From an uncultured Candidatus Saccharibacteria bacterium (GTDB taxonomy: Bacteria; Patescibacteriota; Minisyncoccia; Portnoybacterales; UBA2143), in NCBI GenBank assembly GCA_964413015.1, contig CAYPQZ010000008.1:111626-175625 (forward strand): a stretch of DNA of 64,000 nucleotides, read 5' to 3'. The number at the start of each line of letters is the position of its first letter. Within the stretch, counting starts at the first letter, position 1. The position numbers and the translations under genes were made by a program. The notes under the pieces were generated by a model. It did not search any database. It saw nothing but the letters and a program-made list of their open reading frames with translations, and was not told where the DNA came from. This document shows positions 1 to 64,000 of the stretch, in pieces.

Positions 1-202
1 TAGAAGCGATTTTACAATTGATTCCTATTCTTTGGCTGATGTTGACGACCGGGCTATTAGGAATTTAGTTCATGCTTCAGCTAGTCCTAAGGAAGCGGGA
101 AAAGAAATTAAAATCTGGTTTAAACCAAGCGAAATTATCAAATACCGGTTAATTTCAGAAGCCATATTATACGATGTTAATTTAGACGGCATTAAAGAAT
201 AA
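1..202 (+). CDS. 3' end of an unidentified protein (partial CDS entering the window)
   Basis: Open frame (phase 2) from the window edge to TAA at 200-202. No recognisable domain in the 66 aa seen. Confidence 0.35.
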   Translation, partial: RSDFTIDSYSLADVDDRAIRNLVHASASPKEAGKEIKIWFKPSEIIKYRLISEAILYDVNLDGIKE

Positions 203-402
203 TTTACTTGACAGAATTCTTTTAATTTGTAAGAATTAAACAAAAATGAATAAATTTTTATTCTCAGCTTTAATCGGTTTAGTTTACTTTACTGGCTTAG
301 AGCCCAGGCTTTTTTAAGTAATTAGCGTTAATCCATACTTAAAAAAGCTAACTCTCTGGTCAGTTTTTTATTAGGCCTTTAACAATTAATAAGGAGGAAA
401 AG

Positions 403-585
403 ATGGAAAAGGTTGTAGTAAGTTGTTATAACTGTGGAGAGAAAGTAGAAACGCTTTTTATCTACGGAGGCGAAAGCTCGGTAGTTGCATGTCGGTCTTG
501 TGGTTCGGTAAATGAAGTTTATCGTGGCAAAGACGGGCAACTAAAGACAACTTATGTACTTCAGACTCTTAAAGAAGCCTGGTAA
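403..585 (+). CDS. small zinc-ribbon protein (CxxC...CxxC)
   Basis: 60 aa with CYNCG...CRSCG. Strong SD AAGGAGG 6 nt upstream of the ATG. Confidence 0.55.
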   Translation: MEKVVVSCYNCGEKVETLFIYGGESSVVACRSCGSVNEVYRGKDGQLKTTYVLQTLKEAW

Positions 586-612
586 TTTAAATAGTTTAAA
601 AAGGGGGTACTG

Positions 613-801
613 ATGAAATGCGGAAATTGTAATAGTGATATTGATTTTAGATTGGTAGAGAAGAAGAAAATTAATATCAACGATATGAACCCGAGTTTTA
701 CTTTCTATTGTCCTCATTGTGGCGCGGAGAATCATGTCAAGTGCCGGCATAAGACGGGAAAAAAGAGAAGCGTAAAAATTTCACAACCTTCTTTTGCTTG
801 A
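613..801 (+). CDS. small zinc-ribbon protein (CxxC...CxxC)
   Basis: 62 aa with CGNCN...CPHCG. SD AAAGGGGG upstream. Tandem to the previous mini-protein. Confidence 0.5.
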   Translation: MKCGNCNSDIDFRLVEKKKININDMNPSFTFYCPHCGAENHVKCRHKTGKKRSVKISQPSFA

Positions 802-805
802 TTAA

Positions 806-855
806 TGCCTTGCTAAGCGAAACAAAAAAAACGCTTAGCAAGGCATTTTATTTTG
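806..855 (+). terminator. intrinsic terminator
   Basis: Perfect 15-bp inverted repeat ATGCCTTGCTAAGCG/CGCTTAGCAAGGCAT followed by a T-run. Confidence 0.7.
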
Positions 856-888
856 TTCGCCTTCGCATAAAGCTACGGCATAACAAGT

Positions 889-961
889 CGGGGCGACAGG
901 ATTTGAACCTGCGATCTTCGGACCCCCAGCCCGACGCCTTAAGCCGCTAGGCCACGCCCCG
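889..961 (-). tRNA. tRNA-Pro (GGG)
   Basis: Cloverleaf read on the minus strand. Acceptor CGGGGCG/CGCCCCG, anticodon loop CU-GGG-GG, T-loop GGTTCAAATCC. Confidence 0.85.
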
Positions 962-1040
962 TAGAAGAATTTCAAAAGATTTTTCGGAGAAAAATCAAAT
1001 GCGGAGCCATTTGAAATTTCTCTACGGGGCACGCCCCGTA

Positions 1041-1232
1041 TTATTTTTTGGTCTTGCTCATGGCTTTGATGCATTTGGCGCAAGCCTTAACTCTTTTGCC
1101 ATTAGAAAGACGAACCCATTGTAAATTGGGGTATTTCATTTTTTTGCTGGTTGGGTTATAATTACCACGGAGCTTCTTTCGGGTAACCGTTACCATCGAT
1201 TTTTTCCCGCAAATAGCGCATACTCTGCTCAT
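1041..1232 (-). CDS. rpmB: 50S ribosomal protein L28
   Basis: 63 aa starting MSRVCAICGK...; typical L28 N-terminus and size. Confidence 0.85.
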   Translation of the reverse strand: MSRVCAICGKKSMVTVTRKKLRGNYNPTSKKMKYPNLQWVRLSNGKRVKACAKCIKAMSKTKK

Positions 1233-1350
1233 AATAGTTTATACTTTATCATATTGTTTTCTATTTTTCAAGCAGTCTTAAGAGGACAGCCCTTGAAATT
1301 ATGCTCTTTGAGCATAAGGACGTCATTTCAAGGACTGTCCTTTGACGATT

Positions 1351-1971
1351 ATGGAGACTTTTATTATTTTAATTTTCCAATTGGCTGTTTTATTGATGTC
1401 GGTAGTCATTCATGAATTTTCTCATGGATGGACGGCTTATCAATTAGGCGACTCGACAGCTAAATATCAAGGGCGACTGACTCTTAACCCGATTAAACAT
1501 CTGGATTTTTTTGGCTCTTTGATTGTCCCTTTGGCAATCTTTATTTTTTCCGGTGGGCAGGCAATTTTCGGTTGGGCCAAACCGGTTCCTTTTAATCCGT
1601 ATAATCTGCGTGACCAAAAATACGGAATAGCTAAAGTGGCGGCGGCTGGGCCCGGGGCAAACATTCTTATAGCTTTAATTTTTGGTTTGACCCTACGTTT
1701 TTTACCGTCGCAGCTCTTGCTTTTCAGCGGACTAGTTCAGATTCTTAGCTTAATTGTTTTTCTGAATTTACTTTTGGCCGTTTTTAACCTAATCCCTTTG
1801 CCGCCCTTAGACGGTTCTAAGATACTTTTTGCATTCTTGCCCCGCTCTTTGGAAAGATTAAGATTGTTTCTGGAGCAATACGGGACTTTTATCTTAATTT
1901 TTTTCATTTTTTTCGCTTTTCAATGGATTTTGCCTCTGGTTTTTCTGATTTACCAGATTATTGTTGGTTGA
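1351..1971 (+). CDS. site-2 protease family (peptidase M50) membrane metalloprotease
   Basis: HEFSHG zinc motif in a TM helix and several TM segments. ATG at 1351; the ORF-track TTG at 1342 is an alternative start. Confidence 0.7.
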   Translation: METFIILIFQLAVLLMSVVIHEFSHGWTAYQLGDSTAKYQGRLTLNPIKHLDFFGSLIVPLAIFIFSGGQAIFGWAKPVPFNPYNLRDQKYGIAKVAAAGPGANILIALIFGLTLRFLPSQLLLFSGLVQILSLIVFLNLLLAVFNLIPLPPLDGSKILFAFLPRSLERLRLFLEQYGTFILIFFIFFAFQWILPLVFLIYQIIVG

Positions 1972-1974
1972 CGC

Positions 1975-2012
1975 AAAAATCCTTCCTTTAAAAGGAAGGA
2001 TTTTTGCTCTCA
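1975..2012 (+). terminator. intrinsic terminator
   Basis: AAAAATCCTTCCTTT/AAAGGAAGGATTTTT hairpin plus T-run. Confidence 0.6.
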
Positions 2013-2034
2013 GGCAGGGAATAATTGCCTTGCC

Positions 2035-3102
2035 TTATTTTCTTTCTTCTAATTTAACCGTAGTGGTTCCTATTTTGTCCTGTCTTAAAATTTTTATCTT
2101 GATTATATCTCCCGGTTTGCATTTATGAATTAGTTCCTGAAGAGGATTTTTATCAGTAACTTTGATTCCGTTAAATTCCAGAATAATGTCGTTTTCCATC
2201 AGGCCCGCTTTAGCGGCCGGGCTGTTAGGAACGACTGCTGAATCGCCTGCTTCTGGCTCGCGGATAATCAAAGCGCCGTGGTCAACCGGCAGACGGATAT
2301 TGAATCTTTGGGAGAATTCTTCCTGGGTAGCTTTGTTAATAATCAAATAACGGACTCCTAGAAATGGCTGGATAATCCGTCCGTGTTTTTTTAAATCCTC
2401 AATGTCCTTTTTAGCATTGTGGACGGGAATGGTAAAGCCGATGTTTTGGGCGCCCATAACGATGGCGACGTTGATTCCGATGACCTTGCCGTCCATATTG
2501 ACCAGCGGCCCTCCAGAATTTCCCGGATTAATAGCGGCGTCGGTCTGAATTAATCCTCTGAGTTCGGCTCTCTGGCCGGAAACTCCGTCGTGGGCAGTGA
2601 TAAAGCGGCTTAATCCTGAAACAACTCCGGTGGAAACAGTATTCGGGAAAACGCCCAAAGGATTACCGATAGCAATAACGCCTTCTCCCAGATCAACCTT
2701 ATCAGAATTCCCTAATTCCAAAAAAGGAAATTTTTTATTCTTAGCATCTTTCACTTTTATAATAGCAACGTCATTGACCGGATCGCGGGCTAAAATTTCC
2801 GCTTGGTATTCTTTTTCATCGGCGGTAACAATAGTGTAATCCACTTCAGGAGAAACGATTACGTGGCGGTTAGTCAAAATTACCCCTTCTGGAGAAACAA
2901 AAAAACCACTGCCACCGCCAATCTTAACTTTTTGTTTCCCTTCATGCCGGTACTGAGTTATCGGCGGGCCGTAAGGGCCGAGGAATTCATCAAATGGCTG
3001 AATGTGATATTTCCTTATCTTAGGCAAGTCTTTGCTGATGATAATGCTTACTACAGCCGGACTTACTTTTTTGACGATTTGGACAACGGGTGATTTTTGC
3101 AT
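2035..3102 (-). CDS. htrA: HtrA/DegP-family serine protease with PDZ domain
   Basis: GNSGGPLVN catalytic-Ser motif, trypsin-like core, C-terminal PDZ-like region. Confidence 0.85.
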   Translation of the reverse strand: MQKSPVVQIVKKVSPAVVSIIISKDLPKIRKYHIQPFDEFLGPYGPPITQYRHEGKQKVKIGGGSGFFVSPEGVILTNRHVIVSPEVDYTIVTADEKEYQAEILARDPVNDVAIIKVKDAKNKKFPFLELGNSDKVDLGEGVIAIGNPLGVFPNTVSTGVVSGLSRFITAHDGVSGQRAELRGLIQTDAAINPGNSGGPLVNMDGKVIGINVAIVMGAQNIGFTIPVHNAKKDIEDLKKHGRIIQPFLGVRYLIINKATQEEFSQRFNIRLPVDHGALIIREPEAGDSAVVPNSPAAKAGLMENDIILEFNGIKVTDKNPLQELIHKCKPGDIIKIKILRQDKIGTTTVKLEERK

Positions 3103-3190
3103 AATCCTATTTTTAATTTATCGATATTCCTAGTATATTCCATTGACTTGGTTTAGTCAATATTATAATATTAGAGAGTGTGGAAAACTT

Positions 3191-3262
3191 GCCCTCGTAG
3201 TTCAACGGATAGAACAGGGGCGTCCTAAGCCCTTGATGTGGGTTCGACTCCTACCGAGGGTA
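3191..3262 (+). tRNA. tRNA-Arg (CCT)
   Basis: Acceptor GCCCTCG/CGAGGGT (G1-U72), anticodon loop GU-CCT-AA, T-loop GGTTCGACTCC. Confidence 0.75.
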
Positions 3263-3364
3263 CATAATATTTATCCAAGAGCGAAGCGATTGGTAAATAA
3301 ATACTATATCCGTCTCAGGTGAACGCTGAATTTATTGGCAAAATCAAGATTTTGAATAAATTCG

Positions 3365-3438
3365 CGGGCCCATAGCGCAGTTGGTTAGCGCGTCTGTATG
3401 GCATACAGGAGGTCGAGGGTTCGAATCCCTCTGGGTCC
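3365..3438 (+). tRNA. tRNA-Ala (GGC)
   Basis: Acceptor GGGCCCA with G3:U70, anticodon loop AU-GGC-AU, T-loop GGTTCGAATCC. Confidence 0.8.
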
Positions 3439-3569
3439 ACATAATATTTATCCAAAATTTATTTTGGTTATAGATATTATGCCCGCCTCAAGAGGGCTGG
3501 AAGTAGATCTTGCCCGCCTCAGGCGAACGCTGAATTTATTAGCAAAATTAAAATTTTGAATAATTTTGC

Positions 3570-3644
3570 GCCGAGGTAGCTCAGGGGTAGAGCATTCGAC
3601 TGAAAATCGAAGTGTCGGCGGTTCGATTCCGCCCCTCGGCACCA
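3570..3644 (+). tRNA. tRNA-Phe (GAA)
   Basis: Acceptor GCCGAGG/CCTCGGC, anticodon loop CU-GAA-AA, encoded CCA. Confidence 0.85.
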
Positions 3645-3647
3645 AAA

Positions 3648-3719
3648 GCGGGAGTAGCTTAGTGGTAGAGCGTCTCGTTGCCAACGAGAAGATCGCGGGT
3701 TCGAACCCCGTCTCCCGCT
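3648..3719 (+). tRNA. tRNA-Gly (GCC)
   Basis: Acceptor GCGGGAG/CTCCCGC, anticodon loop UU-GCC-AA, T-loop GGTTCGAACCC. Confidence 0.85.
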
Positions 3720-3792
3720 CAAATTGTTATAAGTTAAATAGTCAGAAAACGGCTTATCCAAGCCATTTTTTAGTAAAAAAAGAGTAAAAATA

Positions 3793-3822
3793 CTTGACAA
3801 ATATGTCAAGCTATGATAGTAT
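3793..3822 (+). promoter_or_regulatory. sigma70-like promoter with overlapping palindrome
   Basis: TTGACA (3794-3799), 17 bp, TAGTAT (3817-3822). CTTGACAAATATGTCAAG is a perfect inverted repeat across the -35 (possible operator). Confidence 0.5.
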
Positions 3823-3917
3823 ATAGGGAATCCCTGAAAGGGGATTTTTAATTTGTTTGTTTTCTTGCCTTTGAATAGATAATTTTTTATCTGTTCAAAG
3901 AAGGAGCAAACAGGTTT

Positions 3918-4400
3918 ATGTATACTATCAGCAGCAAGTTTTCCGTTTCACTAGTCTTAGTTAGCTTATTTTCTAACATTGTTTTCCCTAAATATGGATT
4001 AACTGATAGCGATTTAGAAGAAATTGATTTAATGTCGGAAGATTCTTTGGCCACTGTCCAAGGACAGGCCTTGATTCAACCGGGTTTTCCGTATGTTCCT
4101 GAAGTGGTTGCCCAAAATTGGGTAACGATTACCGCTTATTCCAGTACGCCTGACCAGACCGACTCAACCCCTTTTATTACCGCTTCCGGGAAAACCGTTT
4201 GTGACGGAATCGTCGCTTGTAACTTTTTAAGCTTCGGGACCAAGGTTCGTTTCCCTGAATTGTACGGAGATAAAATTTTCGTGGTTGAAGACCGAATGGC
4301 TCTTCATAACAGTCATAAAATAGATATCTGGTTTTCGACTCGCTGGGAAGCAAAACAATTTGGAGTCAAGATAACTAAGGTTGAAGTATTAGGAACATAA
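3918..4400 (+). CDS. 3D-domain (MltA/YuiC-like) cell-wall binding/lytic protein
   Basis: Signal peptide and conserved D...D...D-containing 3D-domain-like core (ITAYSS...CDGIVAC...DRMALHNSHKIDIWF). Confidence 0.6.
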   Translation: MYTISSKFSVSLVLVSLFSNIVFPKYGLTDSDLEEIDLMSEDSLATVQGQALIQPGFPYVPEVVAQNWVTITAYSSTPDQTDSTPFITASGKTVCDGIVACNFLSFGTKVRFPELYGDKIFVVEDRMALHNSHKIDIWFSTRWEAKQFGVKITKVEVLGT

Positions 4401-4430
4401 AAACCCCCGATTTGAATCGGGGGTTTTTAT
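4401..4430 (+). terminator. intrinsic terminator
   Basis: AAACCCCCGATTTGAATCGGGGGTTTTT hairpin plus T-run. Confidence 0.75.
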
Positions 4431-4544
4431 GTTGGCGCACTGTATCAAAGATAGCTCAAACGCACATAAAAATTCGTAAAACAAAACATATAAAAAAAAT
4501 TGAGCCCCGAGTGGTTTTGCCACAAGGGGCTCAGTTAACAGCGG

Positions 4545-5051
4545 TCATCGCCTTAGCTCGCTACTCACTATGCGCTTGTACGCGAAGTAGGGTATGAGCT
4601 TGAAAATAAGTTCTCGTTTGTTCCATTGCTTGCGAGATCGAACTCGCTCCTGCTTGGAATCGGAGCAAAACCAGGAATCTTCCGGGTATTGCTCGATTTC
4701 CTCGCAAACGCGAACTTCAATTCTCGCTCCGACTTCGCGTACGGCCTGTTGGACATCACGAAGAGCGCGCCAAAGATGCGGCTTGGCAGCTACGACCCAC
4801 AACTCGGTGATTCTGTGACGCTTCGCCCACTGGACGGCTTCTCGGGCAATGCGCAGAGTTGACGGCGGGTTGCCCGGCTTTTCCTCAATATACTCCACTT
4901 GGATCCTCGGCTTGACCCGAATGTCAAGCTGGGTATACACCAGAGCATCGAGCTCACACGCCTTCTCCGAAGCGATTTCGGCGATACGCTGGTTGGACCG
5001 GATTGTCTCCGGTACTCCGAAAGCGAATGCAACAATACCTGTAGTTTTCAA
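4545..5051 (-). CDS. hypothetical protein, compositionally atypical (GC-rich); weak resemblance to DUF218/YdcF-like fold
   Basis: 168 aa, TTG start with AGGAGGT SD. Local GC is clearly above the roughly 35% background. VVAAKPHLWRAL resembles the DUF218 'LVTSxxHMxRA' motif (weak). Confidence 0.35.
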   Translation of the reverse strand: MKTTGIVAFAFGVPETIRSNQRIAEIASEKACELDALVYTQLDIRVKPRIQVEYIEEKPGNPPSTLRIAREAVQWAKRHRITELWVVAAKPHLWRALRDVQQAVREVGARIEVRVCEEIEQYPEDSWFCSDSKQERVRSRKQWNKRELIFKLIPYFAYKRIVSSELRR

Positions 5052-5257
5052 TTTTTACCTCCTGTATATAAAGTTGGAAAAGTACCGATTTTTGACTATC
5101 TAAAGTATAGCATATTTTTACCTTGTTGTAAAGGGTAACAAAAAATCAGCATTTCTGCTGTTCCTTAAACTTTTTGGTCGCCGAGTCCCGCACTAAAACA
5201 AGTTCAGTACGAGGCAAACTCCGCGAGGCGACCTCCAAATCGTTGACTTTTTCTCGG

Positions 5258-5343
5258 TGGTGCCGCGGGTGGGACTCGAACCCACATGGATAAAATCCAC
5301 ACGATTTTAAGTCGTGCGCGTAAACCAATTCCGCCACCGCGGC
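5258..5343 (-). tRNA. tRNA-Leu (TAA)
   Basis: Acceptor GCCGCGG, anticodon loop CU-TAA-AA, long variable arm, CCA encoded. Confidence 0.85.
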
Positions 5344-5350
5344 ATTCAAG

Positions 5351-5421
5351 AGGCCACGACCGGAGTCGAACCGGTTTAGACGGTTTTGCAGACCGTTGCC
5401 TTACCGTTTGGCTACGTGGCC
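5351..5421 (-). tRNA. tRNA-Cys (GCA)
   Basis: Acceptor GGCCACG/CGTGGCC, anticodon loop CU-GCA-AA, T-loop GGTTCGACTCC. Confidence 0.85.
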
Positions 5422-5453
5422 TTGTTCTGATTTTAACATTTTTTTGACAGAAT

Positions 5454-5789
5454 TCAATGTTTTTTAATTTGTCCTAAAATTTCTTCGATTCTTTGAGCTT
5501 TGATTTCTGTTTGGTCAATCTCAAATTGAATTTTAGGGACTATTTTCAAATATAATTTTTTATTCAGCTCCTGTTGAAGATGATAAATTTTTTTATGGAT
5601 TATTTCCAAAGCCAATTCTCCTTTGTCATTGGGAATAACGTTGATTTTAACCTTAGCATGAGACAAATCGGCCGAGGTCTCAACCTGATTAACAGTTACT
5701 AAAATATCTTCAAATCTAATTTCCCGTAGGATTAATTTGCTGATTTCCTGCCTAAGAAGCTCATTGATTCTTTCAATGCGTTGAGACAT
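5454..5789 (-). CDS. rbfA: ribosome-binding factor A
   Basis: 111 aa, RbfA-like KH fold sequence, directly downstream of infB as in the infB-rbfA operon. Confidence 0.8.
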   Translation of the reverse strand: MSQRIERINELLRQEISKLILREIRFEDILVTVNQVETSADLSHAKVKINVIPNDKGELALEIIHKKIYHLQQELNKKLYLKIVPKIQFEIDQTEIKAQRIEEILGQIKKH

Positions 5790-5791
5790 TA

Positions 5792-7330
5792 CTATATCTC
5801 CCTTTTTTCTCTTTTTTCTTCGTAAATTTCCAGCACATCACCCTTTTCAATCTTTTCGATGCCTTTAAATAAAATACCGCATTCTTGACCCTTGTTAACT
5901 TCTTCAATTTCCTTTTTATCCCTTTGAAGCTGAACTAACTTACCCTGCCCTATTTTTTTATCTGCCCCGCCTGCATCGCCTGGCGAAGCACTGCGGGTAG
6001 GCCGAATAATATCAATTAAGGTTCCTTGCTTAATTTGTCCTTTAATTACTTTCCCGCCTACAATTTGCCTGTCCTTTTCAGTTCGGAACAAAGCCATAAC
6101 CTTAAGCTGCCCGAGGATGTTTTTTGAAATTTCCGGCGTCAGTAATTTAGAAAGCAACTCTCTGACTCCTTGGATAAGTTCATAAATTATATCAAAAAGC
6201 AGCATTTTTACTTTTTTATGCTGGGCTAATTGACGGATAGTTAAACTGGCTTTTACGCGAAAGCCAATTATTTTTGCCTTGGAAGATTCAGCCAGTTTGA
6301 TATCTGATTCGTTAATGTCTCCGACTTCAGCTTTCAAAATCCTTAAAATGACTTCGTCCACAGGAATGCTTTTAAGCGAAGCTCTAATTGCTTCCAAGGA
6401 ACCTCGGACGTCGGATTTGAGGATAATATTAAGAATTTTTTTATCCGGTTCAAAAACGAAAACTTCTTTTTCTTCTTTTCTCTTAGCGGCTTTCCGCTCG
6501 GCTTTAACTCGGGCTAATTCCAAGCTTTCAAAAGTGTAGAATTTTTCTCCTACTTGAGGAACCTGATTAAAGCCGGTAACGATAGCCGGAGTTGAAGCAA
6601 GGGCCTTTTCAATCGGAGAAAACCGGAAATCTTCCATAGTTTTGATTTTTCCAATAGCCGAACCGGTGCCAATAATATCCTGATTGCTTAAAATTCCTTG
6701 CTTTACCAAAAGAGTTGCCGTGGCGCCTCTTTTGTTATTCTGGTGAGACTCAATAACCAACCCTGAAGCTGGCTGGGATAAATCGCCTTTCAATTCTTCC
6801 ATTTCGGCTACCAGAAGGATTATCTCTAAAAGCTCGTCAATCCCTTGCTTAGTTTTGGCCGATACGTTAATTGAAGGAATCTGGCCTCCCAATGATTCCA
6901 CGCTGAGATTGTTTTTAGACAATTCTTCTTTGACCCGTTCCGGCTGGGCTTCTTTCTTATCAATCTTATTTAAAGCGACAATTGCCGGCAAGCCGCTTTT
7001 TTTAATATGTTCAATAGCTTCTTTGGTTTGCGGTTTGACTCCTTCTTCGGCGGCCACTACCAGAACGGCGATATCGGCCACTTTGGCTCCCCGCGAACGC
7101 ATAGCCGAAAAGGCTTCATGCCCGGGAGTGTCAATGAAGGTGATTTTTTTGCCCTGATGTTCTACCTGATAGGCGCCGATATGTTGGGTAATCCCGCCTG
7201 ATTCCCGGGCGGTAATTTTCAAATCTTTAATCGCTTCCAGAATTGAAGACTTGCCGTGGTCGACGTGGCCTAAAATAACCACCACCGGTGGTCGTACCTG
7301 AATATTCTTTTGTTCCTTCTCTTCTGTCAT
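5792..7330 (-). CDS. infB: translation initiation factor IF-2 (short form)
   Basis: GHVDHGKSS, DTPGHEAF, NKIDK G-domain motifs. 512 aa without the N-terminal extension. Confidence 0.9.
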   Translation of the reverse strand: MTEEKEQKNIQVRPPVVVILGHVDHGKSSILEAIKDLKITARESGGITQHIGAYQVEHQGKKITFIDTPGHEAFSAMRSRGAKVADIAVLVVAAEEGVKPQTKEAIEHIKKSGLPAIVALNKIDKKEAQPERVKEELSKNNLSVESLGGQIPSINVSAKTKQGIDELLEIILLVAEMEELKGDLSQPASGLVIESHQNNKRGATATLLVKQGILSNQDIIGTGSAIGKIKTMEDFRFSPIEKALASTPAIVTGFNQVPQVGEKFYTFESLELARVKAERKAAKRKEEKEVFVFEPDKKILNIILKSDVRGSLEAIRASLKSIPVDEVILRILKAEVGDINESDIKLAESSKAKIIGFRVKASLTIRQLAQHKKVKMLLFDIIYELIQGVRELLSKLLTPEISKNILGQLKVMALFRTEKDRQIVGGKVIKGQIKQGTLIDIIRPTRSASPGDAGGADKKIGQGKLVQLQRDKKEIEEVNKGQECGILFKGIEKIEKGDVLEIYEEKREKREI

Positions 7331-7419
7331 GTATCGCTTAAATTAACATTTTTAACAGCTTTGGTCAAATTGAACTCCATAAAACCAATCGGTTTTTTTA
7401 ACCTTCAATTTTCTTGTAT

Positions 7420-7917
7420 TTATTTTCTGGTTTTTGCGCCGGCCTTTTTTAAGGCCTCTAATTCTTCTTTGGACAGGGGATATTTTGACTGACCGGATTC
7501 AATCGGCTTGCCGTAAATTCGGGTTCCTTCACGGGAGTATAAACTGGAAATAACCAGACCGTTCTTATGGGCATCCAGTAAAGCAATGGCAAAACTCTGA
7601 TTGCCGCCGGTGTCTTTAAAGGGATTGAATCGAACCAAGCCGATTTTTTGAATGCTCTGCCCGGCCATTTTTTTGAGGTTTTTTAATAATTTATCAAGCT
7701 CTTTAATATTTTGCTCTGCTTTCTTAAGATGCTTGATTTCTTCAAAAAGCACCTCTTCCAAATCAGTGGCCTTTTTACCGTTAAAGAAAGTTTTTAATCT
7801 CCTTTTTATGTTCCATAACCGCAGAGAGATAAAAATATTCCAGATCAAAAAGAGGAGGAGAATAAGCAGAAAGAGGTAAGTGATTTGATTGTTAATTAGA
7901 AAATTAGTGATATTCAT
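7420..7917 (-). CDS. DUF4446-family protein
   Basis: N-terminal TM and coiled coil, C-terminal GLVRFNPF...GNQSFAIALLD core. Start moved to ATG 7915-7917 because the longer ORF runs into a tRNA gene. Confidence 0.55.
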   Translation of the reverse strand: MNITNFLINNQITYLFLLILLLFLIWNIFISLRLWNIKRRLKTFFNGKKATDLEEVLFEEIKHLKKAEQNIKELDKLLKNLKKMAGQSIQKIGLVRFNPFKDTGGNQSFAIALLDAHKNGLVISSLYSREGTRIYGKPIESGQSKYPLSKEELEALKKAGAKTRK

Positions 7918-7940
7918 AGAAGATATGACCGCTTTCGCGC

Positions 7941-7986
7941 AGCTACTGGCGGACTTCGTCACGCCGTAGCCACGCTTCAGCGTGGC
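7941..7986 (-). repeat. tRNA-Ser-associated double-hairpin repeat (1 copy)
   Basis: AGCTACTGGCGGACTTCGTCACGCCGTAGCCACGCTTCAGCGTGGC. The same roughly 45-bp unit recurs at 49801-49886 and 50239-50328. Confidence 0.8.
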
Positions 7987-7991
7987 AAAGG

Positions 7992-8078
7992 CGGAGAGGG
8001 TGGGATTCGAACCCACGGTCATCCAAAGACGACAACGGTTTTCGAGACCGTCCCTTTCGTCCGCTCAGGCACCTCTCC
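7992..8078 (-). tRNA. tRNA-Ser (CGA)
   Basis: Acceptor GGAGAGG/CCTCTCC, anticodon loop CU-CGA-AA, long variable arm, T-loop GGTTCGAATCC. Confidence 0.85.
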
Positions 8079-8080
8079 CT

Positions 8081-8323
8081 TTATAATTCTAACTTCTTTT
8101 TTAATTGTCTTCTACCTTGAGATTTTTTATAAAAATTTTCTGTTTTTTGAGCTAATGTTTTTGTCTGGTATGCTTCGTAATAAATTAAATCCCATGGCCT
8201 GAAATTTCTTGTAGATTTTACTTTTCCGAAATTGTGTTCTTTAAGTCTTTTTTCTAGATTACTGGTGCTTCCTCTATACAATTTATTATTTTTTTGGTTT
8301 TTTAGAAGATAAAAATAATACAT
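8081..8323 (-). CDS. GIY-YIG nuclease family protein (YhbQ-like, stand-alone)
   Basis: 80 aa; YYFYLLKNQKNNKLYRGSTSNLEKRLKEH matches the GIY-YIG core (Y..Y....YxG...L..R...H). Ends 2 bp before the tRNA-Ser 5' end. Confidence 0.7.
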   Translation of the reverse strand: MYYFYLLKNQKNNKLYRGSTSNLEKRLKEHNFGKVKSTRNFRPWDLIYYEAYQTKTLAQKTENFYKKSQGRRQLKKKLEL

Positions 8324-8399
8324 GGTTTTTCCGCGACGTCTCCGCTTACGCGGAGCGCGCGGACCCGCTCACTTTGACTTTAGTCAAAGATGAAGCGGG

Positions 8400-8435
8400 C
8401 GAGACCGTCCCTTTCGTCCGCTCAGGCACCTCTCC
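8400..8435 (-). pseudogene. duplicated 5' half (nt 1-35) of tRNA-Ser(CGA)
   Basis: 36/36 identity with 8043-8078 (CGAGACCGTCCCTTTCGTCCGCTCAGGCACCTCTCC). The copy stops inside the anticodon. Two hairpins (8324-8396) follow it. Confidence 0.8.
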
Positions 8436-8452
8436 ATATGTATTTTTTGTTT

Positions 8453-8529
8453 TGGTGGGCGGTGAGGGATTCGAACCCCCGACCTTCTGGGTGTAGACCA
8501 GACGCTCTAACCAGCTGAGCTAACCGCCC
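8453..8529 (-). tRNA. tRNA-Val (TAC), unusual C33
   Basis: Acceptor GGGCGGT/ACCGCCC, anticodon stem TCTGG/CCAGA, loop UC-TAC-AC, CCA encoded. Confidence 0.7.
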
Positions 8530-8650
8530 TTACGAATTTTCTTCAAATTTGTAATTTGGCGAGAAGATTCAACATCCACTTCTGGCGGATAATATCATTA
8601 TCATACCGCTAATCTTTTGAAAAATCCAGTTTTCTTGCTATAATCTGGTT

Positions 8651-10036
8651 ATGTTCGGATTTTTGAGAAAGAAATATTTTGCCCGGCCTTTATCACAGGA
8701 TGCGGGAAGAAGCGACTTTGATCAGACTATAAAGATAGAAAAGAATTTTTGGGACCAGGTTAAAAAAGTTCACTTTATTGGGATCGGTGGAATCGGAGTG
8801 TCAGCGTTGGCCCAAATGGCTCTTTTGCTGGATAAGCAGGTAGTTGGGTCTGATTTATCGTTCGGGCCGGCCTTAAAGAAAATTAAAAAATTAGGCGGTC
8901 AAATTTTTATTGGCCATAGAGAATCGAATCTTAATAAAGACGCAGATATTGTTATTTATTCGCCTGCTGTTAAAAATGACAACTCTGAGTTAATTTTAGC
9001 GAGGAAATTGAATATTCCCGCTTACTCTTATCCTCAAGCGCTGGGCTTAATCTCAAAAGGTAAATACATGCTGGCGGTTTCCGGCGCTCACGGGAAAACT
9101 ACCACTACGGCCATGCTGGCTGAAATTATGATTGCCGAAAAAAAAGAACCTACGGTAGTAATTGGTTCTTTTTTAAACAAACAAAAAGGCAATTTTATTT
9201 TAGGCAAAAGCAAATACTTCATTGTTGAGGCCTGTGAATATCAAGAATCCTTTCTTAATCTTGAACCGGATGTTTTAATAATTACCAATATTGACAACGA
9301 CCATCTTGATTATTACGGGACAATTAAAAAAATTCAGAAGGCCTTTGCTAAATTAATTTCAAAGGTTCCTCGAGATGGATTTGTAGTTTGTAATCCTAAT
9401 GACGAAAAAGTTAAATCGGCCTTATCAATGGCCGACTGCAAAGCAAAAATAGTTGATTATTCAAAAGAAATATCGAATATTGAACTACTGGTTCCTGGCC
9501 GGCATAATATTCTGAATGCCCAAGCCGCTTTGGCGGCGGTTAAAGCAACGGGCGTTAAAGAAGAAAAAGCGCTAGGAGCGCTTAAAAAGTTTTCCGGGAC
9601 TTGGCGCCGTTTTGAATACAAAGGCAAAACTAAAAAAGGCGCTTTGGTTTATGATGATTACGCACATCACCCAACGGAAGTCAAAGCAACTTTAAAAACA
9701 GTTAGAGAAAAATTTCCCGATAAAGAAATTACGGTTGTTTTCCAGCCGCATTTATATTCCAGAACCAAATTTTTATTAGGTGATTTTGCTAAAAGTTTTA
9801 ATCAGGCTGACCGGGCAATTATTACTGACATTTACGCGGCTCGAGAAAAAGACGACGGAAGCATTCACGCTAGAGACTTAGCCGAAGGAATCAGTAAATT
9901 TAATGAGCGTGTTAGATATGTGTCAAGTTTTTCAGAGGTAAAAGAATATTTGAAAAACAAGTTGGGCAAAAACGGCGTTATTATCACTATGGGCGCCGGA
10001 GATGTTTACGAAATCGGCGAGGCGTTAATAAAATAA
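8651..10036 (+). CDS. murC: UDP-N-acetylmuramate--L-alanine ligase
   Basis: HFIGIGGIGVSALA N-terminal motif and GAHGKTTTTAM P-loop; Mur ligase architecture. TTGAAA-16-TATAAT promoter ends 8 nt before the ATG, so the mRNA is probably leaderless. Confidence 0.75.
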   Translation: MFGFLRKKYFARPLSQDAGRSDFDQTIKIEKNFWDQVKKVHFIGIGGIGVSALAQMALLLDKQVVGSDLSFGPALKKIKKLGGQIFIGHRESNLNKDADIVIYSPAVKNDNSELILARKLNIPAYSYPQALGLISKGKYMLAVSGAHGKTTTTAMLAEIMIAEKKEPTVVIGSFLNKQKGNFILGKSKYFIVEACEYQESFLNLEPDVLIITNIDNDHLDYYGTIKKIQKAFAKLISKVPRDGFVVCNPNDEKVKSALSMADCKAKIVDYSKEISNIELLVPGRHNILNAQAALAAVKATGVKEEKALGALKKFSGTWRRFEYKGKTKKGALVYDDYAHHPTEVKATLKTVREKFPDKEITVVFQPHLYSRTKFLLGDFAKSFNQADRAIITDIYAAREKDDGSIHARDLAEGISKFNERVRYVSSFSEVKEYLKNKLGKNGVIITMGAGDVYEIGEALIK

Positions 10037-10055
10037 ATAAAGTGGAAATCAAAAA

Positions 10056-10085
10056 AGGCATCCGAATGGATGCCTTTTTATTATG
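10056..10085 (+). terminator. intrinsic terminator
   Basis: AAAGGCATCCGAATGGATGCCTTTTT. Confidence 0.7.
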
Positions 10086-10121
10086 TTTTTGGGAAGAAGT
10101 ATTATTAAAGATTTGGTTTAG

Positions 10122-10204
10122 TGCCCAGGGCGGGACTCGAACCCGCACGTCCCGAAAGACATAGCTCCTCAAGCTACCGCGTATGCCAATTCCGCCACCT
10201 GGGC
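10122..10204 (-). tRNA. tRNA-Leu (GAG)
   Basis: Acceptor GCCCAGG/CCTGGGC, anticodon loop UU-GAG-GA, long variable arm. Confidence 0.8.
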
Positions 10205-10214
10205 TTTATTCCCT

Positions 10215-10589
10215 TTATTGCTTTTTAGTTTCAGTTTTTTGTTTAGGGGTGATTTCCTTAAGTCGAGCCTGTTTGGCTGATTTGTCTCGGATATAATAAA
10301 GTTTGGCTCGGCGGACTTTGTATTTTTTTACTACTTCTATATTTTCAATAAAAGGCGCGTGGATAGGGAAAATTCTTTCCACTCCGACTCCGGAAGCGAC
10401 TCTCCGAACAGTAATAGTCGCGTTAATTCCTTTGCCGTGTTTGCGAGCAATAACCAATCCTTCAAAGGATTGGATTCTTTGTTTGTCTTTTTCCTTTATC
10501 TTCTGATGAACCTTAACAACATAACCCGGCCTGATTTCAGGCAGGTCCTTTTTTAATTGTTTCTTATTAAATGAATCAAGTTTGTTCAT
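10215..10589 (-). CDS. rplS: 50S ribosomal protein L19
   Basis: 124 aa; the FEGLVIARKHGKGINATITVRR region is typical of L19. Confidence 0.85.
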   Translation of the reverse strand: MNKLDSFNKKQLKKDLPEIRPGYVVKVHQKIKEKDKQRIQSFEGLVIARKHGKGINATITVRRVASGVGVERIFPIHAPFIENIEVVKKYKVRRAKLYYIRDKSAKQARLKEITPKQKTETKKQ

Positions 10590-11263
10590 AATTCTTGAAG
10601 AATATTTTTTAATTCCTCTGGCAAATCCGATTTAAGCTCCATTATCTTACCATCAGGCGATTTAAATTTCAAGTAAGCGGCGTGGAGAAACTGCCTTTTT
10701 AAGCTATCCGGTTGCGGTTGCCTTTTAAATTTATATTGCTGGTCGCCGGCGATTGGATGGCCGATAGAAGCTAAATGGACTCTAATTTGATGAGTCCGGC
10801 CGGTTCTAATCTGAACTTCCAGCAGGGTATAGTCGGAAAATCTTTTTATAACCTTATATTCAGTCCAGGCCGGTTTAGCTTTTTCGTCTAACAAGACGCT
10901 TCTTTTTTTATAGTCTTTTTTAGAAAAGCTGATTGATTTGGTAATGGTTCCTTTTCCATCTTTCACTTGTCCGTGAACCAGAGCCAAGTATTTTTTTGTT
11001 ATTTTTCTTCCTTGAAACTGTTTTTTTAAATAATTGAAGGCGGAATTGTTTTTAGCTATAATCATTAAGCCGGAGGTATCTTTGTCTAAACGGTGGACAA
11101 TTCCCGGCCGCAAAGGGTCATCGCCGACATTTTTAATTTCCGGATAATAATCAAGCAGCCAATCAATCAAAGTATTTTTTTGACCTGCTTTAAGCGGATG
11201 AACCAATAAGCCAGCTGACTTATCAATAATCAGCTGGTCCTTGTCTTCAAAGATAATTTTCAT
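10586..11263 (-). CDS. RluA-family pseudouridine synthase
   Basis: HRLDKDTSGLMIIAKN catalytic motif. Start moved to MKIIFEDKD (ATG 11261-11263); the longer ORF-track N-terminus lies in a GC-rich, probably non-coding region. Confidence 0.7.
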   Translation of the reverse strand: MKIIFEDKDQLIIDKSAGLLVHPLKAGQKNTLIDWLLDYYPEIKNVGDDPLRPGIVHRLDKDTSGLMIIAKNNSAFNYLKKQFQGRKITKKYLALVHGQVKDGKGTITKSISFSKKDYKKRSVLLDEKAKPAWTEYKVIKRFSDYTLLEVQIRTGRTHQIRVHLASIGHPIAGDQQYKFKRQPQPDSLKRQFLHAAYLKFKSPDGKIMELKSDLPEELKNILQEL

Positions 11264-11524
11264 GTATATAGTTATTAATTTTAATGTACGGCGGCTCATC
11301 CGAAGTTTTTGGAGGCAAGTATTCTTGCTGACAAAAATTTTGGATAGCCGACTGTTGTGCGATGTGTCGCGTACCCGCGACCGAGCCAACAGACGGCGGA
11401 GCCGCCGCACATTGTACAAAAGGAAGTTACTGTGACATTTTGCGCAACATCAGGGTTATACAAGGGTGAGCGACCGCAAGGAGCGAAAGCGCAGCGTCCC
11501 CTTTAGCGTTGCCCGTAGTCCGCG
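11264..11524. ncRNA. candidate structured ncRNA (unclassified)
   Basis: About 260 bp with GC far above the local background, nested inverted repeats (GCCGACTGTTG...CAACAGACGGC; GTCGCGTACCCGCGAC; GGCGGAGCCGCC), and no credible ORF. Confidence 0.3.
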
Positions 11525-11875
11525 TTACTTTTTAGTCAAATTATTTTCAGGATTTTTATGATTATACTTCGCAAGAATTTCGGTCTTGACTAAATTGAAA
11601 GCTTCTTCAATATCCACACCAAGTTGATTGGCAAGACGACAAATTCCGAAAAACAAATCACCTACACCATCAACAAAAATTGCTTTATTTTCTTCCACAA
11701 ATTTTTTGCGTTCTTCTTCTGACTTATATCTCAAATGTTGAGACATTTCAATAAGTTCTTCATGTAAATGGTCAAACTTATCAACATTTGGAACATCTTT
11801 CCAATTATTTCGCTCAGCAAAAAATTTGAGCAATTTTTGAGCATCTTTTATTGTTGTGATTTGTTTTTCTTCCAT
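11525..11875 (-). CDS. MazG-like nucleotide pyrophosphohydrolase domain protein
   Basis: 116 aa with HEELIEMSQ...EEERKKFVEE...GDLFF helical EExxE-type motifs. Confidence 0.55.
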   Translation of the reverse strand: MEEKQITTIKDAQKLLKFFAERNNWKDVPNVDKFDHLHEELIEMSQHLRYKSEEERKKFVEENKAIFVDGVGDLFFGICRLANQLGVDIEEAFNLVKTEILAKYNHKNPENNLTKK

Positions 11876-12071
11876 ATGATTAAATAAAAATCCTGAACTT
11901 TATAAATTAATTGATTAAACGAACGGAGGGCAATGTCGTATAACTCGCTTTTATGCGAATTGAATAAGTAATATCAACATTTTATTGTATATTATACGAA
12001 CTTAATGTATGATTATAGCAAACTTACTAATAATCATTTACTAAATTTAGTTTAGCAACCTCCACAAAATT

Positions 12072-12884
12072 ATGCAAGAATATTTAGAGAAAGCAAAACA
12101 GGAATTAAGACTAAGAAATTACAGTTTTAAAACTATGAAAGCTTATCTGATTTGCTTGAGAGAGTATTTTAACTTTCAAAAAATAGATTTAGAGAGAATA
12201 GATGAAGAGAATATAAAAGAATTTTTACTGAATAAACAAAGTAAAAATTATTCTTCGCAAACAATTAATCTTTATCTAAGTGCAATAAAATTTTTCTACT
12301 ACAAAGTATTGAAAATTCCTCAGAAGATAAATTTAAAATTCGCCAAACGAAATAAAAAACTGCCGATTGTTCTATCAAGAGAAGAAATTAAAAACGTCAT
12401 TGACGTAATCAGAAATCCAAAACATAAATTAATAATCTCTTTGGCTTACGGCGCCGGATTAAGAATTAGCGAGGTCGTCAATTTAAAAGTAAAAGATATC
12501 AATTTAGAAGAATTAACTATTTATCTTAAAAACGCCAAAGGGAAAAAAGACAGAATTACTATTTTCCCAGAGAAAATCAAAAATAATCTTCAAAACTTAA
12601 TCGCTGATAAAAATTTAAACGACTATCTTTTTGAAAGTGAACGAGGCGGAAAATTAACTGAACGGACAACTCAAAAAGTTTTTAAAAACGCGCTCCGAGG
12701 AGCCGGTATTAAAAAAGACGCTACTTTTCATTCATTAAGACACAGCTTTGCGACGCATTTATTAGAGAATGGCGTTGATGTCAGATATGTGCAAGAACTT
12801 TTAGGTCATCAAAATATCAGAACAACCCAAATTTATACTCAAGTAACAAATCCAAAACTTAAAAATATTAAAAGCCCATTATGA
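12072..12884 (+). CDS. tyrosine site-specific recombinase (XerC/XerD/integrase family)
   Basis: C-terminal HSLRHSFATHLLENGVDVRYVQELLGHQNIRTTQIYTQV with the R..H.R..Y catalytic constellation. Lies about 200 bp from tRNA-Ala. Confidence 0.8.
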   Translation: MQEYLEKAKQELRLRNYSFKTMKAYLICLREYFNFQKIDLERIDEENIKEFLLNKQSKNYSSQTINLYLSAIKFFYYKVLKIPQKINLKFAKRNKKLPIVLSREEIKNVIDVIRNPKHKLIISLAYGAGLRISEVVNLKVKDINLEELTIYLKNAKGKKDRITIFPEKIKNNLQNLIADKNLNDYLFESERGGKLTERTTQKVFKNALRGAGIKKDATFHSLRHSFATHLLENGVDVRYVQELLGHQNIRTTQIYTQVTNPKLKNIKSPL

Positions 12885-13089
12885 TAAGTAAATTACAAGG
12901 TTACTTAGATGGTTTATAAAGACGGTACAAAAGATGTTGTAAAAAGTTTCAGCGAGCGGGTAAAAATTGGAGGGGTTCAAGGGGAGGAAAATTTTTGCCC
13001 GCGAGCCGTTAGCAAAATTGCAAAGAAATTTTGCGTCAATCAATCGGCGCCAGGATTTTGCTTAAAAGAGGTTCTGACATCGTTCAATA

Positions 13090-13166
13090 TGGTGGACCGT
13101 GGGAGATTCGAACTCCCGACCTCCGCATTGCAAATGCGGCGTTCTAGCCAACTGAACTAACGGCCC
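13090..13166 (-). tRNA. tRNA-Ala (TGC)
   Basis: Acceptor GGGCCGT with G3:U70, anticodon loop UU-TGC-AA, CCA encoded. Confidence 0.85.
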
Positions 13167-13276
13167 TTCATCTGATTAGGATACAATTTTCGCAGAGCGA
13201 AAATTTTTTGTTTCAACGGAGCTATTGACTATAGTATAACAGATTTTGACTTAAGAAGCAAGGAACGCTTGACAGG

Positions 13277-13293
13277 ATACCCCTCGGGGGTAT
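13277..13293 (+). promoter_or_regulatory. CsoR-type operator palindrome inside promoter
   Basis: ATACCCCTCGGGGGTAT, a perfect 8-1-8 palindrome, lies between TTGACA (13269-13274) and TATATT (-10). Confidence 0.6.
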
Positions 13294-13304
13294 ATATTAA
13301 AAAA

Positions 13305-13553
13305 ATGAAAAACAAAAAATTAATCAGACGCCTGAATATTGTTAAGGGCCAGATTGACGGACTGGCAAGAATTATGGAAAATGAAGAGGACTGCAGCAAG
13401 GTTTCAGAACAGTTTTACGCGATTAACAGCGCCTTAAAAAAAGTAATGGAGATATATTTTAAAGAGAATTTAACTTCTTGCTTAAGGTCGGTCAATTTAA
13501 AGAAGAAAAGAACAATTGACTTCTTGTTAAAAGAAATAATTAAAAATAAATAA
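13305..13553 (+). CDS. CsoR/RcnR-family (DUF156) metal/thiol-sensing transcriptional repressor
   Basis: LIRRLNIVKGQIDGLARIMENEEDCSKV...AINSALKKV is typical of the family. The sensing positions read x-C-L-C (His replaced by Leu). Confidence 0.7.
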   Translation: MKNKKLIRRLNIVKGQIDGLARIMENEEDCSKVSEQFYAINSALKKVMEIYFKENLTSCLRSVNLKKKRTIDFLLKEIIKNK

Positions 13554-13557
13554 ATCA

Positions 13558-14268
13558 ATGCTAGAATTAACCGATGAAAATTTTGAAGAAGCCATAAAAA
13601 AAGCGGACAAGCCGCTTTTAGTCGACTTTTGGGCTACCTGGTGCAGCCCTTGCCTGATTCTTTCACCGATTCTGGAGAAAATAGCCCAGGATTACAAATC
13701 AAAAATAGAAATAGCGAAAGTTAATGTTGATTCCGCCCCGACGGTCTCGCAGAAATTTGAAATACAGAATATCCCAACTGTGATTCTTTTTAACCAAACC
13801 GAACCGGTTGACGGTTTTGTCGGTGTCCGGCCGGAATCGCTGATTAAGGAATGGCTGGATAAAATTTTAGAAACGGTCGGTCAAGAGCAAGAACTAAAAA
13901 ACGGTGTGGAAACAGAGGAAAACAAAGAAGGAAGAAAGGAGGATCAGGTAAAATCCAAAAAGATGGAATCAAAAAAGGGAAAAAGCGAACCACAAGAAGA
14001 CGACGAGAGAAAAATCAGTCGGACAATCAAGTGGTATGAGGAATACGCTCAAAAGAATGGTTTAAAGCTGAATTCGGATGAGGAAATGGTCCGCGGCTTA
14101 ATTAAGGGGCTTTTAAAAAATGAAGACAAGCACGGAGCAAGATATTGCCCTTGCCGGAGAATTGCCGGAGACATTGAGGAAGACCGGCCCAAAATTTGTC
14201 CCTGTCAATGGCATCGGGAAGAAATTAAAAAAGATGGCCGCTGTTTTTGCGGACTTTTTGTAAAATGA
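13558..14268 (+). CDS. thioredoxin fused to a ferredoxin:thioredoxin-reductase catalytic-subunit-like domain
   Basis: N-terminal WCSPC thioredoxin, Lys/Glu-rich linker, C-terminal CPCRR...CPCQWHRE...GRCFCGLF (FTR beta CPC/CHC signature). Confidence 0.65.
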   Translation: MLELTDENFEEAIKKADKPLLVDFWATWCSPCLILSPILEKIAQDYKSKIEIAKVNVDSAPTVSQKFEIQNIPTVILFNQTEPVDGFVGVRPESLIKEWLDKILETVGQEQELKNGVETEENKEGRKEDQVKSKKMESKKGKSEPQEDDERKISRTIKWYEEYAQKNGLKLNSDEEMVRGLIKGLLKNEDKHGARYCPCRRIAGDIEEDRPKICPCQWHREEIKKDGRCFCGLFVK

Positions 14269-14774
14269 ATTTAATTTTTTCTTTTATCGTATCTTTAGTT
14301 TTTTATCTAGCATTGACTTTTGGCTCGGGGAGTATCTTATATTGGAGCAGAGAAGAGATTGTCTTAGGGGTCATTTTATCTGCTTTAACCGGAATAATAG
14401 CCCAGCGAATTTTTAAACCGCTCAAAATCGGGATAAGCCCGAAACTGTTAAATCCTTTAAGGTGGGTTTTATTTTTAGTATATCTGTTCGTCCCTTTCTT
14501 AATTAGCGTTGTCAAAGCCAATTTAGAAGTTGCTTACCGGATTATCACCAATCGAATAAAACCGGGCATTGTTAAAATATCGCCTGACCTGAAGACTGAT
14601 TTAGGTTTAACTTTGCTGGCTAATTCCATCACTCTGACGCCCGGGACATTGTCGGTCGATTTAGACCAAGAGAAAAATCTTTACGTTCATTGCCTCTGGG
14701 TTAAAGATAAAAAGCCCGGCGCCAAGCCATTGGCTTTTAAAGCCGCCAAGTGGATTAAAATAATCACTGAATAG
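14265..14774 (+). CDS. Mrp/Mnh antiporter subunit E-like (MbhA-like)
   Basis: ANSITLTPGTLSVD...LYVHCL MnhE signature. ATGA start/stop overlap with the upstream gene. Confidence 0.65.
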   Translation: MNLIFSFIVSLVFYLALTFGSGSILYWSREEIVLGVILSALTGIIAQRIFKPLKIGISPKLLNPLRWVLFLVYLFVPFLISVVKANLEVAYRIITNRIKPGIVKISPDLKTDLGLTLLANSITLTPGTLSVDLDQEKNLYVHCLWVKDKKPGAKPLAFKAAKWIKIITE

Positions 14775-14779
14775 TTTCA

Positions 14780-15019
14780 ATGTGGCAAATAATCGCTTTA
14801 ATCATTTCTGTTTTTATTATTATCGTCTTGATGAGAATTTCCCTAGTCAGGACGATTTTTGACAAATTGGTTATTCTAGACGTGGCTAACACTTTAGTTA
14901 TCACTTTACTGATAACGTTGGCAATTGCCTGGCAAGAGTTTTTTTTAATTGACGTGGCCATTGTTTACGCTTTTCTTTCTTTTGTAGGCTTAATCTATTT
15001 TGTTAAATACGTCCGATAA
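14780..15019 (+). CDS. Mrp subunit F-like small membrane protein
   Basis: 79 aa, 3 TM helices, follows the mrpE-like gene. Confidence 0.5.
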   Translation: MWQIIALIISVFIIIVLMRISLVRTIFDKLVILDVANTLVITLLITLAIAWQEFFLIDVAIVYAFLSFVGLIYFVKYVR

Positions 15020-15027
15020 AAACGCCT

Positions 15028-15354
15028 ATGTTTTTATTTTATTTCTTTATTGCCGTCAGTTTGATTTTTTTCGCCTTAAGTATTTTAGGCCTGTTCCGGC
15101 TACCCGATGTTTATACCAGATTGCATTGTTCCAGCTTGGCACTGACTTTTGGTTTTGTTTTTTTTGTTCTGTCTGTGGTGACTTATTTTTCAGCTGCGGT
15201 CGAAAGCAACTTTTCAGCGATTGTCCGCGTTTTTTTAGTCGCTTTAATTGTTCTGTTAGTCGGTCCGGTTTTATCGCACGCCATCGCCAAGGCCTCATAC
15301 GAAAGCGGAGCCAAGCCGCAAAAAGCGGAGAAAGGCAAATTTAACCAATTTTAA
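15028..15354 (+). CDS. Mrp subunit G-like
   Basis: RLPDVYTRLHCSS motif typical of MnhG. Confidence 0.6.
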   Translation: MFLFYFFIAVSLIFFALSILGLFRLPDVYTRLHCSSLALTFGFVFFVLSVVTYFSAAVESNFSAIVRVFLVALIVLLVGPVLSHAIAKASYESGAKPQKAEKGKFNQF

Positions 15355-15358
15355 TCAA

Positions 15359-15613
15359 ATGGTTTTCCCCTGGGAACAAATTATTCAGTTTTTAATTTTA
15401 AGCGCTATGGTTTTGTCGGCCTTTTTAGCGCTGAAAAGCAGAAATCTGTTCGCTTCAATCGCTTATTTGGCGGCGATGAGCTTAATGCTGGCCGCGGAAT
15501 TTTATTTACTGCGGGCGCCGGATGTGGCTATGGCCGAAGCGGCCGTAGGAGCGGGTTTGTCTTCGGCTATCTATCTGGCGGCTGTTTACCGCCTTAAACA
15601 GCTTAAAAAATAA
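15359..15613 (+). CDS. DUF4040/MbhD-like membrane subunit
   Basis: 84 aa hydrophobic; position and size as for MbhD. Confidence 0.4.
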   Translation: MVFPWEQIIQFLILSAMVLSAFLALKSRNLFASIAYLAAMSLMLAAEFYLLRAPDVAMAEAAVGAGLSSAIYLAAVYRLKQLKK

Positions 15614-15617
15614 TCTT

Positions 15618-15920
15618 ATGTTTGAGAAAAGCAGAAAATATAATTTTCAGAAAACCAAAATAACTGCTTTGGTGATTTTATTTATTTTTCTGCTCTTCAT
15701 TTTGTGGTCTCTTCATCCTTGCGGGCAGCCAAAAGCAACCAAGATGGATGACTATTTTCTCCGAAATGCTCAAGAGCAGACTGGCAGCAACAATGTTGTT
15801 ACCAGTATCATTTTTGATTATCGTGGACTAGATACTTTAGGCGAAGCGACTGTTTTATTCGCGGCTGCTATGGGAGTATTTTTTGTTTTTAATCCTAAGA
15901 AAAAATTGCCGTTAGATTGA
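15618..15920 (+). CDS. MnhB-related N-terminal domain protein (MbhE-like)
   Basis: VVTSIIFDYRGLDTLGE signature. Confidence 0.55.
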   Translation: MFEKSRKYNFQKTKITALVILFIFLLFILWSLHPCGQPKATKMDDYFLRNAQEQTGSNNVVTSIIFDYRGLDTLGEATVLFAAAMGVFFVFNPKKKLPLD

Positions 15921-15923
15921 ACT

Positions 15924-16364
15924 ATGACTAGAATAGTTAAAACAACCAGTTTAATAATTTTTGCTCCGATAGTTTTATTCGGCTTATATATTATTTCCCA
16001 TGGCCATTTGACTCCCGGTGGCGGATTCCAAGGAGGAGCGGTGGCGGCTTCAGCCATTGCGCTGGTCTGGGCGGTTTTTAGAAGCGAAACCAAATTCTCC
16101 GCCGGATTATTCTCGTTCTTGGAATCTTTAGGGTTGTTTCTCTTTATCTTGCTGGCTTTCGGCGGTCTGGCTAGGCAAACGTTTTTATCCAATTTTTTAG
16201 CCAATACGCCGGGCTTTTTCGGACAGACAATTAATTTCGGAGTTAATCCCGGCTTTTTAGCTAGTGGCGGAGTTATCCCTTTAATGAATCTGGCCATTGG
16301 CCTGGAGGTCTTTGCGGCCTTGTCGCTGGTGATTATATTAATAGCCGGGCAAAAACATGATTAG
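15924..16364 (+). CDS. MnhB-domain membrane subunit (MbhF-like)
   Basis: HGHLTPGGGFQGG signature. Confidence 0.6.
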   Translation: MTRIVKTTSLIIFAPIVLFGLYIISHGHLTPGGGFQGGAVAASAIALVWAVFRSETKFSAGLFSFLESLGLFLFILLAFGGLARQTFLSNFLANTPGFFGQTINFGVNPGFLASGGVIPLMNLAIGLEVFAALSLVIILIAGQKHD

Positions 16365-16665
16365 CTTTGTTTATCTATTCGCTTTCTTGCTCCTGGCGAT
16401 TGGAATTTCAGGAGCAGTTTTCAAGAAAAACCTGATTAAAGTGGCGATGTCCATTAATATTATTAGTAACGGAGTGAATTTATTTTTAATCAGTTTGGGG
16501 TATCGGACAGGAGGAGTGGCTCCAATTTTCACCAATGCGGTCGGTGTAGATATGGTCTTGCCGACTTCTCAAGCTTTGGTTCTAACTAGTATTGTCATTA
16601 ACCTGGCAGTAACCGCTTTTCTGGTTTCTTTGGCCGCTTTGCTTAGTCAGAAAAAGCATTCTTAA
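16357..16665 (+). CDS. MnhC/NuoK-like subunit
   Basis: 102 aa, 3 TM, NuoK-like. Confidence 0.6.
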   Translation: MISFVYLFAFLLLAIGISGAVFKKNLIKVAMSINIISNGVNLFLISLGYRTGGVAPIFTNAVGVDMVLPTSQALVLTSIVINLAVTAFLVSLAALLSQKKHS

Positions 16666-16668
16666 CTT

Positions 16669-18198
16669 ATGTCTCAAACCATCATTTTAACCATTGCTGT
16701 TTTCCTGTTGGGCGCTTTCCTTCTGCCAATTGCCGGCAAATTAGGCAGGAAAACTAAAGGGGGCTGGCTCGGCTTAATTTTAATTGCGGCTAATATTTTT
16801 GCTTTTTTCTTGTATTATGAGGTTTTAACAAAGGGGCCGATGGCTTACCGCGTGGGCGCCGAACTGCCTTTTTCGCCTTCTTCGTCGGGATTCCCTTTCA
16901 GGATTGTTTTAACCGGCGATGCTTTATCAGGTTTGTTGGCTTTTGTTTTTGTTTTAATATCTTCCTTGGCTTTGCTGTTTTCTTGGAAAAATTCAGAATT
17001 TCGGCCTAAGAGCCAAGAACATCAATATTCCTCTTCAACCGGTTTTTACGTCTGGGGGTTGTTGCTTGTCGCGGGCGCGCTTGGTTTTTTATTGGCCGGA
17101 GATTTTTTCACCTTATTTGTTTTTTATGAAATAAATTCTATCGCGGCAGCCGGCTTGATTTCCTTTTTTGGAAGGAGAAAAAATCTGAAATCAGCTTTTC
17201 ATTATTTGGCAGTTTTCTCCGTCGGTTCCTTATTTTTGCTTTTCGGAATTGGCCTTCTTTACAGCCAGTATGGTTTCTTGAATATGGCCGCGGTGGCCAA
17301 AAATCTTAATTTTTCCTTTTTGGACCAGATCGCTTTGGCTTTAATCATGGCCGCTTTGGCTTTAAAGGCAGGTTTTTTCCCCTTCTATTTTTGGAGACCC
17401 GGAACCTATCAATCTTCTCCTGCGCCGGCTCTGGTCTTGTTCATTGTTTCTTCGGCTTCAGCTGTTTACGCTCTCTTTAGAATTATTTTCAACGTTTTCG
17501 GTCCGAGTTTTAACCTGAGTTGGGTTTTAATCTTGTTTTCGGTTCTGTCAATTTTCGTCGGCGCTTTTCTGGCCTTGAAAGAAAACAATCTTAAAAGAGC
17601 CCTGGCTTATTTGGCTGTTTCAGAAGTGGGTTACATTTTTTTAGGAGTTTCTTCGGGATTGTCCAAGCCGGAAGCGGAATTCAGCCGTCAGGCGATTGAA
17701 GGAGGTCTATTCCATCTGGTCAACGACGTTTTAGATATGAGTTTGTTGTTTTTGCTGACCGGTCTTATTATTTATCTTGGTCGGAAAGAAAACGCTTTTG
17801 AGATACGCGGATTGGCTCGTCATCATCCCTGGCTGGCCGGAATTTTCCTTCTTGGCGTTCTGGCTGTGTCCGGTTTGCCGCCGTTAAATGGTTTCGCATC
17901 CAAGATGATGATTTATGAGTCAGTTTTTAAACTGAATCCCGCCTTGTCGGTTTTGGGTATTTTGGGCAGTATTCTGATTTTGGCGGTTTTGGTCAAAATC
18001 TTCGCTTCTGTCTTTCTTGGCTTTTCGCTAAATGCTTACCGAAAGACGCCTAAAACAGCCGCGGCGGTTATTCTGATTTTGGCGGTTAGCATGGTTTTAA
18101 TCGGGCTTTTCCCGAAAAAATTTATCGCTTCCTTTATTAACCCGGCCGCCGAATCCCTGATTTTGCCGTCGGTTTACGTAGGTAAAGTTATCAATTAA
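16669..18198 (+). CDS. MnhD/NuoN/NuoM-family antiporter-like subunit
   Basis: 509 aa, about 14 TM helices, proton-pumping-subunit family features. Confidence 0.7.
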   Translation: MSQTIILTIAVFLLGAFLLPIAGKLGRKTKGGWLGLILIAANIFAFFLYYEVLTKGPMAYRVGAELPFSPSSSGFPFRIVLTGDALSGLLAFVFVLISSLALLFSWKNSEFRPKSQEHQYSSSTGFYVWGLLLVAGALGFLLAGDFFTLFVFYEINSIAAAGLISFFGRRKNLKSAFHYLAVFSVGSLFLLFGIGLLYSQYGFLNMAAVAKNLNFSFLDQIALALIMAALALKAGFFPFYFWRPGTYQSSPAPALVLFIVSSASAVYALFRIIFNVFGPSFNLSWVLILFSVLSIFVGAFLALKENNLKRALAYLAVSEVGYIFLGVSSGLSKPEAEFSRQAIEGGLFHLVNDVLDMSLLFLLTGLIIYLGRKENAFEIRGLARHHPWLAGIFLLGVLAVSGLPPLNGFASKMMIYESVFKLNPALSVLGILGSILILAVLVKIFASVFLGFSLNAYRKTPKTAAAVILILAVSMVLIGLFPKKFIASFINPAAESLILPSVYVGKVIN

Positions 18199-18203
18199 AT
18201 CCT

Positions 18204-18506
18204 ATGGAATTAATTTGGCAGCCTAAAATTGCTTTGATTTCTTTTCTCCTAATATTTTCGGTCGTTTATCTTGTCTATTTGTTGGGCGAAAAAAAATATC
18301 AAAAAAAGACGTCCCAAACGACGACTTACTTTTCCGGCGGCCAGCCGCCAGAAAAAAACGAGCTGAAAAATTGCTATTGGGGATTTTTTGAAGATTTTAA
18401 AAAACTCTACAGATTTTTATTCCGGATTCAAAAAGAAAATGCCAATGACTATATTTTCATCTTTATTTTTGGCTTAGTCATATTCCTTCTAATTTTAAGT
18501 TTTTAG
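18204..18506 (+). CDS. hypothetical small membrane protein in the complex operon
   Basis: Two hydrophobic segments, no recognisable family; sits in the MbhI position. Confidence 0.35.
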   Translation: MELIWQPKIALISFLLIFSVVYLVYLLGEKKYQKKTSQTTTYFSGGQPPEKNELKNCYWGFFEDFKKLYRFLFRIQKENANDYIFIFIFGLVIFLLILSF

Positions 18507-18510
18507 AATT

Positions 18511-19494
18511 ATGACTGGATTAACCTTACAATTAACGATGATGGTGGTCTTAATTTTCGGTAGCGTCTTTTTAGGTCTGCTTTTGAAAGGGATTGACCGA
18601 ATTTTGTCGGCCCGAATGCAAAAAAGGGTCGGACCGCCTCTGCTTCAGCCATTTTATGATTTCAGAAAATTGATGGTTAAAGAAAGCATTGTGCCGAAAT
18701 ACGCCTCTAAGTGGATTTTCAGTTTGGCGCCTCTAGTTTCTTTAACGGTTTCTATTTTGATTTTGTTTTATCTTCCCATAGCCGGCGTTTCCGTTTTAAG
18801 CGGGGCCGGAGACCTGATTTTAATCATCTATCTCTTCATTTTCCCGGGTCTATGTTTGGCTTTGGGAGCTTTTGCTTCTAACTCGCCTTACGCCAATCTT
18901 GGCGGCCAGAGGTCAATTATTAATATGTTGGGGTACGAATTTCCTCTGGCTATTGTCTGTCTGGCCCCGGCTTGGATGCTTTACCAGAATGGTTTTTCAG
19001 CGCCTTTTTCTTTGACCGAAATTTACTCTGCTAATATCTGGAGCTTAGCCGGGCCGCTTGGAACAATCGGGCTTTTACTGGAGACGGTGGTTATCTTCAT
19101 TATCGTTTCTGCCGAAATTGCTAAAAGGCCTTTTGATCTTGGCGCGGCCGATTCAGAAATTGCCGGCGGTGTCTTATCAGAATATTCCGGCCGGAATTTA
19201 GCGATGTTTTATCTGGCTGAAGCGGTTAAAATAGTTGCAGTCGCCGCTTTATTCGTTTCTCTTTTCTTCCCATGGAGCGTTGTTGATTTATTCGGTTCAA
19301 ATCTACCTTTGCACGGTGCCGTTGCCTGGGCAGTTAACATCGGCTTCTATCTTCTGAAAATATTCCTGCTGGTTTTCATCGGTTTGACTTTAATCCGAAC
19401 CGCCGCTTCAAGGTTCAAAATTAGCCGTTTAACTAGAACATACTGGGGCTACATGGCTTTGTTGGCTGCTTTTGGATTTTTATTAATTTTATGA
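18511..19494 (+). CDS. NuoH/HycD/MbhM-like membrane subunit
   Basis: N-terminal R.GP...QP..D..KL..KE motif, 8 TM helices. Confidence 0.75.
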   Translation: MTGLTLQLTMMVVLIFGSVFLGLLLKGIDRILSARMQKRVGPPLLQPFYDFRKLMVKESIVPKYASKWIFSLAPLVSLTVSILILFYLPIAGVSVLSGAGDLILIIYLFIFPGLCLALGAFASNSPYANLGGQRSIINMLGYEFPLAIVCLAPAWMLYQNGFSAPFSLTEIYSANIWSLAGPLGTIGLLLETVVIFIIVSAEIAKRPFDLGAADSEIAGGVLSEYSGRNLAMFYLAEAVKIVAVAALFVSLFFPWSVVDLFGSNLPLHGAVAWAVNIGFYLLKIFLLVFIGLTLIRTAASRFKISRLTRTYWGYMALLAAFGFLLIL

Positions 19495-19922
19495 AGAATA
19501 GTCGAGAGAATAAAAAACTAAGAAAGATAACCCGCTCTATCTGGGTTTTTAACTGGTTTAATTCATGCGGTTTTATGGAAGTTTTGCCGATTGTGGGCAG
19601 TCGCTGGGATATGGAGCGGTTTGGCTTAATCCCGGTTGCTAGCCCGAGACAGGCCGATTGTTTGATTATTGCCGGCTATCAGACAATAAAATCAATCAAG
19701 AGGGCCAAAGTGATTTACGAACAAATGCCTGCTCCTAAACTGGTTATTGCCTTGGGTTCCTGTCCGGTGACTGGCGGAATGTATTGGGACTCCTATAATA
19801 CGATAAAGAAATTAGGGGATTATTTGCCGGTTGACTTATATATTCCCGGCTGTCCGCCGAGACCGGAGGCGATTTTTGACGGAATCTACAAATTAATTCA
19901 AAAAACGAAAGCAAAAAGATGA
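19491..19922 (+). CDS. NuoB/hydrogenase small-subunit-like (MbhJ-like), one cluster Cys missing
   Basis: GSCPVTGG and IPGCPPRP motifs present. The first motif reads SCGF where NuoB has CC, leaving only 3 of 4 Cys. Confidence 0.7.
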   Translation: MKNSRENKKLRKITRSIWVFNWFNSCGFMEVLPIVGSRWDMERFGLIPVASPRQADCLIIAGYQTIKSIKRAKVIYEQMPAPKLVIALGSCPVTGGMYWDSYNTIKKLGDYLPVDLYIPGCPPRPEAIFDGIYKLIQKTKAKR

Positions 19923-20404
19923 AAAATTTAATTTCTCAAATCCAGTCCAATTTTAAGGCCGACATTCTAAAAAAAGAAGAAAGGCAGTTTTGGCTGAAGA
20001 TTAGCCGAAGAGAATTGCCGGCGGTTTGTCTTTTCCTGAAAAAAAACGGATTTGATTTCTTTTCTTCTTTGTCAGCGGTGGACATGCCGGCAGAAAACAC
20101 CATAGAATTGATTTATCACCTTTGGAGCGAAAAAAGAAAAGCCGGTTTAAACCTCAAGACAAAAGTTGATAGAAAAAAACCGGTCATAAAATCAATTTCA
20201 GAAATTTATTTCCCGGCGCAAATCCAAGAAAGAGAAATTTGCGAACTCTTTGGCGTAGATTTTTTGAACAATCCGAACCTATCCGGTCTTTTCCTGGAAG
20301 ATTGGCCGGGACCGCCGCCTTTTTTAAAAGATTTTGACTGGCGGTCCTATGTTAGAGAAAAATTCTACGATCAGAAAAAACAAGATGAAAAAGGATATTT
20401 CTAA
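19919..20404 (+). CDS. NuoC/30-kDa-subunit-like (MbhK-like)
   Basis: LIYHLWSEKRKAGLNLK...ERE(I)CELFG conserved core. Confidence 0.65.
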   Translation: MKNLISQIQSNFKADILKKEERQFWLKISRRELPAVCLFLKKNGFDFFSSLSAVDMPAENTIELIYHLWSEKRKAGLNLKTKVDRKKPVIKSISEIYFPAQIQEREICELFGVDFLNNPNLSGLFLEDWPGPPPFLKDFDWRSYVREKFYDQKKQDEKGYF

Positions 20405-21494
20405 AGATTACCAAGAATTTTTATTCGGCCCTGCCCATCCCGGTTCGGGTAATTTTTCGATTAAGATAAAACTTGACGGCGAGAAAGTCGTCCAAGCCGA
20501 ATCAGATCCGGGATACCTGCATCGCGGTTTTGAGAAACTAATGGAATACCGGGACATTTGGCAGAACGCGGTCCTTTCAGATCGGATTTGCGTTTTTGAA
20601 CCACTGTCCTGGAATTTAATTTTCGCCGAAGCGGTGGAGAAACTTGCTGAAATTGAAGTTCCGGAAAGAGCGAAATATATCCGGGTCATTCTAACTGAAT
20701 TATCCCGGATTCAATCCCATCTAATCTGGTTTGGCTCATTTTCTCTGGCGGTCGGATTTGAAACCGGTTTTAAAATATATTTCGGCTACCGCGACTATAT
20801 CTTAGATATTTTTTCCGAGATTTGCGGCGGCCGGGTTTATCCGACTGGCTGTATCTGTCCCGGCGGAACAAGGCGGGACTTGCTTCAGGAAACCGAGAAA
20901 AAAATCCAGAGCGTCCTGGACAAAACGGAACAGGCAGTTGCTTATCTTGAAAAAGAAGACCCTGTTTTTCAGTCCAGAACCAAAGAGGTTGGAATCTTGA
21001 AAAAAGAAGATGCCATCAGATTAGGGGCAACCGGACAGGTTTTGAGGGCTTCAGGTGTTTCGTATGATGTGAGAAAAAGCAACCCTTACGAAGTATATCC
21101 GGCCGTAGATTTTGAAACGCCGATTTTAAAAGAAGGCGACGCTTATTCAAGATTTCGGTTAGGAGTTCTGGAGATAAAGGAGAGTCTGAAAATTATCAGG
21201 CAGCTGCTGGGAAAAATCCCACAAGGAAATTTTCTGAATGAAAAGATGAAAGTCAGCCAGTCGTTTATTCTGCCCAAGGGGGAAGTTTATTTAAGAACCG
21301 AGACCGCACGCGGAGAAGGGGGCATCTATCTTAAGGGCCAAGATAATGTTAATCCCGAACGGGTAAAAATTAAGAGTCCTTCTTTACCCCATTTAATTCC
21401 AATACTGGAATTCTTGCTAATTGGGGCGGAGGTAGCCGATATCCCGGTGATTTACTGGAGTTTAAACGGGTGTCCGGCCGATATGGACCGATAA
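20385..21494 (+). CDS. NuoD/[NiFe]-hydrogenase-large-subunit-like lacking NiFe-ligating cysteines (Ehr-like)
   Basis: FGPAHPGSG...DPGYLHRGFEKLMEY core. The N-terminal site reads DRICVFEP (CxxC lost) and the C-terminal site NGCPADMDR (only one Cys). Confidence 0.7.
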   Translation: MKKDISKDYQEFLFGPAHPGSGNFSIKIKLDGEKVVQAESDPGYLHRGFEKLMEYRDIWQNAVLSDRICVFEPLSWNLIFAEAVEKLAEIEVPERAKYIRVILTELSRIQSHLIWFGSFSLAVGFETGFKIYFGYRDYILDIFSEICGGRVYPTGCICPGGTRRDLLQETEKKIQSVLDKTEQAVAYLEKEDPVFQSRTKEVGILKKEDAIRLGATGQVLRASGVSYDVRKSNPYEVYPAVDFETPILKEGDAYSRFRLGVLEIKESLKIIRQLLGKIPQGNFLNEKMKVSQSFILPKGEVYLRTETARGEGGIYLKGQDNVNPERVKIKSPSLPHLIPILEFLLIGAEVADIPVIYWSLNGCPADMDR

Positions 21495-21498
21495 AAAT

Positions 21499-21879
21499 AT
21501 GAAGCTTAAAATTATCCCAAAATTAATTATTAACTTATTCAAAAGATTCTTAACCGTTAAATATCCGACAAAGTCGCTTTCGATTCCCGAGGGCTATCGT
21601 GGCATACCTAAGCTTCTCCGGCCGGAAAAATGCTTAGGTTGCGGCCGGTGCGCGAAAGCTTGTCCTAATAAAGCAATTGAAATGGTGGAGGTCAAACAAA
21701 AAGACGGCAGCATAAAAAAAGAACCCCGGATTGACCTTAACAAATGCTGTTTCTGCGGATTGTGCGAAGAAGCCTGCGCGTTTAAAGCGCTTTGCTTGAC
21801 CAAAGAGATCCCTTTAGCCGAAGAAAAAAAACCGGCCGATAATCTTTCAGCCGGTAAAGTTAAGTTGTCAGAGGATTAA
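21499..21879 (+). CDS. NuoI-like 2x[4Fe-4S] ferredoxin subunit
   Basis: CLGCGRCAKACP and CCFCGLCEEACA motifs. Confidence 0.75.
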   Translation: MKLKIIPKLIINLFKRFLTVKYPTKSLSIPEGYRGIPKLLRPEKCLGCGRCAKACPNKAIEMVEVKQKDGSIKKEPRIDLNKCCFCGLCEEACAFKALCLTKEIPLAEEKKPADNLSAGKVKLSED

Positions 21880-21910
21880 ATCTCTAATTCTCCCGCAATC
21901 AAGCGGGCCT

Positions 21911-21987
21911 TGGTGGGCAATGCAGGACTTGAACCTGCGACCTCCTGGATGTCGACCAGACGCTCTAACCAACTGAGCTAATTGCCC
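21911..21987 (-). tRNA. tRNA-Val (GAC), unusual C33
   Basis: Acceptor GGGCAAT, anticodon stem TCTGG/CCAGA, loop UC-GAC-AU, CCA encoded. Confidence 0.7.
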
Positions 21988-22086
21988 AAAATTATTCAAA
22001 ATCTTTAATTTTGTTTATAATTTTAGAGCCTGCCTTTGGCAGGCACTGATTTTTATATCCAAAACAAGTTTTGAACAAAAATCGTG

Positions 22087-22159
22087 TGGGCGTGCCAGGA
22101 TTCGAACCTGGGGCCTAGGCCTTATAAGGACCCCGCTCTAACCGCTGAGCTACACGCCC
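22087..22159 (-). tRNA. tRNA-Ile (TAT) (anticodon UAU, not CAT)
   Basis: Acceptor GGGCGTG/CACGCCC with A73, anticodon loop CU-TAT-AA, T-loop GGTTCGAATCC. Confidence 0.6.
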
Positions 22160-22273
22160 GCCTGTAACGCTTCGCGTAACGATGCAGGTGAACCCGCAAA
22201 GCTATACTGCTTATTGTCTGTATAAAAATATATTAACAAAAAACATTTGTCTAAGCAAGTCTTCTAAATAATT

Positions 22274-22300
22274 AAAAAAGGGGATATGCGCCATATCCCC
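22274..22300 (-). terminator. intrinsic terminator of ftsH
   Basis: GGGGATATGCGCCATATCCCC hairpin followed by a T-run on the minus strand. Confidence 0.7.
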
Positions 22301-22332
22301 ATGTCAATAAATTTATTTCTTTCTTACTTACA

Positions 22333-24156
22333 TTAGACCTTTTTTTTCATCAATCTTTCAAATTCTTTTCTCTCAACGGTTTCTTTTTTAATCAGCTGTT
22401 TGGCGATTAAATCCAGGCGCTTTCTTTTTTCAATTAATATTTTCTTGGCGGTTTTGTAAGCATTGTTGATCAATTTAGATATTTCTTTATCAATTTGGTT
22501 GGCAGTCTCTTCAGAATAATCCTTTTCAGCGGCGATTTCTCTGCCTAGAAAAATCATCTCTTCTTTGCCGCCAAAAGTTCTAGGCCCTAATTTTTCACTC
22601 ATCCCATATTTGGTTACTATCTGGCGGGATAATTCGGTCGCTTTCTGCAGGTCGTTGGAAGCTCCGGTGGTTAATTCTCCAAAAACTAATTTTTCGGCAA
22701 CGTGACCACCCAGAAGAATCGCCAACTCGTCTATGAATTCAGAGCGGCTATGCAAATGCCTGTCTTTTTCGGGGAACTTTATAGTATAGCCAGCTGCCGG
22801 TCCTCGGGCGATAATGGAAACCTTCTGGATTAGGTCAGCGTCAGGCATTGAGGCGGCTACCAAAGCGTGTCCAGCTTCGTGATAAGCGGTAATTTCTTTT
22901 TCTTTTTTGGATAAGATATGGCTTTTTCTTTCAGGCCCCAGCAGGACTTTCTCGATGCATTCGCGCAGTTCGTCTTGGCCGATTTTTTTCTTGTTTCTCC
23001 GGGCAGTTAGGATGGCTGCTTCATTGACTAGATTGGCCAAGTCGGCCCCAGAAAATCCGGGCGTCCTCTCAGCGATTTCTTTAAGATTAACATTCTCGTC
23101 CAAAGGCTTATTCAGTGCATGAATTTTAAGGACTCCTTTACGGTCCTCAATATCCGGTAGATTAAGAATAATTCGCCGGTCGAATCTGCCCGGTCTTAAT
23201 AGGGCTGGGTCAAGAACGTCCGGTCGGTTAGTGGCCGCCAGCAGGATTATTCCAGTATTTGGGTCAAAGCCGTCCATTTCAACCAGAATCTGGTTTAAGG
23301 TTTGTTCCCTTTCGTCATTGCCGCCGCCCAAGCCGGCTCCTCTTTGACGACCGATGGCATCCAGTTCATCTATGAAAATTAAACAGGGCGAGTGTTTTTT
23401 AGCTGTCTGGAATAAATCTCGAACCCGACTTGATCCAACTCCGACGAACATTTCAACAAATTCTGAACCGGAAACGCTGAAAAAAGGAACATTGGCTTCG
23501 GTGGCGATAGCCCGACCAAGTAAAGTTTTGCCGGTTCCCGGCGAACCGACTAACAAAACTCCTTTAGGGATTTTAGCTCCCAGGTCAACGAACTTTTTAG
23601 GATTTTTTAGAAAGTCAACTACTTCATGAAGCTCTTCCTTAGCTTCTTTGAGGCCGGCCACATCTTTAAAAGTCGCCCGGTCTTTTTTATCTTTAGGATT
23701 AATTAAACGGGCTCTTGAATGCCCAAAAGTCAAGGCCTGCATTTGGCCTCTTTTAGCTCCTCTGAACATAAACCAGAAGAAGAAGCCGATAATTAACAGA
23801 GGCAAGAGAAAGGGGAGGACAGTTCCGAGCCAAAAGGCGGCTTCGCTTTCTCCCTTTATTTCCAAATTGACAAGTTTAAGTTTTTCCGGGTCAACCCCAT
23901 AGTTTTTCAAAGATTCTGTTAATGAGGCCTCTTTTTCTTTGATGGCTATTTCTTGGTCTCCGCTTTTTAATTCAATCCCCAATTTCTCTCCTCTGATAGT
24001 AATGATTGAGACTTGCTCTTGATTTATCTGTTTAACTAACTGACTTAAAGAGATTTCTTGAGGTTTTTGTTCAGAGGCGCTGAATAAGGCAAAAAGTCCG
24101 GCAATCGTTAAGAAAGACAGGAAGACAATAAGTAGATTTTTTAGTAGAAATTTCAT
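22333..24156 (-). CDS. ftsH: ATP-dependent zinc metalloprotease FtsH
   Basis: AAA+ motifs GSPGTGKT and DEID, second region of homology, HEAGHA zinc site, N-terminal TM helices. Confidence 0.9.
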
Positions 24157-25253
24157 GTTGACAAAGAAAGAATAGCCCTTAAAGACATTTTATGCGCTTC
24201 TGGCGCTAGGGATAAAATCTCAAAGTCATAAGATTTGCCTATCTTAAGAACTTCTTCCATAATTTGGTTTTGCTTGGAAAATTCTGAGATGTGAGCTAAT
24301 CCATAAACGTTTTTATCAGTTTCAACAAAAGCGCCCAAACTGCCGAATTTAATTACCTTGCCTTTAATTTTCTGACCAATCTGGTATTTTTTCTCGATGC
24401 CTTCCCAAGGGTCTTTTTCTAAGGCCTTAAGAGAAAGCGAAACTTGTCCATTCTTGATATCAATAATTTTTGCTTTAATTTTTTCTTTTTCTTTAAGGAT
24501 TTTACTAGGGTGTCCAACCATCTGCCAAGAAAGCTCGGAAATGTGGATTAATCCTTCAATAGTGTCGTCAATCTTAATAAATGCCCCGAAATCGGTTAAA
24601 GAAACTACCGTTCCTTCAACCACGTCTCCGATTTGATACTTATTTAAATTTTCTTGAATCTCTTTTTCATGAGAGGCTTTTTCCGAGACTACCAGTTTTT
24701 CGTTTTTCTTATCAAGACTGATAATTTTAACTAACATCTTCTTACCGACAAATTTATTTAGCTCTTGAAGGATTTTGTTTTTATCTCCGTTCTCTATACG
24801 GGGATAATTTTGAGGAGAAAGCTGGGAAACTGGCAAGAAGCCGATTATCCCGTAGAGTTCAATAACCAATCCTCCCCGGTTGGCTTCAATAACCTTTACC
24901 TCAATCGTGCCGTTAGCCTTTTTTTGTTCTTCCAAATCAGCCCAGACCTTTTCAATGTTAGCATCTTTGAAAGAAAGCTCAACGTAACCGTCTTCATTTT
25001 CCGGGTCTAGAACCAAAGCGGAAATTTTTTGGCCGACTTTTAGATCTTTAAAAAGCGTTGAATTTTCTCTCAATTCGCCTCCGTAGATAATACCGGTTCC
25101 CAGCGAACCTAATTCTAAAATGAGCTCGTTTTTACTTATTTTAATAATCCGGCCTTCTATTAGATCTCCGGTCTGAGGCAGCCGCAGAGAGTTCTCTTCG
25201 CCGGTTAGCAAATTTTTCATAATTTTGTTTTCTTCTTTATTGTTTTTAGCCAT
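24153..25253 (-). CDS. S1 RNA-binding domain protein (ribosomal protein S1-like, 4 S1 repeats)
   Basis: Repeated S1-fold G.V.G.V..I...G.FV...... units. Confidence 0.65.
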   Translation of the reverse strand: MAKNNKEENKIMKNLLTGEENSLRLPQTGDLIEGRIIKISKNELILELGSLGTGIIYGGELRENSTLFKDLKVGQKISALVLDPENEDGYVELSFKDANIEKVWADLEEQKKANGTIEVKVIEANRGGLVIELYGIIGFLPVSQLSPQNYPRIENGDKNKILQELNKFVGKKMLVKIISLDKKNEKLVVSEKASHEKEIQENLNKYQIGDVVEGTVVSLTDFGAFIKIDDTIEGLIHISELSWQMVGHPSKILKEKEKIKAKIIDIKNGQVSLSLKALEKDPWEGIEKKYQIGQKIKGKVIKFGSLGAFVETDKNVYGLAHISEFSKQNQIMEEVLKIGKSYDFEILSLAPEAHKMSLRAILSLST

Positions 25254-25318
25254 GTACAGATTATATCCTAAGATTATTGGCTTGGCAAGAGAGGGCTGAT
25301 GTGATAAAATAAATTCAT

Positions 25319-25963
25319 ATGACGATATCTTGGTACGGCCACTCTTGTTTTAAGATAACCAATCAGGGCGGCCGCTTGACTATTATTACAGACCCTTTTG
25401 ATAAAAGCATTGGGTTGAACCCTCCTCGGGGGGCAGCTAATATTGTGGTTGTTTCTCATGAACATAGCGACCATAACAATGTAAAAGCCGTTAGCGGACA
25501 GCCCTTTATTGTTAATAATCCGGGAGAATATGATATTAAGGGGGTTAGGATTATCGGTTGCTCAAGTTTCCATGATAACAAACAGGGCGAAGAGAGGGGT
25601 CCAAATACAATCTATTTAATAAAGGTAGACAAAATTCGAATTTGCCATTTAGGGGATCTTGGCCAGGAGAAACTGACTGATAAACAATTAGAAACAATCG
25701 GCAACGTTGATATTTTAATGATTCCGGTTGGCGGCACCTATACGATTAATGCCCGGGAAGCTGCTAAAATAGCTAAACAGATTGAGCCGCGTCTAATTAT
25801 CCCGATGCATTACAAGATCCCGGAATTGAAAATTGAGCTGGCTGATTTAAGCGAATTTTTAAAAGAAATGGGCGTAGACAAAAAGATGCCCGTTGATAAA
25901 TTAACTCTTAAGAAAAAGGATTTAATCGGTAGAGAGATGGAAGTGGTGACAATGAAGCTTTAA
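25319..25963 (+). CDS. MBL-fold metallo-hydrolase
   Basis: HEHSDH motif, beta-lactamase-like fold. Confidence 0.7.
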   Translation: MTISWYGHSCFKITNQGGRLTIITDPFDKSIGLNPPRGAANIVVVSHEHSDHNNVKAVSGQPFIVNNPGEYDIKGVRIIGCSSFHDNKQGEERGPNTIYLIKVDKIRICHLGDLGQEKLTDKQLETIGNVDILMIPVGGTYTINAREAAKIAKQIEPRLIIPMHYKIPELKIELADLSEFLKEMGVDKKMPVDKLTLKKKDLIGREMEVVTMKL

Positions 25964-25980
25964 TCAATTGCGTAAACAAA

Positions 25981-26331
25981 ATGTCTTTTATAGATTTTAT
26001 CCAAAAAATCCAACGAAAACCCCGTTATGTCCGTATCCAAATACTCTGTTTGGCTGTTTTTGTTTGTATGGCTTTGATGATTACTTTTTGGGTTGTGTCT
26101 TTAAAAACCGACATTAAAGGCGAGATTTCAGAATCTTTAGAAGGAGCCAAAAAAGAAACCACATCTCTCAAAGAAGCTTTTAAGGCAAGTATCGGAGCTT
26201 TTTTTGAAGAGGACCTGGGAAAAGAATCAGAAGAAGAATTAGAAGATTGGCCGGATTATCAAATTGAACAGACTGAGCCAAAAGCTCAAAGACGAGATCT
26301 GAAACCGATGAAGCTTCCTTCAGGTAATTAA
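25981..26331 (+). CDS. hypothetical membrane-anchored acidic protein
   Basis: N-terminal TM then Glu-rich tail. Confidence 0.4.
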   Translation: MSFIDFIQKIQRKPRYVRIQILCLAVFVCMALMITFWVVSLKTDIKGEISESLEGAKKETTSLKEAFKASIGAFFEEDLGKESEEELEDWPDYQIEQTEPKAQRRDLKPMKLPSGN

Positions 26332-26337
26332 AATTTA

Positions 26338-28800
26338 ATGAGAAAAAAAGACGAAAAAAAAGAGAATAAAATAGAAGTTGGACAAATCAAAAAACGCTCG
26401 ATTACCGAAGAGATGAAAGATTCCTATTTGGATTATGCCATGAGCGTGATTGTGGCACGGGCTCTGCCCGATGTGCGCGATGGATTAAAACCGGTTCACC
26501 GTCGTATCCTTTACGCGATGTATCGAATGGGGCTAACCAGTTCGTCTAAATTTAGAAAATCGGCGACTATTGTCGGAGAGACCTTGGGTAAGTACCATCC
26601 TCACGGAGATGCGGCTGTCTATGAGTCAATGGTTAAAATGGCTCAGGATTTTCATACCAGGTATCCTTTGGTTCACGGACAGGGAAATTTTGGCTCTATG
26701 GATGGCGATAACGCAGCAGCTATGAGATATACGGAAGCGAAAATGCACCGGATTGCCGAAGAAATGCTCTTAGACATTGACAAAGAGACAGTTGATTGGA
26801 CAGATAATTATGACGGGACAAGAAAAGAGCCGGTTGTCCTGCCGGCTAAATTGCCCCAACTGCTTTTGAACGGATGTATGGGCATAGCGGTTGGCATGGC
26901 TACCAATATTCCGCCTCATAATCTGGGAGAAATAGTTGACGGGGTCATTTTTTTGATTGACAATCCCAAGTCCATGGTTCAGGACATCTTCAAATTCATT
27001 AAAGGTCCTGATTTTCCCACTGGTGGAGAAATCTACAATCGTCCGGGAATGATTCAGGCCTACAGCACCGGTCGAGGTCCGATTGTTAATCGGGCTAAAA
27101 CAGAAATTGTTGAAAGGAAAACGGGAAAATTCCAGATTGTTATTCACGAAATAACTTATGGAACGAATAAAGCTAATTTAATAACCAGAATAGCCGACTT
27201 AGTTAAAGACAAGAAGATACAGGGAGTTAAAGATGTTCGCGATGAGTCAGATAAAGAAGGCGTCAGAATAGCCATTGATCTGAAAAATGACGCGCAACCT
27301 CAGAAGATACTTAACCAGCTTTTCAAATTGACTGATTTGCAGAAAACCTTTCATTTGAATATGATTGCTTTGATTAACGGTCTTCAGCCTCAAGTTTTGT
27401 CTTTAAAGAATATTTTGGAGGAATATGTTAAACATCGCCGCGAAGTTGTTATCCGACGGGCTGAGTTTGAATTAAAACAGGCCAAAGCGAGGGTCCATAT
27501 TTTAGAAGGCCTGAACAAGGCGATTGACCATATTGACGCAGTCATTAAAACGATTAAAGAATCGGCTGATAAAGAAATTGCTCATAAAAACCTGGTTAAA
27601 AAGTTTAAGTTGACCGTTCTTCAGGCAGCTGCCATTTTAGAAATGCGCTTGCAGGCCTTGGCCGGCCTGGAAAGAAAGAAGATTAAAGATGAGCTAAAAG
27701 AGAAAAAGCAGCTGATTAAAGAACTGGGAATTTTGCTGAAAAGTCCTAGGAAAATTTTAGGGATAGTTAAGAAAGAGCTAAAAGAGACTAAGGAGAGATA
27801 CGCTGACGAGAGGAAGACCAAAGTTTACCGGCAGGCGGTTGGCCAGCTGACTGAAGAGGAATTAGTCTCCAAAGAAGAATGTGTTATTATTCTAACCATG
27901 GGCGGGTATATTAAGAGGGTCAACCCACAATCCTACCATACTCAGAAAAGAGGCGGCAAAGGAACAGTTGGCATCAAGCCCAGAGATGAAGACGTAGTTA
28001 GCTGGTTTTTATCTGCTTCAACCCATGATGATATTTTATTTTTCACTGACCAGGGACGAGTCTTTCGAGCTAAGGCCTATGAAATTCCGGAAACCGGCCG
28101 GACCGCCCGGGGACAGGCGATTGTCAACATTCTTCAACTAGGTCCCCAAGAAAAAATTAGCGCCATTCTGAATGTGGATAACCAGCAAAGCATGAAGTAT
28201 TTGGTAATGTCTACGGAAAATGGTATAATTAAGAGAACTAAAATTGAAGATTTTATTAATGTCAGGCGGTCCGGATTAATAGCTATTCGGTTGAATAAGG
28301 GAGATAAGCTAAAATGGGCTAAGCTAGCTTCTGGAAGAAGCGAAGTTATTTTGATAACTTCCAAAGGGCAAAGTATTCGTTTTAAAGAAAGTGATGTCAG
28401 GCCGATGTCCAGAGCAGCCGCCGGGGTAAAAGGCATTAATTTGAGGAAAAACGATAAATTAATCGGTATGGATGTTATTGAATCCGGCGATGAGAAAAAA
28501 GGGCTAAAAGTGCTGGTTATTACCAAGAATGGTTTTGGCAAAAGAACCTATTTAAAATATTACAAAATTCAAAAAAGGGGCGGTTTAGGAATTAAAACTG
28601 CCAAGCTTACTGAAAAAACAGGCGATATCGTGGCTAGCCGGATATTAAATAGGCAGGAAGACCTATTCGCTATTTCTCAAAAAGGACATGTGATTAGAAC
28701 CAACCTTAAAAATGTTTCCTGCTTAGGGAGAGCTACTCAAGGCGTCAGAATCATGAAAATGAGTCAGGGCGATGAAGTAGCCTCAATAGCATGTCTTTAA
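26338..28800 (+). CDS. gyrA: DNA gyrase subunit A
   Basis: [28 protein letters not shown] with active-site Tyr region; C-terminal beta-pinwheel repeats. Confidence 0.9.
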
Positions 28801-28803
28801 TTT

Positions 28804-29340
28804 ATGGCAGAGAATACTAATGGCTTTTTTAAACCAGAGGAAATTTTAAGCCAGTTGGATATACGTAATAATATGATAGTGGCTGATTTTGGCTGCGGCG
28901 GAGGATTTTTCAGCATTCCGGTGGCTAAATTGGTTAAACGTGGTCAGGTTTATGCTTTAGACGTGATTAAGGAAAATTTGGAAGCGGTTAGAAGCAAAGC
29001 TGAATTAGAAGGTATTGGCAATATTACAACAGTCCATTGCAATCTAGAAATTCTGGGTTCTTCTAAAATAAAAGACGATTCAGCGGATTTGGTCATTTTG
29101 CGAAATATTTTGTTCCAGTCCCAGAAAAAAGAAGAAGTTCTTAAGGAGGTAAAAAGGATTCTTAAAGATAATGGCCGAATGGTTATTATTGAGTGGCTTA
29201 AGGGCGCTTCTTTAGCTCCCGAAGAAGGATGGTTTGTTTCAAAGGACGAGCTTAGAAATTTAGTTAGTGGTCAGGGATTAGTTTTAGATAGAGAATTATC
29301 TCTTGATAACCAGCATTACGGAATGGTTTTTAAGAAATAG
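28804..29340 (+). CDS. class I SAM-dependent methyltransferase
   Basis: VADFGCGGGFFS motif I. Confidence 0.65.
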   Translation: MAENTNGFFKPEEILSQLDIRNNMIVADFGCGGGFFSIPVAKLVKRGQVYALDVIKENLEAVRSKAELEGIGNITTVHCNLEILGSSKIKDDSADLVILRNILFQSQKKEEVLKEVKRILKDNGRMVIIEWLKGASLAPEEGWFVSKDELRNLVSGQGLVLDRELSLDNQHYGMVFKK

Positions 29341-29365
29341 ATTAAGGACAGTTCTTGTATAAATC

Positions 29366-30661
29366 ATGCCTAAAATAAAATTTACCAAGCTTTACACTTT
29401 CGTTATTCCGGTTATTATTATTGGGCTGGCTTCTGTTATCCCGGGATGCAAGGAGAAACCAAAAGATGTAAAATTGGAATTCTGGGGAATTTTTGACGAT
29501 TCAGATATTTACAAATCATTAATTAACGATTTTAGCAGCCAATATCCGCACATTAAGATAAATTATCACAAAAGAGTCAGCTCATCTTATGAGAAAGATT
29601 TGCTTGAGGCTATGGCCACTAATCGTGGCCCGGACATTTTTATGCTTCACAACACTTGGCTGCCTAGGTATCAAAATAAGGTAATGGCTGCTCCGTCGGA
29701 GCTTATTACCCTCAAGCAATTTCAGGAAGATTTTGTTGATGTAGTTTATGAGGATTTTGTCTTAGATGATTATTACATCTGCGCTTTGCCTTTGGGAGTT
29801 GATACTTTGGCTCTTTATTACAATAAGGATATTTTTAATACCGATGGGATTGCTCGTCCTCCAGTCACCTGGGAAGAATTTTTAACTGATGTGGAAAAGC
29901 TCACTCTTGAGGATGAACGCGGAAACATTACTAGAGCGGGAGCCGCTTTAGGCACGGCCCGAAACATTAATCGTTCAACCGACATTCTTTCTCTTTTGAT
30001 GCTTCAGTCTGGGACTCCGGTAGTTAATGCAGATGAAAGCAAGGCAGTCTTCAATAATCCAATTAGGGCTGATTCTGGAGAGGAATTTTGTCCTGGCGAA
30101 AGAGCTTTGGAATTTTACACTGATTTTGCCAATCCCTTAAAATCAGTTTATACTTGGAATACCCGGATGCATTATTCTATTGATGCTTTTTATGAAGGAA
30201 AGGCGGCGATGATATTTAATTATGCCTACAATTTGCCGATTATCCGAGCAAAAGCGCCCTATTTAAATTTTGCGGTGGCGCCGATGCCGCAAATCAAAGG
30301 AGCGGACAAAAATGTTAATTACGCTAATTATTGGGGATTAACGGTTTCCCGCAATTCCGAGGTTCCTGTAGCCGCTTGGCAGTTTATCGTCTGGCTTTCT
30401 GAAAAAGAGAATATGAAGAAGTATTTAGAATTGACCGAAAGGCCAACTGCCAGACGCGATTTAGTTGACTGGCAGAGAGACGACCCTAGAATAGGGGTTT
30501 TTGCCGGGCAGGCTCTAACTGCTCATTCTTGGTACCAAGTGGATAACTCCAGCATTGAAACCGTTTTAGCGAATATGATAGAATCAGTAGTGCTGGGTGA
30601 ATCAACTATTAAAGACGCTGTTGGAAAAGCGGCCAAGCAAATAACTCTTTTGATGAAATAA
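29366..30661 (+). CDS. ABC-transporter extracellular solute-binding lipoprotein (SBP family 1)
   Basis: Lipobox ...VIPGC and a sugar-SBP-like fold sequence. No permease genes are adjacent. Confidence 0.55.
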   Translation: MPKIKFTKLYTFVIPVIIIGLASVIPGCKEKPKDVKLEFWGIFDDSDIYKSLINDFSSQYPHIKINYHKRVSSSYEKDLLEAMATNRGPDIFMLHNTWLPRYQNKVMAAPSELITLKQFQEDFVDVVYEDFVLDDYYICALPLGVDTLALYYNKDIFNTDGIARPPVTWEEFLTDVEKLTLEDERGNITRAGAALGTARNINRSTDILSLLMLQSGTPVVNADESKAVFNNPIRADSGEEFCPGERALEFYTDFANPLKSVYTWNTRMHYSIDAFYEGKAAMIFNYAYNLPIIRAKAPYLNFAVAPMPQIKGADKNVNYANYWGLTVSRNSEVPVAAWQFIVWLSEKENMKKYLELTERPTARRDLVDWQRDDPRIGVFAGQALTAHSWYQVDNSSIETVLANMIESVVLGESTIKDAVGKAAKQITLLMK

Positions 30662-30663
30662 GA

Positions 30664-31014
30664 ATGTATTTGATTAAAAACAAATTTATAAAGTTCGCTT
30701 GGTTATTTTTTATAGGATTAATTTTAGCGGTTCCGTTGTTTAACGCTTGGGCCGCTAATAGCAGCAATTTTAAAAACCCGCTTGATTCGGACAGTTTTAG
30801 TGAAATAGCCGAAAGCATTATAGAATGGATAGTTAATATCGGAGTGTTAATTGCCGTTATTATGATTATTTATTCCGGTATTTTATTTATGGCCTCTCGA
30901 GGCGATGACGAGAATATTACCAAGGCTAAAAAGGCTTTAATGTGGTCTTTAATCGGTTTAGCTATTTTATTGATAGGCAAAAGCTGGATTAGTATTATTG
31001 AAAGTTTGCTTTAA
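30664..31014 (+). CDS. small secreted two-helix membrane protein (VirB2/TrbC-pilin-like topology)
   Basis: Signal peptide, TM, charged loop ASRGDDENITKAKKA, second TM. Paralogous to the next gene. Confidence 0.4.
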   Translation: MYLIKNKFIKFAWLFFIGLILAVPLFNAWAANSSNFKNPLDSDSFSEIAESIIEWIVNIGVLIAVIMIIYSGILFMASRGDDENITKAKKALMWSLIGLAILLIGKSWISIIESLL

Positions 31015-31164
31015 ATACTTAAATAAAAATTGCAGCTCGTCTTTGCCATTTAAGCTTTGGCAAGGTAGGCCCGCCTTCGTTCCGGCTTGCGTCTGAGCTT
31101 CGGCGGACGCTAATTTTTATAGTTAAATTGAAAATTTAGATAAAAATTGCGAAAGGGGGTGAAA

Positions 31165-31524
31165 TTTGTGAAAAAAATTAAAGGAATCATATATTCTATA
31201 TCAGCAAGTTTGTTGGCCCTGCCGTTTGTTAGTGCCGCTCAACCCCCGTCGATTCCAAGAGGCGAAGGCTCGATTGAAAGTCTGTATGAAAAATTTATCG
31301 TTATAGTTCAATATATTTTTGGTATCGCCTTAGCTATAGGAATAATTTTGATAATTTGGGGAGGTGTTGGCTGGATGATGGCCGGAGGAGACGAAGAGAA
31401 AATTACTACTGCTCGCCGAAATTTACTATACGGGGTAATCGGGATAGCTATTATTATCGGAGTCTACGTAATAATTAATGCAGTTGCTAGCTTTCTTGGA
31501 CTTACCGTTGATCTCCCTTCCTAA
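31165..31524 (+). CDS. small secreted two-helix membrane protein, paralog of 30664-31014
   Basis: Same architecture (MAGGDEEKITTARRN loop). GTG start chosen after SD GGGGGTGA; the ORF-track TTG at 31147 would translate the SD. Confidence 0.4.
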   Translation, partial: FVKKIKGIIYSISASLLALPFVSAAQPPSIPRGEGSIESLYEKFIVIVQYIFGIALAIGIILIIWGGVGWMMAGGDEEKITTARRNLLYGVIGIAIIIGVYVIINAVASFLGLTVDLPS

Positions 31525-31546
31525 AGTTGGCTTTAGAATTATAAAT

Positions 31547-31586
31547 GAAAAAGCCAGGAACGCTTTTTGCGTTGCCTGGCTTTTAA
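31547..31586. terminator. bidirectional terminator
   Basis: CCAGGAACGC-TTTTT-GCGTTGCCTGG hairpin between convergent genes. Confidence 0.6.
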
Positions 31587-33235
31587 TTTTCTTCTGTCTG
31601 AAAAATTATTACTTCTGGATATTTCGGGGATTGGTAAACCTTTTTAAATAAAGGAGAATTTACTAATATTCCTTTAAGTATCTTGTGCGTTTTATTGCGA
31701 TTGTCTATAAAAATATACCGGCTTTGAAAATCGTCCTTAATAATTTGGTGTATTTTTTTTCCACGTTGAGAGATTTTTTCGGTATAAACTGAATTAGGGC
31801 ATTTTTTTATGTTTTGAGAGCAGATAATCCCTTGGTTGGTAATATTATGCCAAAGCCAGTAAAGCTTTTTATCATAAACATACATAAAAGTAGGGTCCAT
31901 ACCGACAATATATCTATTGTGGTGATTATAGAAAAACAATTGCGGGAAATTGTCCCAATTAGCATTGAAAACAATCGAGTTCTGCAGGGTGTTTTGTTTT
32001 AGCCATTCTCCTGCCCCTTTATATTTATCGAATGGATAAATGTTCTCTTCCATAGATTTAATTGCTTTAGTAATGTTGGCATAACTGAAGAAAATAATGA
32101 TTGAACCGAGCGCAACGAGAAAAAAATATTTCAGCCAGGACAAAAAGTAGTATTTTTTCTGGAATATCTTAATAAATTCAGCGATTATCCTTTTCCAGTA
32201 ATTGTCTCGAGAAAGGTATTTAAAGGTAAAAGCGGCAAAAAGGACGGTAAATGGAATCCAATATTCGAAAAAACGTTGGCTCATAAAAGTTAATATGCAG
32301 AAAAAGACTGATAGAGAAAAAGCGTAGATATAGATAATTGATAGTTTATTTTTCTTAATTCTTTTTTCTATGAAATTTATAATCATAGAAGCTATTCCTA
32401 TGCCGAAAAGATAAATCAGAACCAAATTATCTTTTACAGAAGCGCTGATCGGATGCATTTCAACGCCGATATTTAATTGAACGCCTTTGAGCTTATAAAA
32501 AATTACATAAAAATTTTGGATGAAAATAGTGTAAAAGTTTTGAGGAAAATCGGGACGAACGATTAACCCTATAAGAAGTCCTGCAAAAAGATAAGCTAGA
32601 ATTCTCCAGTCAAATTTTTTAGTTTTCCAATATTCTATCAGAACATAGATTAATCCAATTATCAGGATGAGCTGGGAAGCGGTATAGGTTAGAGTATAGA
32701 TTAATGACAACAAAAGAAGGTAAAAATATTTTTTATTAATAATTAAATAAAATCCCAAGATTAGAAATATAATAGACAAAAGGAACGCTCTTGAAAGGGT
32801 CACTCGGAAAATAAAATCACTTGAAGCGGCAAAAAGCAATAAGGTCCATATAAGGCTATATTTTATTTTGGATTTTTTTAAAATCCAATAGAACAAAGAA
32901 AAAATTAAAGCGGCTAAAAAAACAGCCGCTATTTTACTACCAGCAATTAAGTCTCCATAGGTAAAGGGTATTAGGAAAATATGATGGAAAAAAGAAAGGT
33001 CGGTTGGGAATTTATTTAATATAGTATATTCTCCTATGCTAAAATTATTTAATGTTTCTACTATGCCCAGAGACTGATAAAGATTAGCATATTTGATATG
33101 ATAATAAGCATCTGTTCCGGTTAGGTTCAGCGATGAGAATTGGATTAAAATAAAAGCCGTAAAGAATAGGAGAAAAACTAAAAAAAGGCGAATTGCCTTA
33201 GATTGTTTTATTGTTGAAAAAGCGGATAATCTCAT
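31583..33235 (-). CDS. polytopic membrane protein, probable GT-C-fold glycosyltransferase (ArnT/PMT-like)
   Basis: 550 aa, 10 or more TM helices in the N-terminal two thirds, then a soluble C-terminal domain. Confidence 0.4.
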   Translation of the reverse strand: MRLSAFSTIKQSKAIRLFLVFLLFFTAFILIQFSSLNLTGTDAYYHIKYANLYQSLGIVETLNNFSIGEYTILNKFPTDLSFFHHIFLIPFTYGDLIAGSKIAAVFLAALIFSLFYWILKKSKIKYSLIWTLLLFAASSDFIFRVTLSRAFLLSIIFLILGFYLIINKKYFYLLLLSLIYTLTYTASQLILIIGLIYVLIEYWKTKKFDWRILAYLFAGLLIGLIVRPDFPQNFYTIFIQNFYVIFYKLKGVQLNIGVEMHPISASVKDNLVLIYLFGIGIASMIINFIEKRIKKNKLSIIYIYAFSLSVFFCILTFMSQRFFEYWIPFTVLFAAFTFKYLSRDNYWKRIIAEFIKIFQKKYYFLSWLKYFFLVALGSIIIFFSYANITKAIKSMEENIYPFDKYKGAGEWLKQNTLQNSIVFNANWDNFPQLFFYNHHNRYIVGMDPTFMYVYDKKLYWLWHNITNQGIICSQNIKKCPNSVYTEKISQRGKKIHQIIKDDFQSRYIFIDNRNKTHKILKGILVNSPLFKKVYQSPKYPEVIIFQTEEN

Positions 33236-33296
33236 AATGTTGTATAAATTATAACAAAAAAGAGGCGGAGAAGCTAAAGCTTCCGCCTCTTGTTAG

Positions 33297-33818
33297 TTAA
33301 ATTATTTTAACCTTAACAGCGAAACTGCCAAAGTTGTCTTGTATCCAGTCCAACCTAAATCTCTGGCCGTCGTGGATGTCGTCATTGACAGTGAAGTAAA
33401 GTTTTCCGCTCCGAGAAGCAAGGAAACTTTTCCCCTTTCCCACAAAGAACCATGGGCCGCTGCCTATTTTAGCGCAGAGGGCCATAAACGGAGAGTTTGG
33501 GCCTAAAGGACGTTTTCTTCTAGCGTCCCAACACCATGGCCTCCCTTCTGGCCCCGTCCATCCGTAGGCCCCATCACTTTGATCTCTGCAACTGTTAACT
33601 TTCCCAGTAGCTTTAATCGAAATTTTTTGACCTTTTTCCATCCATATTCCAGAATCAAATTTCAGCGATTTTGCTGGAATCATTAATTCCGAATATCCGT
33701 CAAGATTTTGATTGATAGACGGTTTTTTAGGGAATTCTGACTTCCATAAAGGCACTATTAATAAACATGCTCCGATTAAAACTAGGAAACATTTCCATCC
33801 TTTAGACATTTTTTCCAT
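33297..33818 (-). CDS. secreted PA-IL/LecA-like lectin-domain protein
   Basis: Signal peptide. The C-terminal half aligns with the P. aeruginosa PA-IL motifs (ALCAKIGSG / FTVNDD...DNFGSFAVKV). Confidence 0.55.
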   Translation of the reverse strand: MEKMSKGWKCFLVLIGACLLIVPLWKSEFPKKPSINQNLDGYSELMIPAKSLKFDSGIWMEKGQKISIKATGKVNSCRDQSDGAYGWTGPEGRPWCWDARRKRPLGPNSPFMALCAKIGSGPWFFVGKGKSFLASRSGKLYFTVNDDIHDGQRFRLDWIQDNFGSFAVKVKII

Positions 33819-33821
33819 TCT

Positions 33822-34874
33822 CTACCTCCTTCTTAGCGCTTCGCCTATGCCCTTGCCAAAACCTTCAAGCCCTTGAATATCATGAATTTGTTTATTCACC
33901 TTTTTCCTTTCCGTCTGGACTATATCGCGAGCTTCTTGAAGAGAATATCCTATACCTTTAAGTTCTTTAATTCTTTTCCGAACATGTTCAAGTTCTGTTT
34001 TTTCCGCTTCTCGTTCTTTCTTTTCTTTTACGTCTTTTTCAGCGGCTTTTTCTAATTCAGTCCCTTCTTTTATAGATATGTCGCCAATATTGAGACGATT
34101 TAAGGTTATGCCTAATTGTGGAATAGATTGAATTCCATTCCCTCTTTGTATCTCTTTTACTTGATTTATCCTTATCCCAACCTCTTTTTCAATGTTTGCC
34201 TTGTCTTCTTTTTGTAGTATTTCGTCAACGCGTTTCCATTTTTTCCCCCATGTTCTCTCTTCACTTTTGGTTGGTGATATTTGTGGTTCGTTGAAATACT
34301 TAAAAAGAATAGTCGTTGGGACACGCGATGGAATTGGGTTTAATTCTTTACCGGCTACTGCTTTAATAAGTATTTCTACGGCTTCTTCCCGAGAGCCAAG
34401 CGCCTCTTCAAAAGTTTGGGGTCCTTCTTGATGATTCATTGCCCAAGCCCTAACTCTTTCTCGAACGATATCAGCCAGAATATTTTTTACTCCATTCTCG
34501 CCACCGCTATTGAGATAATTAATTAGATATTTTTCATGAGGCGTCCAAGTTAAACTAATAGGAATTTCTAATACGGCTAAATCAGGCGTCCTAACTGTTT
34601 CTGTCGGTAAATCCTGATTTTTCTTTGTTACATCAACAGGGATTACGTCGTAAAAAAAAGGAATTAAAAATCTCCATCCTTCTTTTTTAGTTTTATCCCT
34701 CCTTTGCCCTAGAATGGTAATTAGTCCAAGATGAGGCGGATCGGCTTTTATTTTTTTTAAACAAATAGCTAGTCCCAATATGCTTAACCCTAATGGAATG
34801 CAGCCCCAGACGTTCCATGCTAATAACCATAAAAATCCTAATCCCATCATTCCAAAGATAATTCCTGCTATCAT
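33822..34874 (-). CDS. SPFH/band-7 (stomatin/prohibitin-like) domain membrane protein
   Basis: N-terminal TM, SPFH-like core, long C-terminal coiled coil rich in Glu/Lys. Confidence 0.6.
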   Translation of the reverse strand: MIAGIIFGMMGLGFLWLLAWNVWGCIPLGLSILGLAICLKKIKADPPHLGLITILGQRRDKTKKEGWRFLIPFFYDVIPVDVTKKNQDLPTETVRTPDLAVLEIPISLTWTPHEKYLINYLNSGGENGVKNILADIVRERVRAWAMNHQEGPQTFEEALGSREEAVEILIKAVAGKELNPIPSRVPTTILFKYFNEPQISPTKSEERTWGKKWKRVDEILQKEDKANIEKEVGIRINQVKEIQRGNGIQSIPQLGITLNRLNIGDISIKEGTELEKAAEKDVKEKKEREAEKTELEHVRKRIKELKGIGYSLQEARDIVQTERKKVNKQIHDIQGLEGFGKGIGEALRRR

Positions 34875-35125
34875 GATTTTCCCTCCTTTTCAGTTATTAT
34901 TTTTTTAAGGAACTGGAATCCAAGTTCCTTTTTGCCTAAATTCCTTTACATATTATATACAATAAAAATAAAAATGTCAACCTCAAACCAGAGCAAAACT
35001 CAATTCAGGGCAAATAGTTGATTTATGCCCTAGATTTATTTATACTATGAATAGTTGAAATAAAATCTTGCCTTTGCGAATAACAAACTGTGCACGCCTT
35101 ATCACGCCGTGAGACAGGACGAAAG

Positions 35126-35208
35126 GCGGACGTGGCGGAACGGCAGACGCGTCAGGTTTAGGACCTGGTGGGGTAAAACCCGTGAGAGTTCAAATCTCTC
35201 CGTCCGCA
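35126..35208 (+). tRNA. tRNA-Leu (TAG)
   Basis: Acceptor GCGGACG/CGTCCGC, anticodon loop UU-TAG-GA, long variable arm. Confidence 0.85.
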
Positions 35209-35239
35209 CAGAATAAATAAAATTAAAAAAAGGCCGGTC

Positions 35240-35330
35240 AAAATTTAAGGAGTCGTCCTCTCCCTCCGGAGGCGGACAGGCGAGCGTGACCTTCCACCTT
35301 TGGCGTAAGATCACTATTCTCAATGACAAT
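35240..35330 (-). other. conserved ~90-nt non-coding element, copy A
   Basis: About 85% identical to 59521-59610 in the opposite orientation. Contains CTGTCCGCCTCCGGAGGGA and hairpins. Confidence 0.6.
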
Positions 35331-35401
35331 ATTTAAATTTTTAAAATTGTCTTCTTCGCAAACACAGCATCCAAAAGGACTGCCCTTTAAAGATTGAAAT
35401 C

Positions 35402-37105
35402 TTACTCGGGTTCCCCGTTGCCGGTTTGTGTTGGATACAAGTCGGGGGATTTGTAGTTGGAATAGAACTCCTGCTGGTCAATTAACTGGCCATCCTGATA
35501 AATTTCCTGATACAAGATGGTTTTCATAGAACCGTCTTTATTGCTTTCCAGAATGTAGGGTCCTTTAACTTTCGTCTCGCGGCCGTCATCAGTGCCGTAA
35601 AAGTTAAAAATCAGCTGATATCCCTGAAACTTGGTTTCAATCAATAAGTGGTTAGGAGTGTTGTTGATAAAACGGAGGTCGGGATGAGGTTCATAAATAG
35701 TTGCATCAAATCCTTGCGGATTGTAGTATTGGACAGGAAAAGCGTGAGGCGACCGTTCAGTAATCTTTAAGCCGCTCTTAACCGCGGCTCTGAAAAAAGT
35801 GGTTGAGACTTGACAAAGACCGCCTCCGTATTCAGGCAGGGTCTCGTTTTTTTTGATGACCAGTTCGGGCAAAAATCCCTGTTCGGCTCCACTGCCGCCT
35901 AAAAGATTATTAAAAGAAAATTCTTCTCCCGGATTAAGAATCAGGCCATTAAATTTAGCTGTTCCGATTTTAATATTGTGAATTCGGTTTTTAGGAGAAC
36001 CGTAAAAATTAGAAGCGCCCTGTCCAAGCAAAACATTAATTCCCAGACCGTTAGTTTGGTCAAGGGTAATCTTGGGCAAAAGCTTTTGAGCTGTAACGTA
36101 AGTTTTTTTAACTGGCGGTTTGGCTGTAATATTCTGAATTAACTGTTCCAGAGTTTTGTCTATGTCAATTCCGTAACCTTCTTGGTCCGGGACAAAAACA
36201 GTTGCCTGGTTGCCCTTAGTTTCTAATTGGGCGTCAATTGGGTAGCTGTTAATAGTTGAAGTTATTTCTACTAAATATTCTTTGATTCTTTTTTTGTCCA
36301 GGGAAACGCCTAGAATTTGATTATCGATTCCGTCTTTCGGAACCGGTTCAAATTTGAGCCAATCAACTAAAATTTTCTTGTCGATATTCCAAGCCCTTGT
36401 TTCTAGTATCAATTGATAGGGTCGTCCGGATAAAATCCTTTGAGCTTCTTCTTTAGCTGCGTCTACTTCGTCATTTTTAACGGTTGGTTCAATAAAAGAT
36501 ATCTCTAGATTAATCTGTTTATTGGATAGCGTATTGATTAATTCCGTTAAATCGGCTAAGAGCTTTTCCCGGTCAACCACTAGGCCGTTAGCTGAATCTT
36601 GGACTAAAAAATCATTGTTTGATTCATCAAAATATAAAGAGGCGTTTTTAACCGGTGTTTCAATATCTTTGAAAAGTTCTTGTGTTTGTTTTTGGAATTT
36701 CTCTTGGTTGACTGAGCAAATAGGCTTAAGGTCATAAAGACCGATCAATGCGGCCAATTGCTCTTTCGTATTAACGAAGAAATTATTCCCGCGACCAATT
36801 TGGTAAAGATTTTTAAGAGTAGTCGGTTCATCAGCTTGCAGCCCCAAATCATTTATTCTAGCTTTTAATTCATGGATTTCTGTTTGACTGGTAAAAACTA
36901 TTTCCTGCTGGTATAGGTTTTCCGTTTTATCTCTTAAAGCTTTTTGGGCAGCGAATATTTTCTGGCCGCCAAAATTAAAACCAGCCAATTTAACTCCCCA
37001 AGCAATTCTTTCTCCGTTGGCTATCTGTAGAGCTAGAATTAAGTATATCAGACAAATTAAAAAAATTAGGAGCGTTTTGGTTAATTGACTGGTGATTTTT
37101 ATCAT
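35402..37105 (-). CDS. VanW-family protein
   Basis: GGGLCQVSTTFFRAAVKSGLKITERSPHAFPVQYY...GFDATIY VanW core; N-terminal TM. Confidence 0.7.
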   Translation of the reverse strand: MIKITSQLTKTLLIFLICLIYLILALQIANGERIAWGVKLAGFNFGGQKIFAAQKALRDKTENLYQQEIVFTSQTEIHELKARINDLGLQADEPTTLKNLYQIGRGNNFFVNTKEQLAALIGLYDLKPICSVNQEKFQKQTQELFKDIETPVKNASLYFDESNNDFLVQDSANGLVVDREKLLADLTELINTLSNKQINLEISFIEPTVKNDEVDAAKEEAQRILSGRPYQLILETRAWNIDKKILVDWLKFEPVPKDGIDNQILGVSLDKKRIKEYLVEITSTINSYPIDAQLETKGNQATVFVPDQEGYGIDIDKTLEQLIQNITAKPPVKKTYVTAQKLLPKITLDQTNGLGINVLLGQGASNFYGSPKNRIHNIKIGTAKFNGLILNPGEEFSFNNLLGGSGAEQGFLPELVIKKNETLPEYGGGLCQVSTTFFRAAVKSGLKITERSPHAFPVQYYNPQGFDATIYEPHPDLRFINNTPNHLLIETKFQGYQLIFNFYGTDDGRETKVKGPYILESNKDGSMKTILYQEIYQDGQLIDQQEFYSNYKSPDLYPTQTGNGEPE

Positions 37106-37186
37106 TCATTTTATATTACCATAGCTGTGGATAACTGGCAATAAAAAAATCAGCCCTAGGGCTGATTTTTTCTTTTTGCAAAGAGC

Positions 37187-37759
37187 TTATTCGGTTTTTA
37201 TGGTTATCTTTTTAGTTTTAACTTTTTCAATTTTAGGAAGCCGGATTGTCAGAATGCCGTTTTTCATAGAGGCGTCTGATTGGTCTACTTCAACGTCAAC
37301 TGGCAGAATAACCGAACGGGAGAAAGGTCCCCAGTAGCATTCCTGATAATAGTAATCTTCCTCTTTTACCTCTTCGTCTTTTTCCCGATTGCCTTTAATA
37401 GTAATCATGTCATTCGTCATAGTTATATCAATATCTTCCGGTTTAACTCCGGCAATAGTTGATTTAATAACGACTTCGTTAGGTGTCTGATAGACGTCAA
37501 TTGTCAATTGGCCTTCTGATTCAGTCAACCATTCTTCTGATTCTTTAAATTCAGCCGGTTTTTCTTTTTTAGCTGGTTTTGGCGAAGCCGAGACTTTTTT
37601 AGCAGAATTTTCCATTTCTTCATTAAAAGACAATTTTGATTTTTCTTTTTTGTCAGGGGATTCAGTTTTAACCGGTTTGACCTTTTTTTGTTTCCCGGCG
37701 TCGTTGTCCGACCAGTTGGCGCCGGTTAGTTTTTCTAAAAACGATGGTTTTTTAGCCAT
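37187..37759 (-). CDS. Hsp20/alpha-crystallin family small heat-shock protein with Lys-rich N-terminal extension
   Basis: ACD core (IDVYQT...ILTIRLPK). Confidence 0.75.
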   Translation of the reverse strand: MAKKPSFLEKLTGANWSDNDAGKQKKVKPVKTESPDKKEKSKLSFNEEMENSAKKVSASPKPAKKEKPAEFKESEEWLTESEGQLTIDVYQTPNEVVIKSTIAGVKPEDIDITMTNDMITIKGNREKDEEVKEEDYYYQECYWGPFSRSVILPVDVEVDQSDASMKNGILTIRLPKIEKVKTKKITIKTE

Positions 37760-37765
37760 ATTAAT

Positions 37766-37796
37766 CTTGAAGCTTGAAGCTTGAAACTTGAAACTT
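37766..37796. repeat. 4 tandem heptamers CTTGAAG/CTTGAAA immediately upstream of hsp20 start
   Basis: CTTGAAGCTTGAAGCTTGAAACTTGAAACTT. Confidence 0.8.
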
Positions 37797-37832
37797 ATTC
37801 TTGTTTCAGGTTTATACTTTAGGTTCCAAGGT

Positions 37833-38576
37833 TTATTTTATACAAACAGATTGTTGTTTTTTAAGTTTTTTGAAAAAGAAAGAAACGAAAATTGCGGCGG
37901 AGAGAATAAGGAGAATGATGAGGAAATAGAAAATAGCATTTTGTCTTTCAGCGATAGTGATTATAAAATAATTATAGCAGGCGTGGAAAATAATAGCAAT
38001 GCTTAATCCGGAAAGAATTAGCAGTTTCTTTTTTTTGAGTTTCAAAAGGCCTAAAGCGATATAGTAACCGACAATGCCAGCTGCCAGAGCGTGGACGAAA
38101 GTAGCCCCTATAAATCGGAAGCCGATTATTGCCAGAGCTTCTGACATAAGCATTGAAGAAGACCTAAAAAGAATTAACAGATTCTCTACGGCAGCAAATC
38201 CCAAGCCGGTTATAATGCAGTATAACATGGCGTCAGTGGGTTCGTCAAATACTGAGTTTCTAAGGATTTTGATTTTAACCAGCGAATATTTTAAAGATTC
38301 TTCAACTAAGGCCGGAATTAAAGTGGCGGCTAGGATAATTCTGATTAGGCCGTTCTGGGGGATACCGGATAGGAAAGACGATATCTTAAAGTCCGGGTAA
38401 AGCAGCCAGATTAAAAATAATTCCAAGATAACGGCTATCGGAGCCAGTAGCATGCCATAGGCGAAGATTTTTAGTATCATCGAGTTAGGCTCTGGGTGTT
38501 TATCTTTTCTTAAATAAAAAACCAGCCAGATTAAACTAGGCAATAAACCAAGCAAAATGTAGAAAAGATATTGCAT
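37833..38576 (-). CDS. PrsW-family intramembrane metalloprotease
   Basis: EESLKY and GLGFAAVENLLY-type motifs, multi-TM. Confidence 0.65.
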   Translation of the reverse strand: MQYLFYILLGLLPSLIWLVFYLRKDKHPEPNSMILKIFAYGMLLAPIAVILELFLIWLLYPDFKISSFLSGIPQNGLIRIILAATLIPALVEESLKYSLVKIKILRNSVFDEPTDAMLYCIITGLGFAAVENLLILFRSSSMLMSEALAIIGFRFIGATFVHALAAGIVGYYIALGLLKLKKKKLLILSGLSIAIIFHACYNYFIITIAERQNAIFYFLIILLILSAAIFVSFFFKKLKKQQSVCIK

Positions 38577-38597
38577 GAAAAAGCTGCTTTTTAAGGG

Positions 38598-40706
38598 CTA
38601 TCCTTTAGGGACTTTAAGGACTGGCCAATCCTCAATCATTAAAAATTCTTTTTCTTTGAAGTTTAATTGTTGATAAATTGATTCAGTAACGAAAGGCATA
38701 AACGGATGGAGCAATTTCAGCGAATCCAGAAGAACTCGGGTCAGTATCCGTTGGGTCTGTTCGTTATTATGTTTTTTTGAGGCTTCTATGTATTTATCGC
38801 AGAAATCGTGCCAGAAAAAATCATAAAGGATGTGAGCCGCCTGTCCGAAACGGAAATTCTCCAAGTCAGCATTTATTTTTTTGGTGACTGTAGATAATTG
38901 CTTTAATATTAATTTATCCGCTGGCGTCAATTTGTTATAAAGTTTGACATTGAAAGTAGCGACATTGCCAGAGGCAAGGTCGCGCTCGAAAGGTCGAACC
39001 TTATGATCAACGGCGTTTAAAACAAATCGGCTAGCATTCCATATTTTATTAGCGAATTTTTTCCCCATCAGGATATTTTCTTCAGAAAAGTGGACATCCT
39101 GACTGCCTAATGATTGGTAGATAAGACCGAATCTGGTTGCATCGGCTCCGTATTGATCGACTAATTCTAAGGGGTCACGGCCCGTTCCTAGCGATTTACT
39201 CATCCGCTGGCCGCTTTTTGTCAGAATTGTCGCGTGGATAATTATGTCAGTAAAAGGTATTTTTTCAGTCAATTCCAGGCCGGAGAAAATCATTCGGGCA
39301 ACCCAGAGATTAATAATGTCCCGGGCGGTGCTTAGAATGTCGGTTGGATAAAATTCTCTCAAATCCCTGGTTTTTTCAGGCCAGCCCAGAGTGGCGAAAG
39401 GCCATAAGGCGGAAGAAAACCAAGTATCCAGCACATCAGTTTCTCCTTTGATAGGAATCTTATGTCCCCACCATATCTGGCGGGAAATACACCAGTCCTG
39501 GATATTCTTTAACCAATCGAAATATACTTTTTCCCATCGCTTGGGATGGAATTTAATTTTGCCGTCCTTAACCGCCTGGAGCGCTTTTTGGGCTAATTTG
39601 TCCATTTTCAAAAACCATTGTTTGCTGATTAACGGTTCAACGGCGTTATTGCAGCGATAACAACAGGGGATTTGATGAAAGTAGTCTTCTGTTTTTTTCA
39701 AAAGGCCTTGCTTTTCTAATTCCTGGACGACTTTTTCTCGCGCTTGCAAAATTGTTAAGTTTTCAAATTTTTTTCCGGACTGAGCAGTCATTTTCCCTTT
39801 TTCGCCGATTATCCGGATAAAGGGCAATTTGTGGCGTTGAGCCATTCCCGCATCAACTGGAGAATGTGCCGGAGTAACTTTAACTGCTCCGGTGCCAAAT
39901 TTCGGGTCAATCACTTTGTCGGCAATAATCGGGATTTCTCTATTAATCAGAGGTAAAATTACCTTTTGGCCGATTAGCTTTTTATATCTTTTGTCATTTG
40001 GGTGGACCGCTACGGCCGTGTCACCTAGCATTGTTTCCGGTCGGGTCGTCGCTACAGTTATATATCCCTTCCCTTTAAGCAAAGGATATTTCAGATACCA
40101 AAGATGGCTTTTTTCTTCTTTATATTCCAGCTCTAAATCAGACAAACTGGTCTGGCAGCGGGGACACCAATTAATCATTCTTTTTCCCTGATAAATCCAG
40201 CCTTTTTTATGGTAATGAAGAAAGGCCTGTTTGACCGCTTTTTGATAATTCGGACTCATGGTAAAAGCAGTTCGCGACCAGTCACAGGAACAGCCCAGTT
40301 TTTTTAATTGTAGCAGGATTAAATCGCCGTATTTTTTTCGCCATTTCCAGATTTTTCCCAGGAATTTTTCTCTTCCTAAGTCATAGCGGGTCAGCCCTTG
40401 TTTTTTTAAATCTTTTTCCACTACGTTTTGAGTGGCAATGCCGGCGTGGTCAGTCCCGGGCAGCCAAAGAGCCCTATATCCGGACATTCTTTTCCATCGA
40501 ATAAGGATGTCTTGAGTAAAGGCATTCAAGGCATGTCCCATATGCAGTTCGCCAGTAATATTAGGCGGGGGAATTACGATAGAATATTTCTTAGCTGTTT
40601 TTTTGACTGGCAGTTTATCGGGGTTAAAATAACCCGACTTTTCCCAAAGCCGGTAAATCTTTTTTTCGTTATCTTGAGGATTGTACGGTTTAGAAGATTG
40701 TTTCAT
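38598..40706 (-). CDS. valS: valyl-tRNA synthetase (short, no C-terminal coiled coil)
   Basis: PPPNITGELHMGHA (HIGH), KMSKSLGT (KMSKS), DTWFSSALWPFATLGWP. Confidence 0.8.
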   Translation of the reverse strand: MKQSSKPYNPQDNEKKIYRLWEKSGYFNPDKLPVKKTAKKYSIVIPPPNITGELHMGHALNAFTQDILIRWKRMSGYRALWLPGTDHAGIATQNVVEKDLKKQGLTRYDLGREKFLGKIWKWRKKYGDLILLQLKKLGCSCDWSRTAFTMSPNYQKAVKQAFLHYHKKGWIYQGKRMINWCPRCQTSLSDLELEYKEEKSHLWYLKYPLLKGKGYITVATTRPETMLGDTAVAVHPNDKRYKKLIGQKVILPLINREIPIIADKVIDPKFGTGAVKVTPAHSPVDAGMAQRHKLPFIRIIGEKGKMTAQSGKKFENLTILQAREKVVQELEKQGLLKKTEDYFHQIPCCYRCNNAVEPLISKQWFLKMDKLAQKALQAVKDGKIKFHPKRWEKVYFDWLKNIQDWCISRQIWWGHKIPIKGETDVLDTWFSSALWPFATLGWPEKTRDLREFYPTDILSTARDIINLWVARMIFSGLELTEKIPFTDIIIHATILTKSGQRMSKSLGTGRDPLELVDQYGADATRFGLIYQSLGSQDVHFSEENILMGKKFANKIWNASRFVLNAVDHKVRPFERDLASGNVATFNVKLYNKLTPADKLILKQLSTVTKKINADLENFRFGQAAHILYDFFWHDFCDKYIEASKKHNNEQTQRILTRVLLDSLKLLHPFMPFVTESIYQQLNFKEKEFLMIEDWPVLKVPKG

Positions 40707-40850
40707 TCTGTAAGCGCAGAAAACAATTTTTTTGAATCTTAGGTGTAGGCGTGCTGTTCTGCCGCAGGCAAAATAGGGCTAAGCGATTCAAAAAAATTTG
40801 TTTTCGGAGCTTAAGATACGTTATATCTTTTTATACCAGAAATTTTAGTT

Positions 40851-41915
40851 TTAAGCAATTAGTTTTAAGTTAGCATCGGCCTGGATTTTACGCCAGTTTT
40901 TTTTAGAAGCTGGCCTTTTTTTATGCCAGGCGGCCGCGGCAATCATAGCGGCATTGTCGGTACATAAATTTTTTGGCGGGACCAAAAAAATTAGCTTACT
41001 GTCTATAGCAGACAGCTTACTGCCGAATTGTTTGCGGAGTTCTTGGTTAGCGGCTACTCCGCCGGCCAGCATAACTGTTTTGACTTGATATTTTATAATC
41101 GCTTGAATGGTTTTGCTAACTAAAACGTCAATTACCGCTTGTTGGAATGAAGCCGACATATCAGAGATAAGAACAGTCCCCAAATCTTTTGGGGACTGTT
41201 CTTTATGTTTCCGGACTTCGTAAAGCACCGCTGTTTTCAGGCCGGAAAAAGAAAAATCAAAATCATTTGTTTTGAGCATTGGCCGGGGCAGTTCAAAAAA
41301 TTGAGGATTGCCCTTTCGGGCTTTTTGAGAAACAATGGGCCCGCCTGGATAGCCAAGATTTAACAGTTTGGCTACCTTATCAAAGGCCTCGCCAGCCGCA
41401 TCATCCCGAGTCTCTCCCAATAATTGATATTTCTCATGGCCTTTCATTAAAATTAACTGGGTATGTCCGCCTGAGACCACTAAACAGAGAATAGGAAATT
41501 TTGGTTTAGAAATTAGAAATTGGAAATTAGAAATTTCGCTAATTGGCTTTAGCCAATTAGCGTATATATGTCCTTCAATGTGGTTGATTCCAATAATCGG
41601 TTTTTGCCATTTATAAGCCAGGGCTTTGGCGAAATTAACCCCGACTAAAAGCGAAGGTATCAAACCGGGCCCAACGGTTACGGCAATTAAATCAATCTTA
41701 CGGCAGTGAGATTTTTCGAGCGCTTCTTTTAAAACCGGCTGAATATTTTTCAAATGTTCCCGGGCCGCTAAGTTAGGGACTATCCCGCCATAAGGAGCAT
41801 GCATTTTTATTTGCGAAGAAACTATGTTCGACAAAATCCAACAGCCTTTCCGGTTGCCTTCTATTAAAGCAATCCCTGTATCATCGCAAGATGTTTCAAT
41901 TCCCAGAATAATCAT
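40851..41915 (-). CDS. tsaD: tRNA N6-adenosine threonylcarbamoyltransferase
   Basis: ILGIETSCDDTGIALI N-terminus, Kae1/TsaD family. Confidence 0.85.
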   Translation of the reverse strand: MIILGIETSCDDTGIALIEGNRKGCWILSNIVSSQIKMHAPYGGIVPNLAAREHLKNIQPVLKEALEKSHCRKIDLIAVTVGPGLIPSLLVGVNFAKALAYKWQKPIIGINHIEGHIYANWLKPISEISNFQFLISKPKFPILCLVVSGGHTQLILMKGHEKYQLLGETRDDAAGEAFDKVAKLLNLGYPGGPIVSQKARKGNPQFFELPRPMLKTNDFDFSFSGLKTAVLYEVRKHKEQSPKDLGTVLISDMSASFQQAVIDVLVSKTIQAIIKYQVKTVMLAGGVAANQELRKQFGSKLSAIDSKLIFLVPPKNLCTDNAAMIAAAAWHKKRPASKKNWRKIQADANLKLIA

Positions 41916-42008
41916 GGTTATAAAGGACGGTCCTTTAATTGCTGTCCTTTAATTATCTTACAAGAAACATTGTTTTTTTTCAATTTTCCTGTTAAGATTC
42001 ATACGAAT

Positions 42009-42062
42009 GGCCCCATCGTCTAGCTGCCTCTTCGGCAGCCCACCGATGAGGTGGGTGGTTTT
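42009..42062 (+). pseudogene. duplicated 5' 15 nt of tRNA-Glu followed by two hairpins
   Basis: GGCCCCATCGTCTAG at 42009-42023 equals 42063-42077. Then CTGCCTCTTCGGCAG and CCCACCGATGAGGTGGG hairpins. Confidence 0.6.
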
Positions 42063-42134
42063 GGCCCCATCGTCTAGTGGTTAGGACACCAGGTTTTCAT
42101 CCTGGCAACAGGAGTTCGATTCTCCTTGGGGCTG
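42063..42134 (+). tRNA. tRNA-Glu (TTC)
   Basis: Anticodon loop UU-TTC-AU, T-loop AGTTCGATTCT. Confidence 0.8.
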
Positions 42135-42185
42135 CATGATGAATTGACAAAATAGCACGGATGTGCTATTTTGTTTTGAGAAAAT

Positions 42186-43892
42186 ATGAAAAACAGATTA
42201 TTGGCGACAATTTTGATTATTTGTTTGGGTGGCGGTTTTGGATTTTCTACAAAGGCTTTTCAAACAAAGGATACCTTCCCCAAAATCGCCGACTACTATT
42301 TACAGCCTTTAGTTCCGGAATCAATCTATGACGACCTGTCTAAATACGATTTGTTAATTTTGGACGTTGATGTTCAGACAATTGACCCGAATATATTTTC
42401 TTTAATAAAAGAAAGGAATCCCGGAGTTCAATTTCTCGCCTATATCCCTAGCCAGAGCGTCAACACCCAAGATTTAAGTTCCTGGGCGTGTTTTCGGAAT
42501 CTAGTTTATGATAAGGTGAGCGATAATGACTGGTGGCTCAGGGATAGCCAGGGAAATTTTATCAGCTTTTCGGATATTTGGCCGGATATTAAATTTGTTG
42601 ACCCTGGCCGGGGCTGGAACAACTATTTATCATCTTTGGCAGAAGAGAATGTTATTGAACGCGGCGTTTGGGATGGGATTTTCTACGATATGTTTTTTGC
42701 CAATTTAAGCTGGTTGAATAACGGAGACATTGATATAAACCGGGACGGTCAGACGGATAGCTCTGAAGAGATTAATAATTATTGGCAAATTTGGATGACT
42801 GACTTACTGGACCAGACCAAGTTAAAAATTGACGAATATCCTTTAGTGGCCAATGTTGATATAGCTGGCGAATACCAAAAGGAACTGAATGGTTTAATGA
42901 TGGAGAACTTTCCGGCTGAATGGCTGGGAGAAAACGGTTGGTCGGTTTTAATTGACCAGTATTTGAATGTTCTGCCTTTGAATAATCAACAGCCGCAGAT
43001 TTACGTCATTAACTCAAATACTGGCAATGCCGGTAAAATGGGAAGCTACCGGGAAATGCGCTTCGGCCTGGCCAGCGCCCTTTTAGGTGACGGCTATTAT
43101 TCCTTTGATTCAGGAGATCAGAATCACAGCCAAGTTTGGTTTTATGACGAATACGAGACCTATCTGGGCCGGGCTGTTTCTTCTGCCTATAATTTGCTTG
43201 ATAAAGATAATCAAGAAATTAAGCCGGGATTGTGGAGACGCAATTTTGAGCAAGGTATTGTTTTGGTTAATTCAACTGACCAGAAACAAGAATATTTTTT
43301 CGGCCGGGAGGAATTTATCAAAATAAATGGCCAGCAAGACAGGCGGGTTAATAACGGAATTAAGATTAATAGCATCAGCTTAGAATCAAAAGACGGGATT
43401 GTTTTGTTAAAAACAGTTGACCAGATCAGAAACAATTCTTTTTTAAATGGCAGCTTTGTTCGGGTTTTTAATCAGTGTGGTCAGCAGGTTAAAAACGGGT
43501 TTTTTTCTTTTAATGATAATTTTCCCGGCCAGTTGCTTCTCTTGAAAACTAAATTTGACGAAAAGGGCGATTCTGTGGTATTAGTTAATGAAACAGGGGG
43601 AATTGAGATTTATCAGAATGACGAGAAAACTAGAAATTTAACGCCTTATCGAGGGGGCGGAAACGGAATTTCTTTTGCTATCGGCGACGTTGACCAGGAC
43701 GGCCAACCGGAAATTATTACCGGTCCGGGTCCGGGCGGCGGTCCTCATATCAAGATATTCTCTTTAGACGGTCAGCTCGAAAGCGAATTTATGGCTTATG
43801 ACAGTAATTTTACAGGCGGAGTCAGGGTAATGTCCGACGATCTTGATAAGGACGGCCAAGACGAAATTTTAGCCGGAATAATTAATTTTTAA
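42186..43892 (+). CDS. secreted protein with C-terminal FG-GAP/VCBS-like repeats and N-terminal glycoside-hydrolase-like region
   Basis: Signal peptide. C-terminal DVDQDGQPEIITGPGPGGGPHIKIF / DLDKDGQDEILAG repeats. Confidence 0.45.
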   Translation: MKNRLLATILIICLGGGFGFSTKAFQTKDTFPKIADYYLQPLVPESIYDDLSKYDLLILDVDVQTIDPNIFSLIKERNPGVQFLAYIPSQSVNTQDLSSWACFRNLVYDKVSDNDWWLRDSQGNFISFSDIWPDIKFVDPGRGWNNYLSSLAEENVIERGVWDGIFYDMFFANLSWLNNGDIDINRDGQTDSSEEINNYWQIWMTDLLDQTKLKIDEYPLVANVDIAGEYQKELNGLMMENFPAEWLGENGWSVLIDQYLNVLPLNNQQPQIYVINSNTGNAGKMGSYREMRFGLASALLGDGYYSFDSGDQNHSQVWFYDEYETYLGRAVSSAYNLLDKDNQEIKPGLWRRNFEQGIVLVNSTDQKQEYFFGREEFIKINGQQDRRVNNGIKINSISLESKDGIVLLKTVDQIRNNSFLNGSFVRVFNQCGQQVKNGFFSFNDNFPGQLLLLKTKFDEKGDSVVLVNETGGIEIYQNDEKTRNLTPYRGGGNGISFAIGDVDQDGQPEIITGPGPGGGPHIKIFSLDGQLESEFMAYDSNFTGGVRVMSDDLDKDGQDEILAGIINF

Positions 43893-43894
43893 TT

Positions 43895-44626
43895 ATGGAT
43901 GATAAAAAAACAAATAAAAGAATAAATTATAAGGCCTGGTTGGTTATTCTAACCGTTACGGCCTTGGCTTTTACCAATGCCTTAATTTCAGTTCGCCATT
44001 GGGAGCTAAATCAAGAAGTTAACTTGCTTTCCAGCAGCATCAGCAGTATTGTCGCTTATCATGGAGAGAAAGCTGTTCAAGGGGAAGAAGACGACTCAAC
44101 CGATAAAGACGACGGAGAACAAAAAAATAATCAACCGGAAGAAGCGCCTAAGACTGTTTTAGAAATTAAATCAGGCGGATATTATTACAGTTCGCAGGGA
44201 GACCAGTTGGGAATTGGCCCTTTGCCTCCTGAAGTTGATATTCAGACAAACTACTGGGTTTTCTGGGAAATAGATTCAGCTGAAGGAGTTAGAGATATTG
44301 AGATAACCGGCGAGTTGCCGGATAAAGTTGTTTGGACAAACAAAAAAACCGTTACTGCTGGAAGTTTGCATTTTGGAGAAGTTGGCCGTCGGGTGGTCTG
44401 GTTAAATAACGAGATTGACTTAAAGAGTCCTTGTAAAGTTGGTTTTGAGATAGGCCTGATTCCTAGAGGAAACGATATTGGCAAGACTATGGATTTGCTG
44501 ACAGATATTGAATATCAGGCAATAAGTAGATATACTGGAGAAAAAATTAGCGGGAGCCTAGATAAAATTACTACCAATTTGAAATTTGATGATTTGGCTT
44601 CAGGCAAAGGTGAAGTTGTCCAGTAA
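43895..44626 (+). CDS. hypothetical membrane-anchored protein
   Basis: One N-terminal TM, no recognisable domain. Confidence 0.4.
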   Translation: MDDKKTNKRINYKAWLVILTVTALAFTNALISVRHWELNQEVNLLSSSISSIVAYHGEKAVQGEEDDSTDKDDGEQKNNQPEEAPKTVLEIKSGGYYYSSQGDQLGIGPLPPEVDIQTNYWVFWEIDSAEGVRDIEITGELPDKVVWTNKKTVTAGSLHFGEVGRRVVWLNNEIDLKSPCKVGFEIGLIPRGNDIGKTMDLLTDIEYQAISRYTGEKISGSLDKITTNLKFDDLASGKGEVVQ

Positions 44627-44767
44627 TTTTTTTATGCCCCGTAGAGAAACTTTGACCCATTCGCCAAGGGCGAATAATAATCATGCGGGGATATATAATT
44701 GTAGAATAAACTAAGAATATTAAGAACTTTGATTTTTTAAATTAATGTCAAAGTTCTTCTACGGGGC

Positions 44768-46354
44768 ATGCTTCCAAAAGATAAATATTATTTAAAAGTA
44801 AGTAAGGCGGATGATTTGAAAAGCCCGAGAGAGAAATATCTCTACCGGGCTTTTGAAATCCTACCGGGCTTTTTAGCTTGGTTGACTCTTTTGAGCGTTA
44901 TTTTCCTATCCTGGCTTCAGCCAATTTGGGTAGCTTTTTTTATTATTGCTTTTGACGTTTATTGGCTGCTTAAGACAATTTATCTTTCTTTGCATTTAAG
45001 ATTCAGTTATAACCGGATGAAAAAACAAGTTCAGGACGACTGGCTGAGTAAGCTGAAATCCCTTAAACATAAAGATTGGCGTAAGATTTACCATCTAGTT
45101 ATTCTTCCTTTTTACAAAGAGGACATTGAATCAATCAGGACAACCTTTCAGGCAATAGTTAATTCTGATTATCCTAAAGACAGGGTCATGATTGTTTTAG
45201 CTGCCGAGGAACGGGCCGGCCAACTGGCTAAAAAACTCTCCCAAAAAATTAAAAAGGAATTCAGCGATAAGTTCTACAAGTTTGTTGTCACGGTTCATCC
45301 TAAAGACATTGTCGGCGAATTAGCCGGCAAAGGGGCTAATTCTACCTGGGCGGCCAGACGGTTCAAAAAACAGGTTATTGATCCTTTAAAAATTCCTTAT
45401 CAGAATATTGTTGTTTCCTGCTTTGATATTGATACCCAGATTTTCCCGAAATATTTTTCCTGCCTAACTTATTATTATTTAACAACCGATAATCCGACTA
45501 GAACCAGTTATCAGCCGGTTCCGGTTTACAACAACAATATTTGGCAGACGCCGTGCATCTCTCGGGTAGTGGGCACTTCCGGAACTTTCTGGCAGATGAT
45601 TCAACAGCAAAGGCCGGAACGCCTTTCCACTTTTTCCTCCCAAGCGCTTAGCTTTAAAACCTTGGTTAGAGTAGATTTCTGGCCGGTAAATATGGTTTCT
45701 GAAGATTCGCGGATATTCTGGCAAAATCTGCTTTTTTACCAGGGAGATTATAAGGCAGTCCCTTTATATTATCCGGTTTCTATGGATGCCAACCTGGCAC
45801 CTAATTTTATGAAGACAGCTATTAATGTTTACAAACAGCAAAGACGCTGGGGTTGGGGAGCTGAGAATATCCCCTTTTTACTTTTTGGGTTTTACAAAGA
45901 TAAAAAAATATCTTGGAGAAAAAAATTTCACTGGACATGGGTTCAGCTGGAAGGTTTTTGGTCATGGGCAACTAACGCTTTGCTGATTTTTCTTCTGGGC
46001 TGGCTGCCTTTATTTTTAGGCGGCCAGAAATTCAACGTTACCCTTTTGTCATATAACCTGCCTCGAATAACTAGAATTTTGATGACTTTGGCAATGGTCG
46101 GCTTGGTCGGTTCAGCTATTTACAGCACTCTACTTTTACCCAAGCACCCTAAAAAATATTCTTTGATTAAAAAGGCTTCAAAATATCTGGGCATGGTTAT
46201 CCAGTGGATTCTAGTGCCTTTTACAATTCTTGCCTTCGGAGCCCTCCCCGGTCTGGAAGCCCAAACCCGTCTGATGCTGGGCAAATATATGGGGTTTTGG
46301 GTTACTCCGAAGAAAGGTGAGTTTTCTACGGGGCGGATCACGAAGAAGAAATGA
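44768..46354 (+). CDS. processive family-2 glycosyltransferase (cellulose/hyaluronan-synthase-like) with C-terminal TM domain
   Basis: D, DxD (FDID) and QRRW (KQQRRWGWGAEN) motifs; multiple TM helices. Confidence 0.65.
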   Translation: MLPKDKYYLKVSKADDLKSPREKYLYRAFEILPGFLAWLTLLSVIFLSWLQPIWVAFFIIAFDVYWLLKTIYLSLHLRFSYNRMKKQVQDDWLSKLKSLKHKDWRKIYHLVILPFYKEDIESIRTTFQAIVNSDYPKDRVMIVLAAEERAGQLAKKLSQKIKKEFSDKFYKFVVTVHPKDIVGELAGKGANSTWAARRFKKQVIDPLKIPYQNIVVSCFDIDTQIFPKYFSCLTYYYLTTDNPTRTSYQPVPVYNNNIWQTPCISRVVGTSGTFWQMIQQQRPERLSTFSSQALSFKTLVRVDFWPVNMVSEDSRIFWQNLLFYQGDYKAVPLYYPVSMDANLAPNFMKTAINVYKQQRRWGWGAENIPFLLFGFYKDKKISWRKKFHWTWVQLEGFWSWATNALLIFLLGWLPLFLGGQKFNVTLLSYNLPRITRILMTLAMVGLVGSAIYSTLLLPKHPKKYSLIKKASKYLGMVIQWILVPFTILAFGALPGLEAQTRLMLGKYMGFWVTPKKGEFSTGRITKKK

Positions 46355-46437
46355 AAAAAGCCGAGAATAAAAGTTTTTCGTTATTTATTCCCGGCTAATG
46401 GCAGGACTCAACAGTTTTTTCTGTTTTATCTCATTGC

Positions 46438-46833
46438 CTAATGAGCGAGCTCTCGAGAAAAGGGCCTCACTCGACCATTAGACAAGGAGTTTTTACATTC
46501 TACGCAGTATCTGGTCCAGGGGACCAGTTGCAGGCGTCCCAAAGGAATTTGACCGCCGCAATTTTCACAAATTCCGTAAGTACCTTTTTTGGCTTTCTCT
46601 ATTGCTCCGTCAATTCTCTCAAGGCATTTTGTCAAATTGCCTAACCTATTTCCGTTAATACTTGGAGTAACGGAATCAGCTATGCGATCTTTAGCGCTCG
46701 TTCTTCTTGCGTTTGAGCTGATTTCTTCTCTGAAATTAGTTCGAGTCTTGTTGAATTCCAGGAAGAATTCATTTCTTTTGCCTTCTAACATTTTTATTAT
46801 TCTTGCTTTTGTCTGTTCATCAATCTTTTCCAT
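46438..46833 (-). CDS. DksA/TraR-family C4 zinc-finger protein
   Basis: CENCGGQIPLGRLQLVPWTRYCVEC C4 finger, coiled-coil N-terminus. Confidence 0.7.
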   Translation of the reverse strand: MEKIDEQTKARIIKMLEGKRNEFFLEFNKTRTNFREEISSNARRTSAKDRIADSVTPSINGNRLGNLTKCLERIDGAIEKAKKGTYGICENCGGQIPLGRLQLVPWTRYCVECKNSLSNGRVRPFSRELAH

Positions 46834-46942
46834 TTGTCCCCCCTATTTAAATGTTAAATACCTGCCTTTTGTTGTTATTTTAATTAGAGGATTGTATTTT
46901 GTCAAGTAAACTTGCTCCAATGCATAAAGGACTGTCCTTTAA

Positions 46943-49081
46943 TTACTCCAAATGAATTGTCTTTTGGAAATTGTCCAGTTTATTCTTCAAGAGAGGATTA
47001 GAAAGGTTTTCCCCCAGAACCTTTTTAGCCGCCTGGCGGCTTTTTTGAATTAACTCTAAGTCATCCAAAGAAGCCATAATTAGGTCCGGTAGACCCCATT
47101 GCTGAGCGCCGATAAAATTTCCCGGTCCGCGTATTTTTAAATCCTTTTCGGCTAACTCAAATCCGTCCTTGGCTTTAAGGATAGCTTTTAGCCGCTGATG
47201 GGTCTTTTTAGCTGACGAATCGGTGAAAAGGAAACAATGGGACTGGTCTTTCCCTCGGCCAATCCGACCGCGAAATTGATGAAGCTGGGCTAGTCCGAAA
47301 CGGTCAGCTCCTTCAATAAGCATAATGGTTGCATTAGGAATATCCACCCCTACCTCAACTACCGAGGTGGAAACTAAAACATCTATTTTACCATCCTTGA
47401 ATTTTTTCATAATTTCTTCTTTCTCTTTCGGCTTAAGCTTTCCGTGCAGCATAGCTATTTTAAACTTCGGAAAAATCTTCTTTGAAAGTTTCTCATATTC
47501 TTCTGTTACGGCCCTTACATCCGTCCATTCGTCTTTTTTAGTTTTTAATTTTGAGTTGTAATTTTGGCTTTTGGCTTTTGGCTTTTGAGTTTCGATTCTG
47601 GGGCAAATCACAAAGGCCTGTTTTTTTTGTTGGATTTGTTTCTTAATGAAATTATATGCTTTTTGACGGTCGTCTGGCGCGACTATTTGAGTAATGATTT
47701 TTTGTCTGCCTTTAGGCAATTCCTTAATTAAGGAAATATCCAGGTCTCCGTAAACAGTTAAGGCCAAGGTGCGAGGAATCGGAGTGGCGGTCATTGATAA
47801 AAAATGGGGCTGATGAATATTTTTTTGCAGAGCGGCTCTTTGAAGGACTCCAAAACGATGCTGTTCGTCAATAATGGTTAGACAGAGGTTTTTAAAATTT
47901 AAATCTTCCTGTAGCAAGGCATGGGTTCCGATAGCGATATCTATTTTCCCTTGACTAATTTGTTTTTTCAGCTGGATTTTAGGGATTGTTCTTCTTTTTG
48001 AAGAATAATCACTAAGGGTAGACTCTGTCCTAGTTAGTAGGGCGATTTTTACGCCGGATTTTTTAAGTAAGTTCTTAAAGGTCTGAAAGTGTTGCTTGGC
48101 CAGAATTTCTGTAGGAGCCATCAGAGCGGTTTGATGCCCGGCTTTAGCTGTTTCCAAAGCAACCATTACAGCGACAACGGTTTTGCCTGAGCCGACATCA
48201 CCATTAAGCAGACGGTTCATTGGTTTGTCTTGGGCTAAATCCTGAAAAATTTCCCAGGCGGCTAATTTCTGGCTGTTGGTTAGTTTAAAAGGAAGATTTT
48301 TAACAAAAGATTTAATGAGCTTCTGATTGAAGGGAATTGGTTGCGCCTTTTCCTGGCTTAGTTTCTGTTTTTGTTGAAGAAACATTAACTGCATTAAAAA
48401 AAGCTCGTCAAAAGACAATCTTTGGCGGGCTTTTCTGGCTAATAAAAGATTATCGGGGAAATGAATTTGCTTGATTGCTTGGCCAAGGTTCATTAAGGAA
48501 AAGTTCTTTTTAATTTGCTCCGGTAAAAAATCGACGAATTGAGAGCTTAAAGGCAGAAGCGGCTTGATTAAATAGCGGAGATACCGGGAGCTTAAACCGG
48601 TGGTTTCCGGATAAACTGGAGTCAACCGGCCAGTATGTGTGAATTGAGAACTGTCCACATTTTTAGTGACAGTCCCTACTATCTCATATGCCGGATTAGA
48701 AAGAACCAAGGTTCCTCTGGCAGAACTTAATTTGCCTGAAAAATTAATTAACCTATTTTTCTTGAGCGTTTCGGTTAAATAGGGCTGGTTGAACCAAACA
48801 GCTTTAATAACGCCGCTGTCGTCTTTAATCAGAGCCTCGGTTAAAACCATCCTTTTCCGGAAAATCCGGGCATTCTCTATTTCAGCAATTTTCCCCTGAA
48901 TGGTCGCCGGCTGGCCCTTTTTCAACTGGCTAATTGGTAGAATCTGGCTGAAGTCTTCATAGCGGTGGGGAAAATGAAAAAAAAGGTCCTTAATTGTCTT
49001 AATGCCAAGCTTATGAAGCTTTTTCAAATAAACAGGACCTACTTTCTTAATTTGTTCAATTTTAGTTAGCAGGGATAACAT
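46943..49081 (-). CDS. recG: ATP-dependent DNA helicase RecG
   Basis: N-terminal wedge, GDVGSGKT Walker A, DEQHRFGV motif II, 712 aa. Confidence 0.85.
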   Translation of the reverse strand: MLSLLTKIEQIKKVGPVYLKKLHKLGIKTIKDLFFHFPHRYEDFSQILPISQLKKGQPATIQGKIAEIENARIFRKRMVLTEALIKDDSGVIKAVWFNQPYLTETLKKNRLINFSGKLSSARGTLVLSNPAYEIVGTVTKNVDSSQFTHTGRLTPVYPETTGLSSRYLRYLIKPLLPLSSQFVDFLPEQIKKNFSLMNLGQAIKQIHFPDNLLLARKARQRLSFDELFLMQLMFLQQKQKLSQEKAQPIPFNQKLIKSFVKNLPFKLTNSQKLAAWEIFQDLAQDKPMNRLLNGDVGSGKTVVAVMVALETAKAGHQTALMAPTEILAKQHFQTFKNLLKKSGVKIALLTRTESTLSDYSSKRRTIPKIQLKKQISQGKIDIAIGTHALLQEDLNFKNLCLTIIDEQHRFGVLQRAALQKNIHQPHFLSMTATPIPRTLALTVYGDLDISLIKELPKGRQKIITQIVAPDDRQKAYNFIKKQIQQKKQAFVICPRIETQKPKAKSQNYNSKLKTKKDEWTDVRAVTEEYEKLSKKIFPKFKIAMLHGKLKPKEKEEIMKKFKDGKIDVLVSTSVVEVGVDIPNATIMLIEGADRFGLAQLHQFRGRIGRGKDQSHCFLFTDSSAKKTHQRLKAILKAKDGFELAEKDLKIRGPGNFIGAQQWGLPDLIMASLDDLELIQKSRQAAKKVLGENLSNPLLKNKLDNFQKTIHLE

Positions 49082-49152
49082 TAAATATTGACCCCGTTAT
49101 CCGACAGGGCATAATATTTGTTAGCCAAATTAAAATTTGGATAAATATTATG

Positions 49153-49226
49153 CGTCCTCGGCAGGACTTGAACCTGCGACCTCTTCCTCCGCAAGGAAGC
49201 GCTCTATCCAACTGAGCCACGAGGAC
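49153..49226 (-). tRNA. tRNA-Arg (GCG)
   Basis: Anticodon stem CTTCC/GGAAG, loop UU-GCG-GA. Confidence 0.65.
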
Positions 49227-49793
49227 TTAAAATTTCAAACTGCGGGCTAAATTGTCAATCAGGGATTCTTTATGTTTTCTTTCAGGCAGGTATTTAAGTA
49301 AAAGCCTTCTTACTTCAACCGGGTTTTCTTCGCCTAAAGGGATTTTAATGTAGGGCATAATTGTTTTCTGACTGCGGATGCTTAATTCTCTGATTAACGG
49401 CGGTTCATAAAAAACCCAGAAAGACCTTAAGCTGTCAAAAGTGTAGAAAGTTTTGTTAATTTTAATTCCTTTAGGAGTGATTGTTAAGTTAAGGGTATTC
49501 GGTCTTTTAAAAGCAAAAGCGGTTACGGAAAAACAGCTTAAGATAATTAGAAAGGCAAAAATGAAATTCTTGCTAAAAATGGCCCAGATGAACAATCCGG
49601 TGGCAATCACTCCGATAGTAATAAACCAAGATTTGCTTTTTTTGTAATATTCAAATTCCGGAGCCGTCCATTCAAGGCGATCCTTTTTTCTTTCAGTTTC
49701 CTTTTTCGTTTCAGCTTTTCCCTCAACGTTTTTGGTATCACGTTCAGTCGGATTCATTTGTTTTTCTTTTAAATTTAAAACATTCTCAGTCAT
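49227..49793 (-). CDS. hypothetical membrane protein
   Basis: Lys/Glu-rich N-terminus, two TM helices, no family match recognised. Confidence 0.4.
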   Translation of the reverse strand: MTENVLNLKEKQMNPTERDTKNVEGKAETKKETERKKDRLEWTAPEFEYYKKSKSWFITIGVIATGLFIWAIFSKNFIFAFLIILSCFSVTAFAFKRPNTLNLTITPKGIKINKTFYTFDSLRSFWVFYEPPLIRELSIRSQKTIMPYIKIPLGEENPVEVRRLLLKYLPERKHKESLIDNLARSLKF

Positions 49794-49800
49794 ATTTTTA

Positions 49801-49886
49801 ACTGGCGGACTTCGTCACGCCGTAGCCACGCTTCAGCGTAGCTACTGGCGGATTTCGTCACGCCGTAGCCACGCTTCAGCGTGGCG
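49801..49886 (-). repeat. tRNA-Ser-associated double-hairpin repeat (2 tandem copies, first truncated)
   Basis: Same unit as 7941-7986. Confidence 0.8.
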
Positions 49887-49890
49887 AAGG

Positions 49891-49976
49891 CGGAGAGGGT
49901 GGGATTCGAACCCACGGTCGCCTAAGGCGACAGCAGTTTTCAAGACTGCCCGATTAAACCGCTCTCGCACCTCTCC
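49891..49976 (-). tRNA. tRNA-Ser (TGA)
   Basis: Acceptor GGAGAGG, anticodon loop CU-TGA-AA, long variable arm. Confidence 0.85.
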
Positions 49977-49983
49977 AAGAGGA

Positions 49984-50223
49984 TTACAATAAATGTTTTT
50001 TAATAAATGCTCTACTTGAACCGGATTTAAGATATTTTTCGAATTCGTATGCTTTGTATTTATCTTCAGTCGCAAAATAAAAGTTTAGCTTTGCTGGCAA
50101 ACGATTTACTGTTGCTGCTGCATGTCCTTTTTGATGTCGTTGAATTCTATCATTCAAGTCGTCAGTACAGCCTACATAATAGCCATCTTTGCATTTTAAG
50201 CTATAAACGTAATACATAAACAC
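49984..50223 (-). CDS. GIY-YIG nuclease family protein (YhbQ-like), paralog of 8081-8323
   Basis: MFMYYVYSLKCKDGYYVGCTDDLNDRIQRHQ has the GIY-YIG core. Ends 7 bp before the tRNA-Ser(TGA) 5' end. Confidence 0.7.
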   Translation of the reverse strand: MFMYYVYSLKCKDGYYVGCTDDLNDRIQRHQKGHAAATVNRLPAKLNFYFATEDKYKAYEFEKYLKSGSSRAFIKKHLL

Positions 50224-50238
50224 GTACCCGCTTTTGCG

Positions 50239-50328
50239 TAGCTACTGGCGGACTTCGTCACGCCGTAACCACGCTTCAGCGTAGCTACTGGCGGACTTCG
50301 TCACGCCGTAGCCACGCTTCAGCGTGGC
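50239..50328 (-). repeat. tRNA-Ser-associated double-hairpin repeat (2 tandem copies)
   Basis: Two 45-bp units, one with G to A in the loop. Confidence 0.8.
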
Positions 50329-50333
50329 GAAGG

Positions 50334-50418
50334 CGGAGAGGGAGGGATTCGAACCCTCGGTACCCGAAAGTACAACACCTTAGCAGGGTGCCCCATTCGA
50401 CCGCTCTGGCACCTCTCC
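50334..50418 (-). tRNA. tRNA-Ser (GCT)
   Basis: Acceptor GGAGAGG, anticodon loop CU-GCT-AA, long variable arm. Confidence 0.8.
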
Positions 50419-50456
50419 GTATTTTTACTTTAACATCTTGCTATTTAACAGTCAAT

Positions 50457-51119
50457 TTATCTCCTGGCAATGACTAATCCCCAGATTTCTTTGGGCTTGA
50501 GGGGTTTTAGGACTCGAGCGCATTCTCCCAAGGTGGCTCCGGTGGTGGCAATGTCGTCAATAAGAATAGCCGTAAAAGGACGTAATTTTAAGGACTGTCC
50601 TTTATTTAACATAAAGGCGTTTTTGATATTCTGCTTTCTTTGCCGAGCATTTTGGATTTGAGCCTGCGGCAAATTATATTTTTTCCGGACAATCAAGTTA
50701 TTAACAATTGGAATATTTAATTGCCGGCTAATTTCAAGAGCCAACAATTCTGATTGATTAAAGCCCCGCCAACGCAATCGTTTTTTGTGCAAGGGAACCG
50801 GAATTAGAATAGAATTCCTTTGAATAATGAAATCAGAAAGGACATTTATCCTTTGGACTAGGAGACATCCTAGCGGTTCAGCTAAATCTTTAATAAAGTC
50901 ATACTTGTAATTATGAATAGCTTTTTTAATCAGCGGATGAGCGTAATAGCTGGCCGCAACTAGACCGGTTAAGCCGCTTCCGGAGTTTAATTTTAAAGGC
51001 GGTTTTTTACTTAACGGGATTTGGCTAAAGCAAGTCGGGCAAATAAACTCTCGGTGAGTTTCTTTGCCGCAGCCAAGGCAGTAGACAGGGAAAAGTAAAT
51101 TGATTAAGAGATTTATCAT
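50457..51119 (-). CDS. comF: ComF-family protein (zinc finger + phosphoribosyltransferase domain)
   Basis: N-terminal CLGCG...CPTC, C-terminal ILIDDIATTGATL PRTase motif. Confidence 0.75.
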   Translation of the reverse strand: MINLLINLLFPVYCLGCGKETHREFICPTCFSQIPLSKKPPLKLNSGSGLTGLVAASYYAHPLIKKAIHNYKYDFIKDLAEPLGCLLVQRINVLSDFIIQRNSILIPVPLHKKRLRWRGFNQSELLALEISRQLNIPIVNNLIVRKKYNLPQAQIQNARQRKQNIKNAFMLNKGQSLKLRPFTAILIDDIATTGATLGECARVLKPLKPKEIWGLVIARR

Positions 51120-51213
51120 ATAGATAAAGATATCATAAAAGGCTGGTTGTGGATATCTTTTTTTTGAATCGTTTGTTAAATGTGATATACTTTTTAAGAC
51201 AGTAAGAACGATA

Positions 51214-52287
51214 ATGTTTTTATTTAAAAAAAAACCAAAGAATTCTTTAGGTATTGATATCGGCGCTTCAGCAATTAAATTTGTTGAGTTGGAAAAAAAA
51301 GATGGAAGGCACGTATTGAAAAATTATGCGATTTATTCTCTAAAGGAATATTTGAAGAAAAGCAACTATCAGGTTGGATTAAGCTCTCTTAAGATTACTA
51401 ATCAAGAGATTGCCGAGATAATCAAAAGAACGATTAAAAAAGCAAATATTGTTTCCAACTCTCTCTGTTTATCTGTCCCGGTTTATTCCAGTTTTTCTAC
51501 GGTAATTGATTTTCCTGATATGCCCGAAAAAGAAATTGCTTCAGCAGTTTCTTTTGAAGCTAAAAAATATATTCCGGTTCCGGTATCTGAAGTAATTTTG
51601 GACTGGAGTATTGTTGGTAATGTTGGTAAAACGTCGGACGGTAAATCCGTCCAGCAAATTCTGTTAGTGGCGGTTCCTAAAGACCTTGTTAATGGGTATA
51701 ATCAAATAGTTCGTTTAAGTGGTTTAAAACTTAAGGCCATAGAAGAAGAAGCTTTCAGTTTGAGCCGCGCCTTAATCGGCAACGATAAAAGTGTAGCGGT
51801 TATGATTGATTCAGGCGCCCGCTCTCTGAATGTCAGTATTGTTGATAACGGCTATATAAAAAATATACATAATCTGGAAATGGGTGGCGTAAAATTGAAC
51901 AAAATCATTGCTAGCCAAATGAACATTGATTTGGAAAAAGCCGAGGCATTGAAAAAGAAATTACCAGATAGCGAATTAGCCAACGGGCATTATCCTCGTC
52001 TCAGAGGCGTCATTCATTCCAGTCTAGAAGTTGTGGTTGCAGAAATTAAGAAAATTATTGATTCTTATCAGGAAAAATACGACCGGAAGGTAGAAAAATG
52101 CATTTTGGTTGGAGGAGGCGTTAGATTGTTTGAATTTGTTGATTTTTTGTCCAAGAGATTGAACGTTGATGTTTCTTTAGGCGATCCTTTTGCACGGATA
52201 GTTTATCCTTCTTTATTAAAACCGGCATTAAAAGAATTAGGTCCATCTCTGGCCGTTGCTACGGGATTGGCTATGAGGGAAAATTAA
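51214..52287 (+). CDS. pilM: type IV pilus assembly protein PilM
   Basis: Actin-like ATPase fold, GIDIGASAIKFV N-terminus. Confidence 0.75.
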   Translation: MFLFKKKPKNSLGIDIGASAIKFVELEKKDGRHVLKNYAIYSLKEYLKKSNYQVGLSSLKITNQEIAEIIKRTIKKANIVSNSLCLSVPVYSSFSTVIDFPDMPEKEIASAVSFEAKKYIPVPVSEVILDWSIVGNVGKTSDGKSVQQILLVAVPKDLVNGYNQIVRLSGLKLKAIEEEAFSLSRALIGNDKSVAVMIDSGARSLNVSIVDNGYIKNIHNLEMGGVKLNKIIASQMNIDLEKAEALKKKLPDSELANGHYPRLRGVIHSSLEVVVAEIKKIIDSYQEKYDRKVEKCILVGGGVRLFEFVDFLSKRLNVDVSLGDPFARIVYPSLLKPALKELGPSLAVATGLAMREN

Positions 52288-52296
52288 AATTTTATT

Positions 52297-52881
52297 ATGG
52301 ATATAAAATTGATGCCAAGTAAATATAGCAGAGAGCAAGGTGGTTCTGAAACAGAATCAACGGCGACTGTTAATAAAAAACTATCTTCTAAATCAGGCGT
52401 TTGTCTTGGTTTTTCTTTAATTATTTTAACAGCTGTTCTGCTGGTCTGTTTTGGAATCTGGGGTTACCAAAACAATTTGTCTAAAGAAAAAGAGAAGTTG
52501 GCGGAAGAGATAGAACAATTACAGAGCCAGAGGGACTTAAATTTGGAATCCAAGCTTGTGAACCTAAAGAAGGGCATAGAAAACTTTAAGAAGCTTATTA
52601 ACAAACACATCTATTTTTCTAATATTTTGCGCATGTTTGAAGAATTAACCCTGCCTCAAGTAGCTATTTCAGGTTTAAGCATAGATTTGTCCGAAAACAG
52701 CGTAAGCTTGAGAATAGATTCGGTTAATTACGAAACCTTAGCGAAGCAGATAGTTACTTTTGAGGAAGACGTTCGTATAAAAGAATTGGATACTTCCGGA
52801 GTTAATATGGATTCAGCTGGCTCGGTCGGCTCTAGTTTAGGAATAAAATTAGAACCTGATTTTTTGTATAAACATGAATAA
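52297..52881 (+). CDS. PilN-like pilus assembly protein
   Basis: Single TM plus coiled coil, follows pilM. Confidence 0.5.
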   Translation: MDIKLMPSKYSREQGGSETESTATVNKKLSSKSGVCLGFSLIILTAVLLVCFGIWGYQNNLSKEKEKLAEEIEQLQSQRDLNLESKLVNLKKGIENFKKLINKHIYFSNILRMFEELTLPQVAISGLSIDLSENSVSLRIDSVNYETLAKQIVTFEEDVRIKELDTSGVNMDSAGSVGSSLGIKLEPDFLYKHE

Positions 52882-53455
52882 AAAAATTATAGCCAGTTTA
52901 ATTATTTTAGCTGCCAGCTTGGCACTGGGGTACTTTTTTATTCCCTCTCATTGGTCTTCGGTTGAAGCTCTCCGGACGGAATTGTCCCAAAAAAAACAAA
53001 CCCTAAACGAGCTTAATGAACTTTTAGAAAAAATTAGTCAAATTGAAGGGGAGTACCAAAATATATCCGATGAAGCGCAAAAGATATTCTTAAGCTTGCC
53101 GGCTAAAAGAGATATTCCCTATTTATTAGTCCATTTTGAAAACTTGGCTTCCAGCAACGGGTTGTTGCTTGAGTCAATAAATTTCGGGCAGCTTGGCAAA
53201 AACGAACAGCAGACGGCGCAACAGACAAAAATTCAATCGGCGAATATCCTTTCTAATCTGCCCTGCTTTACGGCGGATTTAAATATGACCGGCTCTTACG
53301 AGGCTTTTAAGAATTATTTAGCCGCTTTGGAAAAGAGCGCTCGGTTGATGGATGTTAAATCTGCCAGCTTTGCCATTTACGACCGAAGCAACCTTTCTGC
53401 CGGTTTAGGGATTTTTAATTTTAATTTATCATTGAATGTATACTACCTTGATTAA
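52874..53455 (+). CDS. PilO-like pilus assembly protein
   Basis: Single TM plus coiled coil, overlaps the pilN-like stop. Confidence 0.5.
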   Translation: MNKKIIASLIILAASLALGYFFIPSHWSSVEALRTELSQKKQTLNELNELLEKISQIEGEYQNISDEAQKIFLSLPAKRDIPYLLVHFENLASSNGLLLESINFGQLGKNEQQTAQQTKIQSANILSNLPCFTADLNMTGSYEAFKNYLAALEKSARLMDVKSASFAIYDRSNLSAGLGIFNFNLSLNVYYLD

Positions 53456-53457
53456 TT

Positions 53458-53790
53458 ATGTTTGAAAATTCGAACAAAAAACAAAATCTTGTTTTGCCTC
53501 AGGAGAAAAAACAGCGTCAATTGATGTTAGTCTTAGCTGTTATGATTTTGGCCATTATAGTTATTTTATTTTTCTATTTCAAACCTTTTGCGTCTAAGCA
53601 ACAGGTAACAACTGAAGAGAATTATTTTCCTGCTGCTCAGAAACAGCTTTTAAAAGAAGTCCTGGTTGATGAAATAGATTTTGACATTAGTTTTTTAAAA
53701 AAATCATTTTTCCAGTCACTGAAAGTCTACGGGGAGTGGCCTTTAAAGATTGGACAGAAAGGCCGGGCGAATCCGTTTTTGCCATATTAA
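53458..53790 (+). CDS. small membrane protein (possible PilP-like)
   Basis: One TM; position in the operon. Confidence 0.35.
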   Translation: MFENSNKKQNLVLPQEKKQRQLMLVLAVMILAIIVILFFYFKPFASKQQVTTEENYFPAAQKQLLKEVLVDEIDFDISFLKKSFFQSLKVYGEWPLKIGQKGRANPFLPY

Positions 53791-53795
53791 GTTCA

Positions 53796-55418
53796 ATGAA
53801 TAATTTAAAAAAAACAGAGAAGAATAATCTCAAAAAAAAACCCGAAAACTCAAAATATCCTTTTATAGACTTAAGTAATAAAGAAATTCCAGTAGAGATT
53901 TTAAAGGAAATTCCTGAAGAAGCAGCCACTTTTTACAAGTTTGTTCCGATAAACAGGAAAGGCAATATTCTTGAGTTGGGAATGGTTGATCCGGAAGATC
54001 TTAAAGCTAAGGAAGCTATGAGGTTTATTACCAGGCGTAGCGGATTGGAGCCAAAGATATTCGCCGTTGACATGGTTGGATTAAGGAATGTCATTAAGCA
54101 GTACCGGACCCTTCACGGAGAAGTTAAAAAAGCGCTTAAAGAACTGCAGGGAGAATTGGAAACAGAAACCAAGGCCGAATCGTCCAAAGAGAAAATTAAA
54201 GATATCGCTAAAAAAATTACTGCAGACGCGCCGATAACTAAAATAGTGGCTGTTATTTTAAGACATGCGGTGGAAGGCCAGGCTTCGGATATTCACATAG
54301 AACCGGTGGAAGACAGGGTTAAAGTCCGTTTCAGGATCGACGGTATTCTTTATACCAGTATTTTTTTGCCAAAAGATATTCAGTCAGCCATTGTCTCTCG
54401 GATAAAAATACTTACCAGTTTAAAAATTGACGAAACCAGAGTACCTCAAGATGGTCGTTTTTCGACGACTATCCTTAACAAAAAGATTGATTTCCGGGTT
54501 TCCTCTTTCCCTAATGTTAACGGAGAAAAAGTCGCCTTAAGAGTTCTTGATCCGACTACTGGACTCAAGCCTTTTAGCGAATTAGGCCTGCAGGATTACA
54601 ATCTGAAAACTTTAGAAAAAGCGATTCAGCAGCCTTTTGGCATGATTCTAATAAGCGGGCCGACCGGTTCTGGAAAATCAACCACTCTTTACAGTATTTT
54701 ACAGAAATTAGACCGAGAAGAAGTTAATGTTATTAGTTTGGAGGATCCGGTTGAATACCATATTGGCAATGTAAATCAGTCCCAAATTAGGCCGGAAATC
54801 GGCTATACTTTTGCTTCGGGACTACGGCATATTTTAAGGCAGGATCCGGACATAATTATGGTTGGCGAGATTAGAGATGAAGAGACCGCGAATTTATCTA
54901 TTCATGCCGCTTTAACCGGACATGTTTTTCTTTCTACCTTGCATACTAATAACGCTATTGGAGTTGTCCCTCGTCTGGCGGATATGGGAATTAGCCCTTT
55001 TCTTTTGCCTTCTTCCTTAAATTTGGCTATTGCGCAGAGATTAGTTAGACGGCTTTGCCCTCATTGCCGTAAAGAAGTTGCGGCTTCGCCTCAAATAACC
55101 GAAGCGATTGGAAAAGAATTAACTGCCTTGAATCCAATCCACAGAAAGGCGTTCCCTTGGGAAAAACCCTATAAGATTTATAAATCAGCCGGCTGTAAGT
55201 TTTGCGCTAAAAAGGGTACCAAGGGCAGAATTGCTCTTTTTGAAATGCTGACCATGACCCCTCAATTAGAGAAGATTATAAACGAAGGGCCGAGTGAAGC
55301 GAAGATAAAAGAAGAAGCTGATCGGCAGGGAATGATTACCATGAAGCAGGATGGAATTAATAAAGTGCTTCAAGGAGTTATTTCTTTTGAAGAAATGCTG
55401 AGGGCGGTTGAGAATTAA
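53796..55418 (+). CDS. pilB: type IV pilus assembly ATPase PilB/GspE family
   Basis: GPTGSGKSTTL Walker A, Asp/His boxes, tetracysteine CPHC...C..C. Start at ATG 53796 (the ORF-track start overlaps the upstream gene). Confidence 0.85.
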   Translation: MNNLKKTEKNNLKKKPENSKYPFIDLSNKEIPVEILKEIPEEAATFYKFVPINRKGNILELGMVDPEDLKAKEAMRFITRRSGLEPKIFAVDMVGLRNVIKQYRTLHGEVKKALKELQGELETETKAESSKEKIKDIAKKITADAPITKIVAVILRHAVEGQASDIHIEPVEDRVKVRFRIDGILYTSIFLPKDIQSAIVSRIKILTSLKIDETRVPQDGRFSTTILNKKIDFRVSSFPNVNGEKVALRVLDPTTGLKPFSELGLQDYNLKTLEKAIQQPFGMILISGPTGSGKSTTLYSILQKLDREEVNVISLEDPVEYHIGNVNQSQIRPEIGYTFASGLRHILRQDPDIIMVGEIRDEETANLSIHAALTGHVFLSTLHTNNAIGVVPRLADMGISPFLLPSSLNLAIAQRLVRRLCPHCRKEVAASPQITEAIGKELTALNPIHRKAFPWEKPYKIYKSAGCKFCAKKGTKGRIALFEMLTMTPQLEKIINEGPSEAKIKEEADRQGMITMKQDGINKVLQGVISFEEMLRAVEN

Positions 55419-55430
55419 TAATGAGTAAAA

Positions 55431-55907
55431 ATGAAAATTAAGCACAAAAGATTTACCTCGCACCTTTTAAGAATAGGCGCGGGGCGCCAAAAAAATAAAG
55501 AATTCTTGAAGAGTGCGGGGTTTACTTTAAGAGAGCTTTTAGTGGTGGTGGCTATAATTGGTCTCTTAGTGGCGATATCTACAATCAGTGTGGCAAAAAT
55601 TAAAACTAGAAAACAGGATGTCCATCGGGTGAGCGACATAAAATCCATTCAGGAAGCGCTGGCTATGTATCATAACGACTTCCAATTATATCCGATTTAC
55701 GATGGCTATATTACGGGAAGTGACTATATGTCAAATGAATTAATAAGTAATGGTGCAATTCGGCAGGTTCCGACTGATCCGGTAAATCTAGGCGATTATC
55801 AGTATTATTATCAATCTGTTGATGGCTCCGATTATTTAATAGAATATCATTTAGAAACAGATTCAATCGAAGGCAAATCACAGGGATTAAATACCTCTAT
55901 TCCATAA
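55431..55907 (+). CDS. type IV pilin-like protein (long leader)
   Basis: G|FTLRELLVVVAIIGLL class III signal. Confidence 0.65.
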   Translation: MKIKHKRFTSHLLRIGAGRQKNKEFLKSAGFTLRELLVVVAIIGLLVAISTISVAKIKTRKQDVHRVSDIKSIQEALAMYHNDFQLYPIYDGYITGSDYMSNELISNGAIRQVPTDPVNLGDYQYYYQSVDGSDYLIEYHLETDSIEGKSQGLNTSIP

Positions 55908-55993
55908 TTTGATTACGAAACACGAAGAATTACCAAAATACGAAAAACGACAATTCGTATATTAGTATAAAATTCGTAATTCGTAGAGAAATC

Positions 55994-56380
55994 ATGAAAA
56001 AAATTCTAATTATTGAAGACGATTCGTTCCTTAGCGAGATGTATTTGTCAAAATTTAATCAGAGCAATTTTCAAGCGGAAGTTGCCGCTGACGGCAAGGA
56101 AGGGCTGAATAAAGTTAAATCATTCAGGCCTGATTTGATTCTTCTAGACATTGTTTTGCCTAAAATGGACGGATTCGAAGTTCTTAAAGAAATAAAAAAC
56201 GATTCAGAATTGAAGAAAATTCCAGTTGTCCTTTTAACTAATCTTGGTCAGAAAAGCGAGGTTGAAAAAGGGCTGTCTTTAGGCGCCGAAGAATATATTA
56301 TTAAAGCTCATTTTACTCCCAGCGCTGTTGTTGAAAGGTCTAAAGAAATTATTAATAAGCAAATAACTAAGAATGAATAA
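55994..56380 (+). CDS. CheY-like response-regulator receiver protein (PilH-like)
   Basis: DD...D...K receiver residues; no output domain. Confidence 0.7.
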   Translation: MKKILIIEDDSFLSEMYLSKFNQSNFQAEVAADGKEGLNKVKSFRPDLILLDIVLPKMDGFEVLKEIKNDSELKKIPVVLLTNLGQKSEVEKGLSLGAEEYIIKAHFTPSAVVERSKEIINKQITKNE

Positions 56381-57449
56381 CGAAAATTACCAAAAACAGC
56401 TTGAAGAAATTTTAGAATTAGCCATAAAAAGGGACGCTAGCGATGTACATTTATCAGTTGGCAAGCCGCCTGTTTTCAGAATTAATGGAGAATTAATCTC
56501 TTTTAAGGGAAAGGCGGTTTTGTCTAAAGAAGATACTCAAGGATTGGCTTTCACGATTCTTACTGAAGAAAAAAAAGATAAGTTTCTTAGCCAAAAGGAT
56601 ATTGATTTATCTTTCACCTTTCAAAAAAAAGCACGTTTCAGGGTCAATGTTTACATGCAGTTAGGGAAAATCAGTATTGCCTTACGCTTGATTCATGGTA
56701 AAATCAGGACTATTGAAGAACTAAAATTACCCGCTATTTCCTATGAGATTGCTAGAGCTCCTCAAGGATTCTTTTTAGTAGTTGGACCTTCCGGACAAGG
56801 GAAATCTACCGCTTTAGCGGCTTTAGTTAATGAAATCAATCATACTCGCTGTGATCACATTGTTACTATCGAAGACCCAGTAGAGTATTTATTTAAGGAA
56901 GACAAATGTATTATTGATCAACGGGAAGTCGGCGAGGATGTCCAAGATTTTCACCGAGGCCTGCGCGAGGTTTTCCGGCAGGACCCGGATGTAATTATGA
57001 TTGGCGAAATGCGCGACCAGGAAACAATTAGCAGCGCAGTGACCGCGGCTGAAACCGGACATTTGGTTTTGACAACCTTGCATACCAATACGGTCTCGCA
57101 GACAATTGACCGAATCATTGACAGCTTTCCGCCGCATCAACAAAACCAGATAAGAATGCAATTGTCATCGACAATTTTAGGAATTTTTTCACGCCGATTA
57201 ATCCCTAGTCCTAAAGAAGGAATGATTAATGCGGTTGAATTGATGATTGCCAATTCAGCTATTAGGAACCTGATTAGAGAAGGGAAAACCCATCAGATAG
57301 ATATGATTATTGAAACCAGCTCGGAAGAAGGAATGATTTCTTTGAATCGTTCTCTAGTTGATTTGGTCAATCAGGGAATGATTTCTTTGGAAAACGCCGA
57401 GCTGCATTCAACCAACCTTTCGGAATTGAGAATGTTGTTAAAGAAATAA
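56373..57449 (+). CDS. pilT: twitching-motility/retraction ATPase PilT
   Basis: GPSGQGKST Walker A, PilT family length and motifs. Confidence 0.8.
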   Translation: MNNENYQKQLEEILELAIKRDASDVHLSVGKPPVFRINGELISFKGKAVLSKEDTQGLAFTILTEEKKDKFLSQKDIDLSFTFQKKARFRVNVYMQLGKISIALRLIHGKIRTIEELKLPAISYEIARAPQGFFLVVGPSGQGKSTALAALVNEINHTRCDHIVTIEDPVEYLFKEDKCIIDQREVGEDVQDFHRGLREVFRQDPDVIMIGEMRDQETISSAVTAAETGHLVLTTLHTNTVSQTIDRIIDSFPPHQQNQIRMQLSSTILGIFSRRLIPSPKEGMINAVELMIANSAIRNLIREGKTHQIDMIIETSSEEGMISLNRSLVDLVNQGMISLENAELHSTNLSELRMLLKK

Positions 57450-57458
57450 ATTTGACAT

Positions 57459-58664
57459 ATGAAATTTAATTATTTAGTCAGAACCAAAGATGGAGAATTG
57501 CAGAGTGGAGAAGTTAAGGCGATTGATAAAGAAGTAGCTATAAAAACTCTGCAAAATAATGATTTGATAGTTATTAAGCTTCAGCCAAATCATAAGATTT
57601 CTCTTTTGGCAAAGGATATCAGCATCTTTAATCGAATTAAGCGGAAAGAAATATTTGTTTTTTTCCGGCAACTGTCTATTTTGGTAGAGGCAAACATTCC
57701 TTTAGTTCATGCCTTAAAATCTTTGGGTCAGCAGGTAAAAAGCCCCTATTTTGAGGAAATTATTTTTGATATAGCCAATAATGTAGACGGAGGCATGTCT
57801 CTGTCCCAGTCTATGTCAAAATACCCCAAAGTATTTTCTAATTTTTCCATAAACTTAATAAAGTCAGGCGAAGTCAGCGGGCGGCTTCAGGAAACACTAA
57901 ATTATTTGGCCGATTATTTGGAAAAAGAATATGAACTTATTTCAAAGATAAGAGGGGCGATGGCATATCCGGCTTTTATTCTAAGCGCTTTCTTGATAAT
58001 AGGGGTTCTAGTTATGATTATGGTTATTCCCAATTTAACGGACATTTTGCTTGAAAGCGGTCAAGATTTACCATGGACGACTAAAGTGGTTATTGCGGTC
58101 AGCGGATTTATAAGCAGTTTTTGGTGGGTCGTTCTGTTGTTATTAATCATCGGTTTTTTCTGCTTTTCTAGATATAAGAAAACCGAACGTGGAAAGGAAT
58201 ATTGGGATAGGATTAAATTAAGAATCCCTGTTTTCGGGGAACTTCTTCAGAAAATGTATTTAGCCCGTCTGGCTAACAATTTGAGCGCCTTGACAAAAGG
58301 CGGGGTTTCGATTATTCAAAGCTTGAGTATTTCCGGACATGTAGTCAATAATGCAGTTTTTCAGAAAATTCTTTTTCAAGCCAGAGATAAGGTAAAAACA
58401 GGTAAAAATATTAGTTCAGTTTTTGAAAAACATAAAGAATTTCCTCCCTTGTTTTGCCAAATGATTAAAACTGGGGAAAAAACCGGAAAGTTGGACGCTC
58501 TTTTGGAAAAATTAAGCAATTTTTACACCAAAGAAGTGGATAATGTAGTTAATAGCTTGAGCCAGTTAATTGAACCCTTGTTAATAGTTGTTTTGGGCGT
58601 CGGCATTGGGATTTTGGTTATGGCCGTTTTTATGCCGATATATAATCTGACCGGGAGTTTTTAA
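57459..58664 (+). CDS. pilC: type IV pilus platform protein PilC (T2SS F family)
   Basis: Two GspF repeats, three TM helices. Confidence 0.8.
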   Translation: MKFNYLVRTKDGELQSGEVKAIDKEVAIKTLQNNDLIVIKLQPNHKISLLAKDISIFNRIKRKEIFVFFRQLSILVEANIPLVHALKSLGQQVKSPYFEEIIFDIANNVDGGMSLSQSMSKYPKVFSNFSINLIKSGEVSGRLQETLNYLADYLEKEYELISKIRGAMAYPAFILSAFLIIGVLVMIMVIPNLTDILLESGQDLPWTTKVVIAVSGFISSFWWVVLLLLIIGFFCFSRYKKTERGKEYWDRIKLRIPVFGELLQKMYLARLANNLSALTKGGVSIIQSLSISGHVVNNAVFQKILFQARDKVKTGKNISSVFEKHKEFPPLFCQMIKTGEKTGKLDALLEKLSNFYTKEVDNVVNSLSQLIEPLLIVVLGVGIGILVMAVFMPIYNLTGSF

Positions 58665-58911
58665 ATAATAAAAATATAGGTTTTGGGAATATATTACAAT
58701 GACAATATAGGGATTGGTTATTCAGGAACTGATATAAGTAATCAATGAGGAGATTGTTCCTGGGGGATGTTCAAGGTGTTAATAGATGGAGAATACCTTC
58801 TTGAGCCAGTAGATTGACGGTTTTGTACTAGGATGTTTCTACAACGACCCTGCTTATTGTTTGAAATCATAAAGGTCGGGAATAAAAATAATAAAAATTG
58901 CGCGAAAGGGG

Positions 58912-59400
58912 GTGAAAAAAATGTTAAAGATTTTTAGCGCCAGAAAAGGTGAAAAAGGTTTTACCTTAATTGAGCTTTTAGTGGTTATGGCCATTATTGG
59001 AATTTTGGCAACCATTGTTTTAGTTTCCTTAAACACGGCCAGGCAAAAAGCCCGTGATACTCGTCGCATCAGCGATTTAAGGCAGGTCGCTTTAGCTTTG
59101 GAAATGTATTATGATGATAATGGCGGTTATCCGTCTGATACTACTGCCAGCGATGATGACTGGGCGGTTTTAGAAACAGAGCTGGAAGCGTCTCCTGTTT
59201 ACATGACTTCAGTTCCGTCTGACCCGGGCAGTAATACTTATGTTTATCATCCGAGTGGGACAACGGACAATGGTGCAACTGATTATGTCTTAGGAGCAAC
59301 TTTAGAGAATACAGATAATAAAGCTCTTGATGATGCTTATGACGGTACCGCTAATGGATTAGATTGTTCCGATTCAGGGCTTTACTGTATAATGCCTTAA
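58912..59400 (+). CDS. pilA: type IV major pilin
   Basis: KG|FTLIELLVVMAIIGIL prepilin signal, Ser/Thr/Asp-rich C-terminus. SD GGGGGTGA. Confidence 0.8.
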   Translation: MKKMLKIFSARKGEKGFTLIELLVVMAIIGILATIVLVSLNTARQKARDTRRISDLRQVALALEMYYDDNGGYPSDTTASDDDWAVLETELEASPVYMTSVPSDPGSNTYVYHPSGTTDNGATDYVLGATLENTDNKALDDAYDGTANGLDCSDSGLYCIMP

Positions 59401-59404
59401 TTTT

Positions 59405-59485
59405 TAGTTAAATAACCTGGTAATCGGGAAGCTTAGCAGGACCGGATGTTTTCTGCTAAGCTTGAGATTATCAGGTTATTTGTGT
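59405..59485 (+). terminator. long imperfect hairpin after pilA
   Basis: About 30-bp stem AAATAACCTGGTAATCGGGAAGCTTAGCAGG / CTGCTAAGCTTGAGATTATCAGGTTATTT. Confidence 0.5.
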
Positions 59486-59520
59486 AAAAGAGCCAAAAGG
59501 CGATTTTTAAAAATTTAAGG

Positions 59521-59610
59521 ATTGTCATTGAGAGTAGTGACCTTCCGCCGAAGGCGGAAAGTTACGCTCACCTGTCCGCCTCCGGAGGGAAAAGACGATT
59601 CTTAAATTTT
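59521..59610 (+). other. conserved ~90-nt non-coding element, copy B
   Basis: See copy A (35240-35330). Confidence 0.6.
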
Positions 59611-59694
59611 GACAAGCTTCCATGATAAGAACAGTCTTTAAAATGACGCCCTTGTGCTCAAGGGACATCATTTTAAGGACTGTCCTTTAATGAC

Positions 59695-60486
59695 ATGTTT
59701 ATTTATCTTTTCATCTTTTTATTTGGCCTGATGATCGGCAGTTTCCTGAATGTAGTTATTTACCGTTTAGAAACCAAAGAGTCAATCATTAAAGGCCGCT
59801 CTCATTGTTTAGAATGTGGCGTTGTTTTGAAGTGGTATGATAATATTCCGTTATTAAGTTTTATTTTTCTGCGCGGCCGCTGTCGTTTCTGCGGGCAGAA
59901 AATAAGCTGGCAGTACCCTATAGTCGAAATAGCGACTGCTTCGTTATTTCTTCTAATTTTTAATTTTAAATTTTTAATTTTTAAACAGTTTTTAATTTTT
60001 AATTTTATAGACTTAATTTATCTCTGGTTTATTGCATCGGTTTTGATAATTATTTTTGCTTATGACTTAAAGCATTATATTATTCCTGACAAGATTGTTT
60101 ACCCAGCCATTGTCGTATCTGGTATTTGGTATTTAGTATCTGGCATTCTTATACGAAATACGAAATACGAGTTACGAGATACTATTCTGGGTGCCGTTTT
60201 GACTGCTCTGTTTTTTTTCCTGATAGTCCTTATTACTAAAGGCAAAGGTATGGGCTTGGGTGATGTTAAGCTGGCTTTCTTAATGGGTTTAGCGCTGGGC
60301 TGGCCCAGTATTTTAATCGCCCTGTTTTTATCTTTTATGAGCGGAGCGATTGTTGGCATAGGATTGATAGCGGTTGGCAAAAAAGGCCTGAAATCGCAAA
60401 TTCCCTTTGGTCCGTTTCTATCAGCTAGCGCAATCTTTGTTCTGGTTTTTAAAGACTATTTGACAATGTTTTTAGATAAAATATAA
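59695..60486 (+). CDS. pilD: prepilin peptidase (A24 family) PilD
   Basis: N-terminal CLEC...C..C zinc finger, DLKHYIIPD and GLGDVK catalytic Asp motifs. Confidence 0.8.
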   Translation: MFIYLFIFLFGLMIGSFLNVVIYRLETKESIIKGRSHCLECGVVLKWYDNIPLLSFIFLRGRCRFCGQKISWQYPIVEIATASLFLLIFNFKFLIFKQFLIFNFIDLIYLWFIASVLIIIFAYDLKHYIIPDKIVYPAIVVSGIWYLVSGILIRNTKYELRDTILGAVLTALFFFLIVLITKGKGMGLGDVKLAFLMGLALGWPSILIALFLSFMSGAIVGIGLIAVGKKGLKSQIPFGPFLSASAIFVLVFKDYLTMFLDKI

Positions 60487-60513
60487 TATTAATAAGAAAG
60501 GAGGATTAAGTTT

Positions 60514-60963
60514 ATGAATAAAAAATTGTCTATTCCAATTTTTTTAATATTGCTTATTTTAATAATAGCCGCGGCTAATTATTGCTATTATTTTATTTAC
60601 CAAAAAGCAGAAGTTAATCAGGATTCAGAGAATCAGGATAATCAAGAAGGAATAATAGATGAGCAGGAAAACGCCCAAGAACCAGCCAGTAATTTTTTAG
60701 AAGGCGTTTTTCAAAAACAGGAGGATAATTTTGCTTATGTTATTCCAAAAGACGAGGAGGATGCTGAAAAAATTAAATTAACCGAAGAAACTGTTTTTTC
60801 AGAAGTAATCTTTTCCAGCCAACTGGAAGTCATTGAGGAAAAAGAAATTGATCGGTCCGTTATTAAAGAAGGAAATCCAATTGTGGTCTTTTTCTCTAGT
60901 GATGATACGACCGAAGACAAAATAGCTTTAGCCCTTAAACGAATAATTGTAGAAAATGAATAA
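60514..60963 (+). CDS. hypothetical acidic membrane-anchored protein
   Basis: N-terminal TM, Glu/Asp/Gln-rich. Confidence 0.35.
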   Translation: MNKKLSIPIFLILLILIIAAANYCYYFIYQKAEVNQDSENQDNQEGIIDEQENAQEPASNFLEGVFQKQEDNFAYVIPKDEEDAEKIKLTEETVFSEVIFSSQLEVIEEKEIDRSVIKEGNPIVVFFSSDDTTEDKIALALKRIIVENE

Positions 60964-61354
60964 TAATGGAATAAAATTCTCTTTAAACCTCGAAGCCTAC
61001 CCTTTGGAGGCAATCTACGGGGCGGCCTATGTTTTTATTGACAAGGCATATTTGTTTTTAGATAATCCTTCTTCTAAAAAAATTGAAGTATTCCTAAAAA
61101 GCAAAACCCAAAAAAGCAAAAAACAATTAGAGAATTTAAAAGGAGAGTTTTTGAACGAACTTTTGAATTATACTCTAAGAGTTAATTTAAATAAGCGCAA
61201 CCGGAAGATAAGGGAATACATTGTTAATCAAGCTTTGTTTTCAGCCGTTAAACAGGAAGAGATTAAACAGGAAGATAAATTGGGGTATCAGGACGACCCC
61301 TTAGGTATTGCAGTTCCTTGGGAAGAGAAATATGGAAAGAAAAATTCTGATTAA
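60956..61354 (+). CDS. hypothetical protein (possible accessory of the His-Xaa-Ser locus)
   Basis: 132 aa, no motif recognised. Overlaps its neighbours in an operon-like arrangement. Confidence 0.3.
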   Translation: MNNNGIKFSLNLEAYPLEAIYGAAYVFIDKAYLFLDNPSSKKIEVFLKSKTQKSKKQLENLKGEFLNELLNYTLRVNLNKRNRKIREYIVNQALFSAVKQEEIKQEDKLGYQDDPLGIAVPWEEKYGKKNSD

Positions 61355-61547
61355 TTTCAATAAAAAAATATATCCTCTCAGGGCAGTAAAATTAGCCATA
61401 AAAGAATATCGAAACTTGGCTAATTTTAGTTTGAGACAAAAAGGAAATTATATAATAGTAGAATTAAAAGATATTGACAAAGATGTTGTAGAAATAATCA
61501 AGGATGAATTTTGCAATTATGTCCTCTTTAAATCTAAACAAAGTTAA
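61308..61547 (+). CDS. small hypothetical protein (possible HxsD-like accessory)
   Basis: 79 aa, overlaps the start of the radical-SAM gene. Confidence 0.3.
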   Translation: MQFLGKRNMERKILINFNKKIYPLRAVKLAIKEYRNLANFSLRQKGNYIIVELKDIDKDVVEIIKDEFCNYVLFKSKQS

Positions 61548-62979
61548 ATACAATCAGCTTGGGTTTTTCCGTTTTAAGAAATTTAAGAATAAATATCTTT
61601 TAACTAACGATATTGGTGATTACATATTCTTGAAAGAAAAAGAATTTGATAATTTTTTAACTGGCAATTTAGAAAAAGACAAAGAGCCGTATCTATCTTT
61701 AAAAGAAAAAAACTTTCTGAAAGATGAAATAGATTTGACTGGAATGATAGAAAAATATCGTTCTAAAAAAGCTTTTCTTTTTGACGGGCCCAGTTTGCAT
61801 ATTGTGGTTGTCACTTTAAGATGCAATCATCGATGCGTTTATTGCCATGCCAGCGCTCAGGATATGGATAGGAAGGATTTGGATATGGGGCAGGATATAG
61901 CCAAGCAGGTAGTTGAGAAAATTTTTCAAACCCCCAGCCCTTTTGTGGCCATCGAATTTCAGGGCGGCGAGCCCTTAATCAATTGGCCAGTGGTTAAGTT
62001 AATTATTGAACAGGCACAGAAGAGAAACAAACAAGCTAAAAAAGATTTGCAGATTCGTTTGGTCTCCAATTTTGATTTTATGACCGAGGAAAAGTTTGAA
62101 TATTTGCTTGATAAAAAGGTGAGTTTATGTGTTTCTCTAGATGGTCCGGAAGAATTGCACAACAGAAATCGACCGATTAGGGACTCTATAAAAGGATATA
62201 GTAATTACAAGAATATAGCTAAGTGGGTTAGGAAATTTAATAAGCTTTATTCGCAGCTAAAGAAGAAAGGCTATATTTATAGAATTGCCGGTCGAGTAAC
62301 TATTAGTCGTTATTCTTTGCCTAAAGCTGAAGAAATTGTTGACCAGTATCTTAAATTAGGTTTTGACAGCTTTTATTTGCATCATCTTAATCCTTTTGGT
62401 TTTTCTAAGGAAAGCCAAAAAAAAATTGGCTATTCTGCTGAAGAATATATCAATTTCTACAAAAAAGCCCTTAATTATGTTATCCAGCTGAATCTTAAAG
62501 GCAAAAAATTCAAAGAAAGGATGGCTTTAACTTTTTTAACCAAGATTTTAACTGAAACTGACCCTAATCATTTAGATTACCGGTCGCCTTGCGGAGCCGG
62601 TATCGGCCAATTGGCTTACAATTACAACGGAGATGTTTATACCTGCGACGAAGGAAGAATGTTAAGCATGATGGGAGATGAAAGTTTCCGCTTGGGCAAT
62701 ATTAAAAAAAACAGCTATCAGGAAATAGTTGCCAATCCGATTGTCCGGACCCTGGCCACCGCTTCTTGCTTGGAAGATGTTCCTGGATGCAGTGATTGCG
62801 TTTACAAACCATATTGCGGAGTTTGTCCTATTTACAATTATTTCTCCCAAGGAAATATTTTTGGTCAAGCTCCTAATAACCAAAGGTGTCAAATAAATAA
62901 GGCCATTTTGGATTTTTTATTTGAAAAACTAGAAGATCCTAAAATCAGAACAATCTTGGAAACTTGGCCTAAGAAATAG
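61504..62979 (+). CDS. radical SAM / SPASM-domain peptide maturase (His-Xaa-Ser system HxsB/HxsC-like)
   Basis: CNHRCVYCHA (CxxxCxxC) and a C-terminal Cys-rich SPASM region CDEG...CSDCVYKPYCGVCP. Directly upstream of the His-Gly-Ser repeat peptide. Confidence 0.7.
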   Translation: MNFAIMSSLNLNKVKYNQLGFFRFKKFKNKYLLTNDIGDYIFLKEKEFDNFLTGNLEKDKEPYLSLKEKNFLKDEIDLTGMIEKYRSKKAFLFDGPSLHIVVVTLRCNHRCVYCHASAQDMDRKDLDMGQDIAKQVVEKIFQTPSPFVAIEFQGGEPLINWPVVKLIIEQAQKRNKQAKKDLQIRLVSNFDFMTEEKFEYLLDKKVSLCVSLDGPEELHNRNRPIRDSIKGYSNYKNIAKWVRKFNKLYSQLKKKGYIYRIAGRVTISRYSLPKAEEIVDQYLKLGFDSFYLHHLNPFGFSKESQKKIGYSAEEYINFYKKALNYVIQLNLKGKKFKERMALTFLTKILTETDPNHLDYRSPCGAGIGQLAYNYNGDVYTCDEGRMLSMMGDESFRLGNIKKNSYQEIVANPIVRTLATASCLEDVPGCSDCVYKPYCGVCPIYNYFSQGNIFGQAPNNQRCQINKAILDFLFEKLEDPKIRTILETWPKK

Positions 62980-63040
62980 ATTTGAGTTATCCACAAATAA
63001 AGATTAAATTAATCGTTAAAAATTGCTATAATAAAGACAA

Positions 63041-63496
63041 ATGATTAAGAATAAGTTGCCTCAGGTCAAAAAAGACATTAAGGCCTTTTTAACTAGCGAA
63101 GAAGGCAGGATTAATAAAAAGAAAGTGGCTAAAATCGCTATGACTGTTTTAGCTTTGGGGATTGGTTTGGCCGGAGCAATGAAGCCGGATCCAAGTTCAG
63201 CTGCTTGTTCTCACGCTTCTCATGGCTCTCACAGCTCCCATAGTTCCCATGGCTCCCATGGCTCTCATGGTTCCCATGGTTCCCATGGCTCCCATGGCTC
63301 TCATAGTTCTCATAGCTCTCATAGTTCCCATGGCTCTCATGGCTCCCATGGTTCCCATGGTTCCCATGGTTCCCATGGCTCCCATGGCTCCCATGGTTCC
63401 CATGGTTCCCATGGTTCCCATAGTTCCCATGGCTCCCATGGTTCCCATGGCTCCCATGGTTCCCATAGCTCCCATAGCTCCCATAGCTCTTATTAA
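63041..63496 (+). CDS. His-Xaa-Ser repeat precursor peptide (leader + ~30x S-H-G/S)
   Basis: N-terminal leader with one hydrophobic stretch, then SHGSHGSHSSH... to the stop. Confidence 0.7.
   Translation: MIKNKLPQVKKDIKAFLTSEEGRINKKKVAKIAMTVLALGIGLAGAMKPDPSSAACSHASHGSHSSHSSHGSHGSHGSHGSHGSHGSHSSHSSHSSHGSHGSHGSHGSHGSHGSHGSHGSHGSHGSHSSHGSHGSHGSHGSHSSHSSHSSY
63214..63493 (+). repeat. tandem 9-bp repeat (TCCCATGGY/TCYCATAGY) x ~31
   Basis: Direct nonamer array encoding the SHG/SHS repeats. Confidence 0.9.
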
Positions 63497-63508
63497 ATTT
63501 GTAATATG

Positions 63509-64000
63509 AGTTTGAATAAAAAAATACTATTTTCAACAATTATTATAATTATTTTTATAGTTGCCATATTTGTGGGAGCATTTTTTTATCTGCCTGAAGA
63601 GCAAATTCCATCAGATATTTCTCAGAAAACAGATAAGGAAAAATGCTTAGAAGATGTGGCTCAAATGACCGACCAAGAATTAATTAACGAAGTCAAGAAT
63701 TTAAAAGATCCATATGGAGAAACGGGTATTGTTGGCAGCGATGGCATTCCCAAAGATAGAATGTCCTGGGCCCAAAATCAAATGTCTCGATATCTAATTT
63801 GCAAATTGAGGATTAATTCTAATAATGAAGATGTTTATAATAGAGCAAAAAAGTTTATCGATGAATCAGGCTTTGAAGAAGAATACGAAGACAATAAACA
63901 GATTTATTTGTCCAAACTGGAAAGAGCGCGTTCTGTTCCTGTAGAAAACTCTTTTAATATACAGCTGGCCCTAGGCGATTTAGATGAAATCTGTCCCAAT
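63509..64000 (+). CDS. hypothetical membrane-anchored protein (5' part, runs off the window)
   Basis: ATG at 63509, N-terminal TM, open frame to the window end. It is absent from the ORF track only because no stop is seen. Confidence 0.45.

Follow-up and report, generated by a model that had tools for sequence, protein, structure and literature searches.

What is the inverted repeat that separates rpmB from a tRNA-Pro gene in this genome, and how did its last nucleotides come to coincide with the first nucleotides of the tRNA? The window, which is the whole 64,000-nucleotide stretch of DNA analysed here, comes from an uncultured Candidatus Saccharibacteria bacterium, a member of the Patescibacteria (CPR), and holds 18 tRNA genes. 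The gene for ribosomal protein L28, rpmB, lies on its minus strand at 1041..1232 (1232->1041) and was identified by its ORF, its L28 homologs and Pfam PF00830; those homologs are named Parcubacteria, Paceibacteria or Portnoybacteria. It is the co-oriented upstream member of a unit that continues with the inverted repeat and ends with tRNA-Pro(GGG), also on the minus strand, at 887..961 (961->887; ARAGORN, Rfam tRNA 61.4 bits). The earlier note on this DNA had placed an inverted-repeat element beside the tRNA, and its arms are real. They comprise 956-976 (GCCCCGTAGAAGAATTTCAAA) and 1010-1030 (TTTGAAATTTCTCTACGGGGC), 21 nt each, with a spacer of 33 nt, and are complementary at 19 of 21 positions, the two exceptions being central. 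The element that they bound, 956..1030 on the minus strand, measures 75 bp, reads 5'-GCCCCGUAGAGAAAUUUCAAA...UUUGAAAUUCUUCUACGGGGC-3' on that strand, and lies directly downstream of rpmB and upstream of the tRNA. It folds into a hairpin with a 21-bp closing stem (z = -5.4 against shuffles). The motif GCCCCGTAGARAAAYTTY finds five matches in the 64-kb window at up to two mismatches, against 0.07 expected, and none of 100 shuffled windows reached five.

Along the minus strand, the order is rpmB, its UAA, UA CGGGGC GU, the 75-nt hairpin (1030->956) and then GU GGCC..., which belongs to tRNA-Pro(GGG). The hairpin is flanked by a 2-bp repeat, AC on the plus and GT on the minus strand, with its upstream copy at 1031..1032 (minus strand, read directly from the sequence) and its downstream copy at 954-955, which are G7-U8 of the tRNA. 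The last 8 nt of the element, TACGGGGC, are identical to the 8 nt ahead of the insertion point, that is, to the ancestral 5' end of tRNA-Pro, and the first six nucleotides of the present tRNA (CGGGGC, 961->956) are the last six of the element. Because element end and tRNA end are the same sequence, insertion regenerated an intact 5' end. The element went into the GT dinucleotide G7-U8 and duplicated 2 bp, so that it lies between tRNA positions 8 and 9 when the duplicated GU is counted. The displaced ancestral start, UA + CGGGGC at 1033..1040 on the minus strand, was left behind directly after the rpmB stop codon, the position that it also has in two relatives (L011 and L002).

This arrangement also accounts for the 11-nt direct repeat. 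The repeat CACGCCCCGTA exists, at 953-963 and 1030-1040 rather than at 954-964 and 1026-1036 as had been stated, and its period is 77 nt. It overlaps the termini of the element, to which 8 of its 11 nt belong, and its upstream copy holds the old tRNA 5' end. The earlier note took all 11 bp for a target-site duplication around a 61-bp segment, with 72 bp to be missing from relatives. The duplication is instead 2 bp long (GT here, AT at the second copy described below), the other 8-9 nt reflecting the identity of terminus and tRNA; the inserted unit is 75 bp (956-1030), and the 72-bp figure gives way to the 77-nt period.

We retrieved the syntenic rpmB loci of relatives through L28 homologs and compared five related lineages. 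In L011 (L28 85% identical to that of the window), the rpmB stop codon is followed after a single nucleotide (TAA-A-CGGGGTGTAGC) by tRNA-Pro(GGG), and in L231 (also 85%) the tRNA follows after 13 nt, so that in the relatives that keep it the gene starts 1-13 nt after the rpmB stop. The other three lineages have lost the tRNA: L002 (90%) retains the remnant TAATACGGGATGTGG, L007 (87%) the remnant TAATACGGGAATTAC, and L232 (84%) has no remnant. The hairpin is absent from the rpmB/tRNA-Pro junction in all five. Since relatives have tRNA-Pro directly after rpmB, the upstream CGGGGCGU of the window is the ancestral tRNA start, and the comparison shows the hairpin ahead of tRNA-Pro to be a genuine insertion, that of a small mobile element of DNA. 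The empty sites for which the earlier note had suggested looking are thus present, and a hairpin conserved at the orthologous position in all relatives, the finding that it had set against its own proposal, is not what the relatives show.

For the tRNA, the insertion has left a 77-nt leader that competes for the acceptor stem. In the most stable fold predicted for the precursor (-67.5 kcal/mol), the upstream CGGGGCG pairs with the 3' strand of the tRNA and the hairpin becomes an insert inside the tRNA, while the canonical cloverleaf with the regenerated 5' end reaches -62.0 kcal/mol and is 5.5 kcal/mol less stable. RNase P would have to choose between two acceptor-stem registers. With the more stable predicted fold using the old upstream copy, the insertion may impair tRNA-Pro(GGG). 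This tRNA is evidently dispensable, as it has been lost in three related lineages, and the gene in the window may be heading for loss.

A second copy of the element is found at 44636..44767 on the plus strand. It is 132 bp long, with arms at 44636-44656 and 44747-44767 and 90 nt between them, and folds with z = -5.0. The earlier note had recognised this inverted pair as related, correctly, with slightly different limits and 85 nt enclosed. The copy lies between the stop codon of the ORF at 43895-44626 and the ATG of a gene for a GT2-family glycosyltransferase (44768..46354, plus strand), and it is flanked by AT at 44634-44635 and AT at 44768-44769, the first two bases of that ATG. Here a pair of closely related loci shows the site with and without the element. 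L135 is element-free and reads ...CAATAACTCC ATG CTT CCA; L136 reads ...CAATAACTCC AT[GCCCGTAGAG...CTACGGGGT]ATG CTT CCA, and the sole difference at the ATG is AT plus the element. Identity between the two is 91% in the GT2 gene and 95% in the 200 nt ahead of the insertion site, which makes the gain or loss of the element recent. A 4-nt duplication (TATG) was rejected because both loci have C before the ATG, while the element ends in T. We retrieved 80 orthologous GT2 loci and inspected about 20; apart from L136, the inspected orthologs begin MLP.DKYYLK at the same ATG and have no element. The 132-bp copy has therefore split the GT2 start codon, with duplication of AT, as the 956-1030 copy split tRNA-Pro. 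The window copy and those of L136, L064 and L035 are 81-85% identical over their full length, and the shared presence in the window and L136 could reflect constraint instead of recurrent insertion.

Relative to transcription, both window copies point the same way (5'-GCCCCGUAGAGAAA...UUCUUCUACGGGGC-3'), and compensatory changes distinguish the distal part of one stem from that of the other (AAAUUUCAAA/UUUGAAAUU versus AAACUUUGAC/GUCAAAGUU). Both are non-coding, their sole reading frame being a short upstream ORF (uORF), and the window contains no ORF-bearing copy. Three further matches in the window were considered. What had been listed as a single copy in the 3' end of the GT2 gene (46315-46334) reduces to a 13/14-nt match to the element 3' terminus (TTTTCTACGGGGC) at 46321..46334 on the plus strand, inside a C-terminal tail that orthologs do not have. 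This tail reads FSTG, to be compared with the NSSTG tails seen where nuclease ORFs (see below) run into the 3' arm of an element, and the match is possibly, though uncertainly, an element relic. A match at 44837-44850 (within the inverted repeat 44813-44860, two mismatches) was discarded because it encodes DLKSPREKYLYRAFEIL, which is conserved in all GT2 orthologs, and a solo CTACGGGGC at 61015 was attributed to chance given its ORF-like context and lack of an arm-like flank.

To define the family, one genome per species was scanned with the single-arm pattern GCCCCGTAGARRAAYTTY, which returned at least 112 loci. Further genomic copies, which the earlier note had proposed to count, are plentiful: at least about 50 are paired (56 in the flank analysis), and among the matches listed all paired copies are in metagenome-assembled genomes (MAGs) labelled Patescibacteria, with host labels that include Nealsonbacteria, Doudnabacteria, Magasanikiibacteriota, Paceibacteria and many 'Saccharibacteria'. 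Those matches listed from other phyla consist of one arm only, as chance would produce. Two MAGs, JAHJUH01 and JAUWYA01, have at least 9-12 copies each; the window has two per 64 kb. A scan of viral contigs gave 10 single-arm matches and no paired element, and thus no sign of a phage origin. Searches with Rfam, at the gathering threshold for the whole window and at E <= 1 for both copies, matched no known RNA family other than tRNA, the remaining hits being miRNA-like hairpins far below threshold.

By length, the copies form three classes: a short class of 62-98 bp (~70-85), to which the tRNA-Pro copy belongs, a medium class of 125-171 bp (~125-150), with the GT2 copy, and a full-length class of 298-353 bp (~300-350) that carries one gene only. 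In about 0.8 Mb of retrieved Patescibacteria DNA, which held about 55 copies, none was longer than 353 bp. All three classes share the same 21-nt terminal inverted repeats, (G/A)CCCCGTAG...CTACGGGG(Y), in which CCCCGTAG and CTACGGGG are almost invariant across the family and GTAG is invariant. The junctions read T-AT|GCCCCGTAGAG... on the left and ...CTACGGGGT|ATG on the right. Over 41 distinct arm pairs, the closing stem comprises 22 pairs, of which 89.6% are paired and 7 show compensatory changes, and its covariation score was reached in 0 of 500 shuffles. Its commonest closing pair is G-U, and positions 11/12 are always G-U plus A x C, a conserved two-position defect. Beyond the closing stem, no conserved structure was found in the alignment. 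Four loci hold one element nested within another (L071, L132, L049 and L081).

Each copy of 298-353 bp contains a single ORF, which encodes a single-domain GIY-YIG nuclease of 86-99 aa (Pfam GIY-YIG PF01541, E = 1e-15, covering residues 2-71). Residues Y3, Y5, Y16, G18, R26, H30 and E62 are invariant, and those of catalytic type (Y5, Y16, R26, H30 and E62) are intact in all. An AlphaFold model has the GIY-YIG fold with high confidence (pLDDT 96), and among solved structures its closest neighbours in fold are UPF0213 BH0048, the structure-selective nuclease Slx1 and the catalytic domain of I-TevI. More than 1300 homologs were retrieved; the best 120 of these are 71-100% identical, and the few of the 120 with a named source come from several Patescibacteria lineages. 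Many of the contigs that carry them are very short, as one would expect of repeats. Four further ORF loci, from Buchananbacteria and others, have the arrangement ATG|element|ATG before host genes such as rplW with termini that co-vary, such as ACCCCGTAGTAGAATTTCCAA / TTGGAAATTTCACTACGGGGT and CCCTGTAGTGAAAATTCAAA / TTTGAATTTCTACTACAGGG, and the termini track the nuclease subfamily. MAGs rich in short copies also have an ORF-bearing copy (L131, L024). Neither a DDE nor an HUH transposase is encoded by any copy with these termini, the GIY-YIG gene being the sole associated ORF; the MITE reading of the earlier note was right in kind, and it is in the length of the duplication and in the partner enzyme, for which an IS-type transposase had been proposed, that it went wrong. 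We conclude that 956-1030 is probably a non-autonomous copy of a Patescibacteria-specific, palindromic mobile family whose full-length members carry the nuclease.

The insertion sites of the paired copies show a bias. A 2-nt flanking direct repeat (AT, GT, TT, AA or CA) is present in 46/56, and 40/56 have AT on their 5' side; four 'A-type' copies fit a 3-nt duplication, and the length of the duplication is thus not uniform. In 39/56 copies (about 70%), an ATG follows within 0-5 nt, and 37 of these ATGs begin an ORF with 50 codons or more. For L9, EF-P, CTP synthase, MurA-like, NrdD, HolB, PilM and PilB, the ATGs are true start codons, since the Pfam models begin at residues 1-23 of these ORFs. 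Placement at a start codon, 39/40, compares with ~30% under a model of random ATG insertion plus purging (P = 1e-19, with a crude gene map). Of the reconstructed empty sites, 30/39 have T at position -1 (P = 4e-5), and CC occupies +4/+5 in 12/39, where the background is 2% (P = 2e-11); with 27/39 sites lacking CC, the T-ATG-CC bias accounts for just part of the start-codon specificity. The preferred target T-ATG-CC resembles the left junction of the element, T|AT|GCCCC, and the tRNA-Pro target TACGGGGC|GT|G resembles the right one, CTACGGGGY|AT|G. The tRNA 5' end was regenerated, then, because the element chose a site resembling its own end. The nested copy in L071 adjoins TGCGGG. A preference for insertion frame, tested as for the RPEs of Rickettsia, was not found (periods mod 3 = 9/12/18).

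Several features bear on how a gene with such an insertion would be expressed. An AGGAG precedes the old ATG by 7-10 nt in some upstream flanks, and in 8/40 copies a TAnnWT hexamer lies 6 nt before the upstream ATG, which suggests leaderless promoters and transcripts that begin at the element. The uORF ends before the host ATG in 33/39. In ORF-bearing copies, 2 nt separate the end of the uORF that begins at the upstream ATG from the nuclease AUG (UGAUUAUG), and the nuclease stop codon lies 0-37 nt before the host AUG, with UAAUG in L037. This spacing suggests a chain of translational coupling from uORF to nuclease to host gene. L9, EF-P and L23 tolerate the element even though their AUG is placed at the foot of a 21-bp stem, which leaves room for a role at the RNA level.

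From the insertion, the 2-bp duplication, the family shared with nuclease-bearing members and the target bias, all of which the genome comparisons show, we infer the following mechanism of transposition. The GIY-YIG nuclease would recognise the junctions between element and flank, whether these are in duplex form or lie at the base of an extruded hairpin. It might cut these junctions with a 2-nt stagger, like duplex-cutting GIY-YIG enzymes, or alternatively cut at the foot of the hairpin or cruciform, as Slx1-like or Ssn-like enzymes might. Host ligation or repair would then join the ends, giving precise excision and re-insertion at sites with the same overhang, with duplication of 2 bp; such re-insertion would explain the inherited AT duplication. 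This joining step is hypothetical, because a hydrolytic GIY-YIG nuclease alone cannot carry out strand transfer. Genomic sites that look like a junction would become targets, namely T-ATG-CC at gene starts and TACGGGGC-GT-G in tRNA-Pro, and the short copies would be moved in trans.

Other explanations have to be weighed against this family of nuclease-borne mobile elements. A host regulatory hairpin (terminator, attenuator or operator), conserved by vertical inheritance and surrounded by a repeat that arose through local duplication, would suit an intergenic position between co-transcribed genes, and the junction TACGGGGCACGCCCCGTA followed by a T-run does score terminator-like on the plus strand. 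However, it is the other strand that is transcribed, and there no U-tract follows the hairpin; the structure is missing from all five related rpmB lineages compared, and the same termini recur at dozens of unrelated loci in different Patescibacteria classes. We consider this reading extremely improbable. A conventional MITE, derived from an IS with a DDE transposase (e.g. of IS630 or IS30 type, with 2-3 bp duplications) and moved in trans, with the GIY-YIG gene as a passenger, would share the 21-nt terminal inverted repeats, the 2-bp duplication, the small size and the multiple copies. IS30-type elements target sequences that resemble their own ends, and the likeness between target and terminus would match such targeting. 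Against it, no copy among about 55 exceeds 353 bp and the coding copies hold the GIY-YIG ORF only, the termini co-vary with the nuclease subfamily, and the duplication differs from the TA typical of IS630. A conventional MITE of this kind is very unlikely.

Another reading is that of an RNA element in the first place, either a hairpin acting as a leader or in processing or an intervening sequence cut out of the transcript (e.g. by RNase III or some other endonuclease) so that a 5'-terminal or accessible AUG, or a normal pre-tRNA, is restored, with DNA mobility being secondary. Each copy shares its orientation with the gene downstream, and the foot of the stem coincides with the AUG, where G-U is the commonest closing pair; essential genes tolerate the insertion, the TAnnWT hexamer precedes the upstream ATG by 6 nt in those 8/40 copies, and the best pre-tRNA fold puts the hairpin as an insert within the tRNA body. 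Yet no Rfam family scores above noise, wobble pairs (69 in sense, 58 in antisense orientation) do not favour the sense strand, and the alignment predicts the closing stem and no other conserved structure. Presence and absence between genomes that are 91-95% identical, nesting, and copies in terminator loops and beside tRNAs are features of DNA, and we know of no bacterial splicing machinery for such junctions. An RNA element in this sense is unlikely. Returning to the mobile family, a broader view can be offered tentatively, as a possibility somewhat short of even: that it represents an undescribed class of bacterial DNA transposon, spreading across Patescibacteria, whose autonomous elements, at ~0.3 kb (two 21-nt ends and a ~90-aa GIY-YIG nuclease), would be the smallest known and would be accompanied by MITE-like derivatives. 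These transposons would home into start codons and look-alikes such as the 5' end of tRNA-Pro through hairpin-foot cuts and host ligation, with translational coupling or an element promoter sustaining expression of nuclease and host gene alike.

By analogy, the closest known system appears to be that of the Ssn nucleases with their hairpin repeats. These are site-specific, ssDNA-specific single-domain GIY-YIG nucleases of ~90 aa, such as SsnA of Neisseria meningitidis (Chenal et al. 2025, PMC11893778). Their genes are flanked by hairpin repeats (NTS/SRM) that are scattered in many copies through the genome, and the authors compared the NTS-ssnA-NTS layout to an IS and to REP/RAYT (PMC11893778). 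The Ssn enzymes are the only characterised single-domain relatives; they cut ssDNA only and were read as domesticated rather than mobile, and the paper makes no mention of Patescibacteria, start codons or target duplications (PMC11893778). The Patescibacteria elements likewise bracket a gene for a ~90-aa single-domain GIY-YIG nuclease with multi-copy inverted-repeat DNA. The Ssn repeats, however, are self-contained hairpins of 20-50 nt, whereas the two 21-nt ends of the Patescibacteria element pair across the whole element, and the Ssn repeats have not been reported to be mobile, to make duplications or to occupy start codons, as the Patescibacteria elements do in their placement and duplications.

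In form, the short copies are MITEs. Correia/NEMIS elements of Neisseria, the RPEs of Rickettsia, ERIC and RUP are likewise non-coding units of ~70-150 bp that are bounded by terminal inverted repeats and show a 2-bp duplication; they form long hairpins, are co-transcribed with their neighbours and sometimes bear promoters, and RPEs can enter genes that survive the insertion. The enzymes presumed to mobilise these elements are either DDE transposases or unknown. To our knowledge, none has a GIY-YIG-only autonomous form or has been reported to target start codons. The window copies have the features of this group (short length, no coding capacity, terminal inverted repeats, target duplication, empty sites and dispersed copies), and longer copies with the same ends encode a GIY-YIG nuclease and no recognised transposase. 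It is in this GIY-YIG-only autonomous form, the hairpin that spans the whole element and the start-codon placement that they differ from Correia elements and RPEs. Bacterial MITEs and palindromic elements have been reviewed (PMC10969869, PMC3184786).

REP/REPIN-RAYT systems resemble the family in that hairpin repeats are spread by one small repeat-flanked enzyme, in having GTAG by the palindrome, and in an imperfect stem that confers polarity. Their enzyme is an HUH (Y1) tyrosine transposase and that of the Patescibacteria elements a GIY-YIG hydrolase, and REPs are extragenic and make no target duplication, in contrast to the duplications and start codons seen here; with no HUH (Y1) gene and GIY-YIG as the sole associated ORF, membership was rejected. 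IS200/IS605 elements and the PATEs derived from them are also minimal, with imperfect DNA hairpins and a target related to the element end. They have subterminal hairpins, no duplication and an HUH transposase, and an origin as such a PATE was rejected because the present elements have terminal inverted repeats and a 2-bp duplication. The GIY-YIG homing endonucleases (I-TevI, T4 Seg) share the nuclease domain, a selfish character and a host gene that stays functional; I-TevI is a structural neighbour of the element nuclease. Their cuts leave a 2-nt stagger, which would fit the 2-bp duplication. Homing enzymes, however, carry an extra DNA-binding domain, recognise a single long cognate site and act by allele-to-allele recombination only, whereas the Patescibacteria elements occupy dozens of unrelated loci and have terminal inverted repeats and non-coding derivatives. 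A group I intron with a homing endonuclease was rejected, since Rfam scans found no group I core and 75 nt is too short. In the literature on MITEs, palindromic elements, start-codon insertions and GIY-YIG proteins in Patescibacteria, we found no description of these elements; GIY-YIG genes acquired by horizontal transfer are mentioned once, in passing.

The genomes of Patescibacteria are tiny and streamlined and are usually called poor in mobile DNA, and a hairpin family that colonises start codons would change this picture. Core genes are affected in many lineages (those for L9, EF-P, L23, CTP synthase and NrdD), and gene calling would need to mask or model the elements, as each copy makes a false upstream ATG and a short ORF. 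For the Ssn/NTS system, mobility had previously been raised as a hypothesis only; empty and filled sites, duplications and nesting provide direct genomic evidence that mobile behaviour is within reach of a hairpin-flanked single-domain GIY-YIG nuclease. Insertion specific to start codons is an uncommon choice of target, and the link that it implies between element and translation initiation is testable.

The window also contains a related insert at another tRNA gene, which resembles a homing cassette. A gene for an 80-aa single-domain GIY-YIG nuclease is found at 8081..8323 on the minus strand (ORF; tblastn E = 6e-21); its product is 50% identical to the nuclease of the hairpin elements, and the gene has none of the termini of the hairpin family. 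It sits in a 321-nt insert (8399->8079) ahead of tRNA-Ser(CGA), where it is preceded by two GC-rich hairpins. Upstream, at 8400..8435 on the minus strand, lies a duplicated 36-nt 5' half of tRNA-Ser(CGA), which ends after anticodon base 35 and is identical to 8078->8043; the tRNA survives the insertion because the insert duplicates the 5' part of its target. In relatives, tRNA-Val and tRNA-Ser are just 4-5 nt apart and have no GIY-YIG insert. Judged by these features, the tRNA-Ser insert is a second, distinct type of GIY-YIG insertion. In L224, the 357-nt tRNA-Ser/GIY-YIG unit occurs twice in tandem, and homologs of the protein with 65-73% identity are also found just 5' of tRNA-Ser(TGA).

In two different MAGs, a copy of the hairpin element was found at the start codon of a gene whose product begins MPTIQQLVKR or MPTIHQLIKK. 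The copies in these loci, L104 (1310-1446) and L112 (957-1028), both lie in minus orientation and belong to different size classes. The gene looks like one for ribosomal protein S12; a Pfam scan of the first 30 residues of the two products returned no family. The start codon of the GT2-family glycosyltransferase gene likewise carries the element both in the window and in the orthologous locus L136. These two shared sites hint that elements have inserted at a given ATG more than once.

The 132-bp element at the GT2 gene contains a sigma-70-like promoter match (10/12; TTGACC, 18 nt, AATAAT; 44652-44681) directed toward GT2. The TTGACC is part of the 5' arm of the element, and the arrangement TTGAC(N)...AATAAT is retained in several related copies. 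At the other end of the gene, the C-terminal tail GEFSTGRITKKK (46313-46354) is missing from the orthologs, which finish ...TPKKK. The DNA of this tail includes TTTTCTACGGGGC, a near copy of the element 3' terminus, which may represent a relic or the footprint of an excision. One copy in another genome (L089 6758-6843) has no in-frame stop and a period of 87 nt, and with it the host protein would gain 29 additional N-terminal amino acids (MPRREISKNPYRVIIRISEKFLIRNSSTG).

Near the window's 75-bp copy, between rpmB and tRNA-Pro(GGG), the rpmB start on the minus strand looks leaderless, with TATAAA (1238-1243) followed after 5 nt by the ATG (1230-1232) and no Shine-Dalgarno sequence. In other MAGs, many of the genes that carry an element are preceded by a similar TAnAAT-6 nt-ATG layout. 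Three related lineages (L002 10193-10215, L007 10193-10210 and L232 590-650) have lost the tRNA-Pro(GGG) gene 3' of rpmB by deletion; in two of the three, 7-13 nt from the 5' end of the gene survive. Two other lineages (L011 5474-5550 and L231 609-685) still have it.

A second type of GIY-YIG insertion is seen at 8079-8435 on the minus strand. Its gene for an 80-amino-acid nuclease and two GC-rich hairpins are bounded on one side by the intact tRNA-Ser and on the other by a second copy of the 5' half (36 nt) of tRNA-Ser(CGA). The relatives represented by L002 and L007 are without it, one strain carries the 357-nt unit twice in tandem (L224 1089-1802), and homologs of the nuclease are positioned 5' of tRNA-Ser(TGA) in other genomes (among loci L224, L226 and L230). 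The L007 relative also has LAGLIDADG-domain inteins within IF-2 and ribonucleotide reductase (3315-6434 and 13881-17204), and the counterpart genes in the L002 relative have none.

With as many as 2 mismatches allowed, the window contains 14 copies of the 13-nt palindrome AAGGACWGTCCTT, where 1.4 would be expected; the sites are 1330-1342, 46927-46939, 50590-50602 and 59675-59687, together with 10 weaker ones. The motif may serve as an operator or a terminator, and several copies combine into larger inverted repeats at 1276-1348, 59627-59687 and 41169-41203.

Follow-up and report, generated by a model that had tools for sequence, protein, structure and literature searches.

A tRNA-Ser(CGA) gene in the window, by which we mean the whole 64,000-nucleotide stretch analysed here, carries a 357-bp insertion made of a double hairpin, a six-nucleotide tRNA fragment, an 80-residue GIY-YIG nuclease gene (ORF1) and a replacement for the first 36 nucleotides of the tRNA. 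Judged from sequence comparisons, this unit is probably selfish DNA of the homing type, a cassette acquired by the lineage in its tRNA-Ser(CGA) gene. Its copy number varies within one population, and it is one of many cassettes alike in build at the tRNA-Ser genes of Patescibacteria, in dozens of genomes.

Results

Organisation of the tRNA-Ser(CGA) locus

Read along the minus strand, the locus runs from tRNA-Val through a copy of tRNA-Ser nucleotides 1-36, a 70-nt double hairpin, nucleotides 37-42, ORF1 and 2 nt to tRNA-Ser(CGA) (Table 1). The upstream copy covers tRNA nucleotides 1-42 and is split at 36/37 by the hairpins, while the direct repeats generated by the unit measure 36 nt at a spacing of 357. 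In the ARAGORN model the anticodon occupies linear positions 35-37, and the orphan copy stops past the second anticodon base. A preliminary description, made from the sequence of the window, had correctly set the duplication boundary inside the anticodon and had seen the paired hairpins of about 70 nt (8399-8330), the 80-aa YhbQ-like GIY-YIG frame (8323-8081) and the 2-bp gap between it and the tRNA. It also reported the exact 36-nt copy at 8435-8400, although this spans nucleotides 1-36 rather than 1-35, and the complete tRNA-Ser(CGA), which is indeed intact but ends at 7990 instead of 7992. It overlooked B' (nucleotides 37-42), the hairpins as a mobile family, the second GIY-YIG/tRNA-Ser locus and the wide spread of the arrangement.

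Its concern that the duplicate might be an assembly artefact can be set aside: identical junctions occur in independent metagenome assemblies, and the anatomy is repeated in dozens of unrelated genomes.

A scan with the sigma-70-type consensus found no promoter-like site between tRNA-Val and ORF1 on the minus strand. Given this result and the 2-nt gap, co-transcription of ORF1 with the tRNAs is plausible; ORF1 would probably be expressed from the tRNA operon transcript, from which RNase P would free the tRNA.

Table 1. Features of the three tRNA loci in the window, with positions counted from its first letter
Feature	Positions	Strand	Evidence
tRNA-Val(TAC), left neighbour	8453..8529	-	ARAGORN, Rfam
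Orphan copy of tRNA-Ser(CGA) nt 1-36, 36/36 identical	8400..8435	-	Repeat search, E=1.4e-13
H, double-hairpin element between tRNA nt 36 and 37	8330..8399	-	Shuffle control, folding
B', aaaacc, tRNA-Ser nt 37-42, abutting the ATG	8324..8329	-	
ORF1, 80-aa single-domain GIY-YIG nuclease (UPF0213/YhbQ/SLX1-like)	8081..8323	-	Pfam
Inserted unit, 357 bp: H, B', ORF1, 2 nt, tRNA nt 1-36	8043..8399	-	
Intact tRNA-Ser(CGA), 2 nt past the ORF1 stop	7990..8078	-	ARAGORN; Rfam tRNA, 56.5 bits
DHE', GC-rich 3'-flank hairpin repeat, single copy	7925..7989	-	
ORF-less hairpin anatomy at tRNA-Glu	42009..42062	+	
tRNA-Ser(GCT), opening the second locus	50332..50418	-	ARAGORN
DHE' repeat, 2.3 copies, period 43, from tRNA-Ser(GCT) to ORF2	50229..50331	-	
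ORF2, second mini GIY-YIG gene, 77 aa from ATG	49984..50217	-	
tRNA-Ser(TGA)	49889..49976	-	ARAGORN
DHE' repeat, 1.9 copies, period 43, past tRNA-Ser(TGA)	49801..49888	-	

Insertion and copy-number variation

Ten syntenic loci of relatives, in which the neighbouring DUF4446 protein is 62-78% identical to that of the window, present an empty site: tRNA-Val is followed after 2-15 nt by an intact tRNA-Ser(CGA), and GIY-YIG gene, hairpin and half-tRNA are all missing from each of the ten. Because tRNA-Val leads directly to an intact tRNA-Ser(CGA) in these relatives, the 357-bp unit is an insertion. The preliminary description had pointed to such related tRNA-Ser loci as informative, and all ten lack the insert. 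More broadly, the GIY-YIG gene is missing from nearly all of the ~47 tRNA-Ser(CGA) loci sampled. Wider gaps between the tRNA genes of five relatives (L105, L141, L148, L149 and L165) were inspected as candidate cassettes and turned out to hold ordinary genes.

The related contig L001, 99.97-100% identical to the window across 6.2 kb, carries two tandem 357-bp units that are one SNP apart, and another, L002, breaks off within the repeat. The copy number of the unit thus varies within one population. Among the cassettes sampled at different loci, nucleotide similarity spans hairpin 1 through the ORF, the divergence being too great to fix the right boundary. The presence/absence pattern that marks a free-standing homing endonuclease gene was found across the 10 relatives and again at tRNA-Ser(GCT), where L003 differs from the window and L004.

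A minimal GIY-YIG protein

By profile match and catalytic residues, ORF1 is assigned to the GIY-YIG nuclease superfamily. Residues 1-71 match Pfam PF01541 with 64 bits (E=1.4e-17; cut-off 22.6), and Y3, Y5, Y16, G18, R26, H30 and E62 are invariant among 24 aligned homologues, which keeps the active-site set of Tyr (GIY), Tyr and Gly (YIG), Arg, His and the metal-binding Glu. The best match among solved structures was EF2693 (1ywl; E=1e-6, residues 2-74), followed by BH0048 (1zg2; E=2e-4) and then SLX1. Similarity across the entire small protein likewise places it, at the sequence level, with UPF0213/YhbQ. Homing GIY-YIG enzymes characterised so far, such as I-TevI and the Seg proteins, require a separate DNA-binding domain for specificity towards a long site; ORF1 has none, with just a short basic tail (QGRRQLKKKL) beyond residues 1-71.

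Generic homing-endonuclease profiles matched residues 1-31 (PHROGs) and 5-36 (PADLOC) at E ~1e-4. These matches are weak and N-terminal, no full-length SegB-type homology was found, and a search of IMG/VR found no relatives of the ORF1 family in viral contigs. A phage origin was rejected on these grounds, and a defence system was dropped after PADLOC returned no system match.

Cassettes of the same build at other tRNA genes

The family was surveyed in 84 homologous ORFs from 80 species-representative genomes, with loci searched by a profile from the narrower alignment A2, as the wide A1 had no conserved stretch fit for back-translation. A same-strand tRNA starts within ~160 nt past the ORF end in 42 of the 84 homologues, and 38 of these 42 are tRNA-Ser, with anticodons TGA, CGA, GGA and GCT all represented. 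A perfect double hairpin precedes the ATG by no more than 40 nt, again in 42/84. The recurrent layout is an orphan tRNA piece, a hairpin, a tRNA continuation of 3-8 nt, the ORF and an intact tRNA. All 42 mapped breaks fall in unpaired regions of the cloverleaf (D-loop edges, 21; anticodon loop, 13; T loop, 5; 8/9 linker, 3), and the very position broken in the window recurs at independent loci. In 10/32 cases the sequence of the orphan is not that of the tRNA beside it, and some of these orphans are clearly another tRNA-Ser allele.

Invasion has been repeated, as deduced from nested or tandem cassettes carrying different ORFs (L015, L023 and L037), from the intermixing of tRNA-Ser anticodon types in the protein tree, from the extra cassette ahead of tRNA-Ser(GCT) in L003, and from the syntenic comF / tRNA-Ser(GCT) / tRNA-Ser(TGA) site, which is occupied by an ORF2-type gene in the window versus an ORF1-type gene in L004.

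That second site in the window carries a divergent mini GIY-YIG gene, ORF2, which shares 33% identity with ORF1 and whose end is separated by 7 nt from tRNA-Ser(TGA). It obeys the same layout rule, as does the hairpin at tRNA-Glu, where an orphan of nucleotides 1-14, a 32-nt double hairpin (42023-42055), tggtt (nucleotides 15-19) and 2-3 nt are followed right away by an intact tRNA-Glu(TTC) at 42063-42135. Identity within the ORF2 family is 74-86% among the best 120 of 909 matches, an unusual conservation that could reflect a host-beneficial role. Mutual identity among all three of the window's tRNA-Ser genes is 84-86%, 3' flanks included; this identity and the foreign-allele orphans are compatible with co-conversion.

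The double hairpins

Element H consists of two back-to-back GC-rich hairpins, CCCGCT..AGCGGG and TCCGCG..CGCGGA. Folded as DNA it reaches -29.5 kcal/mol (z=-7.7), and 0/200 shuffles were as stable; as a chance control, shuffled sequence yields 0.1 such double-hairpin elements. Structural homologues of H show compensatory stem changes. Among perfectly paired 30-nt copies we collected 28 different sequences, in which stem positions 1 and 3 change in pairs; as they were chosen for perfect pairing, they offer no independent test of covariation.

Loci selected for a GIY-YIG gene contain 100 double hairpins in 339 kb, 47 of which lie directly upstream (within 40 nt) of a GIY-YIG start codon. Control loci of relatives contain 17 in 317 kb, with GIY matches at 2 loci only. 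Hairpins also occur in frame within a pyruvate kinase gene, and ORF-less arrangements of orphan plus hairpin were found on either side of intact tRNAs.

Hairpin type follows nuclease lineage, ORF1 going with H and ORF2 with DHE'. The downstream repeat noted at tRNA-Ser(CGA) in the preliminary description is real, and it recurs behind tRNA-Ser(GCT) and tRNA-Ser(TGA). Among relatives this DHE' 3' flank is present in L091 and absent from L160, L090, L093, L094 and L111, and DHE' joins tRNA-Ser to an ORF2-type GIY-YIG gene in other genomes. Multiple copies in many genomes, presence or absence at orthologous sites, and a structure that is kept while the sequence varies indicate that the hairpins form a separate family of mobile elements.

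Discussion

Patescibacteria have tiny genomes, usually with one gene per tRNA. If the 357-bp unit is a homing-type cassette, the original 5' part of the host gene (nucleotides 1-36, with 37-42 past the hairpin) would have been left upstream as a dead orphan, and the replacement nucleotides 1-36 brought by the cassette would join the original 3' part seamlessly, leaving tRNA-Ser(CGA) intact. We infer that the nuclease breaks tRNA-Ser DNA a few bases beyond the hairpin or loop and that repair then takes a cassette-bearing tRNA-Ser as its template. Stretches of tRNA would be the homology arms, and all that lies between them, namely the ORF and a new 5' part for the tRNA, would be carried along. 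Only an assumed cut at such a distance would account for the constant 3-8-nt tRNA continuation past the hairpin; the resulting direct repeats would permit both tandem amplification and clean loss, and the duplicated tRNA piece would keep the host viable. More speculatively, the double hairpin may be a handle that a domain-poor, SLX1-like nuclease reads by structure, and solo hairpins may be non-autonomous derivatives dependent on that nuclease.

Several observations sit uneasily with a homing cassette. ORF1 is a catalytic domain alone. The intact tRNA copy retains any target that lies within the tRNA, and the donor would be protected only if the hairpin were part of that target. The GC-rich hairpin is missing from the cassettes of L004-L007 (that of L004 being ORF1-type), and other hairpins lie in frame in protein genes or have no GIY-YIG gene nearby. 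The strong conservation of the ORF2 family, too, could speak for a function useful to the host.

Relation to known systems

A full-text literature search found no published description of the hairpin/GIY-YIG/tRNA-Ser cassette layout. The preliminary description had likewise taken the arrangement to be undescribed, but it overlooked a clear analogue, SegB of phage T4, which is the closest known system. SegB is a GIY-YIG enzyme that recognises the T-psi-C motif, cuts inside tRNA genes and spreads with flanking tRNA genes (PMC2330249), and it drives recombination-dependent tandem amplification of the tRNA-plus-segB segment (PMC13096335). The likeness lies in a free-standing GIY-YIG gene among tRNA genes (T4/T6) and in a tandem amplification comparable with the two-unit L001 allele. 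The phage protein, however, has ~220 aa and a DNA-binding part, whereas ORF1 has 80 aa and is chromosomal in Patescibacteria; the similarity is confined to the first ~30 residues, in generic homing-endonuclease profiles, and SegB loci lack the double hairpin, the loop-broken orphan tRNA pieces and the restoring duplication.

UPF0213/YhbQ proteins and SLX1 resemble ORF1 in having the size of one domain and the same catalytic residues. UPF0213 proteins are poorly defined in their biochemistry, and SLX1 requires SLX4. SLX1 is described as structure-specific for branched DNA (PMC8287910), which suggests, by analogy, a way in which a nuclease with no DNA-binding domain could use the hairpin. A difference is that linkage of YhbQ genes to tRNA genes or hairpins was not found in the literature.

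The mitochondrial genome of the fungus Allomyces offers a further parallel. In its atp6 gene, an inserted GIY-YIG ORF reportedly supplied a substitute for the gene end, with the native end surviving as a remnant; the orphan 5' tRNA piece mirrors this arrangement. Double-hairpin elements of these mitochondria are described as short and GC-rich, with two adjacent hairpins and evidence of mobility (Paquin et al. 2000, via PMC3787672). The likeness is one of description, and the setting differs in being mitochondrial, with a protein gene as target and no fixed hairpin-ORF unit known. Closer in taxonomy, rRNA genes of CPR bacteria contain insertions that encode GIY-YIG proteins, do not belong to the group I or group II introns and sit mostly at the tops or bases of stem-loops (PMC11270868). 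Compared by description, they share the phylum, the non-intron GIY-YIG insertion and a structured RNA gene as target, but the target is rRNA instead of tRNA, and a hairpin partner and restoring duplication are unreported.

Alternative explanations

The double hairpin could be an independent, MITE-like invader of tRNA loops that some other enzyme moves, the GIY-YIG gene being a hitchhiker that lies ahead of tRNA-Ser genes by chance and is co-copied when the damage is patched from an intact tRNA-Ser. Hairpins that stand apart from any GIY-YIG gene favour this reading, as at the tRNA-Glu locus of the window, among the control loci (just 2 of which have GIY matches), within the pyruvate kinase gene and in the ORF-less arrangements beside intact tRNAs, and so does the hairpin-free ORF1-type cassette of L004. 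We nevertheless regard it as unlikely: the share of hairpins placed just ahead of a GIY-YIG start is far above what a passive hitchhiker predicts, each of the two nuclease lineages has its cognate hairpin type, the clade of homologues that is free of hairpins is also free of tRNA linkage, and no alternative candidate enzyme is linked to the hairpins. The direct repeats flanking the unit would also be expected after Campbell-type integration of a small element that moves as a circle, with the tRNA 5' part as attachment site, a recombinase encoded elsewhere and the GIY-YIG gene as cargo. The tandem units of L001 fit such an element, as does L076, in which a cargo gene lies between two hairpin-bearing tRNA pieces. 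Integrase islands and prophages similarly enter a tRNA gene, carry a restoring tRNA segment and are flanked by tRNA direct repeats. They use tyrosine or serine integrases, classically duplicate the 3' part of the tRNA and extend over kilobases, whereas here no integrase or recombinase gene was found within or beside any cassette examined, it is the 5' part that is duplicated and the unit measures just 357 bp. Repeat length, moreover, ranges across cassettes from 8 to ~74 nt and tracks hairpin position, in contrast to a fixed attachment core, and a circular element is very unlikely.

The preliminary description had offered two readings. One was a functional module, in which a nuclease co-transcribed with tRNA-Ser acts on its precursor. 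Such a nuclease might process or regulate the precursor or the gene, with the half-tRNA and hairpins as a regulatory leader. The tight ORF-tRNA spacing and the promoter scan agree with this module, and so do a tRNA-Ser linkage kept across many genomes and the high conservation of ORF2-type proteins. It is extremely unlikely all the same, given a gene that is absent from the syntenic site in 10/10 closest relatives and polymorphic in copy number, cassettes that are nested or tandem, and orphan pieces derived from foreign alleles; to our knowledge, all GIY-YIG families characterised so far are nucleases of DNA. The other, a scar left in the anticodon loop by a GIY-YIG element and resolved by duplication, is borne out by the empty sites, the copy-number variation and the recurrent break position. 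An intron-like structure, which had also been suggested, or the remnant of a group I, group II or degenerate intron, would suit a break within the anticodon, and Patescibacteria tRNA-Asn is known to harbour endonuclease-encoding group I introns at 35/36 (PMC13011429). This explanation is essentially refuted: a permissive Rfam search of 7000-9500 returned the two tRNAs and weak chance matches, with no ribozyme core or family, the non-coding part amounts to 76 nt only, a complete tRNA follows the ORF in place of a 3' half, and the same cassette type occurs in D loops, T loops and tRNA 3' ends.

Wider meaning

Beyond the homing cassette of this locus, we tentatively entertain the possibility that mini GIY-YIG nucleases and their cognate double hairpins form an unrecognised class of bacterial mobile elements, in which a structure-reading nuclease cuts nearby and drives hairpins, or hairpin-plus-ORF units, into single-stranded tRNA loops. 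The palindromic hairpin, or a cloverleaf extruded by the tRNA gene, would be recognised by structure and cut a few bases outside; rRNA genes might possibly also be targets. Repair would duplicate part of the tRNA so that the host survives, in effect a 'cleave and rescue' drive of natural origin with tRNA-Ser at its centre, and solo hairpins, including the in-frame copies in protein genes, would be non-autonomous derivatives.

In Patescibacteria the tRNA-Ser genes emerge as a hotspot of a small, probably selfish cassette that would break the gene in a loop and mend it at once. If the proposed homing mechanism is right, an 80-residue GIY-YIG domain would be a mobility enzyme that has no DNA-binding domain and probably reads DNA structure, and the cassettes would provide a natural case, from outside phages, of a nuclease that drives tRNA genes to amplify in tandem. 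They would explain many of the 'GIY-YIG nuclease family protein' annotations in Patescibacteria genomes, as well as two features that hamper tRNA annotation and cause assemblies to break, orphan tRNA fragments and GC-rich palindromes, and may connect with the non-intron GIY-YIG insertions of CPR rRNA genes. The compact pair of nuclease and hairpin would, moreover, be open to direct testing.

An inserted GIY-YIG cassette at tRNA-Ser(CGA)

The 64-kb window (39% GC) contains 18 tRNA genes, several in tight clusters, and its homologous loci suggest that it comes from Patescibacteria. At tRNA-Ser(CGA), the arrangement reported in the preliminary description, a half-tRNA copy followed by hairpins, a GIY-YIG ORF (ORF1), a 2-nt gap and the complete tRNA, was confirmed, the copy corresponding exactly to nt 1–36. 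As ARAGORN places the anticodon at linear positions 35–37, the copy ends past the second anticodon base; besides a fragment at tRNA-Glu, the window has no other sizeable tRNA fragment of this kind. The six bases following the hairpins are nt 37–42, so the hairpins interrupt an upstream piece of nt 1–42 at 36/37. As DNA, the hairpin segment has a folding energy of −29.5 kcal/mol (z=−7.7 versus shuffled sequence), and a scan of the whole window for adjacent GC-rich stem pairs returned one non-coding element, compared with 0.1 in shuffled sequence. The scan also caught two adjoining long inverted repeats at 4631–4740, within an ORF (4545–5051), which are probably due to chance or related to coding.

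ORF1 consists of a GIY-YIG domain and no other domain (Pfam E=1.4e-17). Its nearest relatives of solved structure are UPF0213/YhbQ-type proteins, followed by SLX1, and its catalytic residues are intact (Y3, Y5, Y16, G18, R26, H30 and E62, invariant among aligned homologues). No sigma-70-type promoter-like site for ORF1 was found on the minus strand at the locus; given this and the 2-nt gap, ORF1 is probably expressed as part of the tRNA transcript.

Features of the three cassette-related loci in the window
Feature	Position	Strand	Remarks
tRNA-Val(TAC)	8529-8453	-	followed by 17-nt spacer
Exact copy of tRNA-Ser(CGA) nt 1-36	8435-8400	-	
GC-rich segment, 70 nt	8399-8330	-	two back-to-back hairpins
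aaaacc (tRNA-Ser(CGA) nt 37-42)	8329-8324	-	
ORF1, 80 codons	8323-8081	-	followed by 2-nt gap
tRNA-Ser(CGA), intact	8078-7990	-	ARAGORN
GC-rich hairpin repeat 3' of tRNA-Ser(CGA)	7989 to about 7925	-	followed by DUF4446 gene start
ORF-less case	42009-42135	+	orphan nt 1-14, 32-nt double hairpin, tggtt (nt 15-19), 2-3 nt, tRNA-Glu(TTC)
tRNA-Glu(TTC), intact	42063-42135	+	
tRNA-Ser(GCT)	50418-50332	-	
ORF2, second mini GIY-YIG gene	50217-49984	-	33% identical to ORF1
tRNA-Ser(TGA)	49976-49889	-	

Eighty related metagenome loci were fetched via the neighbouring DUF4446 protein (L-numbers denote loci from other assemblies or genomes). The ten closest ones showing the upstream region (L090–L094, L101, L103, L111, L112 and L160; DUF4446 protein 62–78% identical) present tRNA-Val, 2–15 nt, an intact tRNA-Ser(CGA) and DUF4446; GIY-YIG gene, hairpin and half-tRNA are absent from all ten syntenic sites. 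Throughout this unselected set, about 47 tRNA-Ser genes are accompanied by essentially no mini GIY-YIG gene. A look-up of the exact ORF1 protein retrieved the same locus in other assemblies. One of them, L001, matches the window at 99.97–100% identity across 6.2 kb, yet carries two tandem 357-bp units (half-tRNA, hairpins and ORF), differing from each other at one base, while the sequence of L002 stops inside the unit. The empty relatives and the two-unit L001 indicate that 357 bp were gained in the lineage of the window and that copy number varies within one population. The earlier reading of a GIY-YIG element inserted in the tRNA anticodon loop, with duplication, was essentially right. An assembly artefact, the doubt attached to the duplicate, is ruled out by the recurrence of the locus, with the unit present twice in L001.

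A second locus and a family linked to tRNA-Ser

ORF2 belongs to a locus spanning 49801–50418 (minus strand), where it is preceded by 2.3 copies of a 43-nt hairpin repeat, DHE'. This repeat also lies 3' of tRNA-Ser(TGA) and tRNA-Ser(CGA), and hence after all three tRNA-Ser genes of the window. Together with their 3' flanks these genes are 84–86% identical, which mutual recombination between the loci would lead one to expect. At the tRNA-Ser(CGA) site the presence of DHE' varies: the L091 copy is about 90% identical to that of the window, and L160, L090, L093, L094 and L111 have none. The ORF2 family comprises 909 matches, the best 120 of which are 74–86% identical, a high conservation that could reflect host benefit. 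Elsewhere, the context is tRNA-Ser(GCT or GGA), the same hairpin repeat and ORF2, with or without a further tRNA-Ser. The general rule is that a mini GIY-YIG gene follows a double hairpin, which in turn follows a tRNA or its 5' piece; where the hairpin sits at the tRNA 3' end, a restoring copy is unneeded.

A word-indexed search detected 49 homologues of the ORF1 protein, and a profile scan in which each species was represented by one genome gave 491 loci, of which the best 80 were fetched (mostly Patescibacteria by assembly naming, with a minority named as other groups). Census counts refer to 84 ORFs, leaving out the redundant metagenome loci L001–L009. Half of these ORFs (42/84) have a same-strand tRNA starting from 20 nt before to 160 nt after the aligned ORF end, and 38 of the 42 linked tRNAs are tRNA-Ser (anticodons TGA, CGA, GGA and GCT; the others are Tyr, Cys, Gln and Gly). 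By our estimate, considering the few tRNA-Ser genes of a roughly 1-Mb genome, chance adjacency to tRNA-Ser would affect about one in a few thousand genes. A perfect double hairpin ends ≤40 nt from the ATG in 42/84 ORFs; conversely, 47 of the 100 double hairpins in all 89 loci (339 kb) lie ≤40 nt upstream of a GIY-YIG ATG. Hairpin density is lower in control relatives (17 in 317 kb).

About 35 remoter homologues (87–88 aa) form a separate clade with neither tRNA nor hairpin. In these loci (within L029–L089), a conserved motif, ..ccc[cg]gtagtgaaattt.., occurs in the ~30 nt before the ATG and may be a different leader or target. In L162, from a relative of the window lineage, a homologue (1424–1743) precedes tRNA-Arg(CCT) by about 50 nt, so the cassette type is not strictly confined to tRNA-Ser; double hairpins are found there at 1342–1384 and 1833–1881. 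A 225-aa ORF between tRNA-Arg(CCT) and tRNA-Ala(GGC) in L151 (1534–2211), where these tRNAs are neighbours in other relatives, may be another endonuclease-type insertion.

Stereotyped anatomy and signs of repeated movement

The order of elements is stereotyped: an orphan tRNA 5' piece, a double hairpin, 3–8 further tRNA bases (mode 5–6, once 14), a short spacer, the ORF from its ATG, 0–15 nt and the intact tRNA. Exact copies of nt 1–36 or 1–37 recur in L012, L015, L016, L018 and L024, and other loci are broken after nt 8, 12–14, 17 or 20–21, or in the T loop. None of the 42 breaks mapped on tRNAs interrupts a paired part of the cloverleaf; the anticodon loop accounts for 13 (almost invariably following T-Y-G), the edges of the D loop for 21, the T loop for 5 and the 8/9 linker for 3. 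A mirror-image layout, consisting of spacer, 5–9 tRNA bases, hairpin and the remaining 3' part, follows intact tRNAs in L080, L024, L025, L017, L026 and L076. The same hairpin occurs twice in L076 (1930–3232), in tRNA-Ser(GCT) pieces broken at 12/13. Enclosed by the two copies are a GIY-YIG gene, a complete tRNA-Ser(GCT) and a gene of unassigned function of about 0.9 kb, a configuration suggestive of a larger duplication or integration with hairpin-bearing tRNA pieces at its ends.

Hairpin length varies between 30 nt and >100 nt; TCAGCCCGAGGCTGA TCCGCCTTGGGCGGA is typical of the 30-nt form. From locus to locus the stems vary through paired changes (for example, CCCGCT/AGCGGG, TCCGCT/AGCGGA and CCAGCT/AGCTGG), with the initial C and the GCC core retained. 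Solo hairpins occur in orphan pieces of other tRNAs, as at tRNA-Glu in the window, where the hairpin without ORF (CTGCCTCTTCGGCAG CCCACCGATGAGGTGGG) resembles that of the tRNA-Gln cassette in L084, and in-frame in the pyruvate kinase gene of L008. The latter carries two 30-nt double hairpins (678–707 and 1046–1075), each a multiple of three bases, so that the frame is kept; they recall palindromic elements inserted in protein genes.

Several signs point to repeated movement. Nested or tandem cassettes with differing ORFs are present in L015, L023 and L037, and in L015 a younger half-tRNA/hairpin/ORF unit separates an older ORF from the tRNA. In a rough protein tree, the Ser anticodon types are intermixed. 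The conserved site comF/tRNA-Ser(GCT)/tRNA-Ser(TGA)/tRNA-Arg/recG holds an ORF2-type gene in the window, an ORF1-type gene (73% identical to ORF1) in L004, and an extra cassette before tRNA-Ser(GCT), with a T-loop break, in L003. The orphan matches the adjacent tRNA exactly in 22/32 loci and differs from it in 10/32; the orphans of L011, L042, L065 and L067 clearly derive from the 5' part of a different tRNA-Ser allele, indicating that tRNA material from elsewhere takes part.

Discussion

The layout is most likely explained by a scheme in which the nuclease would cut tRNA-Ser DNA just beyond the hairpin or loop, a few bases away. The end with the tRNA 3' part would invade an intact tRNA-Ser having the ORF upstream, and copying would run leftwards, first over the tRNA 5' part and then over the ORF. 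The opposite end would retain everything as far as the cut, namely its original 5' piece, the hairpin and a few tRNA bases, and would be joined via hairpin/orphan homology or illegitimately. The predicted product is the observed layout, down to the constant 3–8 nt behind the hairpin and the spacer of variable length ahead of the ATG. A working tRNA would stay with the host, and the direct repeats would then allow amplification, as in L001, or clean loss. Given that the nuclease lacks a DNA-binding domain and counts the structure-specific SLX1 among its relatives, we speculate that the palindromic hairpin is its recognition target. The scheme has weak points: the intact tRNA copy would not obviously be immune to re-cutting, both hairpin-less cassettes and hairpins without a gene exist, and a benefit to the host could underlie the strong conservation of ORF2-type proteins.

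We place the cassettes with free-standing GIY-YIG homing-type elements at tRNA genes; it is possible, and we suggest it tentatively, that nuclease and hairpin together make up a mobile element class of their own. The solo hairpins would also fit a hairpin that invades independently with the nuclease gene as a hitchhiker, which is rather unlikely in view of the tight hairpin–ATG linkage in two separate protein lineages. Flanking repeats are what a circle-integrating mini-element using a recombinase supplied in trans would leave, but no integrase was found in or next to the cassettes and repeat length is not fixed, making such an origin improbable. The sporadic distribution contradicts the module acting on the tRNA-Ser precursor envisaged in the preliminary description, and a dedicated tRNA-processing role seems highly improbable. 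With an Rfam search of 7000–9500 negative for introns and a full tRNA downstream of the ORF, an intron or intron remnant can hardly be involved.

Rickettsia palindromic elements and the transposition of tRNA introns in Thermoproteales are further cases for comparison, and in Allomyces atp6 an endonuclease ORF reportedly brought a replacement gene end. The closest known system to the tRNA-Ser cassette is SegB of T4/T6, a free-standing GIY-YIG endonuclease in a phage tRNA cluster that recognises the T-psi-C motif, cleaves within tRNA genes and is spread together with them (PMC2330249), and that also drives recombination-dependent tandem amplification of the tRNA-plus-segB segment (PMC13096335). 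ORF1 is not a member of the SegB family, its match to generic homing-endonuclease profiles is limited to the first ~30 residues, and it lacks a DNA-binding domain; no relatives of ORF1 were found in viral contigs. In CPR rRNA genes, non-intron insertions at the tops or bases of stem-loops encode GIY-YIG proteins (PMC11270868) and may represent this phenomenon in a different RNA gene. Double-hairpin elements of fungal mitochondria, as cited in PMC3787672, offer a structural analogue. A survey of tRNA introns in Patescibacteria mentions neither tRNA-Ser, hairpins nor GIY-YIG (PMC13011429), and we found no description of the arrangement in the full texts searched, the coverage of which is incomplete, making a prior description possible. 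The hairpin-led mini GIY-YIG cassettes at tRNA-Ser genes constitute a widespread family that appears to be undescribed.

Follow-up and report, generated by a model that had tools for sequence, protein, structure and literature searches.

A probable CstR-type dithiol-switch autorepressor of a thiol-reduction operon in CPR/Patescibacteria

Introduction

The 64-kb stretch of CPR/Patescibacteria DNA analyzed here (the window) carries a gene for a small CsoR-family regulator that is followed by a thioredoxin gene fusion and by the genes for a ferredoxin-dependent membrane complex; the question raised by this locus is what the regulator senses, that is, a metal, reactive sulfur or thiol oxidation, and which genes it governs. 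CPR bacteria are thought to lack respiration; to our knowledge, the CPR/Patescibacteria have very few recognizable regulators and no characterized redox-stress circuit, and our literature searches returned nothing relevant on a CsoR-family, thioredoxin or MBS link in the CPR. A preliminary description of the locus had suggested that the operon may respond to sulfur or redox stress rather than copper. We infer the same class of inducer; the regulator most likely turns on its thioredoxin operon upon exposure to reactive sulfur or thiol oxidation.

Results

The regulator gene, its start and its family

The regulator gene (13305–13553, + strand) encodes an 82-residue member of the CsoR/RcnR superfamily with the motif x-C-N-C, as assigned from Pfam and an alignment of homologues. 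The match to PF02583 (DUF156; 64.9 bits vs a cut-off of 22.8; E = 8.9e-18; residues 3–76 covered) bears out the earlier description of the product as a CsoR-family repressor. The same description let the gene begin at position 13269, where the ORF caller finds a TTG start (also the JGI choice, 94 aa); however, this TTG belongs to the −35 hexamer of the promoter, the resulting N-terminal extension is unconserved, and 97 of 120 homologues have 82 residues and align from the same Met, so that the true start is the ATG at 13305.

The AlphaFold2 (AF2) monomer model (pLDDT 85.5) has three helices (residues 2–25, 30–61 and 65–80), that is, the all-α three-helix protomer of the CsoR/RcnR superfamily, and the top 20 Foldseek matches in the PDB are all CsoR, CstR, FrmR or InrS proteins (TM 0.63–0.70). 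The closest solved relative is CstR both for the single protein, for which Streptococcus pneumoniae CstR (7MQ1) is the top PDB sequence match (38.6 bits), and for the family profile, which scores 7MQ1 at 46 bits vs 35.6 bits for Mycobacterium tuberculosis CsoR (MtCsoR), a modest margin; with S. pneumoniae CstR the protein shares only 34% identity. The family is restricted to the CPR/Patescibacteria.

The sensing and DNA-binding residues

Alignments with M. tuberculosis CsoR (C36/H61/C65) and S. pneumoniae CstR fix the register of the sensing site. Position X, the first residue of α2, is Cys30 (codon 13392–13394, + strand; CstR C30, MtCsoR C36); position Y, a His in Cu-CsoRs, is Asn55 (13467–13469, + strand; CstR N55, MtCsoR H61); and position Z is Cys59 (13479–13481, + strand; CstR C59, MtCsoR C65). 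The triad C30/N55/C59 is numbered identically to that of S. pneumoniae CstR and has the x-C-x-C pattern of CstRs, that is, Cys at X and Z without His at Y. The preliminary reading of x-C-L-C is replaced by x-C-N-C; Leu56 and Leu60 are the residues adjacent to Asn55 and Cys59. The likeness to CstR-type thiol sensors proposed with that reading holds, with the Cu(I)-ligand His missing and Asn at Y as in cluster-10 CstR, and the standard x-C-H-C copper site that had been named as evidence to the contrary is not found in the alignments.

Cys30 and Cys59 are the sole Cys residues of the protein; in the aligned set each is retained in 121 of 121 sequences, and Asn55 in 119 of 121. In the AF2 monomer the two Cys residues lie at opposite ends of α2 (residues 30–61) and could therefore pair only between protomers, a placement consistent with an interprotomer sensing site. 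The DNA-binding residues are near-invariant as well (R9 in 119/121, L10 in 120/121 and Q36 in 121/121); Q36 follows Cys X by six residues, like Q81, shown to be essential in Streptomyces lividans CsoR. Assignment to RcnR or InrS (H-C-H-H or H-C-H-C) was rejected, with an N-terminus of M-R/K-K-N that has no conserved His, with Asn at Y and with a score of 28 bits vs a cut-off of 138 for the NCBIfam RcnR model.

The operator within the promoter

By sequence inspection, the operon promoter consists of the −35 hexamer TTGACA (13269–13274, + strand) and the −10 hexamer TATATT (13293–13298, + strand), with 11 of 12 consensus matches and a spacer of 18 nt; it is the top promoter-like site within 13200–22400. 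The ATG lies 6 nt past the end of the −10 hexamer, and the intervening bases (13299–13304) are AAAAAA, which contains no Shine-Dalgarno sequence; because the −10 ends so close to the ATG, the operon mRNA probably has little or no leader.

The operator (ATACCCCTCGGGGGTAT; 13277–13293, no strand) is located directly 5′ of the PF02583 gene, where it occupies the whole −35/−10 spacer and the first base of the −10 hexamer; the palindrome is thus placed as first described. It had also been called perfect, and this is true of the 7-bp arms (ATACCCC and GGGGTAT) but not of the 17 nt as a whole, the 3-bp center (TCG) being asymmetric. A G/C-tract pseudopalindrome with TAC/GTA dyads defines the CsoR-type operator (PMC3902906), and such a sequence is present here at the promoter: the core, TAC-N9-GTA, spans 13278–13292, and the site fits both the type-2 CsoR consensus ATATACCCCTNAGGGGTATAT and the TAC-X9-GTA rule (PMC3902906) as well as the Streptococcus mitis cst operator ATATACCCTTATGGGGTATAT (PMC8643695). 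The proposal of a GC-rich, autoregulatory CsoR-type operator is accordingly upheld, with a type-2 G/C-tract operator inside the regulator's own promoter.

Within the window the motif occurs once; at ≤2 mismatches 0.12 chance matches are expected, and at least one match was found in 12 of 100 shuffles. Taken alone, these window statistics reach only modest significance; the strong case comes from comparison across loci. Of 39 related loci, each from a metagenome genome of the CPR/Patescibacteria, 35 have a promoter spacer filled by the operator, with TTGACA kept at the same place and the right end of the operator 24–25 nt from the start of this hexamer (35/39 in each case). The preliminary description would have yielded to an absence of the palindrome from orthologous promoters; it is present in them, so that test fails to refute it. 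In 620 kb of related loci, the strict form TACCC-N5-GGGTA occurs 24 times (0.8 expected), one per locus. Twenty-two of these are in family loci, always at the promoter of the regulator itself; the remaining two are in distant homologues, one upstream of copA (locus L039) and one just upstream of the regulator match (L045). No further operator copies were found in the 64-kb window or in the ~10 kb on either side in 46 loci. In one locus (L029), the regulator gene has three in-frame stops and the operator has lost its G/C tracts, with the downstream genes intact; this locus is a natural knock-out in which the operator decays along with the regulator gene.

The genes downstream of the regulator

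The first gene after the regulator (13558–14268, + strand) begins 4 nt past the regulator stop and encodes a thioredoxin (WCSPC; PF00085, E = 7e-30) fused to the catalytic domain of ferredoxin:thioredoxin reductase (FTR; CPC..CPC..CFC; PF02943, E = 9e-24). Across genomes the conserved partner of the regulator is thioredoxin, the gene for which directly follows that of the regulator in ~35 of the 38 closest loci, often joined by thioredoxin reductase (TrxR), ferredoxin, DsbD-like protein or Fe–S assembly genes. The recurrent neighbors are thioredoxin, TrxR, glutamate dehydrogenase (GDH), ferredoxin, an ABC-ATPase-like protein, a CobW-like GTPase, a DsbD-like protein and the MBS-like complex. 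None of the genes expected around a CstR, that is, rhodanese, CoA-persulfide reductase (CoAPR), SQR, persulfide dioxygenase (PDO) and TauE, is found among these recurrent neighbors; therefore, the genomic signature for calling a CstR is absent.

In the window the fusion is followed by 14 co-directional, tightly packed genes (14265–21879, + strand) that Pfam matches identify as an MBS/Mbx-like complex with Mrp-type membrane and NuoH/B/C/D/I-like modules, in the order A-B-C-D-E-F-G-H-I-M-J-K-L-N. A scan of 13200–22400 revealed neither a convincing internal terminator nor a better promoter; the complex is probably the distal part of the regulator's operon, with cotranscription predicted to extend to 21879.

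The preliminary description had placed a thioredoxin-FTR fusion and an Ehr-like complex downstream of the regulator; the fusion is confirmed, and for the complex the best structural relatives and the Cys signature led us to exchange the Ehr label for MBS/Mbx-like. By sequence, the best match of the catalytic subunits (L and J) is the MBS (sulfane reductase) of Pyrococcus furiosus. Subunit L scores 283 bits against 6U8Y_L vs 164 against MbhL; it retains two of the four NiFe Cys residues, those equivalent to MbsL C85 and C385 (the RICV and NGCP Cys), and lacks the other two. The best match of subunit J is 6U8Y_J, in an ungapped alignment; three Cys ligands of the proximal cluster (the equivalents of C28, C93 and C123) are present, and the equivalent of C25 is Phe. 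The duplicated antiporter-like subunits of MBS (H and H′) are not found, the complex having a single Proton_antipo_M gene (16669–18198).

Only 6 of ~39 loci (this genome and five others) have the MBS-like complex after the regulator. We considered whether the regulator generally heads MBS-like complexes and rejected this, since among 80 relatives of the MnhE-like subunit from metagenomes neither the regulator nor a thioredoxin was detected upstream in 76, some of the contigs having little upstream sequence; the regulator–MBS link is confined to the closest clade.

Discussion

A proposed thiol-switch autorepressor

We conclude that the product of 13305–13553 is probably a CstR-type, non-metal, dithiol-switch autorepressor of the CsoR superfamily that governs a thiol-reduction operon. 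By analogy with CsoR and CstR, the reduced repressor, as one tetramer or two, would occupy the TAC-N9-GTA operator; since this site lies in the −35/−10 spacer, the bound repressor is proposed to exclude RNA polymerase. Thiol-reactive oxidants, most likely sulfane sulfur species (persulfides or polysulfides), would react with Cys30 of one protomer and Cys59′ of its neighbor, Asn55 being wedged between the two Cys residues; the protomers would then become joined by di-, tri- or tetrasulfide links and the DNA would be released, as DNA binding by CstRs is lost after treatment with persulfide or tetrathionate (PMC8643695). Release would derepress the regulator, the thioredoxin-FTR fusion and, here, the 14-gene MBS-like ferredoxin-dependent membrane complex. 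The induced thioredoxin system would clear the oxidant and probably re-reduce the repressor, thereby closing a negative feedback loop; thioredoxin-like proteins are able to reduce protein persulfides (PMC6196236).

The best-matching characterized proteins are the cluster-10 CstRs (S. pneumoniae SPD_0073, S. mitis and Enterococcus faecalis; 7MQ1; PMC8643695), which share the Pfam family, the fold and the length (82 vs 85 aa) of the window regulator, have the identical triad of C30, the N55 "wedge" and C59 with no other conserved Cys or His, and bind a nearly identical operator (ATATACCCTTATGGGGTATAT vs GATACCCCTCGGGGGTATAT) at the promoter of the target operon. The regulons differ: that of CstR comprises rhodaneses, CoA-persulfide reductase, SQR or persulfide dioxygenase, whereas the family described here is associated with thioredoxin, TrxR or FTR, ferredoxin and the MBS-like complex. 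Also unlike CstR, the window regulator is the first gene of its operon and so would be autoregulated from the same promoter; with its 34% identity, it belongs to a family found only in the CPR/Patescibacteria. In weighing the explanations, we counted against a CstR-type autorepressor the lack of sulfide or persulfide genes nearby, this low identity and the modest margin of 46 vs 36 bits, together with the small share of loci that have the complex (6 of ~39) and the many relatives of the complex without such a regulator.

Alternative signals

A possible alternative, to which we give clearly less credence, retains the same protein and operator but makes the signal general thiol oxidation (O2, H2O2 or disulfide stress), that is, a thioredoxin-homeostasis switch instead of a reactive-sulfur sensor. 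Its case lies in the neighborhood and in the chemistry: the thioredoxin target is universal, TrxR, DsbD-like and Fe–S assembly genes make up a classic disulfide-stress regulon, the neighboring glutamate dehydrogenase is a possible source of NAD(P)H, and genes for sulfide oxidation are absent among the neighbors; moreover, the dithiol sites of CstRs react in vitro with H2O2 and GSSG (PMC8643695), so the sensing residues do not fix the inducer. However, proven persulfide sensors have this same C/N/C triad with the same numbering, and known CstRs react with tetrathionate within ~1 min, much faster than with H2O2 or GSSG (PMC8643695); also, the operon here and in five other genomes includes an MBS-type complex, the archaeal counterpart of which reduces polysulfide. 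We retain sulfane sulfur as the most likely signal for the dithiol switch.

That the protein senses Cu(I) or another thiophilic metal, using Cys30, Cys59 and an O or N ligand from Asn55, is improbable. Pfam names the family "metal-sensitive repressor", NCBI names the homologues metal-sensitive regulators, and the two next-closest representative clusters are C-H-C. The Cu(I) CsoRs (x-C-H-C; M. tuberculosis, Bacillus subtilis and S. lividans) also share the fold, Cys at X and Z, the R-L and Gln DNA-binding residues, autoregulation and a type-2 TAC-X9-GTA operator over the promoter, the last also at L039. In the CPR family, however, the His ligand (MtCsoR H61) is replaced by Asn in 119 of 121 sequences, no N-terminal His, Cys or Pro2 is conserved in the aligned set, and a CDF transporter gene is near in only ~7 loci, at no fixed position. 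A motif scan for CPx P-type ATPase and CopZ (DKTGT with CPx; MxCxxC) found neither in the window or the 39 family loci; the same scan found both at L039, a true C-H-C CsoR with copA and copZ adjoining, and this positive control validates the scan. A copper sensor was rejected on these grounds, that is, no His at Y and no copA or copZ.

A sensor of carbon electrophiles (an aldehyde, as for FrmR, or a quinone) acting through Cys30 is less probable still. FrmR is a close structural relative, and JGI labels homologues "FrmR family"; however, FrmR chemistry (P-C-H-x) needs Pro2, and at residue 2, 107 of 121 sequences have Arg or Lys and 2 have Pro. The NCBIfam FrmR model scores 31 bits, far under its cut-off of 133, the second invariant Cys (C59) is unneeded for the FrmR mechanism, and no aldehyde dehydrogenase is among the neighbors; assignment to FrmR was rejected. 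Finally, we find scarcely credible a reading of the palindrome as a chance hairpin or the remnant of a terminator in an unregulated promoter, for which its foldable 7-bp G/C arms and 3-nt loop and the weak single-window statistics might speak. The site is within a non-transcribed promoter spacer, its sequence as well as its symmetry is kept at a constant distance from the −35 hexamer in 35 of 39 loci, and it decays with the regulator gene in L029.

Implications

If the autorepressor is CstR-type as we propose, its small and sharply conserved unit, present across many CPR lineages and consisting of a promoter, an operator, an 82-residue dithiol repressor and an atypical thioredoxin, would offer a testable entry to the sensing of reactive sulfur and oxidants in ultra-small, mostly uncultured bacteria; the materials for such tests are simple, an easily expressed protein and a 30-bp DNA duplex. 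It would also extend the CstR-type sensors to a new regulon, that is, thiol reduction instead of sulfide oxidation, and some genomes would tie the sensor to an MBS-like membrane complex.

A more far-reaching proposal is one that we advance with considerable doubt: in some CPR, a CstR-like sulfane-sulfur sensor may turn on a bacterial MBS-type, ferredoxin-driven, ion-translocating complex together with the thioredoxin-FTR fusion and, more broadly, the regulator–operator–thioredoxin unit may serve the CPR radiation as its main redox-stress switch. The nearest parallel is in the Thermococcales, where SurR, a sulfur-responsive thiol switch, governs MBS (mbx) and MBH (PMC12162507, PMC7684303). Both systems would pair a thiol-switch regulator with an MBS-type ferredoxin-dependent membrane complex, subunits L and J of the window having MBS as their best match; however, SurR is a winged-helix CxxC regulator of archaea with no relation to CsoR, and the window complex has one antiporter-like H subunit instead of H and H′ and is preceded by the thioredoxin-FTR fusion. 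If the proposal is correct, the CPR locus would be a counterpart in bacteria to the SurR–MBS sulfur response of archaea and could be a respiratory or energy-converting link from ferredoxin to the reduction of polysulfide, persulfide or thioredoxin.

The regulatory logic proposed for the window regulator is shared with two other bacterial systems, RsrA–SigR–trxBA of Streptomyces and Spx of the Firmicutes, in which a thiol switch governs genes of the thioredoxin system and the product can reset the switch. RsrA is an anti-sigma factor and Spx is an RNA polymerase-binding factor; both are unrelated in family and mechanism to the DNA-binding repressor described here.

The regulator and its sensing site

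The regulator (82 aa, encoded at 13305–13553, plus strand) is clearly a member of the CsoR/RcnR superfamily, as the preliminary description proposed; it matches PF02583 with 64.9 bits (cut-off 22.8). Among solved structures, its best sequence match is Streptococcus pneumoniae CstR (7MQ1, E 9e-9), followed by Mycobacterium tuberculosis CsoR, FrmR, InrS, and other CsoRs; a 26-member family profile gives the same ranking (CstR, 46 bits; M. tuberculosis CsoR, 35.6 bits). The AlphaFold model (pLDDT 85.5) contains three helices (residues 2–25, 30–61, and 65–80), and its top 20 fold matches in the PDB are exclusively CsoR, CstR, FrmR, and InrS chains. None of the NCBIfam models for RicR, FrmR, and RcnR comes near its cut-off with the regulator.

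The sensing motif had been read as x-C-L-C; ungapped alignments with CstR and M. tuberculosis CsoR identify it as x-C-N-C. The residues at the X, Y, and Z positions, Cys30, Asn55, and Cys59, match the C30/N55/C59 triad of S. pneumoniae CstR residue for residue and with the same numbering, whereas M. tuberculosis CsoR (C36/H61/C65) has His at the Y position; the expectation that an x-C-H-C Cu site would be absent is thus upheld. Leu is ruled out as the Y residue; Leu56 and Leu60 only adjoin Asn55 and Cys59. The N55 of S. pneumoniae CstR acts as a 'wedge' between the two Cys and tunes their reactivity (PMC8643695). When the window protein is aligned with 120 homologues, Cys30 and Cys59 are present in all 121 sequences, with no other Cys conserved, and Asn55 is kept in 119. 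Position 2 holds Arg or Lys in 107 of the 121, not the Pro2 that FrmR has; no N-terminal His is conserved across the 121 sequences, so the W ligand of RcnR/InrS is also absent. R9-L10 and Q36 are near-invariant; Q36 lies six residues after the Cys at X, as does the universally conserved Gln that in Streptomyces lividans CsoR, when mutated (Q81A), abolishes operator binding.

In an exhaustive profile search the family is compact: the top ten representatives at 50% identity (131–92 bits) are all C-N-C, the eleventh and twelfth (82 and 77 bits) are both C-H-C, and in the long tail beyond the commonest signature is C-N-C (58 of the best 150). The genome scan yielded 46 loci. Almost all of them belong to metagenome-assembled genomes of CPR/Patescibacteria, with Parcubacteria, Wolfebacteria, Shapirobacteria, CPR3, Gracilibacteria, Peregrinibacteria, and Peribacteria named in the record titles.

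Promoter, operator, and gene start

The promoter stretch in the window reads cgcTTGACAggATACCCCTCGGGGGTATATATTaaaaaaATGAAAAAC. As first described, a 17-mer, ATACCCCTCGGGGGTAT (13277–13293), lies between a TTGACA −35 hexamer (13269–13274) and a TATATT −10 hexamer (13293–13298); this promoter (11/12 in a consensus scan, 18-nt spacer) is the top promoter-like site both in 12800–14400 and in 13200–22400. The 17-mer had been called a perfect palindrome; its 7-bp arms are perfect but its TCG center is non-symmetric, so it is a TAC-N9-GTA pseudopalindrome. It occurs once in the 64-kb window, in which 0.12 matches with ≤2 mismatches are expected by chance, so the statistics from the window alone are weak. 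The motif equals the type-2 CsoR consensus ATATACCCCTNAGGGGTATAT (5'-TAC-X9-GTA-3'; PMC3902906) and differs very little from the cst operator of S. mitis, ATATACCCTTATGGGGTATAT (PMC8643695).

The palindrome, whose absence from orthologous promoters would speak against the preliminary description, is conserved there: TTGACA followed by ATACCC(C)-N3-5-(G)GGGTAT is located upstream of the regulator in 35 of the 39 family loci, with the right end of the operator 24–25 nt from the start of the −35, so that the operator takes up the whole spacer and extends into the −10. A search of the 620 kb of loci with the strict pattern TACCC-N5-GGGTA gives 24 matches, where 0.8 would be expected, at one per locus; 22 of them are in family loci, always at the regulator's own promoter, and the remaining two are in the distant homologue loci L039 (upstream of copA) and L045. 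Two loci (L036 and L037) have ATAGGGGGTGGGGGTAT, with a single G tract, in place of the usual operator. This variant, ATAGGGGG-T-GGGGGTAT, is ~30–60 nt upstream of the regulator; with one long G tract between ATA/TAT flanks, it resembles type-1 RcnR-style sites.

The ORF originally proposed (13269–13553, 94 aa) and the JGI annotation share a start at TTG 13269, which belongs to the −35 hexamer. From the alignments we assign the start to ATG 13305; 97 of the 120 homologues are 82 aa in length and align from its Met. Only 6 nt (AAAAAA) separate the end of the −10 (13298) from this ATG, with no Shine-Dalgarno sequence between them, so the regulator is probably translated from a leaderless mRNA. 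The distance from the same promoter to the ATG is 45–100 nt in most orthologous loci.

In one locus (L029, 9860–10250), three in-frame TAA codons (at Gln8, the invariant Gln36, and position 66) make the regulator a pseudogene, and the G/C tracts of the operator have turned to A/T (TTGACAAATATCTAAATTTATATATAAT); the downstream thioredoxin and MBS-like genes are intact. Judged from these changes, repressor and operator have decayed together. A second decayed promoter copy is located ~120 nt further upstream.

Genome neighborhood of the regulator

The predicted fusion of a thioredoxin (WCSPC) with a ferredoxin:thioredoxin reductase (FTR) catalytic domain is found at 13558–14268, beginning 4 nt past the regulator stop codon. 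Its FTR domain has CPC...CPC...CFC instead of CHC, its WCSPC active site is atypical, and the fusion gives a partial match to the NCBIfam model 'FtrB family double-selenoprotein' (87 bits against a cut-off of 160). A thioredoxin gene follows the regulator in ~35 of the 38 closest loci; thioredoxin is the conserved partner of the regulator across genomes. The CxxC motif of these thioredoxins (L003–L040) is mostly atypical and non-canonical: 15 loci have WCQPC and six have WCMPC, and only five have WCGPC.

Additional recurrent neighbors are a TrxR-like flavoprotein, glutamate dehydrogenase, a small 4Fe-4S ferredoxin, a DUF59-type Fe-S assembly protein, a membrane protein that carries a thioredoxin-type CxxC and, although without a Pfam match, is DsbD-like by inspection, and a pair composed of an ABC-ATPase-like protein (~267 aa) and a CobW/HypB-like GTPase (~266 aa) with a C-terminal Fe-S domain (PF04060). 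The pair follows the thioredoxin in L004, L005, L008–L010, L012, L013, L016, L023, L026, and L032, often with a small ferredoxin and a 90-aa thioredoxin-like protein next. One metagenome locus (L049, 2043–2400) has thioredoxin (WCQPC), trxR, ferredoxin, and MBS-like genes without a regulator gene; a degenerate TTGACAAAGTACTCCACAAGGTAT is present, and AAGGGTAT-N11-ATACCCTT, whose half-sites are oriented the opposite way, directly precedes the thioredoxin gene.

In the window, the fusion is followed by fourteen co-directional genes, overlapping or nearly abutting and ending at 21879, that encode MnhE, F, G, MbhD, MbhE, MnhB, MnhC, MnhD, an unassigned 100-aa protein, and NuoH-, NuoB-, NuoC-, NuoD-, and NuoI-like subunits; neither a better internal promoter nor a convincing terminator was detected. 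This complex had been labeled Ehr-like; however, its L and J subunits best match those of the Pyrococcus furiosus sulfane reductase MBS. The NuoD-like subunit (20334–21494) scores 283 bits vs MbsL (6U8Y_L) and 164 vs MbhL of MBH, and keeps exactly the equivalents of C85 and C385, the two Cys (of the four NiFe Cys) that define MbsL; the NuoB-like subunit (19491–19922) best matches MbsJ (6U8Y J), aligned without gaps, and retains three cluster-ligand Cys (proximal cluster). 'MBS/Mbx-like' is therefore the better label, although only one antiporter-like H subunit is encoded; the genes appear to specify a bacterial MBS-like complex within a CPR genome. Both subunits resemble MBS far more than MBH.

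An MBS-like complex follows the regulator in six loci (the window, L006, L018, L024, L029, and L036), in L036 directly, with no thioredoxin between. Among 80 relatives of the MnhE-like subunit from metagenomes, 76 (some on contigs that are short upstream) had neither regulator nor thioredoxin detected upstream; the link between regulator and complex is thus confined to the closest clade. In a literature search, we found no account of such a CPR-wide clade, in which the regulon comprises the thioredoxin system and, in some genomes, an MBS-like complex as well; we regard this as new.

Immediately upstream of the operon are a tyrosine recombinase gene (12072–12884; Phage_integrase and SAM-like N-terminal domains) and tRNA-Ala(TGC) (13090–13166, minus strand), one of 18 tRNA genes in the window. 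The GC content across the operon (0.39–0.44) is no different from its surroundings.

Proposed switch and inducer

By analogy, the regulator may work like CstR, and we favor, with moderate confidence, a CstR-type thiol switch with reactive sulfur as the preferred inducer. The reduced repressor would sit on the spacer operator and exclude RNA polymerase; persulfide or polysulfide, possibly also other thiol oxidants, would crosslink Cys30 and Cys59 and release the DNA. In the AlphaFold monomer model these Cys are at opposite ends of α2, so any bond between them would have to join two protomers, as in CsoR and CstR. The thioredoxin system thus induced would clear the stress and, probably, reset the switch as well. 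CstRs are called by a sulfide-oxidation or sulfurtransferase neighborhood (PMC8643695), whereas no such genes are among the recurrent neighbors of the regulator, so it would not be called a CstR on genomic grounds.

A general thiol-oxidation (disulfide-stress) signal, which we consider possible though rather unlikely, is favored by a regulon centered on thioredoxin and by the in vitro reactivity of CstRs with H2O2 and GSSG as well; the CstR triad and the MBS-like complex favor the sulfur-specific switch. Sensing of a metal or an electrophile is very improbable. No CPx P-type ATPase or CopZ motif is present in the window or the 39 family loci, whereas the same scan is positive in the control, a distant homologue locus from a Peptoniphilaceae genome (L039). 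This control is a canonical copA-csoR locus (7373–10255), with copA (MTCAAC, CPC, and DKTGT motifs) followed directly by a C-H-C CsoR; its operator upstream of copA, TACCCCTATGGGGTA, is of the same type as that of the regulator, so the inducer is indicated by the sensing residues and the neighborhood, not by the operator type.
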